A stretch of 64,000 nt of DNA from an uncultured Gemmatimonadales bacterium (GCA_963798915.1 CAWCVB010000003.1:96001-160000), one strand, 5' to 3'; positions 1 through 64,000 are shown, counted from the stretch's first letter. Translations and numbers: made by a program. The notes: a model not told the origin generated them from the letters alone.

Positions 1-2
1 CC

Positions 3-713
3 GGCTACGTCATCGAGCTGAGCCTCAGCGTGGACAACCTGTTTGTCTTCCTGATCATTTTCCAGTTCTTCGATGTGCCGCGGCAGCTTCGCCCGAAGGT
101 ACTGAACTGGGGCATCCTCGGCGCCATCGCCATGCGGCTGGTGATGATCGCCGCCGGGGCCTATCTCATCAGCCGATTCGAATGGATCATCTACCTCTTC
201 GGCGCGTTCCTCGTCTACACCGGCGTGCGGATGTTCCGGGCCGGAGGCGTCTCGGTGGATGTGGAGCACAACGCCGTGGTCCGGTGGGCGAGAAAGATCC
301 TGCCGATCAGTGAAGGCTACTCGGGCTCGAAGTTCTTCCTGCGCACGCGGACCGGGCTGCTGGCCACGCCCCTCCTCCTGGTACTGATCATCATCGAGTG
401 GACGGACCTGATTTTTGCGGTGGACTCGATTCCCGCCGTCTTCGCCGTCACCCGGGATCCGTTCCTGGTCTACAGCTCCAACATCTTTGCCGTAATCGGC
501 CTCCGGGCCCTGTTCTTCGTCCTCTCCGACATGATCGACAAATTCGATTACCTCAAGTATGGCGTGGCCCTGGTCCTGGTCTTCGTGGGACTCAAGATGC
601 TGGGGTCGTACTGGTTCCACCTTCACATCGCCGTGTCGCTGGGCGCCATCGTCGTGATCCTTGCCGGCTCGATACTTCTCTCCATCAGGAAGAATCCCAA
701 ACCGGCGCCGTAA
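3..713 (+). CDS. TerC/Alx family membrane protein (5' truncated by window)
   Basis: GYVIELSLSVDNLFVF and DLIFAVDSIPA motifs; multiple TM helices. Confidence 0.9.
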   Translation, partial: GYVIELSLSVDNLFVFLIIFQFFDVPRQLRPKVLNWGILGAIAMRLVMIAAGAYLISRFEWIIYLFGAFLVYTGVRMFRAGGVSVDVEHNAVVRWARKILPISEGYSGSKFFLRTRTGLLATPLLLVLIIIEWTDLIFAVDSIPAVFAVTRDPFLVYSSNIFAVIGLRALFFVLSDMIDKFDYLKYGVALVLVFVGLKMLGSYWFHLHIAVSLGAIVVILAGSILLSIRKNPKPAP

Positions 714-730
714 GCTCCGGCCGGGCGGGA

Positions 731-760
731 TTGCCATCCCGGCCAGCCGGGCTTCATATT
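731..760 (+). promoter_or_regulatory. Putative sigma70-type promoter for leaderless MFS transcript
   Basis: TTGCCA (731-736), 18-bp spacer, CATATT (755-760), ATG 6 nt downstream, no SD. Confidence 0.5.
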
Positions 761-766
761 GGCCGG

Positions 767-2127
767 ATGTCCCTCGCACACGACGCAGCACCCCGGCGCG
801 GCCTCCTCGCGCGTGTAGGGCTCGACCGCCCGGAACTCCGGGCGTGGGCCATGTACGATTGGGCCAACTCCGGATTCATGACCGTCGTCGTCACCGCGGT
901 CTTTCCGACCTACTATGCCGCGGTGGTGGCGGAAGGACTCTCCAAGGCACAGGCGACCTATTACTTCGCCAACGCCACAACCATCTCCCTGGCCTGCATC
1001 GCGGTGATGTCCCCTCTCCTGGGCGCCGTGGCCGACTACCGGGCATCGAAGAAGCGCTTTCTCCTCGCATTCCTCACGCTCGGGGTCACGACCACCGCCC
1101 TGCTTTTCTTCATCAAGGCGGGCGACTGGCTGCCCGGACTGGTCCTGTTCGGAGTGGCGAACGTGGGATCAATGGTTCGTACGTGTTCTACGACTCGCTG
1201 TTGCCCCACATTGCGTCGGACGAGGAGATGCACCGCGTCTCGAGCGCGGGCTACGCGCTGGGATACCTGGGCGGCGGCATCCTGCTCCTCCTGTCCCTGG
1301 TCATCATCCTGAGGCCGGCGCTCGTCGGCATTACCGGCGCGGAAGGAGCGCGCACCCTTCCGGCGCGACTATCATTCCTCGCCACGGCGGTGTGGTGGGC
1401 CCTGTTCGCCATTCCGCTGTTCCGCCGCGTGCCGGAACCGCCGCTCACGCGCGAGCAGGACGAGAGCGTCACCACAGTGGCGGCCATCCGCGCCAGCGCT
1501 CGCCGGCTGGCAGAGACGCTCCGGGAGCTTCGCGGCTTTCGCTACGCCTTCCTCCTGCTGATTGCCTCGCTCATCTACAGCGACGGCATCAACACGATCA
1601 TCCGGATGGCCGCGGTCTATGGGACCGAAATCGGAATTCCGCAGCAGGCGCAGATTGCCGCGATTGTCATGGTACAATTCGTGGGGATTCCCTTCGCCTT
1701 CCTGTTTGGGGTCATCGCGTCGCGGATAGGTGCAAAGCGGGCCATTTTCATCGGCCTCGCGGTCTATGCCGGCATCAGCGTCCTGGGCTACTTCATGCAC
1801 ACGACGCTCCATTTCTTCCTGCTGGCCTTTCTCGTCGGCACCGTCCAGGGCGGCACCCAGGCCCTCAGCCGGTCGCTCTTCGCGAGCATGATTCCCCGGC
1901 ACAAGTCGGGTGAGTTCTTCGGCTTCTATGCCGTCTTCGAGCGGTTTGGTGCCATCTTTGGGCCCCTGGTCTTCGGGGCGGTCGTGGCGGCGACCGGCTC
2001 CAGCCGCAACGCCATTCTGTCGGTGATTTCGTTCTTCCTGGTGGGAGCACTGCTCCTGCTCTTTGTCAATGTCTCGGAGGGCCAGCGGGCGGCGCGGCTG
2101 GCTGATGAAGGGGTGGTGCGAGTGTAA
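767..2127 (+). CDS. MFS transporter, UMF1/Atg22-like; frameshift near 1168
   Basis: WAMYDWANS N-terminus in ORF 398..1312 continues as NGSYVFYDSLLP in ORF 661..2127; one G missing in a G run. Confidence 0.85.
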
Positions 2128-3125
2128 TGGATGTCGTAGAACTGACCCGGAAGCTGGTCGAGATCGAGTCGCCCACCTTCTCAGAAGAGCGGGTAGTCGA
2201 GTTCATGCATGGAGTGCTGCATGACGCCGGCTACACCGTCATCCGGCAGCCGGTGTCGGACGGTCGGGAGAATCTGTACGCCCTGCGGGACCCGCCGGTG
2301 GTGGTGCTCTCGACCCACCTCGACTGCGTGCCCCCGTACCTGCCATGGCAGGAGGATGGCGACCTGCTGCGCGGCCGCGGCGTGTGTGACGCGAAAGGGC
2401 TGGCCGCGGCCATGTTTCTTGCCGCCGAGCAGCTTGCCGCCGAGGGCGAGCGGCGGGTCGCGCTACTGTTCGTGGTGGGAGAGGAGCGGGGCTCGGATGG
2501 CGCGCGTGCGGCTGCCACACTGGAGCCCAAGGGCACGTACCTGGTCAATGGAGAACCGACCGAGGGCCTGCTCTGCATCGCCCAGAAGGGATCACTGCTG
2601 GTCCGGGTGGAAGCCGAGGGGCAGCCGGCCCATTCTGCCTACCCGGAGGAAGGCACCTCGGCAATCCTCCGGCTGCTCAACGTGCTGGACCGGTTCCGCC
2701 GTCTCCGATTGCCCTTTGACCCGGTTCTCGGCGCCGCCAGCCTCAACATCGGGGTGATCGAGGGCGGCAACGCACCGAACGTCATTCCCGAGTTCGCCAG
2801 TGCGGAAGTGCTGGTGCGGACGGTCGGACCCTCCGATCAGCTGCGGGAGCAGATTCAGCTCCTCGCCGATGGAGGCATCTCGATCAGCTTTCCGGCGGAA
2901 CTGCCCTATTTCATGGGCGAGCGCCTGGCCGGGTGGGAAACGACGGCTGTGCGATTCGCGAGCGACCTCCCGCTGCATGATTCGTGGGGGCGGCGCTTCC
3001 AGCTGGGGCCCGGCAATATTCGAGTCGCGCACACCCTGGATGAGCGCATCACCCGGGGTGAACTGATGGAGGGTGTCGATGGCTACGTACGGCTGTGCCG
3101 CCAACTCCTCTCGGAGACCTCTTGA
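2127..3125 (+). CDS. M20 family metallopeptidase (ArgE/DapE-like)
   Basis: STHLDCV, GRGVCDAKG, VGEE, NGEPT, AHT motifs; adjacent to dapD. Confidence 0.85.
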   Translation: MDVVELTRKLVEIESPTFSEERVVEFMHGVLHDAGYTVIRQPVSDGRENLYALRDPPVVVLSTHLDCVPPYLPWQEDGDLLRGRGVCDAKGLAAAMFLAAEQLAAEGERRVALLFVVGEERGSDGARAAATLEPKGTYLVNGEPTEGLLCIAQKGSLLVRVEAEGQPAHSAYPEEGTSAILRLLNVLDRFRRLRLPFDPVLGAASLNIGVIEGGNAPNVIPEFASAEVLVRTVGPSDQLREQIQLLADGGISISFPAELPYFMGERLAGWETTAVRFASDLPLHDSWGRRFQLGPGNIRVAHTLDERITRGELMEGVDGYVRLCRQLLSETS

Positions 3126-3150
3126 CAGCTCCGCCGGACGCCCGTAACAT
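3122..3150 (+). promoter_or_regulatory. Sigma70-type promoter upstream of dapD
   Basis: TTGACA (3122-3127), 17-bp spacer, TAACAT (3145-3150). Confidence 0.65.
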
Positions 3151-3352
3151 CTCGCCGTCCAAACGGCGGTCGCTTTATGGCCACTTGTTCCCGCCGCGCC
3201 CCACCGGGCGAAAACAAAGAACTAAACAACCGGGTTAACGCTCCTCGCGCTCCACGTGGCCGGGGGGCGTTGCTCATTTCGGGGTCAGGCAGCCGCGCTG
3301 GACAGACAGCCCGGACGGGGGCAATCTCCGGTATCACCCGAGGAGATGGCCC

Positions 3353-4213
3353 ATGGCGGCGACCCACTTCGATCCTGATGCCCTGCGTGACGAACTGGCC
3401 CGCTATGCCGCGGAAATTCCCGCCGAGCACCGGCGGGAGGCGCGAAGCGCCGTTGGGCACCTGTTTCGGGCGCTGGAGCATGGCCTGATCCGCGCGGCCG
3501 AGCGCGATGCAGGCGGCGAATGGCAGGTGAACCGCTGGGTCAAGGAAGGCATCCTCCTCGCCTTCCGCCTGGGACGACTGCGCGAATGCCGCAGCGCGGT
3601 TCCATTCTCGTTCACGGACTTTGATACCCTGCCGGTTCGCGAGATGCGGGTCGAGGACGGGGTGCGACTGGTACCGGGAGGCACCACGGTCCGGGCAGGG
3701 GTGCGGCTCGGACGCGGCGTCATCTGCATGCCACCGTCGTATGTCAACATCGGCGCCTGGGTTGGTGAGGGAACGATGATTGACTCCAATGTGCTGGTCG
3801 GAAGCTGTGCCCAGGTTGGCCAGGGTGTGCACCTCGCTGCTGGCGTGCAACTGGGCGGAGTTCTGGAACCGGCGGGCGCGCTGCCAGTCATCATCGAGGA
3901 TGACGTGCTGGTGGGTGGCAACGCTGGCGTGTTCGAGGGAACCATCGTGCGTCAGGGCGCGGTGCTCGCTCCCGGCGTGCAGCTCTCGGGCGGCACGCCG
4001 GTGATCGACCTGGTGAACCAGCGCACCTGGCGACGCGACGGCGACCGGCCGCTGGAGATCCCGCCCGGCGCTGTCGTGGTGCCGGGCACCCGGCCGGCGT
4101 CCGATCCCGCGGCGGCCAGCCAGGGCATCTCGCTCTACGCTCCCGTGATCGTGAAGTATCGGGACGCCAAAACGGACCATGCGGTGCGGCGGGAGGAGCG
4201 ATTGAGGGTTTAG
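3353..4213 (+). CDS. dapD: Tetrahydrodipicolinate N-succinyltransferase
   Basis: WQVNRWVKEGILLAF, PSYVNIGAWVGEGTMIDS, GGVLEP hexapeptide-repeat motifs. Confidence 0.92.
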   Translation: MAATHFDPDALRDELARYAAEIPAEHRREARSAVGHLFRALEHGLIRAAERDAGGEWQVNRWVKEGILLAFRLGRLRECRSAVPFSFTDFDTLPVREMRVEDGVRLVPGGTTVRAGVRLGRGVICMPPSYVNIGAWVGEGTMIDSNVLVGSCAQVGQGVHLAAGVQLGGVLEPAGALPVIIEDDVLVGGNAGVFEGTIVRQGAVLAPGVQLSGGTPVIDLVNQRTWRRDGDRPLEIPPGAVVVPGTRPASDPAAASQGISLYAPVIVKYRDAKTDHAVRREERLRV

Positions 4214-4304
4214 GGATTAGGAATTGGGGGTTGGGGGTTGGTATTTTCGTGGCGCAATGCTCAGCCTTCAGCCTTCAGCCCTCAGCCATCAGCCTTCGAC
4301 CCCC

Positions 4305-4739
4305 ATGACCACCCATACCCACTATCTCTGGTTCAATACCAGGCAGCGCCAGGAAATCATCGACATCACCAGCACGGTCGAAGAGCAGGTGGCCGCCAGT
4401 GGCATCCACGAAGGGTTTGTCCTGGTGAGCGCGATGCACATCTCCGCGTCGGTCTTCGTCAACGATCACGAGTCAGGCCTCTGGCACGACATCCTGCACT
4501 GGCTCGAGCACACCATCGCGCCATGGGATCCGGGGCGGTATCAGCACAACGAGACCGGCGAGGACAACGCGGCGGCCCACCTGCGCAGTCTCACGATCGG
4601 GCATGAAGTCATCGTGCCGGTGACGGACGGGCGGCTGGACCTGGGGCCCTGGCAGCGGGTGTTCTACGGCGAGTGGGATGGCCAGCGGAAGAAGCGCGTA
4701 GTGATCAAGGTGATGGGGGAGACGTCATCCCACCTTTAA
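4305..4739 (+). CDS. YjbQ/UPF0047 family protein
   Basis: HISASVFVND, NAAAHL, LDLGPWQRVFYGEWDG motifs. Confidence 0.9.
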   Translation: MTTHTHYLWFNTRQRQEIIDITSTVEEQVAASGIHEGFVLVSAMHISASVFVNDHESGLWHDILHWLEHTIAPWDPGRYQHNETGEDNAAAHLRSLTIGHEVIVPVTDGRLDLGPWQRVFYGEWDGQRKKRVVIKVMGETSSHL

Positions 4740-5783
4740 CTGCGGCATCTGCCCGGCTGGGCCCACCACCCGGTTGCGTCCCAGGCTCTTGGCCTCGAAG
4801 AGCCGCTCGTCGGCGCAGTCGAGCAGCTCGTCAGCCGTGACCCCATCGTCGGGAAAGATCGCGATGCCGGCGCTGACGGTCAGCTTGGCGGTGAGTGACT
4901 CGGTCTTCGGCAACGGGATGCCGGCGTTGGCAAGTTTCTCCCGGAGCGCTTCCATTTTCCGCAGCCCCTGCCCTGCCGATGTCGCCGGCATGATGACCAC
5001 AAATTCCTCACCACCGTAGCGCGCCAGGATATCGCTGCGCCGCAGCTCGTCGCTCATCCGGCGGGTGAGCGTCCGGAGGGCCGAGTCACCGGCGGCGTGA
5101 CCCAGATCATCGTTGAACTGCTTGAAGTGATCCACATCCAGCATGACCAGTGCGAGCGACTCGCCCTGCCGGCGCGCCCGGCTCAGTTCCGCGTTCAGGC
5201 GCTCGTCGAACGAACCCCGGTTGAGGACCCCCGTCAGCCGGTCGATGGTGGACAGCCGCCGCAGCTGGCGACCGCGGTCCACCACCGCCACCGCGAGTCC
5301 AGTCGCAATGCCGAGCACCACCAGACGGGCGCCTTCCGAGGCCCAGCTGAACATGCCGTAGATGTATGGTGCATACGTGGGAGCGTTGAGGTCCCAGTGA
5401 CTGGCGGCGTACCAGACGATGCCGAAATACTGGGTCACCGCCAGCAGGCCGGCCAGCCAGCAGAGCCGGACGTCGTAGCGCAGGCAGGTGGCGCCGATGG
5501 CGATGAAGTAGGCCTCGAACACGACCCGGCTGTTGACCGCGGTATGGGGCAGGCCGGCGACCAGGTAGATGACCAGCGCCGAACTCACCAGACTCACGTC
5601 AAAGATGGTGCTGACGAGCCCGATCCAGGGGCCGAGCATCTGGTGCCGTACCGCCACCAGGATCAGGAACGCGAGCGTGGTCGCGGCGAGCGCGACGGAG
5701 AGGCCGATCAGGTGTTCGAGTTCGCCAGGATGCACGACATAGTTGGCGGCCGGGATGGCCAGTAGCACCAGCACCATGGCCAT
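4725..5783 (-). CDS. Membrane-bound diguanylate cyclase (GGDEF); true start may be about 130 nt further upstream
   Basis: N-terminal TM helices; DRLTGVLNR, RRSD I-site, RYGGEEF. Confidence 0.88.
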   Translation of the reverse strand: MAMVLVLLAIPAANYVVHPGELEHLIGLSVALAATTLAFLILVAVRHQMLGPWIGLVSTIFDVSLVSSALVIYLVAGLPHTAVNSRVVFEAYFIAIGATCLRYDVRLCWLAGLLAVTQYFGIVWYAASHWDLNAPTYAPYIYGMFSWASEGARLVVLGIATGLAVAVVDRGRQLRRLSTIDRLTGVLNRGSFDERLNAELSRARRQGESLALVMLDVDHFKQFNDDLGHAAGDSALRTLTRRMSDELRRSDILARYGGEEFVVIMPATSAGQGLRKMEALREKLANAGIPLPKTESLTAKLTVSAGIAIFPDDGVTADELLDCADERLFEAKSLGRNRVVGPAGQMPQLKVG

Positions 5784-6012
5784 GCGCAGCTGGGCGATCA
5801 GCAGCTCGCCTGCCGCGCCGGCATGGGAAAACAGCGGGTCGCCGCCGGCAAACCACCGGCGCCAGGCCTCGCGGGTCCGTCCCTGCAGGGACAGCGGAAG
5901 GTTGGGCGTAATTCCTCACGTGACAATCGGTTCGGCACAGCCCGGACAGCCCGCTGAACAGCAATCGGCGGGCCATTCGGTCACCGTACAATAATTCGAC
6001 AGTCAGAGGGAA

Positions 6013-7668
6013 CTACATGAGTCGGTAACGGGGGCCGCTGCCCCCCTCCCGGGGGGTCCAGCGCGGCCCGAGCACATCGGTCGCCTTGCAGTCAATGCAG
6101 TTGGGGGCGTTGATCCTGAGCTCGTCGCCAACCCGCTCGTAGACCCCTGCGGGACAGACATGGCTGTAAAAATCCGCGACATCGCCGGTAATGTCGCTGC
6201 CCACGATCAAGTGGTTGGGAATGGTGTCGCGCGTAGAGTTACCGGACTTGAAGTTGGCGTCCAGCTTGCCGAATGTCAGCACCCCATCCGGGGCGAACGC
6301 CTCCGCCTCCTCGACCCGTCGGGGACTCTCGCTGTCCGCCGGCATGCGGATCCGGGCGGACGGCAGGTGGCCACCGGTCAGAGTCATCAGGCCAGCCTTT
6401 GCACCCCCCAGCCAGAACCCGTCCTTGAAGGCCAGGCGCATGTTCCGGGTGCGGGACAGGTCCGTCAGGATGTAGCTCTCATCCACCAGCGTGTCGTAGG
6501 ACGCGAGTGCATCGGCCGACACCTTGCCGGCGCCGAGGGCCTTGAAGGCCGACCGCGCGGCGTAGATCCCCGACTGTACGGCGTAGTGAATCCCCTTGAG
6601 CGACGGAACATCCACGAAGCCGGCAGCATCGCCACACAGCAGGATGCCATCGCCCGACCGGCGTTCCGGGAGTGCATGGTATCCACCTTCCGGTATGGTC
6701 TTGGCACCCCACTCGAGCAATTCTCCGCCTTCGAGCAGGGGCTTGATCAGCGGATGGAGCTTCAACCGCTGCAACAGCTGGTGGATGTCCAGCGCAGCTT
6801 CGTGATAATCGAGCCCGACGACCAGTCCGATGGCCACCTGCTCGGGGCCCATCGGATAGATGAATGACCCGCCAAACGCATCGGTCGGCAGGGGCCAGCC
6901 CATGGTGTGGACGACCCGGTCAAGCGGCCGGCTCACCTTCCAGATCTCCTTGACTCCCAGCGCATAGATCTGCGGATTGGGCGAGCGAACCGACTGCCAT
7001 TCCCGCCATCCCTGCGCCAGCATGCTCCGGGTTCCATCGGCAATGATGGTGATCTTGCCGGTCAGGTCAGTCGGCGCCGTGTAGTCGGCGCCCGGCTCGC
7101 CGGTGCGGGTCAGGCCGGCCGGTGTGGTGCGCACGCCGACCACGGCATTGCCGTCGACCAGCATTCCATCGACCGGAAATCCCGCAAAGACATTGACGCC
7201 GGCCGCTTCGGCCTGCTCGCCCATCCATCGCACGACTTCCGAAATGGAGGCGGTGAAGTTGCCGTGGTTCCGCATCGTTGGCGGCGTCGGGATCCGGAAA
7301 AAACGTTCTCCGGTCAGGAAGTAGACGGCCTCGCCGGGTACCGCCTGGCGAAAGGGAAACTCGTCGTCCTTCAGTCCGGGAAAGAGTTCCCGGAAGGCAC
7401 GGGGATTGATCACCGCACCTGACAGGTTGTGCTCGCCCAGGGCGGCCGCTTTCTCCAGGACGGCGATGGACAGTTCGCCCGGCCCCTCGCCGGCCTCCCG
7501 CGCCGTCGCGGACAGGCGGGCGAGTTCGATGGCGGCCGCGAGACCGGCCGGGCCAGCCCCCACGATCAGCACATCCATCTCGACCGCATCGGGGCCGGGA
7601 GCTTCCTTGAGGATAAGCCGGTCAAGCGGCAAGGGCGGCTGGTGCGCGATCGGCAGTATCGAAGTCAC
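6013..7668 (-). CDS. Electron transfer flavoprotein-quinone oxidoreductase
   Basis: GAGPAG FAD motif, GAKTIPEGG, KGIHYA, C-terminal CPAGVYE...NCIDCKA ferredoxin-like part. Confidence 0.9.
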   Translation of the reverse strand: MTSILPIAHQPPLPLDRLILKEAPGPDAVEMDVLIVGAGPAGLAAAIELARLSATAREAGEGPGELSIAVLEKAAALGEHNLSGAVINPRAFRELFPGLKDDEFPFRQAVPGEAVYFLTGERFFRIPTPPTMRNHGNFTASISEVVRWMGEQAEAAGVNVFAGFPVDGMLVDGNAVVGVRTTPAGLTRTGEPGADYTAPTDLTGKITIIADGTRSMLAQGWREWQSVRSPNPQIYALGVKEIWKVSRPLDRVVHTMGWPLPTDAFGGSFIYPMGPEQVAIGLVVGLDYHEAALDIHQLLQRLKLHPLIKPLLEGGELLEWGAKTIPEGGYHALPERRSGDGILLCGDAAGFVDVPSLKGIHYAVQSGIYAARSAFKALGAGKVSADALASYDTLVDESYILTDLSRTRNMRLAFKDGFWLGGAKAGLMTLTGGHLPSARIRMPADSESPRRVEEAEAFAPDGVLTFGKLDANFKSGNSTRDTIPNHLIVGSDITGDVADFYSHVCPAGVYERVGDELRINAPNCIDCKATDVLGPRWTPREGGSGPRYRLM

Positions 7669-7681
7669 GATAGCGTCCCTT

Positions 7682-8554
7682 TCAAAAATCGATTTCCAGG
7701 CCGAGGTCGGCCGCCAGTGCGCTATGAGTCAGGGCACCTACCGAGACGAAGTCCGCACCCGCCTCGGCATAGTGACGCACGTTCTCCAGCGTGATCCCGC
7801 CCGTCGCCTCGATTTCGATTCCGGGCCGCAGCATCCGGGCGCGCCCTGCCCAGCGGCGGACCGTATCAGGCGATTGATTGTCGATCAGCAGCCGGCTGGC
7901 GCCCGACCCACACGCAAGATCCAGCTGTTCTTCGTGCTCCACTTCGACCTGCAGTGCGCTGACCCCGAGCGCGCGTGCCGCGTCGAGCGCATCGTGGAGT
8001 GACCGGCCGGCGCGCAGCAGCGCACGCCAGTGGTTGTCCTTGACCATGACCGCCCGTTCCAGATCCATGCGATGCAGCGATCCGCCGCCATCCAGAACCG
8101 CCTGGACGTCCAGCGCGCGCAGGCCCGGCGCCGTTTTCCGCGTGTGGAGCACGATGCAGCCCGTGCCGGCAATGGCATCCACGAACGCGCGGGTCAGACT
8201 GGCGATGCCGGCGGCGCGCTGGAGGATGTTGAGCAGCGGCCGCTCGACACGCAGCATGACGGCCAAGTCGCCACGCAATGTGCCGAGCTCGGCACCGGGC
8301 GGCACACGATCGCCGTCAGCGAAATTCCAGGATGGTGGCGCCAGGCCCGCGGCCGCCACTACCGCGCCTGCCCACGGCAGTCCCGACGCAATTCCGCCGG
8401 TACGGAATTCAATCCTGCCCCGGGCGACGGTTCCTGGTGCCACCGTCACCTCGGTGGTCACGTCACGCGCGCCGTCCTCGGCGAGGACCTCGTCGGCGAG
8501 CCGCGCCGCATCCGACCACCAGGCGCGGTCAGTCACCTGGTTTGGTGCCGCCAC
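7682..8554 (-). CDS. nadC: Nicotinate-nucleotide pyrophosphorylase
   Basis: TRKTAPGLR, KDNH, EATGGITL, SVGALTHS. Confidence 0.93.
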   Translation of the reverse strand: MAAPNQVTDRAWWSDAARLADEVLAEDGARDVTTEVTVAPGTVARGRIEFRTGGIASGLPWAGAVVAAAGLAPPSWNFADGDRVPPGAELGTLRGDLAVMLRVERPLLNILQRAAGIASLTRAFVDAIAGTGCIVLHTRKTAPGLRALDVQAVLDGGGSLHRMDLERAVMVKDNHWRALLRAGRSLHDALDAARALGVSALQVEVEHEEQLDLACGSGASRLLIDNQSPDTVRRWAGRARMLRPGIEIEATGGITLENVRHYAEAGADFVSVGALTHSALAADLGLEIDF

Positions 8555-9542
8555 CCAGGGCCACCATGCGATCCACGGCGCGGCGCGCCCGCTCGGCGAC
8601 GTCGGGCGCGAGCGTCACGGGAAACTGGTCCCGTTCGAGCGCCAGCTTCACCGAGGGAAGGGTGATCGACTTCATGTAGGCACACACCGCCGTGTCGTCG
8701 GCCGCCAGGAAGTGCTTCTGGGGAGCCAGCTGCGCCATGCGGTGGATGATGCCCGTCTCCGTAGCCACGATGAACGTGCGAGCCGGTCGTTCCGCTACCA
8801 GCTGCACCATGCGCTCGGTGCTGGCGACGTGCAGCCCCTCCGGATCAATGTCGCCCCGGTCCCGGGCGTGCACCAGCTGGCCAGCGCAGCCGCATTCCGG
8901 ATGCACCAGCACTTCCGCATCGGGGTGAGCTGCGCGCGCCGCATTCAGCCGGTCGGGGTTGATGCCCTTGTGCACGTGGCATTCGCCCATCCAGACCTCG
9001 ATCCGGCGACCCGGGCGCTGGTGACGCACGTGCGCGCCAAGGAAGAAATCCGGCAGGAAGAGAATGCCCTGCTCCTCCGGCACTGCGTCGATGACATCCA
9101 GCACGTTGCCACTGGTGCAGCAGTAGTCGAGTTCCGCCTTGACGTCGGCCGATGTATTCACGTAGCCGACGGCCGCGTAGCCGGGAAAGGCCGCGCGCCA
9201 GCGGCGCACGTCGTCCGCGGTGATGGTCGCGGCGAGCGAGCAGCCGGCGGCCAGGTCCGGCAGGAGCACCCGCTTGCCCGGCGAGAGAATGGCGGCGGTC
9301 TCGGCCATGAAGTGCACGCCGCAGAAGACGATCAGCTTCGCGTCGGTGGCGGCCGCCTTGCGCGAGAGCCCAAGCGAGTCGCCCACAAAATCGGCGACGT
9401 CCTGCACCTCCGGTCGCTGGTAGTTGTGCGCGATGATCAGCGCACCGCGTTCCCGCGCGAGGTGCCTGATGCCCTCCTGCAGCTCGACCACCTGCTCGGC
9501 AGAGAGGGACGAGGGCTCGATGACGGGCAGCGAAAGGCTCAT
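8529..9542 (-). CDS. nadA: Quinolinate synthase
   Basis: AHNYQ, FCGVHFMAE, AGCSLA, YVNT, HPEC, CAYMK. Confidence 0.95.
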   Translation of the reverse strand: MSLSLPVIEPSSLSAEQVVELQEGIRHLARERGALIIAHNYQRPEVQDVADFVGDSLGLSRKAAATDAKLIVFCGVHFMAETAAILSPGKRVLLPDLAAGCSLAATITADDVRRWRAAFPGYAAVGYVNTSADVKAELDYCCTSGNVLDVIDAVPEEQGILFLPDFFLGAHVRHQRPGRRIEVWMGECHVHKGINPDRLNAARAAHPDAEVLVHPECGCAGQLVHARDRGDIDPEGLHVASTERMVQLVAERPARTFIVATETGIIHRMAQLAPQKHFLAADDTAVCAYMKSITLPSVKLALERDQFPVTLAPDVAERARRAVDRMVALGGGTKPGD

Positions 9543-11128
9543 TGCACTGGTCCGGGCGCGACTGGAGTGGTGACGGGCGCGGCCGGGAAATCCAGTCGGA
9601 CGTGCCCCCCCACGCTTTCCCGGCGCTGCAGCGCTGCCCGCGCAATCAGCCGGGCGACCAGCAACTGATTGTGCTCTCGCCAGTGCTCGCGCGGAAGCCC
9701 GCCCGCCAGTTGCGCCAGGACATGCTCGGCGTGCAGCAGCGACTCTTCCGAACGCGTCAGGCCGACGTCCGCGGTCATGGTGCGGCGCAGGGATGACAGG
9801 ACGGGCGGGACGGGCGGGGCGGGCATGGCGGGCAGGTTCGCGCCCGCCGACGTTGCTGGGATTGCGGGAGTCATGGGGCGGGCCTGGCGTGACGCGACGG
9901 CGACTGTCGACGCGTCCAGCCTGCCCAGCTCGCCCATCGTATCCGACTCGCCTGTCTGGGCCACAATCGCCCTGGCCACGCGGTCGGCAAAGACAAGCGC
10001 TTCGAGCAGGGAGTTGGAAGCCAGCCGGTTGGCGCCGTGCACACCGGTCCTGGCCACCTCGCCGCACGCGTAGAGGCCGCGGCGAGAGGTGCGGCCATCC
10101 ATGTCCGTGCCAATGCCGCCCATGGCATAGTGCAGCGCCGGCGCCACTGGAAGCAGGTCCGCACGCGCATCGAGGCCGTGGCTTGCCAGCATGGCGTGAA
10201 TGCCGGGGAAGGATTCGCTGAAGTCGGCGATGCCCCGCGCATCCAGCCAGGCACCGCCGGCCGCATCGGCGCGAGCAACGGCGCGAGCCACCACATCCCG
10301 CGGCGCCAGTTCACCACGCGGGTCGTCGTCGAGGGCAAAGCGCCGGCCAGCCCGATCAACCAGGATGGCGCCGGCCCCGCGAACCGCTTCGGAGATGAGC
10401 GGTGCCGGATTGAGCCCTGCAAGCTTCAACGCCGTCGGATGGAATTGCAGGAACTCCAGCTCGCGCAGCTCGGCGCCCACATGATAGGCCAGCGCCCAGC
10501 CGTCGCCCGTCGAGACCAGCGGGTTGGTGGTCACGTCGAAGAGCTGTCCCACGCCGCCGGTGGCCAGGACCACGGCCGTCCCCCATCGCTCAACGAGGGT
10601 GCCATCCACCTGCACCAGCCGGCAGCCGGCAATGCGACCGTCGTCCTCCAGCAGTTCCTTTACTTCCGTGAATTCCAGAATTTCAATGTCGGGATGTCGC
10701 CGGACGATCTCCGCCAACGTGGCCACGAGCACGGCGCCGGTGCGGTCACCGCCAGCATGGATGATCCGCGGGCGGGTGTGCGCCGCCTCCAGACCGAAGC
10801 GCAGCTCGCCATCCGATCCCCGGTCGAAGCGCGCCCCGAGTGAGAGCAGCTCACGGACGCGGTCGGGGCCCTCAGTGGTAAGAATGGCCACGGCCTCGGG
10901 TTCCGAGAGACCATGGCCGGCGGCCATCGTGTCGGCCGCATGCTGGCCGGGGCTGTCCCCGGGCGCGAGCGCCACCGCAATCCCGCCCTGCGCCCAGGCA
11001 CTGGCGCTGTCAGCCAGGGCGCCCTTGGTCAGCAGCACCGAGGGATGCCCTTCGCTGGCCAGGCGCCACGCGGCCCACAATCCGGCAATTCCCGCTCCGG
11101 CGATGAGCGAGGGAGTCGTCGACGTCAT
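9539..11128 (-). CDS. nadB: L-aspartate oxidase
   Basis: AQGGIA, QFHPT, LISEAVRG, GVHGANRLASNSLLE. Confidence 0.93.
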   Translation of the reverse strand: MTSTTPSLIAGAGIAGLWAAWRLASEGHPSVLLTKGALADSASAWAQGGIAVALAPGDSPGQHAADTMAAGHGLSEPEAVAILTTEGPDRVRELLSLGARFDRGSDGELRFGLEAAHTRPRIIHAGGDRTGAVLVATLAEIVRRHPDIEILEFTEVKELLEDDGRIAGCRLVQVDGTLVERWGTAVVLATGGVGQLFDVTTNPLVSTGDGWALAYHVGAELRELEFLQFHPTALKLAGLNPAPLISEAVRGAGAILVDRAGRRFALDDDPRGELAPRDVVARAVARADAAGGAWLDARGIADFSESFPGIHAMLASHGLDARADLLPVAPALHYAMGGIGTDMDGRTSRRGLYACGEVARTGVHGANRLASNSLLEALVFADRVARAIVAQTGESDTMGELGRLDASTVAVASRQARPMTPAIPATSAGANLPAMPAPPVPPVLSSLRRTMTADVGLTRSEESLLHAEHVLAQLAGGLPREHWREHNQLLVARLIARAALQRRESVGGHVRLDFPAAPVTTPVAPGPVQ

Positions 11129-11269
11129 GGGGAGAATATAGAGGGACTCGGGACGCGAGTCGTGGGATGGTCTGACGAGGGCGCGCGCGCTGACGGCACT
11201 TGCCGTGACCTGCTCTCAGCTTTCAGCCTTCAGCCTTCGGTGGCCGGCCGCTGGCCGACCCGACTGCCG

Positions 11270-11686
11270 TCAGCTCGCCGCCTTCAGCCGCTGATCGCTG
11301 CCCGCGCCGCTGAGCCACGCCTCGGCTTCGGGCACGGTCCGGAAGACCATTGCATCGAGCCCGACACTGTCGAGCCGGATGGACAGCATGCGGCTCATGC
11401 CGTAGGCCACATCCACATCGGCGACGATTGCGATGGAAGAGACGCCTGCGCCTGCAAGCGCCCGGAACGCGGGCACCACGGCATCCACCTGGGCCGACGT
11501 CCACGCGCGCTGGGATGCGCAGACATCAATGAGTACTCCGGCACCCCGCTGCAGATCCGGATCCGCTCCCAGCTCAGCCAGGAGGGCGGCAACCTCGGCG
11601 GGCGTATCCACAAGCGAACTGCGGACCAGCACATAGCCGGCGGGATGCAGAGGTTCATACGTAACCATGAAGCCAAGATGGAACAT
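11270..11686 (-). CDS. Hypothetical protein (STAS/SpoIIAA-like small fold)
   Basis: 138-aa ORF; VLID, IAIVA, YGMSRM, VFRTVPEAEAWL pattern. Confidence 0.55.
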   Translation of the reverse strand: MFHLGFMVTYEPLHPAGYVLVRSSLVDTPAEVAALLAELGADPDLQRGAGVLIDVCASQRAWTSAQVDAVVPAFRALAGAGVSSIAIVADVDVAYGMSRMLSIRLDSVGLDAMVFRTVPEAEAWLSGAGSDQRLKAAS

Positions 11687-11784
11687 GACGAGCGGCTGTC
11701 AACCGTGAAAAAGACTGCAGTACCAGTGTGCAACCGTTGTCCGGGCGGCCCCAGTAACAACACGGAGCGGGTTTCGTACACCCG

Positions 11785-14334
11785 CTAACGCCCGACCTCA
11801 TCAGGCGGCGCCTGGCGACCGGGCTCCGGATAGGGAATGCTGTCGCCCTTGATCGCCCGCCACAGGATCCGGTTGAAGGCGTCATCGTCATTGCGATCCT
11901 CAAACTCGAGATCGAGCGCGGACGACTCGCGCGCGCCGCGTGTCGCGGCCGGGTTGGTCTCATCCAGCGATACGGCCGGCATCAGGGCCGAATACGGAGC
12001 GGTGTCCGGCGCGTCCCGCCAGATGTGGCGCAGCGGCGCACCAAAAAAATCGAACTGCGACAGGGCGCCGAGTCCCAGCAGGTCGGCCATGGTGGCGATT
12101 ACGTCGGTGGTGTTGGCCCAGCGATGGTGGACGCCCGCCGCCGCCCATGGCGAAATCACCAGGAGGACGGAGCGATGCGAGTCCACATGATCGGGGCCGT
12201 CCTGCGCGTCATCCTCGAGTACGAAGACCGCGCTGCTGTCCCAGAAGCGGGAACGAGACAGGCCTTCAATGATTCGCCCCAGAGCCAGGTCATTGTCCGC
12301 CATCGCCGCGCGGGGCGTTGGTGCGCCTGCCTCGGCACCGGAGGTGTGATCATTGGGCAGCCGGATGATCTGGAGCGCCGGCATCGTCCCCGCGCGCTCG
12401 TAGCCGGCCAGCGCATCGAGCCAGATGTCGGCACGGCGCTGGTCGGGAATCGACAAGTCGAAGCCGGGAAATGTGGAATCGGTATGCGTTGCGAGAAACG
12501 GCTTGACGCCGCGGTAGCCGGCTGGCAGGTCGGTCGCGGCGGTGTCCTCGATGCCGATCACGAATTCGCCAAAGTTGCGGAAGGTGATCCCGGCGCGCTG
12601 GGCCAGGTTCCAGAGGTACCCGTTGGCGGGCGACGCCACGTCGTCATCGGGAATGCCGCTGGCATTGCGCCTCAGGTCCTGTTCGCTGCCGTTGGTGCCC
12701 TCGTAGTCATAGGACCGGCCCCGACCCGAGTAGTTGCTCTGCGTGGTCTGTTCCACATAGTCGGTCGCGTATGCCGCCGTGGACCAGTTGTGGCCGTCCG
12801 CACTCACTTCCGCATTGACGAAGAACTGGTCCTCGATGCCGAACCGTTCGGCGAGGGCATGGTGATTGGGCGACTCGGAGCGCGGGAAATACACCAGCGA
12901 CGTGTCACCGTCGCCCGCCGGCAGATCACCCAGCACCTGATCGTATGTGCGATTTTCCTTGATGATGTAGATGACATGCGAAATGGGCGGGTAGCGGAAC
13001 GCGGGCGTCCGTGCGCCGCTCCACCGGTTGGCGATGGCCACCCGCTCGGTGAACGCCGCCAGCGCGTCGCTCCCCGGCGCTGGTGGAACGAACTGGGCCA
13101 GGGTACCGCCCAACTGGCTCAAGGTGTACTGGCCGGCCGACCTGGCCGGGACTCCTGGATTCCGTCCTCCCGGATTGGCGGGCGGCGCCGAGCCCTTGGC
13201 GCTCAGCACCACGAGCGAATCGCCCGCCGTGACCAGCACGGTAGGATACCAGTCAGTCGGAATCCTCCCCACCAGCCGATCGCCCTCACCGGACACCCGG
13301 TCCCACGCCACGTCCGCTGTCCCGGGTGAGAGCGCAAAGACGGCCACGGCATTGTTGTCCGCTTCTGCCACGTAGAGCGTCTTACCGTTGTGCGCAAGCG
13401 CGAGGCCGTCGGGGGTACTGCCTTCCCCCGGTCCGTCGGGTGGTGGATCAAGCAGCTCCACCAGCGTCTGCCTGCTCCTGGTGTCGACGACAATGACGCG
13501 ATCGGTGCTGGGCGACGCAACGAAGAGCCGGCTGCCGCTTCGGTTGAGCAGGAGCACCGAGGGATGGCGGCCTACGATCATGCGGCCGCGTGCCACGAGC
13601 GGGGCCGTGGACTGTCGCCCGTCGACCGTCGACCCTTGCTTCGCACCCACTGAATACACCCAGACCCCGTTCCCACCCCACGCCGAGACGTAGACGGTAC
13701 CGTCAGGCGCGACAGCGACACCGTAGGGATAGGGACCAGCAGGATAGCGCGCGATAACTTCGCCGCGAGCGACATCCACGACCGCCAGCGAGTCAGCCAG
13801 ATTCTCCGCGACGTACAGCATGCGTCCATCGGGCGAGACTGCCATCCCGGCCGGGTAGCGCGTGCCCGCTGCGCGCGGCGCCCTGGGTGCGAGCATGATT
13901 GAATCGCGAAGCGAGGCGTGCCCAGCCGCCCAGTCGTAGCGATAGACCACGTCCTGATTGCCGCCCGACGCGTACAGCACGCGGCCATCGGGCGAGACCG
14001 CGATCCCCACGAAGGCACTTGGCTGCTCGAGCAGCTGTTGCACCGCGCCGCTGGTCCGGTCCACAATGGCGACGCCCTGGGTGCCATAGCCACTCAGCAG
14101 GACGGCCAGCGAGCGGCCGTCGGATGCAAGGGCGGCTCCAAGCGGAAAGGACGCATCAAGTGGGATGGAGGAAACCGCAGGATCGAGCCAGCGGCCAGTG
14201 GGCAGGCGCTCGGTATCGCTGGCGACGGCGGCGGGCGCCGGCGTTGGCGGCGATCCTGGTGCAGGCGCGCAGGCGAGCGCGATGACGATGGCAGCAAACG
14301 GGGTGAAGCGGCGCAGGGAAAGGGCCAGCAGCAC
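11785..14334 (-). CDS. Lipoprotein: YVTN/YncE beta-propeller fused to phosphoesterase domain
   Basis: Lipobox ALAC; repeated SPDG..LYV blades; YIIKENRTYDQV, EDDAQDGPDHVDSHR; GTG start with GGAG chosen. Confidence 0.88.
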   Translation of the reverse strand: MLLALSLRRFTPFAAIVIALACAPAPGSPPTPAPAAVASDTERLPTGRWLDPAVSSIPLDASFPLGAALASDGRSLAVLLSGYGTQGVAIVDRTSGAVQQLLEQPSAFVGIAVSPDGRVLYASGGNQDVVYRYDWAAGHASLRDSIMLAPRAPRAAGTRYPAGMAVSPDGRMLYVAENLADSLAVVDVARGEVIARYPAGPYPYGVAVAPDGTVYVSAWGGNGVWVYSVGAKQGSTVDGRQSTAPLVARGRMIVGRHPSVLLLNRSGSRLFVASPSTDRVIVVDTRSRQTLVELLDPPPDGPGEGSTPDGLALAHNGKTLYVAEADNNAVAVFALSPGTADVAWDRVSGEGDRLVGRIPTDWYPTVLVTAGDSLVVLSAKGSAPPANPGGRNPGVPARSAGQYTLSQLGGTLAQFVPPAPGSDALAAFTERVAIANRWSGARTPAFRYPPISHVIYIIKENRTYDQVLGDLPAGDGDTSLVYFPRSESPNHHALAERFGIEDQFFVNAEVSADGHNWSTAAYATDYVEQTTQSNYSGRGRSYDYEGTNGSEQDLRRNASGIPDDDVASPANGYLWNLAQRAGITFRNFGEFVIGIEDTAATDLPAGYRGVKPFLATHTDSTFPGFDLSIPDQRRADIWLDALAGYERAGTMPALQIIRLPNDHTSGAEAGAPTPRAAMADNDLALGRIIEGLSRSRFWDSSAVFVLEDDAQDGPDHVDSHRSVLLVISPWAAAGVHHRWANTTDVIATMADLLGLGALSQFDFFGAPLRHIWRDAPDTAPYSALMPAVSLDETNPAATRGARESSALDLEFEDRNDDDAFNRILWRAIKGDSIPYPEPGRQAPPDEVGR

Positions 14335-14855
14335 AGGTCTGACTCCGGATCTGGTCCCGGGCAAGATACACCGGTGCGGCGCAGGGGGACCTTCGACTCC
14401 TCAGTCAGAACCCTATGCTCGGTGACGGTGCAACCACGTTCTCCTTGCCGGGGAGCAGGATGTCCGTCATCCCGAGGCAGGCGGCACGGCGGCACGGCGG
14501 CTGGGGATTGCTGAGTTCCACCCGGAAGTGTCGCTCGATCGAGTCCGTAGCAGCGTGCGTGACTGAGGTCGTAGCTCAATGGCTGCGGACATGTTGAGGC
14601 GAAGATGCGCCGCCCGGTTCATCCCCGCGGTCGCGGCGAACACGGAATGTCGAGGCGGACGAGCGGAAGGGGCCCGCCTCGGGGTAGAGAGCACCGCTCG
14701 GCTTTCTCTGGTCGCGGCGCTTCTCTACGCTAGGATGGAGACCCGGCTCGACCCACGGGGCATCGGGGCCCGATTCAGCGTCGCCATCCCCTCCTGACGG
14801 AACCCAGTCAACGAACAGGCAGATAGATCGCAATGCTGATAATCCGGTGATCTGA

Positions 14856-15614
14856 TCACGATTCCCGCGCTACCAGTGTACACCGGACACTCGCCGTCGT
14901 GAATTCCCGCGTGAGCCGATTGTGCAGTAACGCCAACCGGCCAATCGGCCGGCATTCGAACCGCTCGAACCGTAACGGGCTCTGCTCCACCAGCCGGATA
15001 AAACGCCGGATAGTCATCTGATTGAGCCCGCCCGCCACCTCACTGAATCGCGTCGCCCCGTCCGTCTTGAAACGGCTTCGCCAGCGGATCAGCGCGGATT
15101 CGGTGAACACCAAATGCGCCCAGGGGAAGACGCTGAACAGGTGCCCGCCCAAAGGGTGGTACCAGGTCGGCCCGAAGCTGACGAACACCTGGCCCTGGGG
15201 CTTCAAATACCGGCGCATGGTGCGGAGAATGTCGGCTGGCCTGTCGAAGTGCTCGAAGGAATCGAGCGCAACAATTACGTCGGCCTGCTTGGTGGGCTGA
15301 CTGGTGAAGGTGCAGCGCTCCTTCTCACCGGAATCACGGGCCAATTGCCGCGCGCGCTCCAACCTGGTCTCGAGAATGTCCACGCCGATTACATGGGTCG
15401 CCCCGTGCTGGGCCAGTTCGACGGCTTCCTGCCCGTCGCCGCAGCCGAAGTCCAACACCGTTTTCCCTTGGCAGCGCGTCCAGATATCCGGTCCCAGCAG
15501 CATTTCGAGTTTCGAGTGGCCCCGGTAGGTAGCGCCGTCCATCTTCCCGGCTTGGAGCCGTTGGCCGTAGCGCCGCAGAAATCCATCTGCCGGCGGCCCG
15601 CCAATGACGCCCAT
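14856..15614 (-). CDS. Class I SAM-dependent methyltransferase
   Basis: VLDFGCGDG, FEHF, LKPQG motifs. Confidence 0.85.
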   Translation of the reverse strand: MGVIGGPPADGFLRRYGQRLQAGKMDGATYRGHSKLEMLLGPDIWTRCQGKTVLDFGCGDGQEAVELAQHGATHVIGVDILETRLERARQLARDSGEKERCTFTSQPTKQADVIVALDSFEHFDRPADILRTMRRYLKPQGQVFVSFGPTWYHPLGGHLFSVFPWAHLVFTESALIRWRSRFKTDGATRFSEVAGGLNQMTIRRFIRLVEQSPLRFERFECRPIGRLALLHNRLTREFTTASVRCTLVARES

Positions 15615-16106
15615 CGCTCCTCCTCTGTCCGTACGGGGTCAGCTGAGCATCACTCACCACGCGAGTAACGCGCCACAGAGGAGCCCGGGCAGAAGGATGA
15701 GGACGGCGAGGCACCAAAGGCGGTCGAGACGGTCAGATGGCACGCTCACAGTCCAAGGCCCAGGACCGCCACAGCGCCGCCGAGTCTTCGACCGGCCGGC
15801 CTATTCCCACAGGCGTGGTCGCCCGGGTAGAGCAGTCGCGACATCCTGGACAGCGACGTAAGTCCAAGTTGAATCAGTAACTCCAACTGCGCTACTGGGA
15901 AAATCCCAATTCCGTCTCGATTACTCGGATATCGCCCGGATGGAACCAATCTATGCCCGGGGTGTGACAATCCCTCCCATCGACGATTGAGCCCCAGGCT
16001 GCGTGTATCCGCGCCGGCCCGCGCCATTGCGGTTACCGGCCCGGCTCCCGGCCCACCCATTGTGCGGCATGCCCCCTTGCGTCCCCCCACCGCCGAGCCG
16101 AGCCTT

Positions 16107-16673
16107 ATGGGTATGCCAAGTTCTGCCCCCCGCTGGACCGCCGACGCGGTCCGCGCCTTTCCCGACGACGGGAACCGCTACGAACTCGTCTCCGGCACCT
16201 TGGTCGTGACGCCGGCGCCAAGAGGCCTGCACCAGCGCGCGGTGGCGGCGCTCTTTCTGCGCCTGAGCGCATGGCTCACTGCCCACCCTGTGGCGCATCT
16301 CCTGTTCTCGCCCGCCGATATCTCCCTCGGCGAAGACGAGATCCTCCAGCCCGACCTGTTCGCGTACCAGACGCCGGCCGGCGCACCGCTCACTGAGTGG
16401 AGCGATATCAGCGCGCTGCTGCTCGTCATCGAAGTGTCCTCGCCGAGCACGGCCCGACATGACCGCCAGCTCAAGAGACGCCGGTATCAGCGCGCCGGCG
16501 TGCCCGAGTACTGGGTCGTGGACCTCGACGCCCGAACAATCGAACGGTGGCGCCCGAACGACGAAGAGCCGGAGGTGATCACCAGCCGCCTGACCTGGCA
16601 GCCAGCCAGCGACGGCCCGGTGATGGAACTGGATGTGGCAGGGATGGTCAGGGAGCTGAGAGCTGAGAGCTAA
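16107..16673 (+). CDS. Uma2/DUF820 family endonuclease-fold protein (copy 1)
   Basis: RYELVSG, QPDL, VIEVSSPST, D...KR..Y..AGVPEYWVVD. Confidence 0.88.
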   Translation: MGMPSSAPRWTADAVRAFPDDGNRYELVSGTLVVTPAPRGLHQRAVAALFLRLSAWLTAHPVAHLLFSPADISLGEDEILQPDLFAYQTPAGAPLTEWSDISALLLVIEVSSPSTARHDRQLKRRRYQRAGVPEYWVVDLDARTIERWRPNDEEPEVITSRLTWQPASDGPVMELDVAGMVRELRAES

Positions 16674-16904
16674 ACTGAACGCTGTAAGGGCGGCTTGCGG
16701 CCGCCCGCTGAACGCTGAAGGCTGAACGAGAAGGGTCGATGGTCAAGCGCGACAGTGCTTGCTGCGCGACCCGCGCCCCAGGCGTCACCACGCACCGGCG
16801 GCGAATGGTACCGGGCTGCGCTGATCGGGTGACCGATGCGGAGCCGGGCTCGCTATCGTGGTGCCGATGCGCCCTTGCCACCCTCCCGCCGCCGAGCGTA
16901 CCGT

Positions 16905-17480
16905 ATGGGCATGCCAACCCCCGCCGCCTCCTGGACACGGGCCGAGGTCCTCGCCCTCCCCGACGACGGGAAGCGCTACGAGCTGGTGGATGGCGAGTTG
17001 CTGGTGAGCCCCAGCCCAAGCGGCATTCATCAGCGAGCGCTGCTGGAACTCTTCCGCCACGTGGACCCCTACGTCCGAACCCACCGCCTTGGCGCGACCT
17101 GCGTCGCACCGGCGGACCTTGACCTGCACTCCGGCCAGCTGGTCCAGCCTGACATGTTCGTGGGGCGCACGGTGAACGGCCGCGAACCAGTCGAGTGGGC
17201 TGAGTTCGGCATCCCGATCCTGCTGGCAGAAATTCTCTCACCCTCCACGGCCCGCTACGACCGGGTGGTCAAGCGGCGGCTTTACCAGCGCGCCGGGGTC
17301 GAAACCTGCTGGATACTGGATCTGGACGCTCGCCTGGCGGAGGTGTGGACGCCGCAATCCGCTCAGCCGAGCATCGTGGATGGCGAACTGCTCTGGCAGC
17401 CGGACATGGCGCTGGATCCGCTGCGGGTGGACCTGCCGGGATTTTTCCAGGAAGTGTTCCGGGAGGGAGCTGAGGGCTGA
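16905..17480 (+). CDS. Uma2/DUF820 family protein (copy 2)
   Basis: RYELVDGE, QPDMF, AEILSPST, KRRLYQRAGV. Confidence 0.88.
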   Translation: MGMPTPAASWTRAEVLALPDDGKRYELVDGELLVSPSPSGIHQRALLELFRHVDPYVRTHRLGATCVAPADLDLHSGQLVQPDMFVGRTVNGREPVEWAEFGIPILLAEILSPSTARYDRVVKRRLYQRAGVETCWILDLDARLAEVWTPQSAQPSIVDGELLWQPDMALDPLRVDLPGFFQEVFREGAEG

Positions 17481-17593
17481 ACGCAGCGCGGCACCTGGAG
17501 CCACACTGCGTTCGTTCGATGACAGGCACTGATCCGCGCAGCGCCATAATGGCCGATGCGCCCTTGCCACCCTCCTGCCGCCGAGCGTACCGT

Positions 17594-18160
17594 ATGGGCA
17601 TGCCAACCCGCGCTAGCTCCTGGACCCGGGGCGAGGTCCTCGCCCTCCCCGACGACGGGAAGCGCTACGAACTGGTGGATGGGGAGCTGCTGGTGAGCCC
17701 GAGCCCCCGCGGGCCTCATCAGGCCGCCGTGGCTGAACTCTTTCACTTCCTCGATGCCTACGTTCGCCGCTACCGGCTCGGCCGCGTCTGCATGGCGCCG
17801 GCCGATCTCGACTTCCATGCCGGGCAGTTGCTTCAGCCGGACCTCTTCATCGGTGCGATGGTTGATGGACGGGAGCCTCTGGAGTGGGATGACTACGCCG
17901 TTCCGGTCCTCGTGGCCGAAGTATTGTCGCCCGCCACGGCCCGCTACGACCGGGTCACCAAACGCCGCCTGTACCAGCGCGCCGGCGTCGGCACCTATTG
18001 GATCGTGGATCTGGATGCTCGGCTGGTGGAGGAGTGGCGGCCGGACGTCGCGTCACCGGCGGTACTCGATCTCGCGGTCGAGTGGCGACCCGATCCGTCG
18101 TTGCCTGGGCTGAGGATCGATTTGCCGGAGTTGTTCCGTCGGGTGTGGGGTGAACAATGA
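17594..18160 (+). CDS. Uma2/DUF820 family protein (copy 3)
   Basis: Same motifs; 5' region nearly identical to copy 2. Confidence 0.88.
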   Translation: MGMPTRASSWTRGEVLALPDDGKRYELVDGELLVSPSPRGPHQAAVAELFHFLDAYVRRYRLGRVCMAPADLDFHAGQLLQPDLFIGAMVDGREPLEWDDYAVPVLVAEVLSPATARYDRVTKRRLYQRAGVGTYWIVDLDARLVEEWRPDVASPAVLDLAVEWRPDPSLPGLRIDLPELFRRVWGEQ

Positions 18161-18300
18161 AGGCTGAAGGCTGAAGACTGAAGTGGGCTGAAGGCTGAAG
18201 GCTGAAGGCTGAAGGCTGAAGGCTGAAGGCTGAAGGCTGAGCGAAGATGCTGCTTTCAGCGCTCAGCGTTCAGCGTTCAGCGTTCTGCTTCCAGCTTCCC
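18158..18300. repeat. (TGAAGGC)n heptamer array followed by inverted (TTCAGCG)n array
   Basis: About 11 forward units read directly, then reverse-complement-like units, between convergent genes. Confidence 0.9.
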
Positions 18301-18312
18301 GCTTCTCACCTC

Positions 18313-19302
18313 CTACCGCTGAGCCTTCAGCTTCTTCACTTCTTCCGTCAACCTCGGCACCACCTCGAACAGATCGCCCACAATGCCATAGTCGGCGAGC
18401 TTGAAGATGGGCGCATCCTTGTCCTTGTTGATCGCCACGATGACGCGCGAGGTCCGCATGCCGGCCAGGTGCTGCACCGCGCCGGAAATGCCCACGGCGA
18501 TATAGAGATCGGGGCTCACTACCCGGCCGGTCTGGCCAATCTGATCCGTGGGCGCACGCCAGCCGTCATCGGTCACGGCGCGCGTGGCGCCAACGGCCGC
18601 GTTGCCGAAGGCCGCCGCCAGGTCTTCCACCAGCGTGAAATTCTCGGCGGCTCGAAGGCCGCGTCCCCCTGCCACGATCACCGGCGCCTCACCGAGATCG
18701 AGCGCACCACCCTTCTGTTCCAGCATCTGCGTCACCCGCACCCGGGCCGCGGCGGGATCCATCGCTGGCGCCAGTGACTCGACGGCGCCCGGGCGCGCCG
18801 CGTCCACCACGTCCACCGCGCCGGGCCGTAAGGTCACGATGGCCGGCGTTCCGGCGAGCCGCTCCGTCACGATGGCCTTGCCGATATAGACCGGATGGGT
18901 AGCCGTGGCGACATCCCCATCGATCGAAAAGCTGGTCACATCCGCGGCGAGGCTGACCTTGAGTCTGGCCGCGACGCGCGGCGCCAGGTCGCGGCCCTGG
19001 GCCGACGCCGAAAAGAAGGCCGCACGGTAGGGACCGGCAGCGATGGCACTGGCGGCGGTCGCCGCGTACACCTCGGGCAGGCAGACGTTCAGGGCATCGT
19101 GCTCCACCACCAGCACCTTGTCCGCGCCGACACGGCCCAGCTCCGGCGCATGCGCAGCGATGCCGGGAGCACCGATCAAGAGGGCAGTCACCGCGCCGCC
19201 GCCGCTCGCGTCCGCCGCCTGCCGTGCGGCGGTGACCGCCTCGAGCGCCACTTTCCGCAATTCTCCTGCACGCGCTTCGGCAAAGGCAAACATGTCGGCC
19301 AT
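18313..19302 (-). CDS. etfA: Electron transfer flavoprotein subunit alpha
   Basis: [32 protein letters not shown]. Confidence 0.95.
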
Positions 19303-20054
19303 CAGAGCACCTTCGCTTCGGTCTGGAGCAGCCGGACCAGTTCCGGCACCGCATCAGCGCCCTCACCCACGATCCGCCCAGCGGAACGCTCGGGCGGCAG
19401 CGCCATCTTCTCCACCACAAGACTGGGCTGGCCCAGTGCTGCATCGCGCACGTCGATCGGCTTCTTCTTGGCGGCCATGATCCCCTTGAGGCCCGGCAGA
19501 CGGGGCCGCGCGATGCCTTCGTCGATCGTCAGCACCGCCGGCAGCGGAAATTCCACCAGCTCCGCGGCACCCTCGAGCTCACGGCGGGCCGTGCCGGAGT
19601 TGCCATCCACCTGCAGCTCGGAAATGGCGGTGACGCAGGGGAGGTCGAGCAGCTCCGCCGTCATGGTGCCGACGGTCCCGTTGGCGGAGTCAGTGGCATT
19701 GCGGCCGAACAGCACAAGATCGTAGCTGGACTCCTTGAGTTCCGCGGCGAGCGCTTGTGCGATGGCGAAACCATCAAACGGCACCTCCGCCGCCTTGAGC
19801 TGAATCCCGCGCGACGCCCCCATGCTCAGCGCCTTGCGGATCGTCTCCTGTACGACGTCCGGGCCGACTGAGATGATCGTCACCTCGCTGCCCTCATGCT
19901 TTTCGGCAAGCTGCAGCGCCACCTCCACCGCGTAGCCATCGAAGTCGCTCATGTCATACTTGAGCCCGGTCGGATCCACCGACTTCCCATCGGCCGCGAT
20001 GGTGAACCGGGTCTCGGTGTCGGGAACGCGTTTGATGCAGGCGGCGATTCGCAT
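19302..20054 (-). CDS. etfB: Electron transfer flavoprotein subunit beta
   Basis: CIKRVPD, ALSMGA, PRLPGLKGIMAAKKK. Confidence 0.95.
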   Translation of the reverse strand: MRIAACIKRVPDTETRFTIAADGKSVDPTGLKYDMSDFDGYAVEVALQLAEKHEGSEVTIISVGPDVVQETIRKALSMGASRGIQLKAAEVPFDGFAIAQALAAELKESSYDLVLFGRNATDSANGTVGTMTAELLDLPCVTAISELQVDGNSGTARRELEGAAELVEFPLPAVLTIDEGIARPRLPGLKGIMAAKKKPIDVRDAALGQPSLVVEKMALPPERSAGRIVGEGADAVPELVRLLQTEAKVL

Positions 20055-20074
20055 TGGAGGCCGAGGTTGGGGTG

Positions 20075-20133
20075 GCGTCGAGCGTCGAGCGTCGAGCGTC
20101 GAGCAGAGGCGCGCGTCGAGGTCGAGCGTCGAC
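20075..20133. repeat. (GCGTCGA)n heptamer array, left flank of four-helix-bundle gene
   Basis: Read directly. Confidence 0.9.
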
Positions 20134-20211
20134 GCCAGAAAATGCACCGAACCGGCGAGGAATGGTACCCACCGCCCAGCCAGCCGAGAGTAGAGTACGC
20201 GGGGGGAAACC

Positions 20212-20565
20212 ATGGCAGACTTCAAGACATTGCGGGTTACAATATTGGCGCGGCAGACCGTTATCGCGATCTACAGTGCAACCCGGACTTTTCCATTAGA
20301 AGAGCGCTTCGGCCTCGCCCAGCAGATGCGTCGAGCCGCAATATCCATCGGCTCGAATATCGCCGAGGGCACCGGTCGAAAGGGTGATCGCGAACTAGCC
20401 CGATTCCTTCGCATCGCCCGAGGTTCGGCGAACGAGCTTGAATTCCAAGTCTTGACTGCCGGAGATCTGGAGCTGCTGCCTTCAGATACCGTGCGCAAAC
20501 TTTGTGAACAGCTGGTGACCATCAGCCGGATGCTGAACGGGCTCATCCGGTCACTCAGCGCTTGA
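20212..20565 (+). CDS. Four helix bundle protein (23S rRNA IVS protein / TIGR02436-like)
   Basis: FP.EERFGL..QMRRAAISIGSNIAEG, FL.IARGS..EL. Confidence 0.92.
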   Translation: MADFKTLRVTILARQTVIAIYSATRTFPLEERFGLAQQMRRAAISIGSNIAEGTGRKGDRELARFLRIARGSANELEFQVLTAGDLELLPSDTVRKLCEQLVTISRMLNGLIRSLSA

Positions 20566-20584
20566 CGCTCGACGCTCGACGCTC
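20563..20584. repeat. (CGACGCT)n heptamer array, right flank, inverted relative to the left
   Basis: TCGACGC is the reverse complement of GCGTCGA. Confidence 0.85.
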
Positions 20585-20586
20585 TG

Positions 20587-21786
20587 TCAAATCGCACTCA
20601 AGCCCGTCACCGCCTGCCCCACAATCAGCGAGTGCATGTCGTGAGTGCCTTCATAGGTATACACCGACTCCAGGTTGGCCATGTGGCGCATGGAGTGATA
20701 CTCGGCCAGGATGCCGTTGGCGCCCAGCAATCGCCGAGCTTCACGGGCGACATCGCAGGCCATGCTGACGTTGTTGCGCTTGCAGATGGAGACCTGGTCA
20801 AAGGTCATGGTGCCGGCGTCCTTGAGCCGGCCCAGCTGCAGGGTCATGAACTGCGCCTTGGTGATCTCGGTGAGCATGTCCACCAGCCGGACCTGCTGGA
20901 TCTGGGTCTGGGCAATGGGCTTGTCGAACATGATGCGGTTCTTGGCGTAGCGCAGCGCCTCGTCGTAGCACGCCATCGCCGCGCCGATGCCGCCCCAGGC
21001 AATGCCGTAACGCGCCTGGGTGAGGCACATGAGCGGGCTCTTGAGCCCGCCGCTCTTCGGCAGCAACGCCGAGTCGGGAACGTGCACGTCCTGCAGGTGG
21101 ATCTCGCTGGTGTCCGAGGCGCGGAGCGAGAGCTTGCCCTTCTGGTCCTTGCCGGCGTAGCCCGGCGTACTGGCCGGCACGATGAATCCGCGGATGGAGG
21201 CCACGTCATCCACCGCACCCGTCTTGGCCCAGATGATGGCCACGGTTGCCTGGGATCCGTTGGTGATCCACATCTTGGTGCCATTGAGCACCCAGCCGTC
21301 ACCCGTCTTCTTCGCCGTGGTGATCATTCCGCCGGGATTGGATCCGAAGTCGGGCTCGGTCAATCCGAAGCAGCCAATTTCCTGGCCGGCGGCCAGCCGG
21401 GGCAGCCATTGCGCCTTCTGCTCGTCGCTGCCAAAGGCAAAGATGGGATACATCACCAGGGCGCCCTGCACCGACGCGAAGGAGCGGATACCCGAGTCAC
21501 CCCGCTCCAGCTCCTGCATGATCAGCCCGTAGGCCACATTGTTGAGCCCGGCGCAGCCGTATTCCTCAGGCAGGTTGGCGCCCAAGAAGCCCAGCTCGGC
21601 CATGCCGGGCACCAGTTGGCGGGGAAACTTGCCCTGGATATAGGCCTCGCCGATCACCGGAATCAGGTGCTCGTCGACCCAGGCACGGACGGTGTCGCGT
21701 ACCGCCCGCTCTTCCTCCGACAGGAGGGAGTCGAAATCGAGAAAATCCACGCCGGTGAACTGGGAAACGGGTGCTGCCGTGGCCAT
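20587..21786 (-). CDS. gcdH: Acyl-CoA dehydrogenase, glutaryl-CoA dehydrogenase-like
   Basis: YGLIMQELERGDSG, CFGLTEPDFGS, LESVYTYEGTHD. Confidence 0.85.
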   Translation of the reverse strand: MATAAPVSQFTGVDFLDFDSLLSEEERAVRDTVRAWVDEHLIPVIGEAYIQGKFPRQLVPGMAELGFLGANLPEEYGCAGLNNVAYGLIMQELERGDSGIRSFASVQGALVMYPIFAFGSDEQKAQWLPRLAAGQEIGCFGLTEPDFGSNPGGMITTAKKTGDGWVLNGTKMWITNGSQATVAIIWAKTGAVDDVASIRGFIVPASTPGYAGKDQKGKLSLRASDTSEIHLQDVHVPDSALLPKSGGLKSPLMCLTQARYGIAWGGIGAAMACYDEALRYAKNRIMFDKPIAQTQIQQVRLVDMLTEITKAQFMTLQLGRLKDAGTMTFDQVSICKRNNVSMACDVAREARRLLGANGILAEYHSMRHMANLESVYTYEGTHDMHSLIVGQAVTGLSAI

Positions 21787-21895
21787 GCGAGGTTCCGGGT
21801 TAATGGTCAGGTGGGGAATATAGAGGGTCGACGGTCGAGGGGTCGAGGGGTCGAGGGGTCGAGGGGTCGGTCGCGGGTCGCGGGTGCTTTCATCG

Positions 21896-22261
21896 CTAGA
21901 TCCAGACGTCGTTCTGCGCCGTCCTGTCGCTGGCCTCGTGCCCCGTGTTGACAACACCGCGTGGCTCGATGAGCAGCAGCTTGACTTCGCCCTCCGCGAA
22001 GGGCTTGTGTTCGACGCCCTTCGGAACGACGAACATTTCTCCAGCCGAGACGCTGACCGCGCCGTCGCGAAAGTCAATGCGCAGCGTGCCATCGAGGACA
22101 ATGAAGGTCTCGTCGGTAGCCTTGTGGTCGTGCCAGATGAAGTCGCCCTCCAGCCGCACAATCTTGAATTGATAGTCATTCATCTCGGCGACAACCTTGG
22201 GCGCCCATTGTTCCGTGAAGAGCGAGAACTTCTGGCGAAAGTTGATGGCATTGCGGTTCAT
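21896..22261 (-). CDS. Cupin domain protein
   Basis: FIWHDH..DETFIVLDG, VVPKGVEHKP. Confidence 0.85.
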   Translation of the reverse strand: MNRNAINFRQKFSLFTEQWAPKVVAEMNDYQFKIVRLEGDFIWHDHKATDETFIVLDGTLRIDFRDGAVSVSAGEMFVVPKGVEHKPFAEGEVKLLLIEPRGVVNTGHEASDRTAQNDVWI

Positions 22262-22374
22262 TGGTCAGCTCCACGCGAATCAGGCTGGGCAGAGATCAGA
22301 AGGTGGCAGCGTAGCCGCCGCTTCCGCGGCTCATCCACTCTGCTGCACGATCCACAAACATGGGAGTCTTCGTC

Positions 22375-22728
22375 ATGACGAAATCACCAATAATCCTGCG
22401 GAAGTGGGCGGGCAAGATCAAGACTGAGGATCGGAAGACATATCTGGCGTATGTCCTGGAAACCGGAGCCGCCGATTACACGGCGGTGCCCGGCAATCTC
22501 GGTTACCAGGTCCTGTTCCGGGACCTGGACGATGGATCCACCGAGATCACCACGCTGAGTTGGTGGGACTCCATGGACGCCATCCGCGGCTTCGCGGGTC
22601 CCCAGCCGGAGATCGCGCGCTACTATCCTGAGGATGCGCGATTTCTCCTGGAGCACCCGGAGGTTGTCGAGCATCACATGGTGGCTGCGGGGACGTTGCG
22701 GATTGCAGACTTCGAGCCGCCCAGGTAA
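22375..22728 (+). CDS. ABM-like dimeric alpha/beta barrel protein
   Basis: PGNLG, WDSMDAIRGFAG, ARYYPED. Confidence 0.75.
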   Translation: MTKSPIILRKWAGKIKTEDRKTYLAYVLETGAADYTAVPGNLGYQVLFRDLDDGSTEITTLSWWDSMDAIRGFAGPQPEIARYYPEDARFLLEHPEVVEHHMVAAGTLRIADFEPPR

Positions 22729-22810
22729 CCGGCGCATGCAATCATCGGGTATGGCGCACGGCACTGAGGCGAGGGTCTGCTGGGCTGGGTGAGCAGATCA
22801 GGCGCGACGG

Positions 22811-23719
22811 TCAGCGCTGTTGGTTCGCCAGTGCTTCCCGAAACCGCTTCTCGGCCCGGTCGATGTAGCTGAGATACCCGGCCCGGTCGATGAACGGGGC
22901 CGCCGGGTCGGTAGCGCCGCTTCGTTCGCGCAGCTTGCGCTGCATGCTGAACATGTCCGAATGCGAGGCCAGGAAGATATCCGCTGGCAAGCTCCGTAAC
23001 GTCCGGAAGCTCCGCTCAAAGTCGGCTCGGATTCCAGGATACGCCTCGGGCTCGACCAGTGAAACGAAGGGAAACAACGTGAGACTGCAGACGTCGACGG
23101 CAAGCAGCTCACGGTCGCCGTCGCGGACCGGGAACGACCACGATGTGCAGCCGCGCGTGTGCCCAGCCGTGACGTGGGCGGTGAGCACGAGTGGCCCAAG
23201 CCGGACGGTCGCACCATCCCTGAATCGGTGATCGATCCGCGGCGTGGGGAATCCACCGAACAGTGTACCGAGAATGCGGAGCCGGCCAAGGGCGGGATCA
23301 GCGCCGTTGCTGCCGGCCATCATGACATCCGCATCGCCCTCGCTCACCCACAGTTGAGCGCCGGAGGCCTGCTGGAGTTCGCGAAGTCCACCTGCATGAT
23401 CGGAGTGTGCGTGCGTGTTGAGCAAGACTTTGACATCACGGATGTCGAAACCAAGCTTGGCGATGCTCGCAATGATCAGGGGAGCCGTTTCGGGGTAGCC
23501 GCCGTCGATCAGTACATGACCCTCGGGCCCGGTGAGGAGGAAGGCGGTGACACCGGTGGCGCCGACGTAGTAGAGATTGCCCGCAATCCGGAATGGTTCA
23601 TCGGGTATCGAGCGGTTCTTCCTGATGGCGGAGTGCCAGAGCATACCAAGCACCACGACCAGAGTGGTTGCCGTGGCCACGAGCACGACCAGCCAGCGTC
23701 GCTTGAGGCGCAAGAACAT
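22811..23719 (-). CDS. Subclass B3 metallo-beta-lactamase
   Basis: EPFRIAGNLYYVG, HAHSDHAGG, AGHTRGCTSW, FLASH. Confidence 0.85.
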   Translation of the reverse strand: MFLRLKRRWLVVLVATATTLVVVLGMLWHSAIRKNRSIPDEPFRIAGNLYYVGATGVTAFLLTGPEGHVLIDGGYPETAPLIIASIAKLGFDIRDVKVLLNTHAHSDHAGGLRELQQASGAQLWVSEGDADVMMAGSNGADPALGRLRILGTLFGGFPTPRIDHRFRDGATVRLGPLVLTAHVTAGHTRGCTSWSFPVRDGDRELLAVDVCSLTLFPFVSLVEPEAYPGIRADFERSFRTLRSLPADIFLASHSDMFSMQRKLRERSGATDPAAPFIDRAGYLSYIDRAEKRFREALANQQR

Positions 23720-23786
23720 CCTCTCCCCGTCGTCTGATGCTCACAAAGAACTTGACGCTACAAAGTACATGGGGGCTTCACCAAAG

Positions 23787-24455
23787 TCAAACAGCCGAGG
23801 CGTCTAGCCGACTCGCCGTCTCGCCGTCTCGCCGACATGCCCGGGCGTGGATGCCCAACTCCCGTGCCTTCTGTCGGAATCCGCCACCATGATTGACCGG
23901 CCGCCCGGTCTCGGCCTGCCACTGATGCACCATCTCATGCAGCAGGGTATCCTCGACTTCGGCCCAGGGATCGCGCTGGAGATGATGTCGACTCATGGCG
24001 ATCTCCAATGCCGCGCCCGTCTCCCGGCTGAGGGTCACCTGCCCCAGTCGACGCCGCATCCGGCCGCTGATCCGGAAGGGCAACGTGCTCAAGGCACCAC
24101 CAAAATGCCGGGTGTTGAGCTGGCCATGTGCCTCGCGCAGTCGTTCGATCCAGGGCCAGTCGGCCTCGGCGACTCGGCGGCTCGACGGCTCGCCTCGAGG
24201 GCTTGGCGCAAACTGCTCCACCGGAAAAGAGAGGAAGACCTTCCGCGCTGCCAGCCGGTCACTCCGACGCGCTGATCGTGAGAGAAACCGAGCGATAGCC
24301 CGAACGACCTCGTCGGGCGCCTCTGCATAACCCTGGTGAAGGCGAAGGACACCGTCACGGAAAGTCAGCAGCACAACCCGGTTCCGGTGCAGCTCAATGC
24401 GCAGGACGGACCGGAGGCCCAGGCGATGGAGGCGTTGATGAAACTCTGAGATCAT
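23787..24455 (-). CDS. SprT-like zinc metalloprotease
   Basis: TLLHEMVHQW...HGGGF. Confidence 0.8.
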   Translation of the reverse strand: MISEFHQRLHRLGLRSVLRIELHRNRVVLLTFRDGVLRLHQGYAEAPDEVVRAIARFLSRSARRSDRLAARKVFLSFPVEQFAPSPRGEPSSRRVAEADWPWIERLREAHGQLNTRHFGGALSTLPFRISGRMRRRLGQVTLSRETGAALEIAMSRHHLQRDPWAEVEDTLLHEMVHQWQAETGRPVNHGGGFRQKARELGIHARACRRDGETASRLDASAV

Positions 24456-24541
24456 GGATCGCGGCTCGCAGCTCGACCCTTACCAGTCGCCACACGCGAC
24501 ACCTGCCCGCCCTGCCCGTCTCGCCCGTCTCGCCCGTCCTG

Positions 24542-25405
24542 TCACAGCGCCCCGCCGCCGCCCGCCACCGAGACCGCCGCCTCGCCCCGCCGCCTTGCGA
24601 AGCTGTGCTTGTCGGACGGCACGAAGCGCCGTTCCTCCGATTCCCACCGGTAGTGCTGGATCTCCACACTCGTGGGCTTGATGCGCACTACGTTGAAGAC
24701 GCTGGGGCGCCCGCCCCTGGTGCGCGAGGTATGGGTACCGGCCGTACTGATGGCGACGACATTGCCCACCTGCCCGGCACCTTCCTGGTGATCGTGGCCG
24801 CACAGCACCACATCAGCTCCGGTTTCGGCGATCCGATGCTGGGCGTCGGCGTAGTGGGCCAGGCCCATCCGCTCCGAGATGCCGCCCCGCAGGACGTTAT
24901 GGTGCATCACCAGCACCCGCGCCGCGGCCGCAGGCGCCTGCGCAAAGATGGCCTGGACCCGCACGGTCTCGGAGCGCGGCAGATGCCCCTTGACCGCCAG
25001 GTCTCGCAGGTTCCACGTCAGCGACCCCGGCGCCACACCCCATGCCGTGAGGGCGCCTGCGAGCACCGCGCCGGGAATTTCCAGCACGGGAGTGAGATCT
25101 GCCCCGAACCAGCGACGATACTTGGTATAGAGCCGCTCGGTGCCGAGGAGATGCATGGGGCTTTTCCACCACTGCACATCGTGATTGCCTGGGACCACCA
25201 TCGTTGGCGCGACGGTGTTCAGTCGCCTGAGCAGCCCGTGCGCCGCCTGGAATTCGCCATGGCGGGCACGTTGGGACAGATCGCCGGACAGCACAATTGC
25301 GGCAGGCCGCACCGTCGCCGCCTCGGCCTCGATGGCCTCGAGCTGGTCGAGCTGGGCGTCCACGCCATAGTGGACGTCCGAGATATGCAGCAGGGTGAGC
25401 GTCAC
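24542..25405 (-). CDS. Calcineurin-like metallophosphoesterase
   Basis: SDVH, GDLS, PGNHD, HH, CGHDH. Confidence 0.88.
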   Translation of the reverse strand: MTLTLLHISDVHYGVDAQLDQLEAIEAEAATVRPAAIVLSGDLSQRARHGEFQAAHGLLRRLNTVAPTMVVPGNHDVQWWKSPMHLLGTERLYTKYRRWFGADLTPVLEIPGAVLAGALTAWGVAPGSLTWNLRDLAVKGHLPRSETVRVQAIFAQAPAAAARVLVMHHNVLRGGISERMGLAHYADAQHRIAETGADVVLCGHDHQEGAGQVGNVVAISTAGTHTSRTRGGRPSVFNVVRIKPTSVEIQHYRWESEERRFVPSDKHSFARRRGEAAVSVAGGGGAL

Positions 25406-26787
25406 CAGACCGCCCGGACACGGTAGGTCAGGCTCGCCTCGCCGGCGGCCGGCACCTTGACGGTGAAGCGGGTGACGGTTGATGAGATTTTCTCCGCCGG
25501 CACCGAGCTCGACACGATGGACCACTCGCCAGCCCGTCGCTCCTCCACCACCACCGTCACCGCGGAATCAGTGGCGTTGGTGAGCGTCACCCGGTAGTCG
25601 GCCGTTGCCGAGGTCCGCCAGGTGCCGCGGGTGCTGTCGCGTCGCGAGGTGTAGGAGGTCTGCACCCGCTTGGCGGTAAGGTCAAAGGCGGTACCGGCAT
25701 TGAGGCGAAGGTTTTCGCCCGCCGGCGTGTGATCGACCGAGGCCTCCCCCACCAGCTGGAGCCGGCCCGCATCGTCGGCCTGGTAGATCCGGCCCGTTCC
25801 CGCCGGGAGCGGGACGTCGCCGAAGGGCGTCTTCCGCTTGCGCTCAAGGGTATAGCTGATCTCGACCGGCACGTCGCCTTCATCGCCGGTCTGGGGCAGG
25901 TATCCCCAATACGGTACCGATCCCCGGACCAGGAACATCTTCTGGTATCCCGGCGTCGCCGGCTGGAAGATCGAGACCAGCGTGGTCTGCCCGGGCTTGA
26001 GCGACACCTTGCCCTGCAGCGTGTACAGGTGAAACTCGCCGACCCGTTGCTCGGCGGCTCCGACCGACTCCTGGCTCTTGGCCACGGCCATGTCGCGCGC
26101 GGCGTAGAGCGGGCGCGGAGGCGCGGCCGGATTGGCCCGCCCCACATCGCCCGCGAGGAGCTGCACGTCCGCATCGTTCACCATGAGTGCATTGGAATTG
26201 AGCGCGGCGGTGCCGGAGACCCGGGCGGAGGTCTTGTCGAGAACGACCGCATAGCTCGCGCTCCACTGCGCGCCCTGCGTGAAGTAACCCAGCCGGAGCT
26301 GGTCCCGGGCAGCCACGCTGCTGAGGTCGAGCGACAGGGTCGGCTCGCCACCGGCCAGCTCGGCGGGGTAGAGCGCCCGACCGGGCATGGAGAAAGTGAT
26401 GGACCCATCGGCCAGCTTGAGCCGAAGCGGGTCCACGCTCAGCACGGTGGCGCGGACCGTGTCGCTGACGGCACCGTCCGCACCGGGCCGGACCGTCACG
26501 AACCGGAGCTCGCGTCCCACCGAGCGCCGAATAACGCTCTCCTCCGAGAGCAGCCCGTCGAACATGGCGCGGGTGATCGTGACATCAGGGTCGAGCGGAA
26601 AGACGGAGGCCGCATCGGCCGCGCCGATGGTCACGGCAGCATGCGACGCGCCAGCTGGTACTTTGACGTTGAATGCCTGTCGCATCAGCACTCGGCCATC
26701 GTTGTAGATCGTGAGACTCTGCTGGGCCGGGAGCGGAGCTACAGCGGTCAGCAGGAGTGCGGCAAGAGACCAGCGCACGTGCGGCAT
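25402..26787 (-). CDS. Secreted DUF4139-like protein
   Basis: Signal peptide; LTIYND, WSASY, PLPAG..RIY, GEASVDHTP. Confidence 0.75.
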   Translation of the reverse strand: MPHVRWSLAALLLTAVAPLPAQQSLTIYNDGRVLMRQAFNVKVPAGASHAAVTIGAADAASVFPLDPDVTITRAMFDGLLSEESVIRRSVGRELRFVTVRPGADGAVSDTVRATVLSVDPLRLKLADGSITFSMPGRALYPAELAGGEPTLSLDLSSVAARDQLRLGYFTQGAQWSASYAVVLDKTSARVSGTAALNSNALMVNDADVQLLAGDVGRANPAAPPRPLYAARDMAVAKSQESVGAAEQRVGEFHLYTLQGKVSLKPGQTTLVSIFQPATPGYQKMFLVRGSVPYWGYLPQTGDEGDVPVEISYTLERKRKTPFGDVPLPAGTGRIYQADDAGRLQLVGEASVDHTPAGENLRLNAGTAFDLTAKRVQTSYTSRRDSTRGTWRTSATADYRVTLTNATDSAVTVVVEERRAGEWSIVSSSVPAEKISSTVTRFTVKVPAAGEASLTYRVRAVW

Positions 26788-26804
26788 GGAAACCTCGGAT
26801 CGCC

Positions 26805-27098
26805 TCAGTCGGGCAGGTGCCGCATCAGGACACCGAACGCGACCTTGCGCGTGACAAAATAGATGACGATGACGCCGGCCGCGAGCCAGAGCCGGCCGGT
26901 CTGCGAGAGCGGGCCGCGGCTGACCGTATAGAAGGCCACACCCGCGGTGACCGCGAGGGAGATGAACCGGGCGTACCGACTTGCACGCAGGGAGCGTTGG
27001 CGCAGACAATCGGGGCAGAGGTCACCGAACCCGATACCCTTGACGAACGTCCCACAGCGGGCGCAGGGAACCTCAGCGAAGCCGCTGGGCAACTGCAT
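26805..27098 (-). CDS. Small membrane protein with CxxC...CxxC motif
   Basis: CARC/CPDC followed by two TM helices; start uncertain. Confidence 0.6.
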   Translation of the reverse strand: MQLPSGFAEVPCARCGTFVKGIGFGDLCPDCLRQRSLRASRYARFISLAVTAGVAFYTVSRGPLSQTGRLWLAAGVIVIYFVTRKVAFGVLMRHLPD

Positions 27099-28089
27099 CG
27101 CCGAACTCCCGGGTGGATGCAGATCCACCGAGATCACGGGTGCGGACGTTGTCGGCGACGATCACCGTCTCCACCGCCGCCCTGAGGCGCCGGGACCGAT
27201 CCGCCTCGCCGAGATGATCCAGCATCATCGCGCCCGCGAGGATGAGCGCCGATGGATTGGCCACGCCCTTGCCGGCGATGTCGGGTGCGCTGCCGTGCAC
27301 CGCCTCGAAGATGGCAGCATCCGGGCCGATATTGGCGCCCGGTGCCAGCCCCAACCCGCCAGCCAGCCCGGAGATCAGATCGCTCAGGATGTCACCGAAC
27401 ATGTTCGTCGTCACGATCACATCGAACTGCTCGGGCCGCATCACCAGCTGCATGGCGGCATTGTCGATGATCAGGTCGTTGGAGTCGATCCGGCCCCGGT
27501 ATTCCTGGCCGATCTTGCGCGCCGAGTCGAGGAACAGGCCGCTCACCGCCTTGAGAATGTTGGCCTTGTGCACGAAGGTCACCTTCTTCCGCCCATGGGC
27601 CAGGGCGTAGTCGAAGGCATAGCGGACGATCCGCTCGCACCCGATCCGGGTCACGATGGCAAGCGACTCCGCCACAGCCCGGGGGTCGTCGCCGACCGGA
27701 ACGTAATGTTCCACGCCAACGTAGAGTCCCTCGAGGTTCTCCCGCACCAGCACGATATCGACGTGGTCGAATCTTCCGCCCGGAACAATCGTGCGGGTCG
27801 GCCGGACGTTGGCATATAGCTGGAACTCCCGCCGAAGCTCCACGTTGACCGAGCGATAGCCCTCGCCTACCGGCGTCGTGAGCGGGCCCTTCAGGGCCAG
27901 CCCGGTGCGCCGGAGGCTCGCGACCGTCGCTTCCGGCAGGGGAGTTCCCTCCGCCGCCACCGCCGCCATGCCGCCAAGCTGGCGGTCCCACTTGAAGCCT
28001 GCCCCGGTTGCCTCAAGCACCTTGACCGTGGCATCAGAGATTTCAGGGCCGATCCCGTCGCCGGGGATCAGGGTGACTTCAAAAGCCAT
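27073..28089 (-). CDS. NAD-dependent isocitrate/isopropylmalate dehydrogenase family
   Basis: IPGDGIGPE, KGPLTTP, HKANI, NMFGDILSD, FEAVHGSAPDIAG. Confidence 0.9.
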   Translation of the reverse strand: MAFEVTLIPGDGIGPEISDATVKVLEATGAGFKWDRQLGGMAAVAAEGTPLPEATVASLRRTGLALKGPLTTPVGEGYRSVNVELRREFQLYANVRPTRTIVPGGRFDHVDIVLVRENLEGLYVGVEHYVPVGDDPRAVAESLAIVTRIGCERIVRYAFDYALAHGRKKVTFVHKANILKAVSGLFLDSARKIGQEYRGRIDSNDLIIDNAAMQLVMRPEQFDVIVTTNMFGDILSDLISGLAGGLGLAPGANIGPDAAIFEAVHGSAPDIAGKGVANPSALILAGAMMLDHLGEADRSRRLRAAVETVIVADNVRTRDLGGSASTREFGDAVAQRLR

Positions 28090-28098
28090 GCGGCAATC

Positions 28099-28719
28099 TC
28101 AGGGGAATACGGTGGCAGCGGCACGCTGTACCGCCAGGTCAGGAGAGGCACCACGGCCTACGGCAAGAGAGCGCCACACGACCGTGGCACGCCGGACATC
28201 CACCAGCGCCAGCGAAAGATCGGCGCGCCAACTGCTATCGGGTTCGCGGGAGAAACCGATCGCAGCCGGCACCAGCACCATCCGCCCACCGGCCAGCGCG
28301 ACGAACTTGCGGAGCGGCGAGGCGAGCTGGTCCGGCACATCCTTGACGCGCTCATTCCGTAGCATCGCCTGGCCCATTTCGTCCGGGTCGGCCAGCATGC
28401 CACCGGCGCGACGGGAGATCTTTCTCAGCTCGGGCGGCAGCACCCAGTTGACCTCGGGCGAACGCGAGACCAGTTCAGCATCCACCAGCGAGTCGGCACG
28501 CCGAAGCGCCGCCACTCGATCGGCCCACGGCTGCCAGGCGCTGTCCGCGGTCACAGCCGGGTCAGCTACCACATACGTGATTGGCAGCATGGCAACCTTT
28601 TGCCCGAGCAGCGGCGTCACGTCGAGCTGGTGATTCTCGAACTTGCTGTGCTGGGCCGAGGCGGGCGAAGTGACCGCGAGCGTGAACGGGGCCAGGAGCA
28701 AGAAATAAGGGAGGCGCAT
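28099..28719 (-). CDS. Secreted hypothetical protein
   Basis: Signal peptide ending ASA; operon position. Confidence 0.65.
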   Translation of the reverse strand: MRLPYFLLLAPFTLAVTSPASAQHSKFENHQLDVTPLLGQKVAMLPITYVVADPAVTADSAWQPWADRVAALRRADSLVDAELVSRSPEVNWVLPPELRKISRRAGGMLADPDEMGQAMLRNERVKDVPDQLASPLRKFVALAGGRMVLVPAAIGFSREPDSSWRADLSLALVDVRRATVVWRSLAVGRGASPDLAVQRAAATVFP

Positions 28720-28819
28720 GGGAGGGAATCTAACCGGTCGTCGGACGACCGAGGACCGACGACCGACGACCGACGACCGACGACGGTCGACTTTCAAGTC
28801 ATGACCGTCGACGGTCGCT

Positions 28820-29695
28820 CTACTCCAGCGAGATCCCCCCATCCACGACCAGCGTCTGGCCTGTGATGTGGCGGGCGGAATCCGAGCAGAGAAAACTCAC
28901 CACCCGGGCCACGTCTTCCGGTTCCGCGAGCCGGCCCAGGACGCTGTATTTCCGGGCCTTGTCCACCACCTCATCGGGCAGCATGCTCATCCGTTCGGTC
29001 CGGATGAAGCCCGGCGCAACCGCATTGACGTTGACATTGGCCGGTCCCAGCTCGACGGCGGCTGCCCGAGTCAGGCCTTCGACGGCCGCCTTGCTGGCGG
29101 CGTAGTTGGCCACGCCGAAGCCGGGCCGGGAGGTCTGATGGGCGCTGACGTTCACGATCTTGCCCCAGCGCTGTTCGCGGAACACCGGCGCCACCGACCG
29201 GATGCAGTTGAACGTGCCGGTGAGGTTGGTGTCCACCACCTCACGCCAGGCCTGCTCGGACAGTCGCCAGAGCGCGCCATCATTCGCGATACCGGCATTG
29301 TTGACCAGAAAATGGACGGTTCCGTGCCTCTCCCTGACGGCCGCGACGAACGCCTCGACTGCCTGCCTGTCTCGCACGTCGCATTTGGCGGCAAAGATGC
29401 CGACGCCAAAGCTGCTGAGGGAAGTTTCGGTGAGGAGGGCCTGCTCGGTCACGTCCCGGCCCGGCAGGTTCACATAGCAGAAGGCCACGTTGCAGCCGAG
29501 CCGGGCAAACTCATGCGAGACCGCCCGGCCCAGGCCGGTGGCGCCTCCGGTGATGATGGCGGTCTTGCCGCGGAACCCCTTGGGCATGGTCGGCTGCGCC
29601 TGAGCCTGCGGCTCAGCCACGGCCGTGCCCCTGCTCTCGGGTGCGTCACCCTCCCAATCGGGCTGCTGGCCGAAGCCGAATTTGGGTCGGTGCAT
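28820..29695 (-). CDS. SDR oxidoreductase, FabG-like
   Basis: TGGATGLG, NNAGI, YAASK. Confidence 0.9.
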   Translation of the reverse strand: MHRPKFGFGQQPDWEGDAPESRGTAVAEPQAQAQPTMPKGFRGKTAIITGGATGLGRAVSHEFARLGCNVAFCYVNLPGRDVTEQALLTETSLSSFGVGIFAAKCDVRDRQAVEAFVAAVRERHGTVHFLVNNAGIANDGALWRLSEQAWREVVDTNLTGTFNCIRSVAPVFREQRWGKIVNVSAHQTSRPGFGVANYAASKAAVEGLTRAAAVELGPANVNVNAVAPGFIRTERMSMLPDEVVDKARKYSVLGRLAEPEDVARVVSFLCSDSARHITGQTLVVDGGISLE

Positions 29696-29812
29696 GGGCT
29701 GAACGTACGGCGGCTCGGCAGGCCGGGCAAGGCGGGCAGGGCGGGCAGGACGGGCGGGCGGACAGTGAAGGACGCGAGACTCGAGACTCGGGACTCGGGA
29801 CTCGGGCCCCAC

Positions 29813-29870
29813 GTCATTGCGTCGCCCTTCGTGCGGCCGCAGGCCGCACCTACACGGCGCTCGCAATGAC
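29813..29870. repeat. REP-like palindrome with nested GTAG-type hairpin
   Basis: GTCATTGCG...CGCAATGAC termini; internal GTGCGGCC-GCA-GGCCGCAC-CTAC. Confidence 0.7.
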
Positions 29871-29916
29871 GCCGCGAGGCGAGTTTGGTTGACCGTCGAC
29901 CGTCGACGCTCTTAGC

Positions 29917-30978
29917 TCAGAACGCCATCACAGCCTCGTCAGGACACCGATCCGGATGGAGCTGGTAGGATGTGACCGTCGTGGTGAGGCCACCCGCATC
30001 GGTGACGTACCGGTCGAGCAGGTAGAGCGTATCATGCCCGAAGGCAGGAACCGGAAGGACGTCGCCCGAGGCCGGCAGCGGAAGATCGACGCAGGCCTGG
30101 TGGGTCGCACGATTGAGAAGGGTGAGGTAGCTGCGCGGATTCACGATGGTCCGTGTCGACATGTCGAAATCCTGATCCCCATGCACGAGCGCCACCCACC
30201 CCTTGCCGACATCGGCGGCGCCAAACATTCCGGAAGCCGCCGAGAACATGGCCGGGAAATCCTGCGCCTGTCGCAGCCGCTCGGCCAAGTCCAGTGGTGT
30301 CCCCCGCCGCACGCGCGCCGGTACCGTGAATGAATCCACCACTCTGCCGCCGGTGTGAAGCACACGCGCCCAGGCGTAGCCATCGAGCAGCAGGAGCACC
30401 GAATCAGCCCAGGCCACGGCACGGCCGCTGGAGAAGACCCCGGTGAGCGAACTACCCTCGGTGAAGTCCGCCGGCACAGGCGCCATTGGCGTGAACGTAT
30501 TGCCATGCCGGTCCCAGCGGAGCAGCGATGTCGCACGGCTGACATTGACTCCGGGAATCCATCCGGTGTCGCCTTCCATGACCAGACTCTGCGGTGCTGA
30601 AGGTACGGTGATCGCGGTATCCGGCCTGCCGTTCAGGAACAGCGTAATGCGCTGCGCCATCATGTCGGCGACAGCGATCGTATCGCCAGGAAGCTGGACA
30701 ATGTCTACCGGGGCTTCAAACTCGCCAGGTCCTCGCCCGTGTCGTCCCACGGTTGCCAGGAACCGGCCATCGGGGTCGAAATGCACTATCCGATCACTCC
30801 CATTGTCCGCGACGTACCACGAACCATCGCGGGCGTGCAGCAGCCGGATAACCCGTTCGATCGCCGCCGAATCGGGCTCGGCCAGGATCACGGCGGCGAC
30901 GCTGTCGAGCGGGTTACCTGGCGCCCCCGCATGCTCCACCCCGTCCGGCGTGCCGCATGCCACGAGTGCACCGAGCAT
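29917..30978 (-). CDS. Lipoprotein with 6-bladed beta-propeller/NHL-like domain
   Basis: LVAC lipobox; YVAD, GRHGRGPGEF..P. Confidence 0.75.
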   Translation of the reverse strand: MLGALVACGTPDGVEHAGAPGNPLDSVAAVILAEPDSAAIERVIRLLHARDGSWYVADNGSDRIVHFDPDGRFLATVGRHGRGPGEFEAPVDIVQLPGDTIAVADMMAQRITLFLNGRPDTAITVPSAPQSLVMEGDTGWIPGVNVSRATSLLRWDRHGNTFTPMAPVPADFTEGSSLTGVFSSGRAVAWADSVLLLLDGYAWARVLHTGGRVVDSFTVPARVRRGTPLDLAERLRQAQDFPAMFSAASGMFGAADVGKGWVALVHGDQDFDMSTRTIVNPRSYLTLLNRATHQACVDLPLPASGDVLPVPAFGHDTLYLLDRYVTDAGGLTTTVTSYQLHPDRCPDEAVMAF

Positions 30979-31094
30979 CAGCGTGAATGCAGTATTCCGT
31001 ACCGGACCCCGTTGATGCGATGCCGGTCGTCTCAGCCGGTTGCCATACTCTACCCCATGCCCTCTTGCCTTTCTCTCGCGCCGAGCCGAGCGTT

Positions 31095-31664
31095 ATGGGT
31101 ATGCCAGAGACTGCGGGACAGGAAACGCGGGACGCGAGACGCTGGAGCCGGAAGGCGGTGCTGGCCTTGCCGGATGACGGCAATCGCTACGAACTCATTG
31201 ATGGCGAGCTGGTCGTGACGCCCGCGCCACGCGGTGCGCACCAGGTGATGGTGCGGGAACTCTTTCGCCTGCTGGACGGGTGCGCCCGTGCCATCGGCGG
31301 CGTGGAGGTCCTGTGGTCGCCCGCCGACATTTCCCTGGGCGAGGACGAAATCCTCCAGCCGGATCTGTTCGTCTATCGTACGGCCGCTGGCAAGCCGCTC
31401 CGGGAGTGGCACGATATCGAAGCGCTGCTCCTGGTGGTCGAAGTACTCTCTCCCGCCACCGCCCGCTACGACCGCCAGCTCAAGCGGCGGCGTTACCAGC
31501 GCGCAAAGGTGCCCGAATACTGGATTGTGGATCTCGATGCCCGGCTCATCGAGCGCTGGCGGCCGGATGATGATCGCCCGGAAGTGCTGGCGGACCGAAT
31601 TACCTGGATGCTCGAGCCCGGCGGCTCGCCATGCGACATCAATATCGCGGAGTTGTTCGCATAG
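31095..31664 (+). CDS. Uma2/DUF820 family protein (copy 4)
   Basis: Closest to copy 1 (SPADISLGEDEILQPDLF shared). Confidence 0.88.
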   Translation: MGMPETAGQETRDARRWSRKAVLALPDDGNRYELIDGELVVTPAPRGAHQVMVRELFRLLDGCARAIGGVEVLWSPADISLGEDEILQPDLFVYRTAAGKPLREWHDIEALLLVVEVLSPATARYDRQLKRRRYQRAKVPEYWIVDLDARLIERWRPDDDRPEVLADRITWMLEPGGSPCDINIAELFA

Positions 31665-31665
31665 C

Positions 31666-32853
31666 TTATTCAATCAGCCCCAACGCCGCCTCCTCGATCC
31701 GATGCAGCCGGTCGGCCGATGCCGCCGGGTCGGCGCTGTTATCGGTATTCAGGACGGCAATGACCGCACGACCGGTGGCCGGATTGAGAAAGAGCAGCGA
31801 ACGAAATCCCGCCTGATAGCCAGTGTGCCCCACGATCGTGCTGCCGTCGCGGTGATAGACGAAGAACCCCATTCCCATCCAGTTGTCCCGGCCAGCATTG
31901 TACTCATCGCCCGAGATACGGAACGTCGGTTGCCACATCGCGCGGAGCGCTGAGGCGGGGAGCAGCTTGCGTGACCACGCCGTGTCACCCTTCGCGATGG
32001 CCGAGAGCACCCCGATATATGTGGCGAGATCATGAAGCGGCGCATTCCAGCCACTGTTGGGCACCGTAATGCCGGGATCGAACTCGCGCGGGTTGGCGAC
32101 CGCCGAGTCCCGGCCCGAGGCGCTGTCGTGCTGGACGGTGTAGTTGCCGGAGCGGCGATCCGCCAGGTGCCAGGGCGAATGCCGGAAGAAACTCTCGGTG
32201 AGACCCAGCGGCTGGAAGATGTTCTTGTGCACATACGCTTCCCAGGGATCGCCGGTGACGCGTTCAATCACCTTGGCGAGGAAGACATAGCCGGGGTTCG
32301 AATAGCCGTAACGGGAGCCTGGCCGGAACCGCAGCGACATGTAGGGCATCATGCCAGCCAGCTGCGACCACTCCGTGGGCTCGAACGGCTCCCAGTTTTC
32401 GTAACGGCGCCATGGGAAGGTGGGATTCTGGAACCCGCTGGCGTGCGAGAGCAGCATCCGGATGGTGACGCTGTCCATCGCGCCGAAGGGATCGTGCACC
32501 TGTCGCAGCTCCGGCACGTACGTGACGATCGGGTCATCCAGCCCGATCAGATGCTGACCGACGAGCTGCATGATGGCAATCGCGGTGAGCGTCTTGGTGA
32601 TGGAGCCATAGTGGAAGACGACGCCCGGTTCCACCCGCAGCCCCGATTCGCGATCCGCCAGGCCCTGATCATCCCGCGCGGTGATCTTCCCATTCTCCAC
32701 CAGCACGGCGCTCCACCCCACAACGCCATCCGCACGGGCAAGCGAGTCAAGCTCGGTGGTGAAGCCCTGCCAGCGGCCGGCATCGCCCTGCTTCTGCGCT
32801 CGAAGAGTGCTGGCTGACGTCAGCAGGAGAAAAGCAGCGGCGAGACAGCGCAT
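31666..32853 (-). CDS. Serine hydrolase, beta-lactamase class C-like family
   Basis: SITK, LLSHASG, YSN, GHTG. Confidence 0.85.
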   Translation of the reverse strand: MRCLAAAFLLLTSASTLRAQKQGDAGRWQGFTTELDSLARADGVVGWSAVLVENGKITARDDQGLADRESGLRVEPGVVFHYGSITKTLTAIAIMQLVGQHLIGLDDPIVTYVPELRQVHDPFGAMDSVTIRMLLSHASGFQNPTFPWRRYENWEPFEPTEWSQLAGMMPYMSLRFRPGSRYGYSNPGYVFLAKVIERVTGDPWEAYVHKNIFQPLGLTESFFRHSPWHLADRRSGNYTVQHDSASGRDSAVANPREFDPGITVPNSGWNAPLHDLATYIGVLSAIAKGDTAWSRKLLPASALRAMWQPTFRISGDEYNAGRDNWMGMGFFVYHRDGSTIVGHTGYQAGFRSLLFLNPATGRAVIAVLNTDNSADPAASADRLHRIEEAALGLIE

Positions 32854-32946
32854 GTGAACTCCGGATGGAAGGTCGTGGCTAGACGGCTAGACGGCTAGAC
32901 GGCTAGACGGCTAGGCGGCGAGGCGGCTGCCGAAACTCGCCCATGC

Positions 32947-33115
32947 GTCATTGCGAGCATCCCGATGGGATGCGAAGCAATCGGGTCGCCCGGTCGCGAT
33001 CGTCGGCGGAGCTGGTCCGGCATGGGCCTGAGGATCACCGAAAGGCTGCAAGATTGCTTCGTCGGCGCCTGCGGGCGACGCAAGCGTCGCCCCTACGGCG
33101 CCTCCTCGCAATGAC
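32947..33115. repeat. REP/MITE-like element with terminal inverted repeats
   Basis: GTCATTGCGAG...CTCGCAATGAC, inner GAAGCAATC/GATTGCTTC pair, nested GGGCGACGC-AA-GCGTCGCCC-CTAC. Confidence 0.8.
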
Positions 33116-33194
33116 AGCGCGTGGCTGGCTTCCGTTGACGGTTGACCGTCGACCGTCGACCGTCGACCGTCGACTCACCCTCAGCCCTCAGCTT

Positions 33195-34370
33195 TCAGCC
33201 TTCAGCCCCTACACCCAGCCACACCCCCGTTGCCAGCACCAGCGCGGCCGCCGAAGCGCCAAATGCTACCGCATTCCCTGCCCGCTGCATCAGCAACCCG
33301 AAGACCAGCGCCGCAGGCAGCGCCGCGACTCCGACCACGGCGTGATACGCGCCGAAGCCCCGACCCAGGCTGTTGGGTGAGAGGCGCGCGACCAGCGCCC
33401 GTTCGGCCGGCTCCGAAAAGCCGGCGACCAGCCCGAAACCCAGCATGACGGCAATCGCCAGCAGCTCGCTGAGATTGAACGCAAATCCGCTCATGACCAG
33501 CGCCGCGAGTACGCCGCCCACAGCCACGCTCCAGCGCCCACCGACCCGGTCGGTGAAGGCCCCGCCGGGGTAGCTGGCCGCCGTGCGGATCACGTGCAGC
33601 CCGGCCCACGCCAGCGGGACCACTGCCACCGGCACGCCGGCCTCCTGGATCCGCAGGAGGAGCAGCGCTTCCGGCATCCGCGCCAGTACCATGAAGGCCA
33701 GCGCCAGCACCGGGACCCAGAAGACCCGCCCGGTCGCCTCCGACCGTTCGGCGCGGGGCGCGTCCTGCCTGTGTACGCCGCGCAAGACGATCGCCAGCAC
33801 CCCAAACGCCACCAGACCTGGCATCAGGCTGAGCTCAATGACACGGTGGACATCGGTGCCGCGCGAAAGCAGCGCCCAGGCGGCGAGCGACCCGAGCACG
33901 GCACCGAAGTGGTCGGCCGCGCGGTGGAATCCGAATGCCCGTCCCCTGGCCGCCGGCTGGGTCAGGTCGGCGATGAGGGCATCCCGCGGCGGGGTGCGGA
34001 GCCCCTTCCCTACCCGGTCCACGACCCGGAATCCGACGACCTGCCAGGCGGCGCTGGCGACCGCGATGAGGGGCCGGATCAGCACGGCGCTGAGGTAGCC
34101 AGCCAGGATCAGCGGCTTGCGCCAGCCGGGGCGGTCCGAGAGCCGGCCGCTCACCCACTTGAGGGCCGCCGAGGTGAGGTCCGCCGCCCCATCCAGGGCG
34201 CCCAGGGCCACCGCCCCCCCGCCCAGACTGAGGACAAAGGCCGGGAGGACCGGGTAAACCATCTCGCTGGCAAAATCGTTAAATAATGAAACAAGTCCCA
34301 GACCGCGAACTTGCGGTGGCACGACCGACTCATCCCGCCCATCTCGGCCGTCGCGGCTATTTTCCGCCAT
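33195..34370 (-). CDS. MFS transporter (start uncertain)
   Basis: SLFNDFASEM, DRVGKGLRTPPRDALIAD. Confidence 0.85.
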   Translation of the reverse strand: MAENSRDGRDGRDESVVPPQVRGLGLVSLFNDFASEMVYPVLPAFVLSLGGGAVALGALDGAADLTSAALKWVSGRLSDRPGWRKPLILAGYLSAVLIRPLIAVASAAWQVVGFRVVDRVGKGLRTPPRDALIADLTQPAARGRAFGFHRAADHFGAVLGSLAAWALLSRGTDVHRVIELSLMPGLVAFGVLAIVLRGVHRQDAPRAERSEATGRVFWVPVLALAFMVLARMPEALLLLRIQEAGVPVAVVPLAWAGLHVIRTAASYPGGAFTDRVGGRWSVAVGGVLAALVMSGFAFNLSELLAIAVMLGFGLVAGFSEPAERALVARLSPNSLGRGFGAYHAVVGVAALPAALVFGLLMQRAGNAVAFGASAAALVLATGVWLGVGAEG

Positions 34371-35395
34371 GGATCAGACCCAGTTGACGTTCCAGGAAAC
34401 CAACCTCTGGGACACCCCGATCAGGGACCTCGGCCTCACCATCGAGGGGACCAGGCTCGAGCCGATCGTCGCCGATTTCCTGCGCGAACTGGATGCGCGC
34501 GGCATCCGGCTCCGCCCTCGATTCTATCTCTCGTCCGAATGGGGCGTACCCTTCGAGACGATCTCGATCGCCATACCCTTCTACCTCGCCGACCCCGAGC
34601 TCATGAAGCTGCATCGCGAGCGGGTCGGTGTCATCGAGGGGCTCGACCGGGAGGACGTGCTCCGGTATCTCCGGCACGAGATGGGACACGTCATGAACTA
34701 CGCCTACCGGCTGTACGACACCGAGGACTGGGTCAAGCTGTTCGGCTCGATCAGCCAGCCGTATGAGGATGATTACACCCCGCAGCCGTTCAGCCGGCGC
34801 CATGTGCGGCACTTGCCGGGCTGGTACGCCCAGAAGCATCCGGACGAAGACTGGTCCGAGACCTTTGCCGTGTGGATGACGCCAGGGCTCGACTGGCACG
34901 CGGACTATGCCGCCTGGCCCGTGGCGCTCGCCAAGCTCAAGTATTGTGACCGTGTCATTGCGCGGGTGCGCGATACCGCGCCGGTCGTGACCGATGACGC
35001 CCTCGATGAGGACGTGGGCGAAATCGGCTACACGCTGGAGGACTTCTACGACGACGCGGAAGACTTGCGCGATGAGCTGCCGCCCGGCATTGACGGCGCG
35101 CTCCGGGCCATCTTTCGCGATTTCACCCGGCGCGAGGCCGATCCGCTGCGGCCCCTCATGCCGGCGGCGACACTGCTGCGCCGTCTCGAGCGCGACCTGA
35201 TGGGCAGCATCTTCCGCTGGACCGGCCACTTTCCGGAGCGGACCAGGCCTCCTGGTGCGTCACCTGGCCGAGCGCGCCACCACGCTCGGCCTCGGGTACG
35301 ATGCCGCCCGTGAGGATCAGGCGCGCGTGGCGGTGACGACCTTTGTCACGGCACTTGCCATGAACTTCATCCACCGGGGCGCCTACTTGCCGTAA
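34369..35395 (+). CDS. Putative zinc-binding metallopeptidase; frameshift near 35250
   Basis: RHEMGH, YAQKHPDEDWSETFAVW; second frame continues LVRHLAER...GAYLP*. Confidence 0.75.
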
Positions 35396-36363
35396 CGCTC
35401 CATCGCCGCGTCCACGATCTTCCCGATCATCTGGTCATAGCTCAGCCCCGCCGCGCCCGCGGCCATCGCGAACTCGGCGGTCTCCTCGAGGTAGCAGCTG
35501 GCGTTGACCTCCAGCACGTAGATCTCGCCAGTGCCGGTCAGCCGGAGGTCCACCCGGCCGTAATCCCGGACCCGGAGCGCGCGGTAGGCATCAATGGACA
35601 CCTTGATCAGCTTGGCGCGCAGTTCATCCGGCAATTCGGCGATCACGCTGCGGGTGCCCTTGTACTCCCGGCTGCGAATGTTCCACTTGGCGCGGCTGTC
35701 GAGGATCTTGGGCTGGTCTTCGGGAAAGCCGGTGAAGTCCACCTCCACCGGCGGCATCGCCACCGGCTTGCTGTTTCCCAGGATGCCGACGTAGAACTCC
35801 CGGCCGTCAATGTATTCCTCGGCCAGCGCGGAGTCGTTGAGGTCGCGGTGAATGGCGGCGACCCGCTTCATGAGGGCGCCCGTGTCATGCACCAGCGAGT
35901 TGGCGGCGATGCCGATCGAGGCGTCGGCCCGGAGCGGCTTGACGAACAGCGGCATCCGGAGGTTGCCGCCGGTTTCGAACCCCTCCGATTGCGAGAAGAC
36001 TGCAAAACGGGGATAGAGAATGCCGTCGTAGTCCAGCAGCTTCTTGCTCAGCCCCTTGTCCTGGCTCAGGTAGAGGTCGCCTGGCCCGCCGCCGGTGTAG
36101 CGGACGCCCTGGGTCTCCAGCAGCGCCGCCACCAGCATGTCGCCCATCACGCTGTCGGCAAACATCTCCGCCATGTTGAAGACAAGTTCCGGTTTGCGGC
36201 GCGAGAGGCCCTTGATGAATTCCGGGACATCGCTGAACAGGGGGAGCACCGAGACGCTGTGTCCCAGCTTGCGCAGCGCACGCACCACCTGCGCCACCAC
36301 GACGTCGAGATCCTCCTGCGTGGGGCGGACCGTCTCGACCGAGGTGAGCACGGTGATCTTCAT
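35383..36363 (-). CDS. D-Ala-D-Ala ligase-like ATP-grasp enzyme
   Basis: FVKP...DASIGI, EEYIDGREF, YGRVDLRL, LEVNA. Confidence 0.82.
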   Translation of the reverse strand: MKITVLTSVETVRPTQEDLDVVVAQVVRALRKLGHSVSVLPLFSDVPEFIKGLSRRKPELVFNMAEMFADSVMGDMLVAALLETQGVRYTGGGPGDLYLSQDKGLSKKLLDYDGILYPRFAVFSQSEGFETGGNLRMPLFVKPLRADASIGIAANSLVHDTGALMKRVAAIHRDLNDSALAEEYIDGREFYVGILGNSKPVAMPPVEVDFTGFPEDQPKILDSRAKWNIRSREYKGTRSVIAELPDELRAKLIKVSIDAYRALRVRDYGRVDLRLTGTGEIYVLEVNASCYLEETAEFAMAAGAAGLSYDQMIGKIVDAAMERYGK

Positions 36364-37946
36364 TCGTCGAACCCCATGCCCCAGCGCGCGAGTGCGATGG
36401 GGAGGCCTCCGTAGCCGAAAATCGCGCGATGAAAGTCGGCCAGCGGCGCCGACTGGCCCACCCGCGCCCGCCACGCCTCGCGCAGCCCCAGGAGTTCGCG
36501 CCGGCCCACAGCATAGGAGAGCTGATAGGTCGGCATGGCGCAGTAGCGGCGTACCTCGGCCTCCGCATTGCGCCGCTCCATCGGCAGCGCATCGGTCAGG
36601 CGGTTTACCGCATCGGTCGGCGTCATGTCTCGCGTGTGCAGCCCCACATCGAGGACGATCCGCACGGCCCGCCACAGCAGATCGGTGAGATGGAACAGTT
36701 CGGATTCCGGGTCGCTGTGGTAGCCAGCCTCGAACATCAGCGTCTCGGCGTACAGCGCCCACCCTTCCACATTCACGGGCGTGCGCACGTGCCGGCGTAC
36801 TTCCGATTTCAGCGACTGGGCGGCCGTGACCTGGACATGGTGCCCGGGAAAGGCCTCGTGCACCACGATGGAGGGAATCTCGTGAATGCACTGCATCCCG
36901 TCTGCGGGGCTCTCCGGCTGGGTCACGAAGAACAGGCCTGGTCCGCCGAGCTCGACCGGCGGCGGCTGATAGGCAGCGAATGGCACCACCGATTCAAGGA
37001 AGGCCGGTGTGGGGACGAGATCGAGCGGGACCGGCGTCTCCGGAACGAGTGCCTGCTCCAGCATGAAGTGCCGAGCCCGGTCCACCTCCTGCCGGTAGGT
37101 TGCCAGGACATCGGTGACGGTGCTCTCCGCCCGCAACCGGGCGACCGCCGCTCGCCAATCCTCGGTGCCGTCCAGTTTCCGGGCCACCGCCTTCAGCCGC
37201 GCTTCCGTCTCCTCAATAAGGTGCATGCCGTAGCGCCAGAGCTCGGGTGCACCGCCGCGAATGGCGTGCTGGTGGTGAAGGCGCCGTTCAAACTGGTCCT
37301 CGCCCACCGCGTACGCACGCGGGTCATCAGAAGGTAGAATCCCGCTCCCCATGGCACGCCCAAACGCGGTCAGCGCCTCCAGCGCCTCGCGTCCAGCTTC
37401 CTCGAGCTGGCCGGCAAGCGCCGGCGTTGCGGCGGCCAGCGCCGCGACGGCGCGGGCGATCAGCTCGCCACCGCCGCCGAGCGAGGCCAGCGCAGCGTCT
37501 ACGAAGATGAGGGGCGGCTGGTCCAGGGTCGCGTGGGCCTGGGCGAGAAACGCGGGAGCAGCCTTGAGGCGCTCGAGCGCCGCAGGGGCGCGCGTCGCAA
37601 GCGGCCCCTGTCGGACCAGCAGCGTGAAGAGGCCTTCGAAGAGATGAGTCAGCCAGAATCCGGGATTCCGAATATGAGGCCGCTCGTGTTCGAACCGGAA
37701 CACGAGCGTGCGGAGGTCGCTGAGCAGCGCCGTGCGATCGATCTCATCATCGAGTCCGGGCGGTTCCAGTTCCTCGATGGCGCCTTCCAGGGAGCGGAAG
37801 GCAGCGAGATGGGCCCGCATCGATTCGGGATCAAAGCTTCCGAGCCGGCTGTCGAACGAAGCGACGCCATCGCCGCTGGCATCAGCGGGATCAAAATGCC
37901 ATTTCAGGTCCAGGTAGGACCGGCACAGTTCGTTGACTGTGCTCAT
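36360..37946 (-). CDS. DUF885 family protein
   Basis: HEAFPGHH, EGWALYAE, LWRAVRIVLDVGLH, EVRRY..P...SY. Confidence 0.88.
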   Translation of the reverse strand: MSTVNELCRSYLDLKWHFDPADASGDGVASFDSRLGSFDPESMRAHLAAFRSLEGAIEELEPPGLDDEIDRTALLSDLRTLVFRFEHERPHIRNPGFWLTHLFEGLFTLLVRQGPLATRAPAALERLKAAPAFLAQAHATLDQPPLIFVDAALASLGGGGELIARAVAALAAATPALAGQLEEAGREALEALTAFGRAMGSGILPSDDPRAYAVGEDQFERRLHHQHAIRGGAPELWRYGMHLIEETEARLKAVARKLDGTEDWRAAVARLRAESTVTDVLATYRQEVDRARHFMLEQALVPETPVPLDLVPTPAFLESVVPFAAYQPPPVELGGPGLFFVTQPESPADGMQCIHEIPSIVVHEAFPGHHVQVTAAQSLKSEVRRHVRTPVNVEGWALYAETLMFEAGYHSDPESELFHLTDLLWRAVRIVLDVGLHTRDMTPTDAVNRLTDALPMERRNAEAEVRRYCAMPTYQLSYAVGRRELLGLREAWRARVGQSAPLADFHRAIFGYGGLPIALARWGMGFDE

Positions 37947-37948
37947 GT

Positions 37949-38926
37949 CTAGCGGGCCCGGACTTCCGAGTGATCGCCGACCGAGAGTGAACCGGTGAGA
38001 CCCTCCACCGTGACGTGGCCGCCGAGCAGGGAATGATCGAGGCGGACACCAGAGAGCGCACAGCCCTCGCCCGTGATGACGTGGCTCAGATGGCTGCCGG
38101 TGACGCGGGAACCCGCCTCGATGGTCACGTTGGGCCCGATGGTGCTCGCCTCGATCTGCACGTCATCCTCGATGAGCACGGGATCGTGAATGGTGACACC
38201 CGGATAGTCGCGATGCCGGGCCCGACCTTTTCGCAGCAGAATTTCGTTGGTTTCGAGCAGCGTGTCGAGCTTGCCGCAATCGTACCACCCGCCAACTTCG
38301 GCCGTCAGGATGCGGCGTCCCTGCTCAATCATGTACTGGAAGGCGTCCGTCAGGTAGTACTCGCCCTTGTTGGCCGGCGACTCGAGCACGTGGTCCACGC
38401 CGGCCCAGAGCGCCGCCACATCACGGATGTAGTAGAGGCCGATGTTGGCCAGGCGCGAAATCGGCTCGGAGGGCTTTTCCACGATTCGGGTCATGAAGCC
38501 CTTGTCGTCCGTCACCACGACGCCGAAGCGCTGGTAGTCCTCGACTTCCTTGGCCCAGATGATCCCGTCGGCATCCGCCCGGTTGATGATGGTGAGATCC
38601 GCCTCAAAGACGGTATCCACGAAGACAATGAGAATCGGGCCGTGGACATGGGGCCTCGCCAGGTTGACGGCACCGGCCGTGCCGTCCTGCACCGTCTGCT
38701 CGATGAACCGCGAGGGCCAGCGATAGCGGCTCCGGGCATACTGCTCGACCTGCTCCTTCAGATGCCCCGTGATGAAGATCAGCTCCTCGACGTCGAGCCC
38801 GTCGAGCCGGTCCATCACCCAGTCCATGACTGGCCGTCCCGCGACCCGCAGCATCGGCTTGGGCACGAGATGGGTGTGCGGCCGGAGCCGGGTGCCCTTG
38901 CCCGCCAGGGGAATGACGACCTGCAT
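37949..38926 (-). CDS. Sugar-phosphate nucleotidyltransferase
   Basis: AGKGTRLRPHT..PKP, VEKP, C-terminal hexapeptide repeats. Confidence 0.88.
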   Translation of the reverse strand: MQVVIPLAGKGTRLRPHTHLVPKPMLRVAGRPVMDWVMDRLDGLDVEELIFITGHLKEQVEQYARSRYRWPSRFIEQTVQDGTAGAVNLARPHVHGPILIVFVDTVFEADLTIINRADADGIIWAKEVEDYQRFGVVVTDDKGFMTRIVEKPSEPISRLANIGLYYIRDVAALWAGVDHVLESPANKGEYYLTDAFQYMIEQGRRILTAEVGGWYDCGKLDTLLETNEILLRKGRARHRDYPGVTIHDPVLIEDDVQIEASTIGPNVTIEAGSRVTGSHLSHVITGEGCALSGVRLDHSLLGGHVTVEGLTGSLSVGDHSEVRAR

Positions 38927-38931
38927 CTCGT

Positions 38932-39282
38932 TCAGCTCCTTCCGTAGCGGTCTTCCAGACGGACCAGGTCATCCAGCTCGGGGGTGGACGCCTCAAGGAC
39001 GTCGCTGTCCACAACCGCCTCGATCTGGTGGACCAGCGTCGGCGGAATATGCACGCTTTCACCGGCGCGAAACGGGCGGGCGACGAGGGCATCACCCTCC
39101 ATGGTGCGGAGGATGAGTTCGCCGGAGAGCACGTGCATCGTTTCATCTTTCCTGTTGTGGTACTGCAGCGACAGGACGTGACCCGCCTTCACGTGCAAGA
39201 GCTTCCCCACATAGCTCCCAGCCAGGGCCCAGATCAATTCGTAGCCCCAGGGCTTCTCCACCCGGTACGGCACCTCAGGCAT
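38932..39282 (-). CDS. Cupin, mannose-6-phosphate isomerase-like
   Basis: KPWGYE, LSLQYH..KDET, DDLVRLEDRYGR. Confidence 0.85.
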   Translation of the reverse strand: MPEVPYRVEKPWGYELIWALAGSYVGKLLHVKAGHVLSLQYHNRKDETMHVLSGELILRTMEGDALVARPFRAGESVHIPPTLVHQIEAVVDSDVLEASTPELDDLVRLEDRYGRS

Positions 39283-39848
39283 CAGCCCTCCGCCAGCGTG
39301 AGTTCAAAGGACGACGGCGTGCTGACGCACGCCCGCACGCAAACGCCGCACCCGACGCATCCCTCCTGGTGCAGGCTGGGATGCCCCTGCGCATCGATCA
39401 CCAGTGCGGCCTCGCCCACGGGGCAGGCATCGGCGCACACCCGGCATTCCGTGCCCTGGAAGGTGATGCATCGGTCGGGCCGGAACGAGAGTTCCGCCAG
39501 CCGGTATCCCTGCCACCCATGCTCCGGCAGCGTGAGTGCGCCGGTAGGACACGCGGCGGCGCAGGGCATGTCGGTGCAGACCACGCACGGCTGCACCATC
39601 GCATCAATGTAAGGGGTCCCGGTCGCCAACCCTCCGCCGGCCTTCACCGAACGAATGGCATGTGGCGGGCAGACGTCGGTGCAGGCGCCGCAGCGGGTGC
39701 AGGCCGCGAGGAAGCCGATCTCCGGCAAGGCGCCTGGCGGACGCAGATAGTGGGCGGCAACCACCCGTTCCTGGGTCTGCTCGATGATACTGCCCAGCCA
39801 CTTCTCGATGGCCGACCGGAAGAGTCCCCGGCGTTCGGAGTTGATCAT
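39282..39848 (-). CDS. 4Fe-4S ferredoxin, NapG/MauM-like
   Basis: LRPPGA plus four Cys clusters. Confidence 0.85.
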   Translation of the reverse strand: MINSERRGLFRSAIEKWLGSIIEQTQERVVAAHYLRPPGALPEIGFLAACTRCGACTDVCPPHAIRSVKAGGGLATGTPYIDAMVQPCVVCTDMPCAAACPTGALTLPEHGWQGYRLAELSFRPDRCITFQGTECRVCADACPVGEAALVIDAQGHPSLHQEGCVGCGVCVRACVSTPSSFELTLAEG

Positions 39849-39951
39849 GGGATCATGGGTCGCGGGTCACAGGTCGCGAGTCACGGGTCATTGCGAGGCC
39901 AGCCGATCGCTTCGTCGAGCCGCCGAGCCGCCGAGCCGCCGAGCCGCCGAG

Positions 39952-42945
39952 TCAAAATGCCGGCTCAAAACTGAAGGTCCAGCGGAACGCCACCGGCTTG
40001 AGCGTATCGCGGTCCTCGGCAAGGTCCTCCCGATCCACCCACAAGGGGAAGTCCATCCGGGTTTGAAAGTCGGTCTGACCGATCCGGTGGTTTGCCCTCA
40101 GGCCCACACCCGCATCACCGGTGAGCCGGGCGTTGCCGGTGGCAGGGTTGGCGAGGTCACCGTTGGCCAGGGCGCCATCACCGAACAGCGCGAGCGAAAC
40201 GTTCCGGAAGAGGCCGCCGCCACGGCGTCCGTAGAGGCGCGCGGCGAGTTCCAGGTTGAGCGCGACCAAGTCCGGCGCCGCGAGCGTGTGGTCCAGCCCG
40301 CGCACGTTGCCATCGCCCGGCACCTGATAGTGGATGTCTTCCTGACGGAAGAGCGAGCCGCGCGACCGGGTGAACGGGTTCCAGAGTTGCGCGTACGGCC
40401 CGGCACCGGCGAGGAACATCTGGCGCTGGCGAATTTCCGGGCCCTTCGTGGCAAAGGTGCCGGCAAAGAGTCGAGAGTCGAGCGTCAAGCGTCCAGCAAA
40501 TTCACGACGGGCGGTGGCTTCGATGGAACCGCGGAAGTAGGCGCCCAGCTGGCTACCGGTTCCGCCAGGCGCACCGAGGGCCGGATGCTGGTAGGCGCCG
40601 CCACCGGCGACACTGGTATGGAGTCCCAGCATCCACGCGCCCGTGCGCGTGGTGACGCCGGCATGCACTTCCAGTTCCGCCGAACCGCCGTCACTCCACG
40701 ATCCGGGCTCGAGGTAGGCAGGATCAGTGACGCCCACCCATTGCGCCTGCAGGCCGACAGTTGGACTGGTATGGCTCTGCAGCGAGCGATTCAGGTTCCA
40801 GTCGGCGCCGATCTTCGCAGCGCCTCGTCCTTCGACGTGCATCCCTTCGGCCTCGAGTGAGAGGCCGGGAGCGCGGAGCCAGGTCGGATTGCGGAACCGC
40901 ATTGCGATGTCGGGGTCGGTCTGGTCCAGGTTGTCTTCGTTGGCCCAGCCGGTGCCCATTGAAAATTGCGTCTCATTCTGCAGGAAGCGGCCGAGATAAT
41001 CGCTGCGTTCACGCAGGCCGATCGTAATGCCACCAGTCGAGTTGTACCAGATGGTGGGAGCAAAGCTCATGGCCAGCTTGTCACGATAGACCGGTTGCGA
41101 GAAGAACTTATCTACCCCCAGTTTCGCCGGGCCCGGGCCCGCAATCAGACTCTTCAGCGTAACGCCGTAGTGCCGTTCGTTGTTGAGCATGTTCCAGTCG
41201 TGGGTGCGTACTCGGGGATCCAGGCGGACGCGGTTCGGCTTGCCCGGCGTCGCAAGCTCCACCCACTCCTTCTCGGCGAGACCATCCACGCGCGTCGTCA
41301 CGGTGTCGTGGCCGGCCATGACGGCGACCTCCACCGGCAATCGTCCTTCCTCATGCCGCACCACCTCGACCCGCGTGCGCCACGTACCATCCGCCTGCCG
41401 CCTGCGGCGTACCCGCCCGATGCCATAATCGTAGAGCGGCGTGCCATGCAGCCACTGGCCAAAGAAGGTCGAGAGATCCATCCCTGACACTTCTTCCGCC
41501 ACGTCGCGGAACGCTGCCTCGTCCACGTGGTGCAGCTGCCAGCGCTGGTAGAAGGTCCGTAGTATCCGGCGCATGGTGTCGTCGCCCACGATATAGCGCA
41601 GAAACTCATAGAACATCTGGCCACGGGTGTAGATGGCAATGTTGTAGCTGGTGAAATCGCGATACTCCTCGCTCACAAGACTGGTGGGCTCGCTCATCCC
41701 ATCGAGGTCCAGATTCAGAATGAACTGCTCGGTGCCAGGCCACTGATCGCGCCCCGTGGTTGCCTCCGCGAACCAGGCCGACTGGAAGCTGGTGAACCCC
41801 TCGTCGAGAAATCCTTCGCGCCACTCGTTGTTGGCGAGGATGCCCATGGTGTAGTTGTGCCCCAGCTCGTGGACGATGAGTCCCTGCCCCGCGGAGCCGT
41901 TGTGGATCATCATGGGGAATTCGGTGCCGCCGCCTTCAATCCGGTGCACGTTGGTGATCTGGGGCCAGGCAAACTTTCCATACAGCGAATCGAGCCAGCC
42001 GAGCGCGATCTCAGTGCGCTTGACCGCCGTGGCACTGCCCCAGCTCTTCTCGTCACCCGGCTGATAGAGCACATGCACCGCGACGTCCTTGTACCGCCCA
42101 CCTTCGTAGCGATAGTCCGGCGACATGGACATGGCAAAGTGGTGGACGTCATCCGCGAACCAGACGAGGTGCTTGCGGCCGTCCGACACGGGCCGGCAGG
42201 CGTCACTGAGCGATGCCGTGGCCGCCCCGTAGAAGTCTCGCTGGTACTCGACCGGCGCGTCCTTCAGCTGGTTGGCGCGCTCCCAGCCTGGGTCGCCGCA
42301 GACCGGCACGCCAGTGGCGCCCACGACCTGGTCCTCGGGTACATCGAGTCGCACCGTGAACGACCCGAATTCGCCGTAGAATTCGCCGGCGGGATAGAGC
42401 GGATGCTCTTCCCAGCCAAACCGATCGTAGACCACCACCTTGGGATACCACTGCGCAAAGTCGAAGTGCCGGCCGCGCCGGCCCTGCCGCCTCGGCACGG
42501 TCGAGGGACGGGCATCCCACTCCATCTCGATATCCATCGACGCCCCCGGTGCCAGCGGCCGAGGCAGTTGGAAGCGGACAATGGTGCTGTCGGGTGCGAA
42601 CGGATAGGTCGCCACCACTGGCTGGCCCATGATGCGGACGTTCCGCACATGGTTGAAGGCGTAGTCGGGGTCCTGGAGATCGTTGAAGCGGCGACGCCCT
42701 TCCGCGGAGTCCGCATCGGACCAGCGGGAACCCGGGCGGAAGGCATTCAGATAGAGATGAAGCGCAAACGACGCGAGACTGTCGGGCGAATGATTGGTGT
42801 AGGTGATCCGCTCAGTACCCCCCAACACTCCCGCTGACTCGTCAAGCCGGGCCGAGATGTCGTACGCTACATGCTGCTGCCAGTAGGGAGTCCTCGGGCC
42901 GGCATGCTGCTGGACGAGCGAGATGGCGAGAAGGAATGGAAGCAT
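39952..42945 (-). CDS. M1 family aminopeptidase with long C-terminal extension
   Basis: Signal peptide; GGTEFP, HELGH...DEGF. Confidence 0.85.
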   Translation of the reverse strand: MLPFLLAISLVQQHAGPRTPYWQQHVAYDISARLDESAGVLGGTERITYTNHSPDSLASFALHLYLNAFRPGSRWSDADSAEGRRRFNDLQDPDYAFNHVRNVRIMGQPVVATYPFAPDSTIVRFQLPRPLAPGASMDIEMEWDARPSTVPRRQGRRGRHFDFAQWYPKVVVYDRFGWEEHPLYPAGEFYGEFGSFTVRLDVPEDQVVGATGVPVCGDPGWERANQLKDAPVEYQRDFYGAATASLSDACRPVSDGRKHLVWFADDVHHFAMSMSPDYRYEGGRYKDVAVHVLYQPGDEKSWGSATAVKRTEIALGWLDSLYGKFAWPQITNVHRIEGGGTEFPMMIHNGSAGQGLIVHELGHNYTMGILANNEWREGFLDEGFTSFQSAWFAEATTGRDQWPGTEQFILNLDLDGMSEPTSLVSEEYRDFTSYNIAIYTRGQMFYEFLRYIVGDDTMRRILRTFYQRWQLHHVDEAAFRDVAEEVSGMDLSTFFGQWLHGTPLYDYGIGRVRRRRQADGTWRTRVEVVRHEEGRLPVEVAVMAGHDTVTTRVDGLAEKEWVELATPGKPNRVRLDPRVRTHDWNMLNNERHYGVTLKSLIAGPGPAKLGVDKFFSQPVYRDKLAMSFAPTIWYNSTGGITIGLRERSDYLGRFLQNETQFSMGTGWANEDNLDQTDPDIAMRFRNPTWLRAPGLSLEAEGMHVEGRGAAKIGADWNLNRSLQSHTSPTVGLQAQWVGVTDPAYLEPGSWSDGGSAELEVHAGVTTRTGAWMLGLHTSVAGGGAYQHPALGAPGGTGSQLGAYFRGSIEATARREFAGRLTLDSRLFAGTFATKGPEIRQRQMFLAGAGPYAQLWNPFTRSRGSLFRQEDIHYQVPGDGNVRGLDHTLAAPDLVALNLELAARLYGRRGGGLFRNVSLALFGDGALANGDLANPATGNARLTGDAGVGLRANHRIGQTDFQTRMDFPLWVDREDLAEDRDTLKPVAFRWTFSFEPAF

Positions 42946-42994
42946 GGGTCGAGGGTCGAGGGTCGAGGGTCGAGGGTCGAGGGTCGAGGGTCGA
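42946..42994. repeat. (GGGTCGA)7 perfect heptamer array
   Basis: Read directly; degenerate inverted units at about 43045-43070. Confidence 0.92.
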
Positions 42995-43077
42995 GGCCAA
43001 AGATAACCCCAAGAACAAAGGGCTCCGGTCCTGTACCGAAGCCCTTGACTCTCGACTCTTGACCCTCGACGGCACAG

Positions 43078-43611
43078 CTATCTCACCAATTGCCGCCGAA
43101 GTCTCACCATTCGCCGGCGCACCGAGCCATCGTACACCCGCTCGCCCACCCGCACGATGGTGCCACCCAGGATGTCGGGATCCACCGTGAAGACAGGCAC
43201 GACTTCCTTGCCCAGCGCCCGCGCCAGCGCAGCGCGAATCGCCTCCCGGGCTCCCCCGTCCGGATCCCTGGCTACCACGACGCTGGCCCGCACCCGGTTG
43301 AGCTTGACGTCCAGCATGGCCAGATAGGCATCCGCCATCTCGCCAAAGAGCGCTTGCCGTCCGCGGCGCACCACCACCTGCAGGAAACGGACGAATTCCT
43401 TCGGGGCATCCGGCAGCGCGCGGCCCAGCAGGTCGGCCTTGGCAGCCTTGGTAACGCGGGGCGATACCAGCACCGCCTCGACCTCAGGCGACGACATGAT
43501 GGCGTCCGCTACTGCCCGGATCAGTCCTGCGTACTCCTCGGTGCGCCCACTCTGCTCGCCCAGCGTGAAGAGCACCTCGGCGTAATTCCGCGCCACCGCT
43601 GGCGCCCTCAA
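43078..43611 (-). CDS. atpH: ATP synthase delta
   Basis: ARNYAE, VDPDILGG...YDGSV. Confidence 0.93.
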   Translation of the reverse strand: MRAPAVARNYAEVLFTLGEQSGRTEEYAGLIRAVADAIMSSPEVEAVLVSPRVTKAAKADLLGRALPDAPKEFVRFLQVVVRRGRQALFGEMADAYLAMLDVKLNRVRASVVVARDPDGGAREAIRAALARALGKEVVPVFTVDPDILGGTIVRVGERVYDGSVRRRMVRLRRQLVR

Positions 43612-44150
43612 TTCTGCGACTCCAGCGTGGAGAGGTAGTCGGTCACCAACTTCCGGTCGGCATCACTGTCCAGTCGCTGGCGAATCAAGCGTCCCGCGGC
43701 CGCCAGCGAAAGATCGACGGCTTCGCGCCTGAGGTCGGCGACAGCGCGCTGGCGCTCGTCGTCGAGCTCCCGCCGGGCCCGCGCCAACAGCTCTTCCTGC
43801 TCGTGCCGTGCCTTCTCCAGCACCAGGGCGCGCTCCTTCTCGGCGGCCACCTGGGCCTCGCTCATCAGCTGGTGCGCCTGGCTCCGGGCATCTGCCAGGA
43901 GCTTCTTCTGCTCCTCCAGCACCCGCGCCGATTCTGCCCGGTTCTGGGCAGCGTCGGCGATCTGCTTCTCCAGTGCCTTTTCGCGGGCTTCCACCGCGCC
44001 CAGGATCTGGGGCCAGGCAAACTTCCACAGCACGCCCACCAGCAGGGCGAAGATGACGATGGTCCAGAACATCAGCCCGCCCTCGACCGTCAAGGGACCG
44101 GCCGCGGGCGCTTCCTGGGCTGGGAGGGCAGCTAGCAAGAACGTCGTCAT
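43608..44150 (-). CDS. atpF: ATP synthase F0 subunit b
   Basis: FWTIVIF..L..FAW TM helix then coiled coil. Confidence 0.92.
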   Translation of the reverse strand: MTTFLLAALPAQEAPAAGPLTVEGGLMFWTIVIFALLVGVLWKFAWPQILGAVEAREKALEKQIADAAQNRAESARVLEEQKKLLADARSQAHQLMSEAQVAAEKERALVLEKARHEQEELLARARRELDDERQRAVADLRREAVDLSLAAAGRLIRQRLDSDADRKLVTDYLSTLESQN

Positions 44151-44235
44151 GCAAATCTCCTGTAGAAGGCTAGACGGCTAGACGGCCAGACGGCTGGAAC
44201 ACACTCGCCGTCTCGCCGTCTCGCCAACTCGCCAA

Positions 44236-44553
<318 letters not shown>

Positions 44554-44754
44554 TCAGGTTGTGTGCACCCGCCGCCTGACGGGCCGACTCTCCGGATCGG
44601 CTGTCCCGCGGTGACCCGCCAGCGCCCTCACCGGGCAGCGGGCTTCCGCCACCGGTCGGTGGCGTACAATGCCGGGGCGGCGCGGATGCTCGGCGCCCCG
44701 AAGAGTCGTCGGTCGTCGGTCATCAGTCGACCGTTGACCGTCGACTGTCGACCC

Positions 44755-45720
44755 TCAGTGCGCTTCCTGCATCAGCCCGATGAATACCGACGTGAGCAGG
44801 GCAAAAACGTACGCCTGCAGGAAGGCAACGAACACTTCCAGCAGCATGATGCCGGTCGCCATGACGGCCGACGCGACGCCCACCGAATAGCTCTTGAAGA
44901 TGAATGTCAGCCCCACCAGGGCGAGCACCAGCACGTGACCCGCGGTCATGTTGGCGAACAGGCGGACCGCCAGCGCGAACGGCTTGGCCAGCTTCCCGAT
45001 GATTTCGATCGGGGTCATGATGATCAGCATCAGCGGCTTGAGGATCCATCCGGCGACGCCGCCGGGTAGCCCGTGCGGAAGAAAGAAGATGGTACCGAGA
45101 TACCCCTTCACTCCCAGCGCCTTCATGCCCGACAGCTCGATCACCAGGAACGCCACCACCGCCAGCGCCGCCGTCACCGAGATGTTACCGGTGGCGGTCG
45201 CGCCCCACGGCAGAACACCCAGCAGGTTCATCACCAGAATGAAGAAGAACAGCGTGAGGATGTAGGGTGCGAAGCGGGCCGAATGGGGGCCGGCGTTGGG
45301 CAGCACCACGTCCTGGCGCACCCAGAGCGCCATCGCTTCCATGGCACTGGCAAATCCTCTCGGCGGCCGGTTCTGCTGCTGGGCCCGGCGCACCGAGCGT
45401 CCGCTCATGATGAATACCAGCGCCACGAGGGCGGCCGCAAACATCATGAACACCGTATGCTTGGTGAGGCTCAGATCGACGGCGTACTTGCCGACGTGCA
45501 CCGGCTGCCAGTGAGGAAGATGGATGACCCAGCCAAAGGGCAGCTCGATCTCGTCGGAGTTGCCGATGTGGTGCAGGATGTCGATTTCGTCGCGCTGACC
45601 CCGCTCGGCTTCCAGCTGCCCGGCGGTCTCATGCTGCTGTGCGGCCAAGGGCGAGGCGGACGAGAGGCCCGCCAGGCCGAGAACGAGAATGAGGGAGAAC
45701 CAGCGCGTGAATCGCATCAT
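44755..45720 (-). CDS. atpB: ATP synthase F0 subunit a
   Basis: ALAVRLFANMTAGH, LQAYVF. Confidence 0.95.
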   Translation of the reverse strand: MMRFTRWFSLILVLGLAGLSSASPLAAQQHETAGQLEAERGQRDEIDILHHIGNSDEIELPFGWVIHLPHWQPVHVGKYAVDLSLTKHTVFMMFAAALVALVFIMSGRSVRRAQQQNRPPRGFASAMEAMALWVRQDVVLPNAGPHSARFAPYILTLFFFILVMNLLGVLPWGATATGNISVTAALAVVAFLVIELSGMKALGVKGYLGTIFFLPHGLPGGVAGWILKPLMLIIMTPIEIIGKLAKPFALAVRLFANMTAGHVLVLALVGLTFIFKSYSVGVASAVMATGIMLLEVFVAFLQAYVFALLTSVFIGLMQEAH

Positions 45721-45725
45721 GGCCG

Positions 45726-46088
45726 TCAGGTGCGAGGAAGTGCCGCCAGTGCCACGACGCCCTCGACCAGGAGGAGCGCCGTCAGCAGACCGGCCAGTGT
45801 CACCAGGAGCGGGGTCGCTGCCAGTCCATACGCTGGGCCGACCACCGCCGCCAGCAGTCCGATCAACATCAGCCGGCCCAGGACTCCGAGGCCCCAGACC
45901 AGCAGGAATCGCTGGGTACCGACTGACCGGATCACCCACCAGCCTAGCGGCCCCTGCACCAGGACCGACGCCAGGAGAGCAATCCAGACCGCGGGGTGGT
46001 CGGCCTCCGGCACCATGCGGAACGCCAAGGCCGCGCCGAACGCCACCACCATCAGGACCAGCGCAGGGTAGAGGTAGCGTGTCCTCAT
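45726..46088 (-). CDS. ATP synthase protein I-like membrane protein
   Basis: Four TM helices directly upstream of atpB. Confidence 0.7.
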   Translation of the reverse strand: MRTRYLYPALVLMVVAFGAALAFRMVPEADHPAVWIALLASVLVQGPLGWWVIRSVGTQRFLLVWGLGVLGRLMLIGLLAAVVGPAYGLAATPLLVTLAGLLTALLLVEGVVALAALPRT

Positions 46089-46332
46089 GACTCACCCCCG
46101 CCATCCTGCCCGCCCCTTGCCCGTCCTGCCCGACTTGTCGAATCAGCGACCACATGGTGCCTCCGAAGCCCAGAAAGGCGCCCACAATGGTCAGCAGCGA
46201 GCCGGTTCCCAGCTTCCGGTCGGCCCACTGCCCTGCGTACAACCCGATCAACATCATGACGGCCAGTTGGATGCCCAGACCGGCAAAGCGCATGGGCGAC
46301 GGACCTTGGCCGCCCTTGGGGGTCTCTGGCAC
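46085..46332 (-). CDS. AtpZ/AtpI family protein; apparent frameshift in G run near 46113
   Basis: GLGIQLA...GQWADRKLGT; adding one G gives ...GQDGGGES* overlapping the next ATG. Confidence 0.75.
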
Positions 46333-46338
46333 GGGGCA

Positions 46339-46367
46339 AAATTACCCGCTTGTGAAATTTTTCGCAA
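46339..46367 (-). promoter_or_regulatory. atp operon promoter overlapped by Rex-like operator
   Basis: TTGCGA, 17 bp, TAATTT, 6 nt, GTG; TTGTGAA-ATTT-TTCGCAA at 46350-46367. Confidence 0.65.
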
Positions 46368-46648
46368 GCACATTACAGGGCGGGCGAGGCGGGCAGGGCG
46401 GCGAGACGGGCAGGTGCTGTTTCGAGCGTCATTCCCCGCGAAAGCGGGGAATCCATGAGGACCAACCCCGGCCATCGGCGCCCATACCGAGGTACGGCTA
46501 CCCTTCCGGTTTTCACTCGGACAAGCCCATCTTCCGGCATGCAGCGAAACCCCCGGTGCGCAGAGCCGTCTGGTGGAACGTCGACCGTTGACCGTAGACC
46601 GTCGACCGTCCAGCCGTCTAGCCGTCTAACCGTCTAACCGTCTACCAC

Positions 46649-47654
46649 ATGCCTTCAGCCCCAACTGCCATCGCCGACGACGTCCAGCAGCTCCAACGGC
46701 TGACCGCGCGCCGTGGCTGACCTCCGCCGCCAGGTCGCCCGGCGCATCGTGGGTCAGACGGAGATCGTGGATGGGATCCTCACCGCCATCCTGGCTGGGG
46801 GGCATGCCCTCCTGATTGGCGTGCCCGGCCTCGCCAAGACCTTGATGGTCCAGAGCGTGGCCGAGGCGCTGCGGCTGACCTTCAACCGGGTGCAGTTCAC
46901 GCCCGATCTCATGCCCAGCGACATCACCGGGACCGAGATCATCGAGGAAGATCTTACCACTGGCAAGCGGGCCTTCCGGTTTGTTCACGGGCCGGTCTTT
47001 GCCAATGTCCTGCTCGCGGATGAAATCAACCGGACGCCACCCAAGACCCAGGCCGCGCTACTGCAGGCCATGCAGGAGCACCGGGTGACTGCGGGCGGGA
47101 CAACCTTTCCGCTGCCGGATCCATTCTTTGTGCTGGCGACCCAGAATCCGATCGAGCAGGAGGGCACCTACCCGCTGCCCGAAGCACAGCTCGACCGCTT
47201 CATGCTGGAATTGCGGGTGCGTTATCCGTCAAAGGAAGAAGAAGAGCGCATCGTCGAGCGGACCACCGGCGAGCCGGAGGCCGCCATCACGCCAGCGCTG
47301 GATGCGGAATCGGTGCGTGCCATGCAGGCACTGGTGCGACGGATTCCGGTCTCGAAGGGCCTGGTGACCGCGGCCGTGTCGCTCACCCGCCGCACCCGGC
47401 CCTCGGAGCCCGATGCTCCCTCGGCGGTCAGGGAATTTGTCGAATGGGGCGCGGGGCCGCGGGCGTCGCAGTACCTGGTCCTGGCCGCCAAGGCCCGGGC
47501 CGCAATGGACGGCCGCCCCATGGCCGATCTCGATGATGTCGCCATCGTGGCGCCTTCGGTGCTGCGCCACCGGATCGTGACCAACTTTGCGGCCGAAGCG
47601 GCAGGGCGGACGAGTGAGGATCTGGTGGAGGAGCTGCTGAAGGCTGAAGGCTGA
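46649..47654 (+). CDS. MoxR family AAA+ ATPase; frameshift near 46710
   Basis: GVPGLAKT, RVQFTPDLMPSD, ADEINR, NPIEQEGTYPLPEAQLDRF. Confidence 0.9.
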
Positions 47655-47665
47655 AGCCTTCAGGC

Positions 47666-48730
47666 TCACAAGGGCAATGGCGGCCCTCCGCCGGCCAGCG
47701 CGATGATCGGATCGAACATCCGCAGCGGAATGAACAGCCCGAGGAAACTCACCCCGGCCGCCGACTCGAGCACGTCAGACTCGTCGCTGCTCAAGGTCCG
47801 GCCGTCGGTCGCCGTCAGCGTCTCGCCGTCATAGGTCGCCCAGGTGTCGCCGTTGACCTTGATCGTGAAGGTGAACGCATCGCTGTAGCCGGCCGATGCG
47901 GTAAGGTCCAGCCGCCCATTGGGACTCGTAATCGTCTCCGACAGCACGAAGGTTCCGGTGGCAGCGTCATCGTTGTAATTCCCGTTGAAATGCAGGTCGA
48001 ACGAGAAGTCGCGGCTGGGCATGTCCAGCGATGAGGTCATGTCAAAGGTGGACGTCCCCGTGTCGTTGGTGGACGCGTTGGCCGCAAAGTCCACATTGAG
48101 GCGCCCGGCTGGGAAGACGAGGTAGCCGGCCACGGCCAGCTCGCCCGAGGTTTCATCGCCGGTCACCTGCACCGTGTAATCCATGATCGTCGCGCTTCCG
48201 ACCACTGCCACCAGGCGCGCTTTCGAGGTGCTGCCGCTCGACAGGTCGGTGAGGTCGACATAGCCGGTTTCCACCAGCGGAGTGACGAACTGGCCTTCAG
48301 CATCCTGCTCATAGAGGATCACCCGGATGCCGTTGGCCGGTGCACCGGTACGGTCCGAGGCCACATACTCGCCAGTAGCATCATCGTAGACCCAGACTTT
48401 GCCGGCGGCTTCGGGGGGAATCGCCAGCGACGCGCTGATGGCCGGCGTGCTGATGCTGGAACGCAGTGTTGCCGCGACGGTGCGGGCGTCCTGCTGCCGG
48501 ATGGGGCGGCTGGCGAGCCGACCGACGCTCACGACGGCGGGCGTCCCGCCGAGCGAGGCCGAGACGCCGTCGAATGCCTGGAAAATGCTGTTGTCGCTGA
48601 CCCCACCGAATGTCTCGATGTCAGTGCCCATGGCGCTTGCATCGAATTGGCTGGGGCCGGAATCGCCACAGGCCGCGATCAGGGCCACGGACAGGATGGC
48701 GAGGGCCGCGCGGGTCTTGCAGAACGCCAT
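47666..48730 (-). CDS. Hypothetical lipoprotein
   Basis: IAAC lipobox; beta-rich body. Confidence 0.7.
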   Translation of the reverse strand: MAFCKTRAALAILSVALIAACGDSGPSQFDASAMGTDIETFGGVSDNSIFQAFDGVSASLGGTPAVVSVGRLASRPIRQQDARTVAATLRSSISTPAISASLAIPPEAAGKVWVYDDATGEYVASDRTGAPANGIRVILYEQDAEGQFVTPLVETGYVDLTDLSSGSTSKARLVAVVGSATIMDYTVQVTGDETSGELAVAGYLVFPAGRLNVDFAANASTNDTGTSTFDMTSSLDMPSRDFSFDLHFNGNYNDDAATGTFVLSETITSPNGRLDLTASAGYSDAFTFTIKVNGDTWATYDGETLTATDGRTLSSDESDVLESAAGVSFLGLFIPLRMFDPIIALAGGGPPLPL

Positions 48731-48877
48731 GACTCGGTCTCCTGGGTCGTGAGTCACGGGTCCCGGGTCGCGGGCCGCAAGACTCAGCGATAACACATGG
48801 TTAGCTCATTGGTGCCAGGCATTGCACCTTGGCGGATTGATCAGTGCCACCAAGGAGGGGCAATGGGTGGGCCATCA

Positions 48878-49024
48878 CAGGACGGGCAGGACGGGCAGGA
48901 CGGGCGGGACGGGCGCCGCGCGCACGTCGCCCTCGATCCGCGACGCTCGACGCTCGACGCTCGACGCTCGACGCTCGACGCTCGACCCACGACCCACGAC
49001 CCGCGACCCACGACCCACGACCCA
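48878..49024. repeat. Compound array: (CAGGACGGG)4, (CGACGCT)6, (CGACCCA)6
   Basis: Read directly. Confidence 0.92.
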
Positions 49025-49064
49025 TTTTACTCCCCGTTGACAATCCCGCTGCATATTGGTGCTC

Positions 49065-52000
49065 ATGACTGCGCGTTTTCAGCTCAGGTGCCTGGGTGAG
49101 CCGGCGTTGCTGCGGGCTGACGGCCAGGCCGTCCGGATCAAGGTGCGGAAGCACACCGCGCTGCTCATCTATCTGGTGCTGGAAGGCGACCGCCGCCACC
49201 GGCGTGAGAAGCTGGCCGAGTTGCTGTGGCCCAACTTGCCGGATGCCGATGGGCGGCACTCGGTCGCCACCGCCTTGACGTCACTGCGGGCGGCTTTCGG
49301 GCAGGAGGTCCTGGACAGCAACGGCAACGGCGTGCGCTGGAGCTTTCCCCACTTGGACCTGGACCTGCACCGGCTGCAGAACGGCCAGATTCTGGGCGAT
49401 GAGGTCACACCACCGCTGGATGTGGCAGCCTTCCTGGATGGTTTCGAGGTGCCCGACGCCGCTGGCTTCATGCTGTGGCGCGAGCAGCAGCGCGCCCGCT
49501 GGCATCCTTGCATTCGGGACGGCCTGGTCCTCCTCATGGACCGGTGCCGGCGCACCGGCGACAGCCAGCAGATCGAGCAGCTGGCCGATCGCATGCTGGC
49601 ACTTGACGAGCTCAGTGAGGAGGCAGTGCGGGCCAAGATGGAGGCCCGTGCCTTTGCCGGCGACCGGGTCAACGCCCTCAAGATCTTCGAAGCGTGGCGC
49701 GAGCGGTTGCAGGAAGAACTCGGCGCCGTCCCGTCGGAGCGGATTGATGGAATGGCCATGCGTCTCCGGAAGCGGAGCTGGGAGCGTGCGACCCAGCACG
49801 CCATTTCGCCGGTGCGCATTGACCAGTGGAAGGACCGCCCCTTCATCGGCCGGGGACGCGAGCACCAGCAGTTGTATGAGGCGTGGGAGCGCATGCAGCG
49901 CGGTGACGCAGGTCATGCCCACGTCCTGGGCGAGTCAGGCATCGGCAAGACGACCCTGGTGGAGCGCCTCTCCACGGCCGCGGGGCTGGAAGGTGCCTCA
50001 GCCGCTCGGGTTCAGTGCTACGACATGGAGCGGGAGATACCCTACGCGGCCATCGGTGGCTTGGTGCGGAGCCTGCTCGAGCGGCCCGGCGCCAGCGCCG
50101 CGTCGCCCGAGGCACTGGCCGACCTGGCACAGGCGGTGCCGGAGATTCGGCGCCGCTTCCCCAACATTCCCGCCGCCTCCGACAGCATCGGCGAAACTGC
50201 CCGCCTTCGGATCGCCGAGGCCCTGCATGAACTGGTCAGTGCCGTGGCCGACGAGCATCCGCTGGTGCTGGTCATCGACGACCATCATCTGGCCGACGAC
50301 GCGAGCCTGGCCCTGTTGCATCACCTGCTCCGGCGGGTAAAGGGCCAGAAGGTGATGATGGTCTTCATCGGACGCGCCAGCGAGCTGGGCCAGTCACCCC
50401 ACGCGGTGCGGCTCCGCGACAACTTTTCCCAGTTCGGCGCGATCACCCTCGAACTGACCCCCATGACGCCGGCGGAATGCGACCGGCTGGTTACGGCGTT
50501 GTGTCCGGAGCCCGATCGCCAGCCCAATGCGGCCACGCGACGGGCGCTGATTCGGTCCGCGCGCGGCTATCCGATGGTGCTCGAACTGCTCTGCCAGGAC
50601 TGGGAGGAGCGGGGGGAGCGCTCGTTGGCGCTGGCACTGGATGCGATGACCATCCAGCCCGACTCGGCGGCCGCGCCCGCCGAAACCTTCCGCCAGCTGT
50701 ACGAGCGGATTGCGCAGTCGCTCGATCCAGGTGCGCGCAATGTGCTCAATCTCGCGGCCATCCTGGGTCATCGGGTCAACGACATCAGCATGTATTCTCT
50801 CGCCGACCTGTCGCTGGGCCAGACGATGGGCGGCATCTCCCGGCTGACCGAGCTTCGGGTGCTCCGGGACGGCGGCGACGGGCTGGAGTTTGTCAACGAA
50901 CTGATCCGGACCCACGCCTACATGGGCGTGCCCAGCGCCATGCGGCGGGTCCTGCATGCGAGCATCGCCCAGCGCCTCATCGACAGTGAGCAGGAGGGCA
51001 CCGAGGTGATGGGGCTCGAGATTGCCTGGCATTGCATTCGTGGCGGGCGGGTGGAGGAGGCAGTGCCCTACCTGCTGCGCGGCGCCCGACAGGCGCTGCA
51101 ACGCGGGGCACCGCACTCGGTTGAGCTGGCGCTCTGTAGTGCCACGGCAGTGCTCAGCACAGCTTCCGACCGGGCCTCTGCCGCGTTGCTAGTAGTCGAG
51201 TCTCTGCAGGAACAGGGGGAATGGGATCGCTCTTTGGTTGAGCTCGAAACACTAGAGACGCACAGCATCACTTCTTTTGAATGGATGAGAGAGGCCCAGA
51301 TTTGTGCAGCTAACTCAGCGCTCTACAGATACGATGAAGCACAGGCCATCACGATGGCGGAGCGCCTCGTTGGCGCGATTGCGCAGGTAGATGACCCGTT
51401 CACCAGCGCCGCATTGGCTAGGGCAACATCGGGCCTAGTCCTCTCGACGCGAAGTCCGGTCCTGGCCGCAAATACACTCGAAGCTCTAGCTTGCTTCGAT
51501 TCGAAAATGCTTCAAAGCCCGGGGCGGCAGGACTGGCTACTGGCTCAACTGAGAATTCGGCTGATGGTCGGGGAGACTGACGAGCTAGAGCATTCACTCA
51601 AGTCGCTTTCGCTCGAAATGGTGGAAACAAAGACAAGGAGCAGCTCCGCAGCAATGCTTGCGATCGGCCGGGGAGGTTTCTGCTGCGCTACTGGTCGCTA
51701 CCAAGAGGCGTTAGATCACTTCGACAGCGCCTTGAAGATTGCAATCGAACTTGGTAATAGCTCGCTGATCGCTTCGGCGAATGCGAATCGAGCGCTTTGT
51801 TTTGGGATGCTTGGTGACTTTGTCCAGCAGGTGCTTTGTGCGAGCGAAGCCTTAGCGCAAGAGCGTCACGTCACCGGCTCCTATCGGCAGATATTGGCGC
51901 GCTATCATGTGGCAGTCGGCAACGCAATGGGTGGTCGACAATCTGAGGCTTTGTCGGCAGCGAGAGGGCTGGAGGGCTTGGCTCTGGAGAGTGCGCCAGC

Positions 52001-52460
52001 GTGGGTGCAACAGGTGCGATTGTTGTTCCTCGCCGATGCGTTCTGGCTGGCAGGCAGACGCCGGGCGGCGATGAAGGCAGCGGCACTTGGGGTGACGGGC
52101 GACTTTGCGCTGCCTTTGGCCACCGGATTCACAGGAACACACGCGCGGTGGCTAGCGCGAGTAACCGACACATCAGAGTCCGCTCACCGTTACTTAGCGC
52201 AACTCGATATTCGATCTGATGAGTTCGACTTGATCGATCGAGCTGAAATAGCCTTGGCTCGATGGATCCTTTCGGAGAGGATGGAGTTGCCACATTCCGC
52301 CGCCGCTTACGATGAGGCTACGGGGCTCCTGCGGTGTTTGCCCGATGCTGCCACGCAGTTCTTCGCACGCCTTGAGTTTGTGCTGCAGCCTCGGAGTCGC
52401 GTCTCTGCATCGGCTAGGAAGAGCGCGGCGTCAGATAACTCTCAGCGCTTATCCGACTGA
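49065..52460 (+). CDS. SARP/BTAD transcriptional regulator with AAA ATPase and TPR-like C-terminus
   Basis: REKLAELLWP wHTH, BTAD, Walker A GESGIGKT, LVIDD Walker B, helical repeats. Confidence 0.88.
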   Translation: MTARFQLRCLGEPALLRADGQAVRIKVRKHTALLIYLVLEGDRRHRREKLAELLWPNLPDADGRHSVATALTSLRAAFGQEVLDSNGNGVRWSFPHLDLDLHRLQNGQILGDEVTPPLDVAAFLDGFEVPDAAGFMLWREQQRARWHPCIRDGLVLLMDRCRRTGDSQQIEQLADRMLALDELSEEAVRAKMEARAFAGDRVNALKIFEAWRERLQEELGAVPSERIDGMAMRLRKRSWERATQHAISPVRIDQWKDRPFIGRGREHQQLYEAWERMQRGDAGHAHVLGESGIGKTTLVERLSTAAGLEGASAARVQCYDMEREIPYAAIGGLVRSLLERPGASAASPEALADLAQAVPEIRRRFPNIPAASDSIGETARLRIAEALHELVSAVADEHPLVLVIDDHHLADDASLALLHHLLRRVKGQKVMMVFIGRASELGQSPHAVRLRDNFSQFGAITLELTPMTPAECDRLVTALCPEPDRQPNAATRRALIRSARGYPMVLELLCQDWEERGERSLALALDAMTIQPDSAAAPAETFRQLYERIAQSLDPGARNVLNLAAILGHRVNDISMYSLADLSLGQTMGGISRLTELRVLRDGGDGLEFVNELIRTHAYMGVPSAMRRVLHASIAQRLIDSEQEGTEVMGLEIAWHCIRGGRVEEAVPYLLRGARQALQRGAPHSVELALCSATAVLSTASDRASAALLVVESLQEQGEWDRSLVELETLETHSITSFEWMREAQICAANSALYRYDEAQAITMAERLVGAIAQVDDPFTSAALARATSGLVLSTRSPVLAANTLEALACFDSKMLQSPGRQDWLLAQLRIRLMVGETDELEHSLKSLSLEMVETKTRSSSAAMLAIGRGGFCCATGRYQEALDHFDSALKIAIELGNSSLIASANANRALCFGMLGDFVQQVLCASEALAQERHVTGSYRQILARYHVAVGNAMGGRQSEALSAARGLEGLALESAPAWVQQVRLLFLADAFWLAGRRRAAMKAAALGVTGDFALPLATGFTGTHARWLARVTDTSESAHRYLAQLDIRSDEFDLIDRAEIALARWILSERMELPHSAAAYDEATGLLRCLPDAATQFFARLEFVLQPRSRVSASARKSAASDNSQRLSD

Positions 52461-52473
52461 ACTCCCTACAGAT

Positions 52474-53874
52474 TCAAACCTTTCGATTACCTCGCCAAAA
52501 GGAGGGCGCCGGCCAGGCAACCCGCCTGGAACGCTGAGGTTGGTCCAGGCCCGCTTCCGCAATGGCGGTATTACCGGCGATCATGCGGCGAATCGTGACT
52601 GAGCCGATAACCAAGTCGACCAATTCCGGATCAAACTGCGTACCACGACATTTCTGCAATTCGGAGATCACGATATCAAGGCCCAGTCTTTTGCGGTATG
52701 GCCTGTCAGTAGTCATTGCGTCTACCGTGTCACATACTAGTATGATTCTCGACCCAAGCGGAATGGACTTTCCCGCAAGTCCGCTCGGATAGCCTTGCCC
52801 ATCCCAACGCTCATGATGGTGGCGGACAGAGTCCTGAACAAAGCCACGGAACTTCGAGATAACGCCTACCAGCTCGGCACTCCTTGTCGAGTGCGTTTGC
52901 ATCAATGCTGTTTCCTCTGGGGTAAGGCGCGCCTCCTTGCGTAACAGAGGAGCGAATTCCTCGTGAATCTTTCCGACGTCGTGAAGCAATGCAGCAGTCT
53001 CGACTTGCTCGGCCTCACGAACCGCGAGTCCCCGCTCCATAGCGATTAGCCGCGCCAGTTCACTCACACGCACCGAGTGGCCAGAGGTGTACGGATCTCG
53101 TGCTTCAATAGCTTTGACCATCAGCTGCAGCAGTTCCTGGCCGCTGTGCTGCAGTTGGTGATAAAGGCCGTACACGTAACGAACCATGATGATCGGTGGA
53201 ATAACGAAGAATAGTCCGTACGGTCCAAAGCCCCAGGTGCGTTGCGAGTACGCGTAGGCCCAAGCTACTCCCATGGCCATTACACTCGCGCCGATGTCGT
53301 AGCCAAGAATGCCGCGGGTGTTCAAGCTCCAAACATCACGAAATTGTCGATCAGAGCTGAAAGCCACCGCGACGCTAACGAGAGCAGAATTTATGAGAAA
53401 GTAAAGCGCCGCGAATACAAAGAAGAGCCCGATGTCCCGCTGAACATCAGCGACCAGCAGCGTAGCGAATCCGCCCCCTAAGTAGGCCGGCGGAATAGAA
53501 CCGCCAAGCAGGCGGTAAACCAAGAGCGAGACTGTGACTGACAGAACTCGCTGAGCAACGTTAAAAAGGGTCTTCTTTTTTGCCGTCCCTGCTAGTGCGT
53601 GATTTATTCCGACCGAAACTCCGGCCGTCACGCCACCCCAGAATGCTCCGAAGAGCATCGCGCTGGAGATGTGCATAACAAATGAGACGGAACCGCGAGC
53701 GGAAACACGAAGTGGAATGCCAGTCTTGTCAAGCAGAAATGCGATTACAATGAAGGTTCCGATTTCCCAATAGCCCGGGAAGATCGGCGCGACCTGAAAG
53801 GATAAGACCATTGCTCCCGCCGCCGCCGCGACGGCAGCGACTATCAGCAGGTCAACCTTCGAGTCGCGTGGCAT
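52474..53874 (-). CDS. Membrane-anchored HD-GYP phosphodiesterase
   Basis: About 7 TM helices; ARDPYTSGHS, LHDVGK, HHERWDGQGYP. Confidence 0.9.
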   Translation of the reverse strand: MPRDSKVDLLIVAAVAAAAGAMVLSFQVAPIFPGYWEIGTFIVIAFLLDKTGIPLRVSARGSVSFVMHISSAMLFGAFWGGVTAGVSVGINHALAGTAKKKTLFNVAQRVLSVTVSLLVYRLLGGSIPPAYLGGGFATLLVADVQRDIGLFFVFAALYFLINSALVSVAVAFSSDRQFRDVWSLNTRGILGYDIGASVMAMGVAWAYAYSQRTWGFGPYGLFFVIPPIIMVRYVYGLYHQLQHSGQELLQLMVKAIEARDPYTSGHSVRVSELARLIAMERGLAVREAEQVETAALLHDVGKIHEEFAPLLRKEARLTPEETALMQTHSTRSAELVGVISKFRGFVQDSVRHHHERWDGQGYPSGLAGKSIPLGSRIILVCDTVDAMTTDRPYRKRLGLDIVISELQKCRGTQFDPELVDLVIGSVTIRRMIAGNTAIAEAGLDQPQRSRRVAWPAPSFWRGNRKV

Positions 53875-53903
53875 AGAAGGTATAGGGTGGGGACCCTTTT
53901 AGC

Positions 53904-53984
53904 TTAGACCCAGTCTTGGCCGTCAGCCATTAACAGCTTGGCGACAAAATTGACCATCGCCGAAACGACGTCGATAAGCAACAT
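53904..53984 (-). CDS. Small 26-aa peptide MLLIDVVSAMVNFVAKLLMADGQDWV (below the ORF-track cutoff)
   Basis: ATG..TAA in frame; strong SD AAGGGGGGTGA 5 nt upstream; 29 nt before HD-GYP start. Confidence 0.7.
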   Translation of the reverse strand: MLLIDVVSAMVNFVAKLLMADGQDWV

Positions 53985-54175
53985 GAGCGTCACCCCCCTT
54001 CGGGTACTATCCGATACTTCGGGAAGTGGCGAGCCTCGCTATGGCCCTCCAGACGCTCCGCTTTTTGGTCCGTCCGCTCGATTCCGCTTTTGGTCTTTCG
54101 ACCTGGGCCCCCGACCCGTGAGTTCCTTTCGTCAACCAGCGAGTGAACCTGCCGCCCGCACCAGTGCCTGCCGCG

Positions 54176-54976
54176 CTACTCCGGCCGGCGCATCTCCGTC
54201 CACCGGTTGGTGGCATCCAGCACCGCAAAAACCGCCGCCCGCTCGGCGCTTTCCTTGATCTCCGCCGAGCCGGTGAGGAGCAGGGAATCCCGCCCCCCCA
54301 GCCCCTGCACGCCCACGAACGCAAACTGCCGCTCGAACGCCTCCACGATGCGCGCGCCTTCCAACCCCAGCGCCACCGTGGCACTCACGTCCGCCAGCAG
54401 GCGATCGAGGACGGTGACCGCCGCCTTGGCCGCAGCCTCGACCCGGCTCCTCGGCGTGTCACTCGATTCCTCCGAGGCCATTTCGGTCTGGCTCCGATAG
54501 CTGAGCGTCACCTGGATGCCGATCCGGTGGGGCCGCTGTCCAGGGGCCACCGTCAGGTTCTCGAACAGGACCGCACGGCGCAGCACCTGCTCCCGCACCG
54601 CCGTCTGCTCCAGCGCCTCCAGCGGCCTCACCTCCGCCGTCTGCGCCACGCTGATCTTCCTATGATCCACCCGAAGTCCGAGTTGCGCCAGCAGCGCCGA
54701 CTCGATGTTCCGCACCAGTTGCTTGGGCTGCAATCCCGACTGCGCCAGGATGTGCACCTCGCTCACCTCACCCAACGGGGTGGTCACCACCCGCGCCGAG
54801 AGAATGCCCTCGAGACTGGTGAGCAGGTTCTCGGCCCGGCGTACCCCCCATGGATCCGGAATGGACTCGTTCGGAGTCTTGCCCGGATTGGTGGTCGCGC
54901 CCTGATGCCTGGCTGAGTATGGTCCCGTCACTGGTGCTCCGTATTCGGGTAATTCGCGCCACTTGTCGTCGGTCAT
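54176..54976 (-). CDS. Conserved hypothetical protein
   Basis: EVHILA..PKQLVRNIES, VDHRKISVAQ, AVLDATNR; host-like codon usage. Confidence 0.75.
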   Translation of the reverse strand: MTDDKWRELPEYGAPVTGPYSARHQGATTNPGKTPNESIPDPWGVRRAENLLTSLEGILSARVVTTPLGEVSEVHILAQSGLQPKQLVRNIESALLAQLGLRVDHRKISVAQTAEVRPLEALEQTAVREQVLRRAVLFENLTVAPGQRPHRIGIQVTLSYRSQTEMASEESSDTPRSRVEAAAKAAVTVLDRLLADVSATVALGLEGARIVEAFERQFAFVGVQGLGGRDSLLLTGSAEIKESAERAAVFAVLDATNRWTEMRRPE

Positions 54977-55023
54977 CGGTCTTCAGTCGTCAAACGCACC
55001 CGACGACCGAAGACTGACGGCCA

Positions 55024-56709
55024 TCATGCCACCACGTTTCGCCCGGCCGCCTTTGCACGGTACAACGCCCGGTCGGCCGTGACCAGCAGGTCACCCTCGC
55101 CCGGCTGCTTGGGATCGAACTCGGCAATGCCGCAGCTCACCGTGATGAGTCCCGACTCGTAGCCCAGCCGCCGGCCCACCCCTTCGATGCCGGCCCGCAG
55201 CGCCTCGGCCACCCGGGTGGCACCGGCCAGGTCGGTCCGGGTCAGGATTACCACAAACTCGTCGCCGCCGTACCGGGCCGCCACGTCCGAGGCACGCACC
55301 GCATTCCGGACCTCCCCCGCGGCAGCCCGCAGGATTTCGTTGCCGGCCTCGTGCCCGTAGGTGTCGTTGACCTGCTTGAATCGATCGAGATCCAGGAAAA
55401 GTACAGCAAAGGTCTCGCCATTCCGGCGGGATCGCTCGATTTCGAAGGACAGCCGGTCCCGGAGCACCCGGTAGGTGGACAATCCGGTCAGGAGATCCAC
55501 CGCGGCGGCCTTCTGGGCCTCCTCAGCCCGGCGCTCCTGGTACGGCAGGCACTGCCGGAGCGTGGCCCGGCCGGCGGCGGCCACTTCGGCAAATTTTTGA
55601 CAGGTGTCAAATCCGCATGCACCGCAGTCCCACGGCCGACCGTTGGGCCCCAGCCCGATGGCACCCAGGATGGCGGTCACTGTCTCGCTGTCCGGTTGCA
55701 TTCGCTCAGGCCGGATGTCAAAGACCGCGCCGACGCTCGCCACCACGGTGCGATCGAGCACCGGCGTCGGCGCCCGCGGGGGCTCGGTGCTGGCGATGAG
55801 CGCCCGGCGCCAGAAAAGCTGGTCCTTGGGCCCGGCGAGCGGGTGGTCCAGCAGCCCCTCGTAGGAGAGGATATCCACGAACCCCAGGTCCATCCGGTCC
55901 ACGCTCACCGCCCGGGCAATGGCCGGGAGCTGGTCCAGCCCGCGCACCATGCGGAAGCGCCCGCTCGCCTGCTTGAACTCTTCCAGCAGTTCGAGCGGCA
56001 TGCCGCCGGCCGCGCTCAGGTGCCGGCGCCGCTCCTCGGGCACCCGATTGAACCAGGTAGGCTGGGCCAGGATGTTCACCCCCCGCGCCCGCAGCACCTC
56101 TTCCAGGTCACCAAAGGTGATCGCGGCATCCAGGTCAGGCGCGCCCTCGGCGGCATTGACCCCGGCATGAACGATCTGCAACCCCGGCCCGAACCGAACC
56201 CGAAGGTGGCGGGCCTCGGCCACCGACGGTGTCGTGACAGGAGCGAGATAGGGAATCAGTTCTGGGTACTGGGCGCGAATGGTGTCCACCACGACCGGGT
56301 CGGTGGAACGAATGAGAGTGCCCCAGGGTTCATCCCGCCACAACTTGAGGTATTCGGCGGCAACCAGCTCGTCGCCGATGACGCCCCGCGTGACGGTCCG
56401 GAACCCCGCCTCATAACAGCCGTTGACCACCTGTTCCGGCGTGGCGGGGTAGAAATGGGCCACCATCTCGGGGCTGAGGATCAGGATACCGTCGCCCTGC
56501 GCGGCAATGGCCAGGGCACGCCCGACCTCGCCGTTGACCCGGACCGCGTCGTGCGGGCACACGGAGTAGCACTGGCCGCAACGGATGCACAGTTCGTCAA
56601 CCACCTGCAACAGCGGAGCCTCGCCGGCCACCGCGATCGCATCGGTGGGGCAGTCACGGACGCATGCCAAGCATGCGACACACGATTCCGCGTCGATCAC
56701 GAAGTGCAA
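55024..56709 (-). CDS. Diguanylate cyclase with 2x[4Fe-4S], FeFe-hydrogenase-like and FeS domains
   Basis: Two CxxCxxCxxxCP motifs, CGACGFDTC..C, RASD I-site, RYGGDEF. Confidence 0.85.
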   Translation of the reverse strand: MHFVIDAESCVACLACVRDCPTDAIAVAGEAPLLQVVDELCIRCGQCYSVCPHDAVRVNGEVGRALAIAAQGDGILILSPEMVAHFYPATPEQVVNGCYEAGFRTVTRGVIGDELVAAEYLKLWRDEPWGTLIRSTDPVVVDTIRAQYPELIPYLAPVTTPSVAEARHLRVRFGPGLQIVHAGVNAAEGAPDLDAAITFGDLEEVLRARGVNILAQPTWFNRVPEERRRHLSAAGGMPLELLEEFKQASGRFRMVRGLDQLPAIARAVSVDRMDLGFVDILSYEGLLDHPLAGPKDQLFWRRALIASTEPPRAPTPVLDRTVVASVGAVFDIRPERMQPDSETVTAILGAIGLGPNGRPWDCGACGFDTCQKFAEVAAAGRATLRQCLPYQERRAEEAQKAAAVDLLTGLSTYRVLRDRLSFEIERSRRNGETFAVLFLDLDRFKQVNDTYGHEAGNEILRAAAGEVRNAVRASDVAARYGGDEFVVILTRTDLAGATRVAEALRAGIEGVGRRLGYESGLITVSCGIAEFDPKQPGEGDLLVTADRALYRAKAAGRNVVA

Positions 56710-56745
56710 AAATGGCCGCCCTGGTCAATTGGATGGGTGGCTCGC

Positions 56746-56775
56746 AATATGCGCGTTCACGTTCAACAATGTCAA
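56746..56775 (-). promoter_or_regulatory. Sigma70-type promoter of the Fe-S DGC operon
   Basis: TTGACA, 18 bp, CATATT on minus strand. Confidence 0.55.
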
Positions 56776-56859
56776 GAGGTGAGCGGTCGCAAAGCGTGGC
56801 AAGATCGCAACTTAGCCGTTGAGGCGCTGCATCATGAAACCACGCGGCACCGGTCTAAA

Positions 56860-58368
56860 TCATTCCAGCGAATAGGCTTTGATCTTCCGGTACAATGTTC
56901 GCTCCCCGATCCCCAGCTGCTCTGCGGCCCGGCGCCGGTTTCCCCGCGCCTCCCGGAGCGCCGCCCCGATCGCCGCCTTTTCCACCTCTTCCATGGTCAT
57001 GCCGGAGCGGTAGACGACGTCCTCATCGGTGTCCTGCTCGGCAATCTGGGACAGCTCGCCGACGATCGGGTTATCGGACAGCTCGATGACTCGGACCCGT
57101 GGGGGCCCATCGTCCAGCCGGCGGCGCAGTTCCTCTACCTGCAGGCGCAGGTCCACCAGGTTCCGGAGGATGAACTCCAGTTCCTGACTCCCCATGCCAT
57201 TCTCCCGGATCATCTGGGGCACGCGCACCGGCAGCAGTGCCGGCCCCTCGAAGATGTCGGGCGGGATGTCGCTGGCCCGGATCTCGGTGCCCGGCGCCAA
57301 AACCACCATGCTCTCGATCAGGTTGCGAAGCTGGCGGACGTTGCCGGGCCAGGGAGCGTTGACCAGCCGCTCCATGGCTTCCGGCGCAATGCCACGGAAG
57401 GTACGGTCATGCAGGCGGGCAAATTCCCGCGTAAAGCGGCGAACCAGCAGCGGGATATCGCCCCGCCGCTCGCGCAGCGGCGGCAGATAGATGTTGAGCA
57501 CGTTGAGCCGGTAATACAGGTCGTCACGGAATTCGCCCAGCGCCACCAGGTCCTTGAGCGCCCGATTCGTGGCCGTGACGACCCGGACATTGACCCGGAT
57601 CGGCTGGGTGCCTCCCACCCGGAAGAAGCTGCGGCTCTCCAGCACGCGGAGCAGCTTCACCTGCACGTTGAGCGGCAAATCGCCGATCTCGTCCAGAAAG
57701 ATCGTGCCGCCATCCGCCAGCTCGAACCGCCCGAGCCGTCGTTCGGCCGCGCCGGTAAAGGCGCCCTTCTCGTGGCCAAAGAGTTCGCTTTCGAGCAACG
57801 ACTCCGGCAGCGCTGCGCAATTGACCGCGATGAAGATCTTGCCTCGCCGAGGCGACAGGTCATGCAGCGCCTTGGCCACCAGTTCCTTCCCGGTGCCACT
57901 CTCGCCCTGGATGAGCACCGTGCTGGTGACCGGCGCCATCTGCTCGATCTTGACCAGCACTTCCTGGATGGCTTCGCTCTCGCCGGCAATGCCGGTGCGT
58001 TCCTGAAGCTGCCGCCGCTCGATCAGTCGGCGGGCCAGGCCGGTCAGCTCATCGGCTGACGCGGGCTTGAGCAGGACGTCGGTGGCCCCCAGGCGACTGA
58101 CCCGGTCAGCCCGATCGGAATCCGTCGACTCCAGCAGCGCCAGCGTGGACGCCTCGGCCTCGCGCGCCAGTGCCATGAGGTGACGGGCAGGCGGCTCGTA
58201 GAGCGCGCCGGTAAGGATGATCAGCTCAGGGTGCTCCCGCCGGAGCGCGCCTGGTGCATCATCGAGCGAACTGACCATTGCCGTGCTGAACCCGGCCGCC
58301 TCCAGCGCCGCGTTGGCGCGGACGGCGGTTTCGAGATCGTCCATCGTGATGAGGATCTGGCTGGCCAT
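56860..58368 (-). CDS. Sigma54-dependent activator with atypical receiver domain and Fis HTH
   Basis: GESGTGKE, GAFTGA, WPGNVRQL, HTH; receiver has Thr at the phospho-Asp position. Confidence 0.9.
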   Translation of the reverse strand: MASQILITMDDLETAVRANAALEAAGFSTAMVSSLDDAPGALRREHPELIILTGALYEPPARHLMALAREAEASTLALLESTDSDRADRVSRLGATDVLLKPASADELTGLARRLIERRQLQERTGIAGESEAIQEVLVKIEQMAPVTSTVLIQGESGTGKELVAKALHDLSPRRGKIFIAVNCAALPESLLESELFGHEKGAFTGAAERRLGRFELADGGTIFLDEIGDLPLNVQVKLLRVLESRSFFRVGGTQPIRVNVRVVTATNRALKDLVALGEFRDDLYYRLNVLNIYLPPLRERRGDIPLLVRRFTREFARLHDRTFRGIAPEAMERLVNAPWPGNVRQLRNLIESMVVLAPGTEIRASDIPPDIFEGPALLPVRVPQMIRENGMGSQELEFILRNLVDLRLQVEELRRRLDDGPPRVRVIELSDNPIVGELSQIAEQDTDEDVVYRSGMTMEEVEKAAIGAALREARGNRRRAAEQLGIGERTLYRKIKAYSLE

Positions 58369-58696
58369 GGGGGAACTTAGGCGGGAAGACGGGAAGACGG
58401 GAAGACGGGAAGACGGGCAGAATCCACAGCAGCGCGTCACTCTGAGCGAAGCGAAGAGGCCGGAGACCGAAACTGCGAGCACGTCTTGTACGCACTGCCA
58501 GCGCATGGACCATCCGGTCCTGGCTAGAGCCCGATACGCAATCCGAGAAACACGCTTCGCCGCCAGATGGCGCGAGGTTCATGATTTTCAGGAAGCTCAT
58601 GCCGATGCGCCCAGGACGACGGGGTGACGCCGAGCTCTCCTGACATTTCCAAGTCTCTGCTCTTCGGCCGCTGCGCGGGCTCGGAGTGACAATTCC

Positions 58697-58849
58697 TCAG
58701 CCGCCCCCGTGGCCCCCTCCTGCGGTCCCGCGCAATTGCTCCACCGCATGATTCAGCAGTCCCGCGAGGACGTTCAATCCGTCGCGCACGCCGGAGCGAC
58801 TGCCGGGCAGGTTGATGATGAGGGTCCTGGCTCGGGTGCCGGCCACACC
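58697..58849 (-). pseudogene. Orphan duplicated 3' end of mog (50 codons)
   Basis: GVAGTRARTLIINLPGSRSGVRDGLNVLAGLLNHAVEQLRGTAGGGHGGG* aligns with the mog C-terminus. Confidence 0.85.
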
Positions 58850-59237
58850 AGGATGCTGGGATTGCTACTTCGGCAATAGAACTCGGGCACCTCGGACAGC
58901 GCATCCCAGTGAGCGGCGGCCCGCCACTGGTTGATGGCACCGGCCATCGCACCGCTGTCGGCCGAATTCTAGGCCCCGCTTGATATCTGCGCATTGCGGG
59001 GCCACGACGCTGTGAAATTGGAAAGGCCCGTGACGTGGCACACCAGCAAATGGAAGTTCAGCCCCTCAATAACGCGGGGGGGGGCGGTGGGCAGGTCCTG
59101 GGCGCAGGCCCAGAGCGAGACCAGCAGCCCGGGGGGCCTTGCGAGGTACGGCTTTCCGAACCAGATCTAGCGGCGGGCATGCAGCTGCCTTCGCCGCTGC
59201 GGTGCTCGCAGTAACACCGCCCATGGAGGTAATCCCC

Positions 59238-61420
59238 ATGTATCTCCAGCTCCGCACTCCGGCTGCCATCGCATCACTCCAATATCCGGGTAATGCGCTG
59301 AAAGTGCCGGGATATTTCGCTTTGCTCATGCTGATCTTGACGGCCACTGCCGTCGCCCAGTCCCAAGAACCGCCGGTCGCCCGCCAAGTGGACACCGTCG
59401 ACCACGTGTTTGGCCTGACCATGCCTGATCCGTACCGCTGGATGGAGGGCGAGAACAACGCCGAGTTCAGCGCTTGGCTCACAGCGCAAGGAGCGGCCTC
59501 GCGCCGCAAGCTCGATTCGCTGCCCACACTGGCCAGTTGGCGCGAGCGGCTGACCGGGGCCGCGGGGGCTACCACGAGGCATAGCAGCCACCGGCAAGTG
59601 GGCGGGCGGCTGTTCTTCCTGCGCGCGCCCGCCGGCAAGGAAGCGATGCTGATGGTCCGCGAGCCCGACGGCCGCGAGCACGTCATTGTCGATCCCGCCA
59701 AAGACCCAGGCAGCAGCCTGAGAAAGTACAGCGTGTCGCCGGACGGCGCCAAGGTCGCCGTTAATATCGGCCACGGCGGCAACGAAATCAGCGAGCTCGC
59801 GCTGTTCGACATCGTCACCGGCACACGGTTGCCGGACACCCTCAAGCCGGTATGGAGCGAGTTCGACGCGAACTGGCTGCCGGACGGCAGCGGATTCTTC
59901 TATACCCGCATGCGTGACATCCAGCCGGGCGATGCGGACCCGCGCAGGGGACGGCCGCCTACCTGCACCGGCTCGGCCAGCCCCAGGCGAACGACCGCCT
60001 GATCGCTCGCGCCGGCGCCGATGATGCGCTCAAGATTCCGGCGCACGACTTCCCCATCATGTGGCTCCAGCCGAACAGCGACTGGATCGGACTGGTCATC
60101 GGCGGTGCCCGCGCGTCGCAGGGCACCTGCTTGGCGCCACGCGCGGAAGTCTTGGCCGGCAACCCGAAGTGGCGCTGCCTGATCGACGTGGCCGACAACG
60201 TGCAGAGCGGCGCGCTGCATGGGAACACGCTGTACATGCTGTCGGCGAAGGATGCGCCGAACCGGCGTATTCTGGCGCTCGATCTCAGCGATCCGAAAGC
60301 ACGCTGACTGATGCGCGGGTCGTCGTACCCGAACGCACCGATGCCGTGCTGACCGATCTGGCTGCCGCGTGCGACGGGTTGTATCTCAAATTGATGCGCC
60401 ATGGCCTGGACCACATCGAACGGATGGATTATGCGAGCGATGCGCTCCATCCAGTCGCCATGCCGGGCGACGGCACCGTCGCGCTCATGCGGACCGATCC
60501 GCGGCAGGATGGCGCCTTGCTGTCGCTGGAAGGCTGGATCACGCCCCGCAAGGTCTATCGGTACAACCCGGCCAGCGGCAAGCTTACCGACACCGGCCTC
60601 GGCACGCTCGGTGCGCCGGTGTATGCAGAGGGACCGCTGAGGAGATCGAAGCTACCAGCGCCGATGGCACCAGGGTGCCACTGAGTGTGATTCACCCACG
60701 GGCGCTCGCCAGGGACAGCACCGCGCGCGCCATCGTCTTCGGTTACGGTGGCTACGGCATGAGCATGCAACCGTTCTTCGCTCCGCTCTTCCAGGAATGG
60801 CCCAAGGCGGGCAATGTGATGGCCATCTGCCATGTGCGCGGCGGCGGTGAAAACGGCGACGCCTGGCGCACCGCCGGCACCGGCCCCAACAAGCAGCGCG
60901 GCATCGAAGATTTTATCGCCTGTGCTAAGGAACTGACCAGACGCGGCTACAGCAGTCCGCCGCGCACGGCGGGCTTCGGCGGAAGCATGGGTGGCATCCT
61001 GACTGGTGGCGCCTACACGACCGCGCCGGCGGCGTGGGGCGCGATGATGGTGCAATCGGGCATCTTCAATTCGGTGCGGCTGCTGGCGGCCAAGAACGGC
61101 GCCAATCAGATCGCCGAGATGGGCGATCCGCGCACCGCGGAAGGGATGAAGCAGTCTGTTGGCGATGGATCCATACCAGCACGTCCGTGACGGGACAACG
61201 TATCCGCCGCTGCTATTGGTCACGGGGGCGGTTGATCAGCGGGTGGCGCCGTAGGAACAGCGGAAAGTTCGGTGCGAGGGTGATGGCGGTGTCACCGGCC
61301 ACACCGGTCTGGTTCCGCACTGACGACCAGTTTGGCCACTTCGCGACCAACGCCAACGTTGCGGCGCTGGAATTGGCGGATGTCTTTGCTTTCGCCGATG
61401 CGCAGACGAAGGCACCTTGA
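59238..61420 (+). pseudogene. S9A prolyl oligopeptidase with about five frameshifts
   Basis: GGAGG RBS; DPYRWME, GYGGYG, VRGGGENG, GGSMGG, D.RV, GH spread over several frames. Confidence 0.8.
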
Positions 61421-61598
61421 AGATGGCGCTAACCCGGATCCCCGCCCACGTCCTGCCCCCGCGCGCGCCACGGTACGGCCAGTTCTCAGCGCCGCGAGGC
61501 CATCCCGCACACTGCCCAACTTCCCGAAGCAGGCAGGAAGATCCTTCAGTCGCTGCGCGACCTCTGCATGACACGCGCACACTCACCGCGCTCCACTC

Positions 61599-62091
61599 TC
61601 AGCGCCCATGCCCCCCTCCCGCACCCTCCCCGCGGATCAGCCCCACCGCATGCCCGATCAGTGGCGCCAGCACGTCGAGCCCGTCGCGCACACCGCTGGG
61701 GCTGCCGGGCAGGTTCACGATCAGCGTCCGGCCCCGCACGCCGGCCACGCCGCGTGACAGCACGGCATACGGCACTTTCGGATAATTCGCTAAGACGAAT
61801 CGCCTCGGCGATGCCGGGCGCTTCGCGGGTCAGAACCGGTTGGGTTGCCTCTGGCGTGACATCGCGGGCTGCGAGGCCGGTGCCGCCAGTGGTGAGCACC
61901 AGATCAGCGGAGTCGTTATCCGACCAACGCAAGAGCCACTCGCTGATGCGCTGGCGCTCGTCAGGCACCATCTCCCGCGCTACCACGTCGTAGCCCTGCG
62001 CCATGGCCCACTGAGCAATGGCGGGGCCGGAGAGATCTTCCCGCTCGCCTCTGCTCCCGGCGTCCGAAATGGTGAGCACGGCGATACGCAT
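61599..62091 (-). CDS. mog: Molybdopterin adenylyltransferase Mog/MoaB family; frameshift near 61790
   Basis: LTISD, TTGGTG..RDVTPEA, then SRGVAG...NLPGSP in second frame. Confidence 0.85.
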
Positions 62092-62096
62092 GACGC

Positions 62097-63200
62097 TTAC
62101 TTCGCCTTGTGGACCGAACCGCTGGTGTAAAATGGCCGGGTCACCACTTCCGCCGGCACGTTTTGTCCCCGGATTTCGATCTCGAACGTTGTGCCAGGCT
62201 TGGTGTTGCCGGCCGGCAGGTAGGTGGTGCCAATGCCGTAGCCCAGCGAGGGACTCACCGTCCCACTGCGCACGACATCCACCTGGCGCCCGTCAAACCA
62301 GACCGGGTATCCGTGGCGGGGAAAGGTCTTCCCTTCGGTCCTGAAGCCAACCATTCGCCGGGTCACGCCCCGCTCCTTCTGGGCCTTCAACGCCCCGGCG
62401 CCAGTGAACGGGGCACCCTTGTCGAGCTTCACGATCCAGCCGAGACCGGCCTCGAGAGGCGTGACGGTATCATCGATTTCATTTCCGTAAAGGGCGTAAG
62501 CCATTTCCAGCCGCAGCGAATCGCGCGCGCCGAGGCCGATCGGCACCGCCCCCGCCGCGGTGAGCGCCGTCCAGAGTGCTGGCGTGTCCGCCGCACGACA
62601 ATAAAGCTCGAACCCATCCTCCCCGGTGTAGCCGGTGCGCGAGACAAAGCAGCCCGCGCCCGCCACGCGACCGCTGGTGAAGTGATAGTACGCCACGTCG
62701 CGCAGTCTGACGTCGGTCAGTGGCTGCAGTACGGCTTCGGCCCTGGGCCCTTGCAATGCCAGCAGCCCGGTGTCGTCGGAGATGTCCCGCAGCCGCACGT
62801 TGGCGCCGACCTTGAGGTCCACGATGTGCTTCCACGCCTTTTCCCGGTTCGATGCGTTCACCACGATCATGATCTTGTCGTCGAAGCGGTAGACCGTGCA
62901 GTCGTCCACGAAGGTGCCCTCCCTCGTGAGGATGGCGGAGTACTGCACCTGGCCGGATGCCAGTGCGCCGACGTCATTACAGGTGACCCGGTTGACGAAC
63001 GCATTCCGGTCCGGCCCCGTGACTTCGAACTCGCCCATGTGAGAGACATCAAAGATGCCCACGTCGGCGCGCACCGCCTGGTGCTCGGCGGTGATGCCGG
63101 TGGGATACTGGACCGGCATCTCGTAGCCGGCAAAGGGCACCATCCTGGCGCCGAGGGCAAGGTGGGCGGAATGGAGAGGGGTATGTCTGAGAGAGGTCAT
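62097..63200 (-). CDS. gcvT: Glycine cleavage system T protein
   Basis: FDVSHMGE, VVNASN, RTGYTGEDGFE, GLGARDSLRLE. Confidence 0.95.
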   Translation of the reverse strand: MTSLRHTPLHSAHLALGARMVPFAGYEMPVQYPTGITAEHQAVRADVGIFDVSHMGEFEVTGPDRNAFVNRVTCNDVGALASGQVQYSAILTREGTFVDDCTVYRFDDKIMIVVNASNREKAWKHIVDLKVGANVRLRDISDDTGLLALQGPRAEAVLQPLTDVRLRDVAYYHFTSGRVAGAGCFVSRTGYTGEDGFELYCRAADTPALWTALTAAGAVPIGLGARDSLRLEMAYALYGNEIDDTVTPLEAGLGWIVKLDKGAPFTGAGALKAQKERGVTRRMVGFRTEGKTFPRHGYPVWFDGRQVDVVRSGTVSPSLGYGIGTTYLPAGNTKPGTTFEIEIRGQNVPAEVVTRPFYTSGSVHKAK

Positions 63201-63262
63201 CGGTCGTCAGTCATCTGTCGTTGGTTGTGAACGAGTGGCCTTCGGTCGTCAGTCCTTGGTCG

Positions 63263-64000
63263 TCAACTGACGACTGAAGACTGATGACCGACGACCAGCA
63301 TAGCCATCAGGGCCTTCTGTGCATGCAGCCGATTCTCCGCTTCGTCAAATACGCGGGAGCGGGGTCCTTCGATCACTGCGTCGGTCACTTCCTCACCCCG
63401 GTGGGCGGGGAGGCAGTGCAGGAAGATGGCATCCTTGGCCGCCTGGGCCATGAGCGCCTCGTCCACCGTGAAGCCGGTGAAGGCTCGCTCGCGCGCCTGC
63501 TGCTCCTCCTCCTGCCCCATCGAGGCCCAGACGTCGGTATTCACGACATGGGCACCGGAGACGGCCGCACGCGGGTCGCGGTGCAGCGAGACGGGTGCGA
63601 GCGCCTGGTTCCGTTCCAGGATGCCGGCATCCGGATCGTACCCTTCCGGGCAGGCCAGCCGCAACTCGAAACCGAGCACACCGGCCGCATTGATCCAGCT
63701 GTGTGCCATGTTATTGCCATCACCGACCCACGCGACCACCCGGCCCTCCCAGGTGCCGAAGTTTTCGCACAGTGTCAGCAGGTCTGCCAGCACCTGGCAG
63801 GGGTGCAGCAGGTCGGTGAGGCCGTTGATGATCGGAATGGTGGCATAGCGCGCCAGCTCTTCGACGTCGGCGTGGGCAAAAGTTCGGATCATGATCAGGT
63901 CGAGATAGCGCGAGAGCACCCGCGCCGTGTCCTTGATCGGCTCGCCACGGCCGAGCTGGATGTCCCGGCTGCTGAGAAAAATGGCCCGCCCGCCCAGCTG
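63263..64000 (-). CDS. argF: Ornithine carbamoyltransferase (5' truncated by window)
   Basis: HPCQ, GDGNN, DVWASMGQ, HCLP, AENRLH. Confidence 0.95.
   Translation of the reverse strand, partial: QLGGRAIFLSSRDIQLGRGEPIKDTARVLSRYLDLIMIRTFAHADVEELARYATIPIINGLTDLLHPCQVLADLLTLCENFGTWEGRVVAWVGDGNNMAHSWINAAGVLGFELRLACPEGYDPDAGILERNQALAPVSLHRDPRAAVSGAHVVNTDVWASMGQEEEQQARERAFTGFTVDEALMAQAAKDAIFLHCLPAHRGEEVTDAVIEGPRSRVFDEAENRLHAQKALMAMLVVGHQSSVVS

Follow-up and report, generated by a model that had tools for sequence, protein, structure and literature searches.

A conserved small ORF with a predicted structured leader upstream of a MASE9-HD-GYP gene in Gemmatimonadota

Gene content of the locus

The window analyzed here is a stretch of 64,000 nt from a metagenome-assembled genome (MAG) of an uncultured Gemmatimonadales bacterium, and all positions are counted along this whole stretch. 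The genes at the locus are listed below.

49056..52460, plus strand: STAND regulator ORF, 1134 aa, converging on the HD-GYP gene with 13 nt between them
49056..51109, plus strand: conserved N-terminal half of the regulator, with BTAD and AAA_16 (STAND NTPase)
51110..52460, plus strand: variable, TPR-containing C-terminal half of the regulator, left part of the low-GC block
52474..53874, minus strand: MASE9-HD-GYP gene, 466 aa; MASE9 at about residues 1-240 and HD-GYP c-di-GMP phosphodiesterase at about 241-466 (Pfam and NCBIfam)
53904..53984, minus strand: small ORF, 26 codons plus TAA, translation MLLIDVVSAMVNFVAKLLMADGQDWV
54176..54976, minus strand: P0003, conserved, family unassigned, directly upstream of the leader
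55024..56709, minus strand: Fe-S and [FeFe]-hydrogenase-like domains fused to a GGDEF diguanylate cyclase, conserved flank
56860..58506, minus strand: sigma-54-dependent activator, conserved flank

The original prediction described a 26-aa ORF with a strong Shine-Dalgarno sequence (SD), lying 29 nt from an HD-GYP gene, and each of these elements was found again in place. The SD, AAGGGGGGTGA, is located 6-16 nt 5' of the small-ORF ATG. A gap of 29 nt separates the stop codon from the HD-GYP ATG (53874), for which no SD is visible in the window. The small-ORF product is a hydrophobic helix with one polar side, followed by ADGQDWV. No entry describing this ORF was found in Pfam, NCBIfam, Rfam or the literature searched, and the initial statement that it matched no described family holds across these sources.

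The convergent arrangement of the HD-GYP gene and a BTAD-AAA-TPR regulator was also observed, and the domains were matched in a profile search. MASE9 (PF20972) scored 31.5 bits (cut-off 24.3) over residues 89-190, and the HD-GYP catalytic domain was matched by HD_5 (113.6 bits) and HD (66.1 bits). The HDVGK and HHERWDGQGYP motifs are legible in the HD-GYP translation, and phosphodiesterase activity is predicted. In the regulator, matches were obtained to BTAD (33.1 bits), AAA_16 (92.9 bits) and TPR_12 (30.1 bits, exactly at the cut-off). By these predicted domains (BTAD, P-loop NTPase and TPR) the regulator fits the SARP/AfsR-like STAND class. The search reported no winged-helix DNA-binding domain at the regulator N-terminus (E up to 0.01), and comparison with anti-phage defence models (PADLOC) returned generic P-loop and HD matches only, at 16-30 bits.

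In Gemmatimonadota, P0003 accompanies the locus constantly, and three Bacillota loci have it too. It has more than 3192 relatives, every one named 'hypothetical'. The structure model (pLDDT 83) has a C-terminal domain resembling the regulatory domain of LeuA/citramalate synthase, and from the modeled fold P0003 would have a regulatory domain that binds a ligand and would be neither a protease nor a transferase. At the other end of the locus, the neighbouring ORF at 47666-48796 also diverges fast, with 38-60% aa identity within the genus.

The small ORF and its leader RNA

Conservation of the small ORF upstream of HD-GYP orthologues had been proposed as a check, and it is present at 61 distinct Gemmatimonadota loci; the lack of a conserved ORF, which would have spoken against the original prediction, is therefore not what was found. 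It was detected in 19 of 20 relatives' loci, the remaining locus being cut off upstream. In the best 31 genome-contig loci, the ORF was recovered by pattern in 24 and by a looser scan in 4 more, and the other 3 are cut off upstream. Gemmatimonadota family members are 16-35 aa long with a single invariant Trp close to the C-terminus. This Trp is the sole invariant column among 55 small-ORF sequences compared, and its codon lies 0-5 codons before the stop, mostly 0-2. Three within-genus pairs, of 24-26 codons apiece, gave small-ORF dN/dS values of 0.11, 0.20 and 0.11. Judged by these sequence comparisons, the small ORF is coding, conserved and under purifying selection at the protein level.

Comparable ORFs were found before MASE9 genes in other phyla: in Thermotogota and Deinococcota at 48 of 58 loci (2/58 in the reverse-strand control), and in Bacillota and Actinomycetota at 35 of 57 loci (5/57 in the control), about one third of MASE9 loci in the latter two phyla being without such an ORF. 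Small ORFs immediately upstream of MASE9 genes thus occur in at least five phyla, Gemmatimonadota included. Outside Gemmatimonadota, the form is a Lys-rich N-terminus, a hydrophobic helix (a stretch of about 14-18 residues), small residues such as LAGGA or AAGAS, then three to four residues and the Trp. Membrane-helix character, in a hydrophobic product of less than 50 aa, is clear in the Thermotogota, Deinococcota, Bacillota and Actinomycetota members. Among Thermus species, the residues next to the Trp vary and the hydrophobic part is constant. The Gemmatimonadota peptides lack the N-terminal positive charges found in the other phyla, and some, at just 16-19 aa, are too short to cross a bilayer. 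Kinship between the Gemmatimonadota ORFs and those of the other phyla is argued from their location, length and hydrophobic character and from the Trp near the end, and no significant sequence score for it was obtained. No STAND regulator was present among the MASE9-gene neighbours at eight loci scanned in other phyla.

In the window, the small ORF is preceded by a leader with the following elements.

53976..54131, minus strand: structured 5' leader RNA (match to model R1), from an RNAalifold structure and a covariance model
54061-54052, minus strand: GCGGAGCGUC, forming helix P1 with GACGCUC..AUG at 53991-53982 (RNAalifold)
About 54050-54028, minus strand: hairpin P2, loop AUAGCGA
54029-54021, minus strand: anti-SD CCACUUCCC, pairing with the SD at 54000-53991
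54105..54117, minus strand: 5' strand of helix P0, GGGUCGGGGGCCC, complementary to 53896-53885
53885..53896, minus strand: 3' strand of helix P0, GGGUCCCCACCC, beginning 8 nt past the small-ORF stop and ending 10 nt before the HD-GYP ATG

Three AGCGGA repeats are also present (54088-54082, 54079-54072 and 54062-54052). The leader scored 129.5 bits with the covariance model, the runner-up in the same genome scoring 19.5 bits. Across 49 sequences, 96.8% of cells in the leader pairing were paired, against 32-50% with the partners slid, and compensatory changes were observed in 10 of 25 leader pairs, which was equalled by none of 500 shuffles. For P0, cognate duplexes from 54 loci had a mean energy of -37.6 kcal/mol vs -29.2 kcal/mol for non-cognate ones, and the paired strands covary. 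At the 54 loci, the 3' strand of the best uninterrupted P0 helix begins 2-32 nt past the stop, a distance that does not exceed 21 nt at 48 loci. The Gemmatimonadota leader, with its covarying helices, is thus predicted to sequester the SD and start codon of the small ORF, and the long-range helix P0 is predicted to close just 3' of its stop. Rfam 15, including the c-di-GMP riboswitches, gave no gathering-score match anywhere in the window; at E up to 10, the single match between 53800 and 54300 was a viral element at 15.7 bits. With strong covariation and one copy per genome, this leader is a candidate new cis-regulatory RNA.

Composition and divergence of the low-GC block

A dip in composition from about 51110 to about 54120 had been noted from hand counts of 47, 29 and 27 GC per 60 nt; the dip was confirmed and the counts were reproduced exactly. 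GC is 0.567 over 51110-54120, the lowest 3-kb stretch of the window, the remaining 3-kb windows having a mean of 0.661 (sd 0.013, minimum 0.621). At third codon positions, GC3 is 0.81-0.84 in the neighbouring genes and 0.59-0.61 in the regulator C-terminal half and the HD-GYP gene. The boundary falls inside the regulator, whose GC3 is 0.84 in the N-terminal half and 0.61 in the C-terminal half; the HD-GYP gene is low over its whole length (0.59-0.60). Synteny of the block and its low GC3 extend to each of the seven relatives examined, and recent import was rejected as its origin. In one relative, G007, the catalytic half of the HD-GYP gene has a GC3 of 0.84, and low GC is therefore not uniform across the block.

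Divergence follows the same limits. Aa identity of the regulator to relative G001 is 87% in the N-terminal half and 53% in the C-terminal half. The proportion of synonymous differences (pS) is 0.73-0.89 for the HD-GYP gene, 0.33-0.49 for P0003, the GGDEF gene and the sigma-54 activator, and intermediate (0.59) for the regulator N-terminal half. Between G005 and G001, DNA identity is 91-96% as far as the small ORF extends and 64-77% beyond it, except for a 200-nt bin at the gap between the GGDEF gene and P0003 (81%, with 23 gap columns). In this closest pair, small-ORF residues 1-18 lie inside the conserved flank, and the difference is confined to the C-terminal tail. The flanks of G005 and G001 share 95-99% aa identity, whereas for MASE9 the closest pair is G000-G005 (87% vs 70-72%). 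Five further lineages have 88-93% identity in the flanks and 43-68% in MASE9. The HD-GYP tree is discordant with the flank tree, which bears out the original description of a variable block between conserved flanks.

The left edge of the block also coincides with assembly breaks. Contigs of G001, G005 and G016 end there; contig C28 of G001 stops at about position 51115 of the window and shares an exact 141-nt overlap (100% identity) with the next contig. Exact k-mer overlaps of 141 nt and 55 nt at contig ends indicate branches of the assembly graph at the block edge. Five of nine same-genus genomes are broken at block edges, and the enzyme gene is missing from three of those five bins; the variability of the block probably keeps the locus out of many short-read MAGs. 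Altogether, according to these comparisons, the HD-GYP gene and the regulator C-terminal half are an old low-GC3 block with saturated synonymous sites. The allele block would comprise the HD-GYP gene, the regulator sensor half and usually the C-terminal part of the peptide, and it would be ancient, diverged and recombining.

Role of the peptide and comparison with known systems

Co-variation between the peptide and either the HD-GYP membrane domain or the TPR region had been expected. Over 41 loci, peptide divergence had a partial correlation of 0.43 with the membrane domain and 0.08 with the flank; the former was equalled by none of 2000 permutations, and physical linkage could give the same correlation. 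The peptide thus tracks the membrane domain in a way that is inseparable from linkage, and its sole link with the TPR region is their shared location in or beside the block. When a natural family member of 30 aa was co-folded with its cognate MASE9 domain, the score was 0.59 (runs 0.59, 0.63 and 0.56; best control 0.00), a value that is weak by calibration and was obtained with self-made alignments: of 157 solved complexes 116 pass the mark, as do 2 of 215 mismatched pairs, and 18 of the 157 and both passing mismatches pass it at 0.60 or below. The runs share at least 93% of contacts, with a partner pLDDT of at least 67. Galperin and Chou (bioRxiv 10.1101/2021.11.05.467447) argue that MASE9 binds its ligand within the membrane, and refer to a single MASE9 protein studied so far.

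The reading we prefer, to which we give an even chance, is that the small-ORF product is a microprotein that partners the MASE9 sensor of the downstream HD-GYP phosphodiesterase. The peptide would insert in the membrane, pack on MASE9 and tune c-di-GMP hydrolysis. In Gemmatimonadota, its translation would be gated by the leader RNA, whose helices would hold the SD and AUG closed. A ribosome reaching the small-ORF stop would open P0, so that the HD-GYP enzyme would be made only along with the peptide.

The same ORF might instead encode an exported signal, a pre-peptide whose hydrophobic signal sequence would be cleaved after the small residues to release a Trp-containing peptide of 3-8 residues, sensed by MASE9 and/or the TPR half and giving rise to co-diversifying specificity groups. 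The non-Gemmatimonadota ORFs do resemble signal peptides (Lys-rich start, hydrophobic stretch, small residues, short Trp-ended tail), with variation around the Trp in Thermus and an unchanged hydrophobic part. The closest Gemmatimonadota pair differs in the tail only, jointly with the HD-GYP allele, and a hypervariable block with conserved flanks and a discordant tree is the pattern of agr and comQXP loci. We nevertheless consider export unlikely: no processing, modification or export gene was recognized beside the locus, the Gemmatimonadota peptides have no charged N-region, and within the genus they vary far less than the pheromones of known pherotype systems. Tight translational linkage to the enzyme would also be more in keeping with a subunit than with a signal that diffuses. 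If the ORF were a leader acting purely in cis, the peptide would have no function: the ribosome would remodel the downstream RNA (P0, or the terminator-like hairpin in Thermus) and couple HD-GYP expression to translation or Trp-tRNA supply. This is hard to reconcile with a hydrophobic helix kept over five phyla, and a positive N-terminus kept outside Gemmatimonadota, despite sequence divergence, or with a dN/dS well below 1. The co-fold weakly suggests binding, and a single regulatory codon would be a poor sensor of tRNA charging. Such a role is very unlikely in our view, despite the position of the P0 3' strand just past the stop, the hairpin and T-run directly 3' of the Thermus altitudinis ORF, the HD-GYP ATG without visible SD in the window and the one invariant Trp codon so close to the stop.

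We attach the least weight to the idea that the region is merely fast-evolving and weakly constrained, its low GC, divergence and contig breaks resulting from relaxed selection and assembly difficulty, with neither allele exchange nor specificity. HD-GYP dN relative to G005 is as low as that of the flanks (0.05-0.085 vs 0.03-0.08) with saturated pS, a sign of old alleles under strong purifying selection as opposed to relaxed constraint. The discordant tree, the sharp block edges and the assembly-graph branches marked by the 141-nt and 55-nt overlaps also count against it; the fast divergence of ORF 47666-48796 and the generally rapid evolution of STAND sensor domains are what it would explain. 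A more far-reaching reading can also be drawn. The MASE9 ligand or co-sensor in at least five phyla would be an unannotated, gene-encoded Trp-ended peptide. In Gemmatimonadota, the peptide tail, membrane sensor and STAND sensor half would form a co-diversifying specificity cassette kept by balancing selection and flank recombination, with peptide-based self/kin discrimination that would act directly on c-di-GMP breakdown under the control of a new riboregulator. We regard this reading as quite unlikely.

To our knowledge, no signal has been assigned to MASE9, a widespread sensor domain. A microprotein encoded before MASE9 offers a concrete and testable candidate for its binding partner, and culturable carriers exist, for instance the Thermus isolate behind locus L074. 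The block itself clearly exemplifies an allele cassette that is old, low in GC3 and recombining, within a core regulatory locus in a phylum abundant in soil.

The original prediction drew on exchange of peptide and receptor genes as at agr and RRNPP loci. The regulator is not an RRNPP-type receptor (HTH-TPR or phosphatase-TPR): it is a 1134-aa BTAD-AAA_16-TPR STAND protein. The agr (AgrD/AgrC) and comQXP loci share with this locus a small peptide gene adjoining a membrane sensor, and a hypervariable block that ends inside a gene, with conserved flanks and a discordant tree. Hypervariability of this type is borne out for the sensor and only in part for the peptide, because the closest pair varies in the tail only, most of the peptide lying in the conserved flank. 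Profile matches among the locus neighbours included no enzyme of the AgrB or ComQ type for maturation, modification or export. The output here is an HD-GYP enzyme instead of a histidine kinase, the phylum is diderm, and export is a proposal.

In the RpfC/RpfG system of Xanthomonas, a DSF fatty-acid signal acts through a separate kinase that phosphorylates a REC-HD-GYP protein. An HD-GYP protein there joins a cell-cell signal to c-di-GMP turnover, as it would here if the peptide were an exported signal. At this locus, in contrast, enzyme and sensor domain form one protein, and a peptide with its own gene is the candidate ligand. The trp leader, TnaC and MifM resemble this locus in that translation of a short ORF meets RNA structure past its stop, with a conserved Trp codon. 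Here, however, the membrane-protein features of the peptide are conserved over phyla, and the gating helices would lie upstream of the ORF, hiding its own SD and AUG.

In Clostridioides difficile, PMC13724677 describes small membrane proteins of the c-di-GMP network that have four helices, with residue numbers reaching at least 57; these proteins act on sporulation and lie behind class I c-di-GMP riboswitches acting on transcription. They are likewise small, membrane-associated and under RNA-leader control within a c-di-GMP network; they are unrelated, longer and without an adjoining phosphodiesterase.

The preferred microprotein reading also has a likeness in small membrane-protein modulators of membrane sensors and pumps, such as MgrB-PhoQ, SafA-PhoQ, KdpF and AcrZ. 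In these systems also, a hydrophobic product of less than 50 aa lies beside or acts on a multi-pass membrane protein, with binding expected in the bilayer. Unlike them, the partner here would be a MASE9 HD-GYP phosphodiesterase, binding to which is weakly predicted by co-folding, and what defines the family is a single invariant Trp at the C-terminal end. The Gemmatimonadota ORF, moreover, stands behind a dedicated, putatively SD-sequestering leader and beside a hypervariable block.

Gene layout and conservation of the small ORF

The original prediction described a small ORF with a Shine-Dalgarno (SD) sequence, 29 nt ahead of an HD-GYP gene that converges on a regulator gene, and all of these elements are present in the sequence. 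The SD context AAGGGGGGTGA precedes the small ORF in the window, and the ATG of the HD-GYP gene lies 29 nt past it.

53904-53984, minus strand: small ORF, product MLLIDVVSAMVNFVAKLLMADGQDWV

The 466-aa product of the HD-GYP gene matches MASE9 (31.5 bits, cut-off 24.3) and HD_5 (113.6 bits), and the HD and GYP motifs are readable in its translation. The convergent gene encodes a 1134-aa protein with BTAD, AAA_16 and TPR_12 matches. The gene order runs from a MoxR ATPase through an unknown 376-aa ORF to the regulator (plus strand), followed by five minus-strand genes: HD-GYP, small ORF, P0003 (a gene of an unnamed family), an Fe-S/GGDEF protein and a sigma-54 activator. This order is common to relatives of several genera. 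Promoter scans found no sigma-70-like site, and sigma-54-like matches were about as frequent as expected by chance (36 against 31).

A 17-31-codon ORF was found just upstream of the HD-GYP orthologue in 19 of the best 20 loci from 40 relatives, preceded by a conserved GGAGGTGACGC context; the 20th locus is cut off upstream. Among the best 31 loci from a contig search, 24 showed the pattern and four more emerged from a looser scan; the remaining three are truncated on the upstream side. Another 29 loci were reached via the RNA model, which brings the distinct loci with the small ORF to 61; the predicted conservation upstream of HD-GYP orthologues is thus confirmed. The products diverge widely in sequence and keep their hydrophobicity, with an acidic or small residue 4-5 positions ahead of the Trp, which is the sole invariant column in an alignment of 55 sequences. 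Against three congeners, dN/dS was 0.11, 0.20 and 0.11, from small counts over 24-26 codons. Judged by its sequence, the small ORF is a gene. Alignments and counts contain rows from two genomes marked unpublished (L015 from G023 and L131 from G098), and some tallies include three more so marked (G110, G562 and G718); no claim hangs on unpublished genomes alone.

Beyond Gemmatimonadota, a same-strand upstream ORF of 25-32 codons accompanies full-length MASE9/HD-GYP matches from four sources: Actinomycetota, Bacillota, Pseudothermotoga and Thermus altitudinis. Each product opens with a Lys-rich segment, continues with a hydrophobic helix and then small residues, and has its Trp in the last position or adjacent to it. 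MASE9 (PF20972) matches were then sampled from four phyla. An ORF of 15-45 aa, at least 55% hydrophobic and with Trp within the last four residues, was present at 48 of 58 loci in Thermotogota and Deinococcota, versus 2 of 58 in a reverse-complement control; eight of the ten misses, all in Thermotogota, visibly carry a variant with a few residues after the Trp. For Bacillota and Actinomycetota, with Trp allowed within the last eight residues and two loci dropped for having no upstream DNA, the ORF was found at 35 of 57 loci versus 5 of 57 in the control, and the loci without it mostly carry long open frames (>550 aa). From position and form, rather than from any significant score, we infer that the Gemmatimonadota ORFs are akin to those of other phyla.

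Several further observations concern these loci. Two Actinomycetota loci (L257, L266) have two identical tandem Trp-ended small ORFs upstream of the MASE9 gene. In T. altitudinis (L074, 2101-2176), a hairpin and a T-run directly follow the small ORF, and a second G/C hairpin stands after the T-run, ahead of the HD-GYP start; this arrangement points to a terminator or attenuator between small ORF and HD-GYP gene. A DUF5317 gene directly follows the MASE9/HD-GYP gene in Thermus-type loci of Deinococcota (L156, L212) and in Bacillota (L157, L158), and a DUF6115 gene adjoins it in Thermotogota (L155, L162); both may be further conserved partners.

Other features of the window lie outside this cassette. 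The minus-strand gene at 55024-56709 combines two 4Fe-4S motifs, a domain like the [FeFe]-hydrogenase large subunit and GGDEF in one protein. It lies in one gene string with the phosphodiesterase gene and may be a diguanylate cyclase that senses redox state. About 3.2 kb (58413-61600) is without counterpart in the relatives' syntenic loci, in which the sigma-54 activator adjoins DNA matching 61600 onward. This segment holds a prolyl oligopeptidase (S9) gene spread over three overlapping plus-strand frames (59139-60002, 60061-60684 and 60369-61190), and is therefore the site of a broken gene or of assembly indels. At 44755-46332 (minus strand), a single 525-aa open frame matches ATPase_gene1 (AtpI-like) as well as a full ATP synthase subunit a; here two genes may have been joined by the choice of too early a start codon.

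A structured leader RNA

The 190-nt interval between P0003 and the small ORF is conserved. RNAalifold on 21 sequences gave three elements, and duplex energies and covariation gave a long-range helix:

P1: GCGGAGCGUC paired with GACGCUC and the AUG (RNAalifold)
P2: hairpin with a covarying stem and the loop (A/G)UAGCGA (RNAalifold)
Anti-SD: CCACUUCCC paired with the SD (RNAalifold)
P0: 54117-54105 with 53896-53885, minus strand, long-range helix (duplex energies, covariation)

In loci of the Gemmatimonadaceae type, GAGCGGAGCCAACCU, a single conserved stretch, pairs directly with both SD and spacer. A covariance model of the leader gave a single strong match in the window's genome (129.5 bits; next 19.5). 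It matched 55 of 121 genomes of the order, the window's own included; with that genome excluded, matches came from 39 of 46 genomes in the window's family, 13 of 27 in a second family and 2 of 47 in a third, nearly always one per genome. In an alignment of 49 matches, which was fitted to the model and is hence biased towards the structure, pairing held in 96.8% of cells versus 32-50% with slid partners, and 10 of 25 pairs showed compensatory change. None of 500 shuffles attained any of five structure measures.

The 5' strand of P0 is G/C-rich and lies about 110-145 nt ahead of the AUG; its 3' strand begins 2-32 nt past the stop (at most 21 nt in 48 of 54 loci). Duplex energy was -37.6 kcal/mol for cognate strands versus -29.2 kcal/mol for non-cognate ones, the cognate partner was among the five best of 54 at 28 loci, and the two strands covary in sequence. 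Rfam gave no match to the window at gathering score and no credible match around the leader at E up to 10.

The motif AGCGGA is repeated three times in the leader, with a fourth copy in the P2 loop, which suggests a putative repeated binding site. CsrA was considered as a binder of these GGA-containing repeats and rejected, the window genome (84.8% complete) having no PF02599 match. One metagenome-assembled genome, G127, carries two strong copies of leader and small ORF (L219 and L220) in contexts that are 70% identical; the genome may have two such loci, or the bin may mix two organisms. Co-existing alleles were rejected because of this low identity of the flanks.

Composition and divergence of the low-GC block

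All three GC counts made by hand in the original prediction were reproduced exactly. The drop at 51110-54120 is equally real: no other 3-kb stretch goes as low as its GC of 0.567, the remaining 3-kb windows averaging 0.661 (sd 0.013, minimum 0.621). In seven relatives, GC3 was 0.71-0.97 in the flanks and 0.54-0.71 in the regulator C-half and the HD-GYP gene, with the catalytic half in G007 (0.84) as sole exception. Because the dip is present in all seven relatives examined, it is, on this comparison, old and maintained and not a recent island. Recent horizontal import of the block was rejected on the shared synteny and GC3 dip, and so was a defence island, for which PADLOC gave generic matches only.

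Against the relative G005, pS was 0.73-0.89 (saturated) in the HD-GYP gene, 0.59 in the regulator N-half and 0.33-0.49 in the P0003, GGDEF and sigma-54 activator genes. The corresponding dN values were similar, at 0.05-0.085 in the HD-GYP gene and 0.03-0.08 in the flanks. DNA identity between G005 and a second relative, G001, is 91-96% over a stretch that starts inside the sigma-54 activator gene and takes in the leader and small ORF, apart from one 200-nt bin in the GGDEF/P0003 gap (81%, 23 gap columns), and drops to 64-77% from the HD-GYP start. These two form the closest pair in the flanks (sigma-54 activator 94.9%, GGDEF 98.6%, P0003 97.0%, regulator N-half 96.5%), each being 87-95% identical to the window there. 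The MASE9 domain of the window is most similar to that of G005 (87.1%), and G001 stands apart from both (70.4% and 72.1%); for the catalytic domain the values are, in the same order, 92.9%, 86.2% and 88.4%. The closest pair thus differs between block and flanks. Window and G001 regulators are 53% identical in the C-half and 87% in the N-half. Five further close-flank pairs from other lineages have 88-93% identity in P0003, 43-68% in MASE9, and clearly different peptides.

Contigs break at the left edge of the block in G001 and G016 (exact end overlaps of 141 nt and 55 nt) and also in G005. Those of G002 and G009 stop in the small ORF or leader and that of G008 within P0003, all three bins being without an HD-GYP orthologue; one G057 contig stops inside the small ORF. 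We read these breaks as standing variation in the sampled populations. Deeply diverged block alleles would recombine little, so that the GC-raising effect of recombination would be weak and AT-biased mutation would prevail, giving a low GC3. Beside the block, the 376-aa ORF at 47666-48796 (minus strand), which has no family, shows 38-60% aa identity within the genus versus 77-95% for its neighbours; fast evolution therefore reaches past the low-GC block on the regulator side.

Possible roles of the peptide

Peptide distance correlates with MASE9 distance when flank distance is allowed for (partial r 0.43, 41 loci, attained in 0 of 2000 permutations), and the reverse partial r is 0.08. Peptide and MASE9 are adjacent, so a history of recombination common to both can produce this correlation too. 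The first 18 residues of the G005 and G001 peptides are the same save one; the tail alone differs, and it changes along with the HD-GYP allele. A natural family member of 30 aa, co-folded with its cognate MASE9 domain, scored 0.59 (runs 0.59, 0.63 and 0.56), versus 0.00 for the best of three controls. The runs share at least 93% of contacts, with a partner pLDDT of at least 67. Of 157 solved complexes 116 attained the mark used, as did 2 of 215 mismatches; with scores no higher than 0.60 it was attained by just 18 of the 157, and by both of those mismatches. The alignments were self-made, so this calibration holds only roughly. The model thus lends weak support to contact with the membrane domain, one of the two sensors in the original prediction.

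For the other sensor, the regulator, nothing beyond membership of the same block speaks for peptide sensing. The neighbours at eight loci in other phyla included DUF5317, DUF6115 and GTPases, and in no case a STAND regulator. P0003 invariably accompanies the locus in Gemmatimonadota and was also seen at three Bacillota loci. Pfam, NCBIfam, PDB sequences and the Atlas gave it no name; its unnamed family has more than 3192 relatives, many on contigs of just 1-3 kb. In its predicted fold (pLDDT 83), an alpha-beta-beta-alpha-beta domain precedes a doubled beta-beta-beta-alpha domain. The latter, C-terminal domain resembles the leucine/isoleucine-binding regulatory domain of LeuA/citramalate synthase (TM 0.55-0.56 on the target), a likeness at domain level only.

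We give an even chance to the microprotein being a membrane partner of MASE9, a domain that binds its ligand inside the membrane, as argued in the text of a preprint by Galperin and Chou (bioRxiv 10.1101/2021.11.05.467447). The leader RNA would then set when the small ORF is translated, and ribosomes completing it would open P0; enzyme and peptide would therefore be made together. A cleaved Trp-ended peptide, exported as originally predicted, is unlikely; the resemblance of the ORF product, outside Gemmatimonadota, to a signal peptide keeps this reading alive. The leader structure would also suit a purely cis-acting leader ORF, which appears quite improbable next to the retained hydrophobicity and low dN/dS of the product. 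As for the divergence of the block, the saturated pS has to be weighed together with the change of closest pair, and mere fast evolution without allele exchange is in our view very improbable.

The prediction that this is not a described family was upheld in Pfam, NCBIfam, Rfam and the literature searched. Pfam and NCBIfam models did not match the small-ORF peptides, which public records either list as 'hypothetical protein' or do not call; an exact look-up found three of nine, all under that name. The literature search, which took in the main text of the MASE9 preprint, gave no paper linking a small ORF upstream with MASE9 or HD-GYP, and neither 'small protein' nor 'upstream' occurs in that text, which defined the domain. 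Altogether, neither this combination nor the peptide family nor the RNA motif appears to have been described before, as far as the libraries and literature searched go; as kinds of system, small-protein partners of sensors, pherotype cassettes and SD-sequestering leaders are already known.
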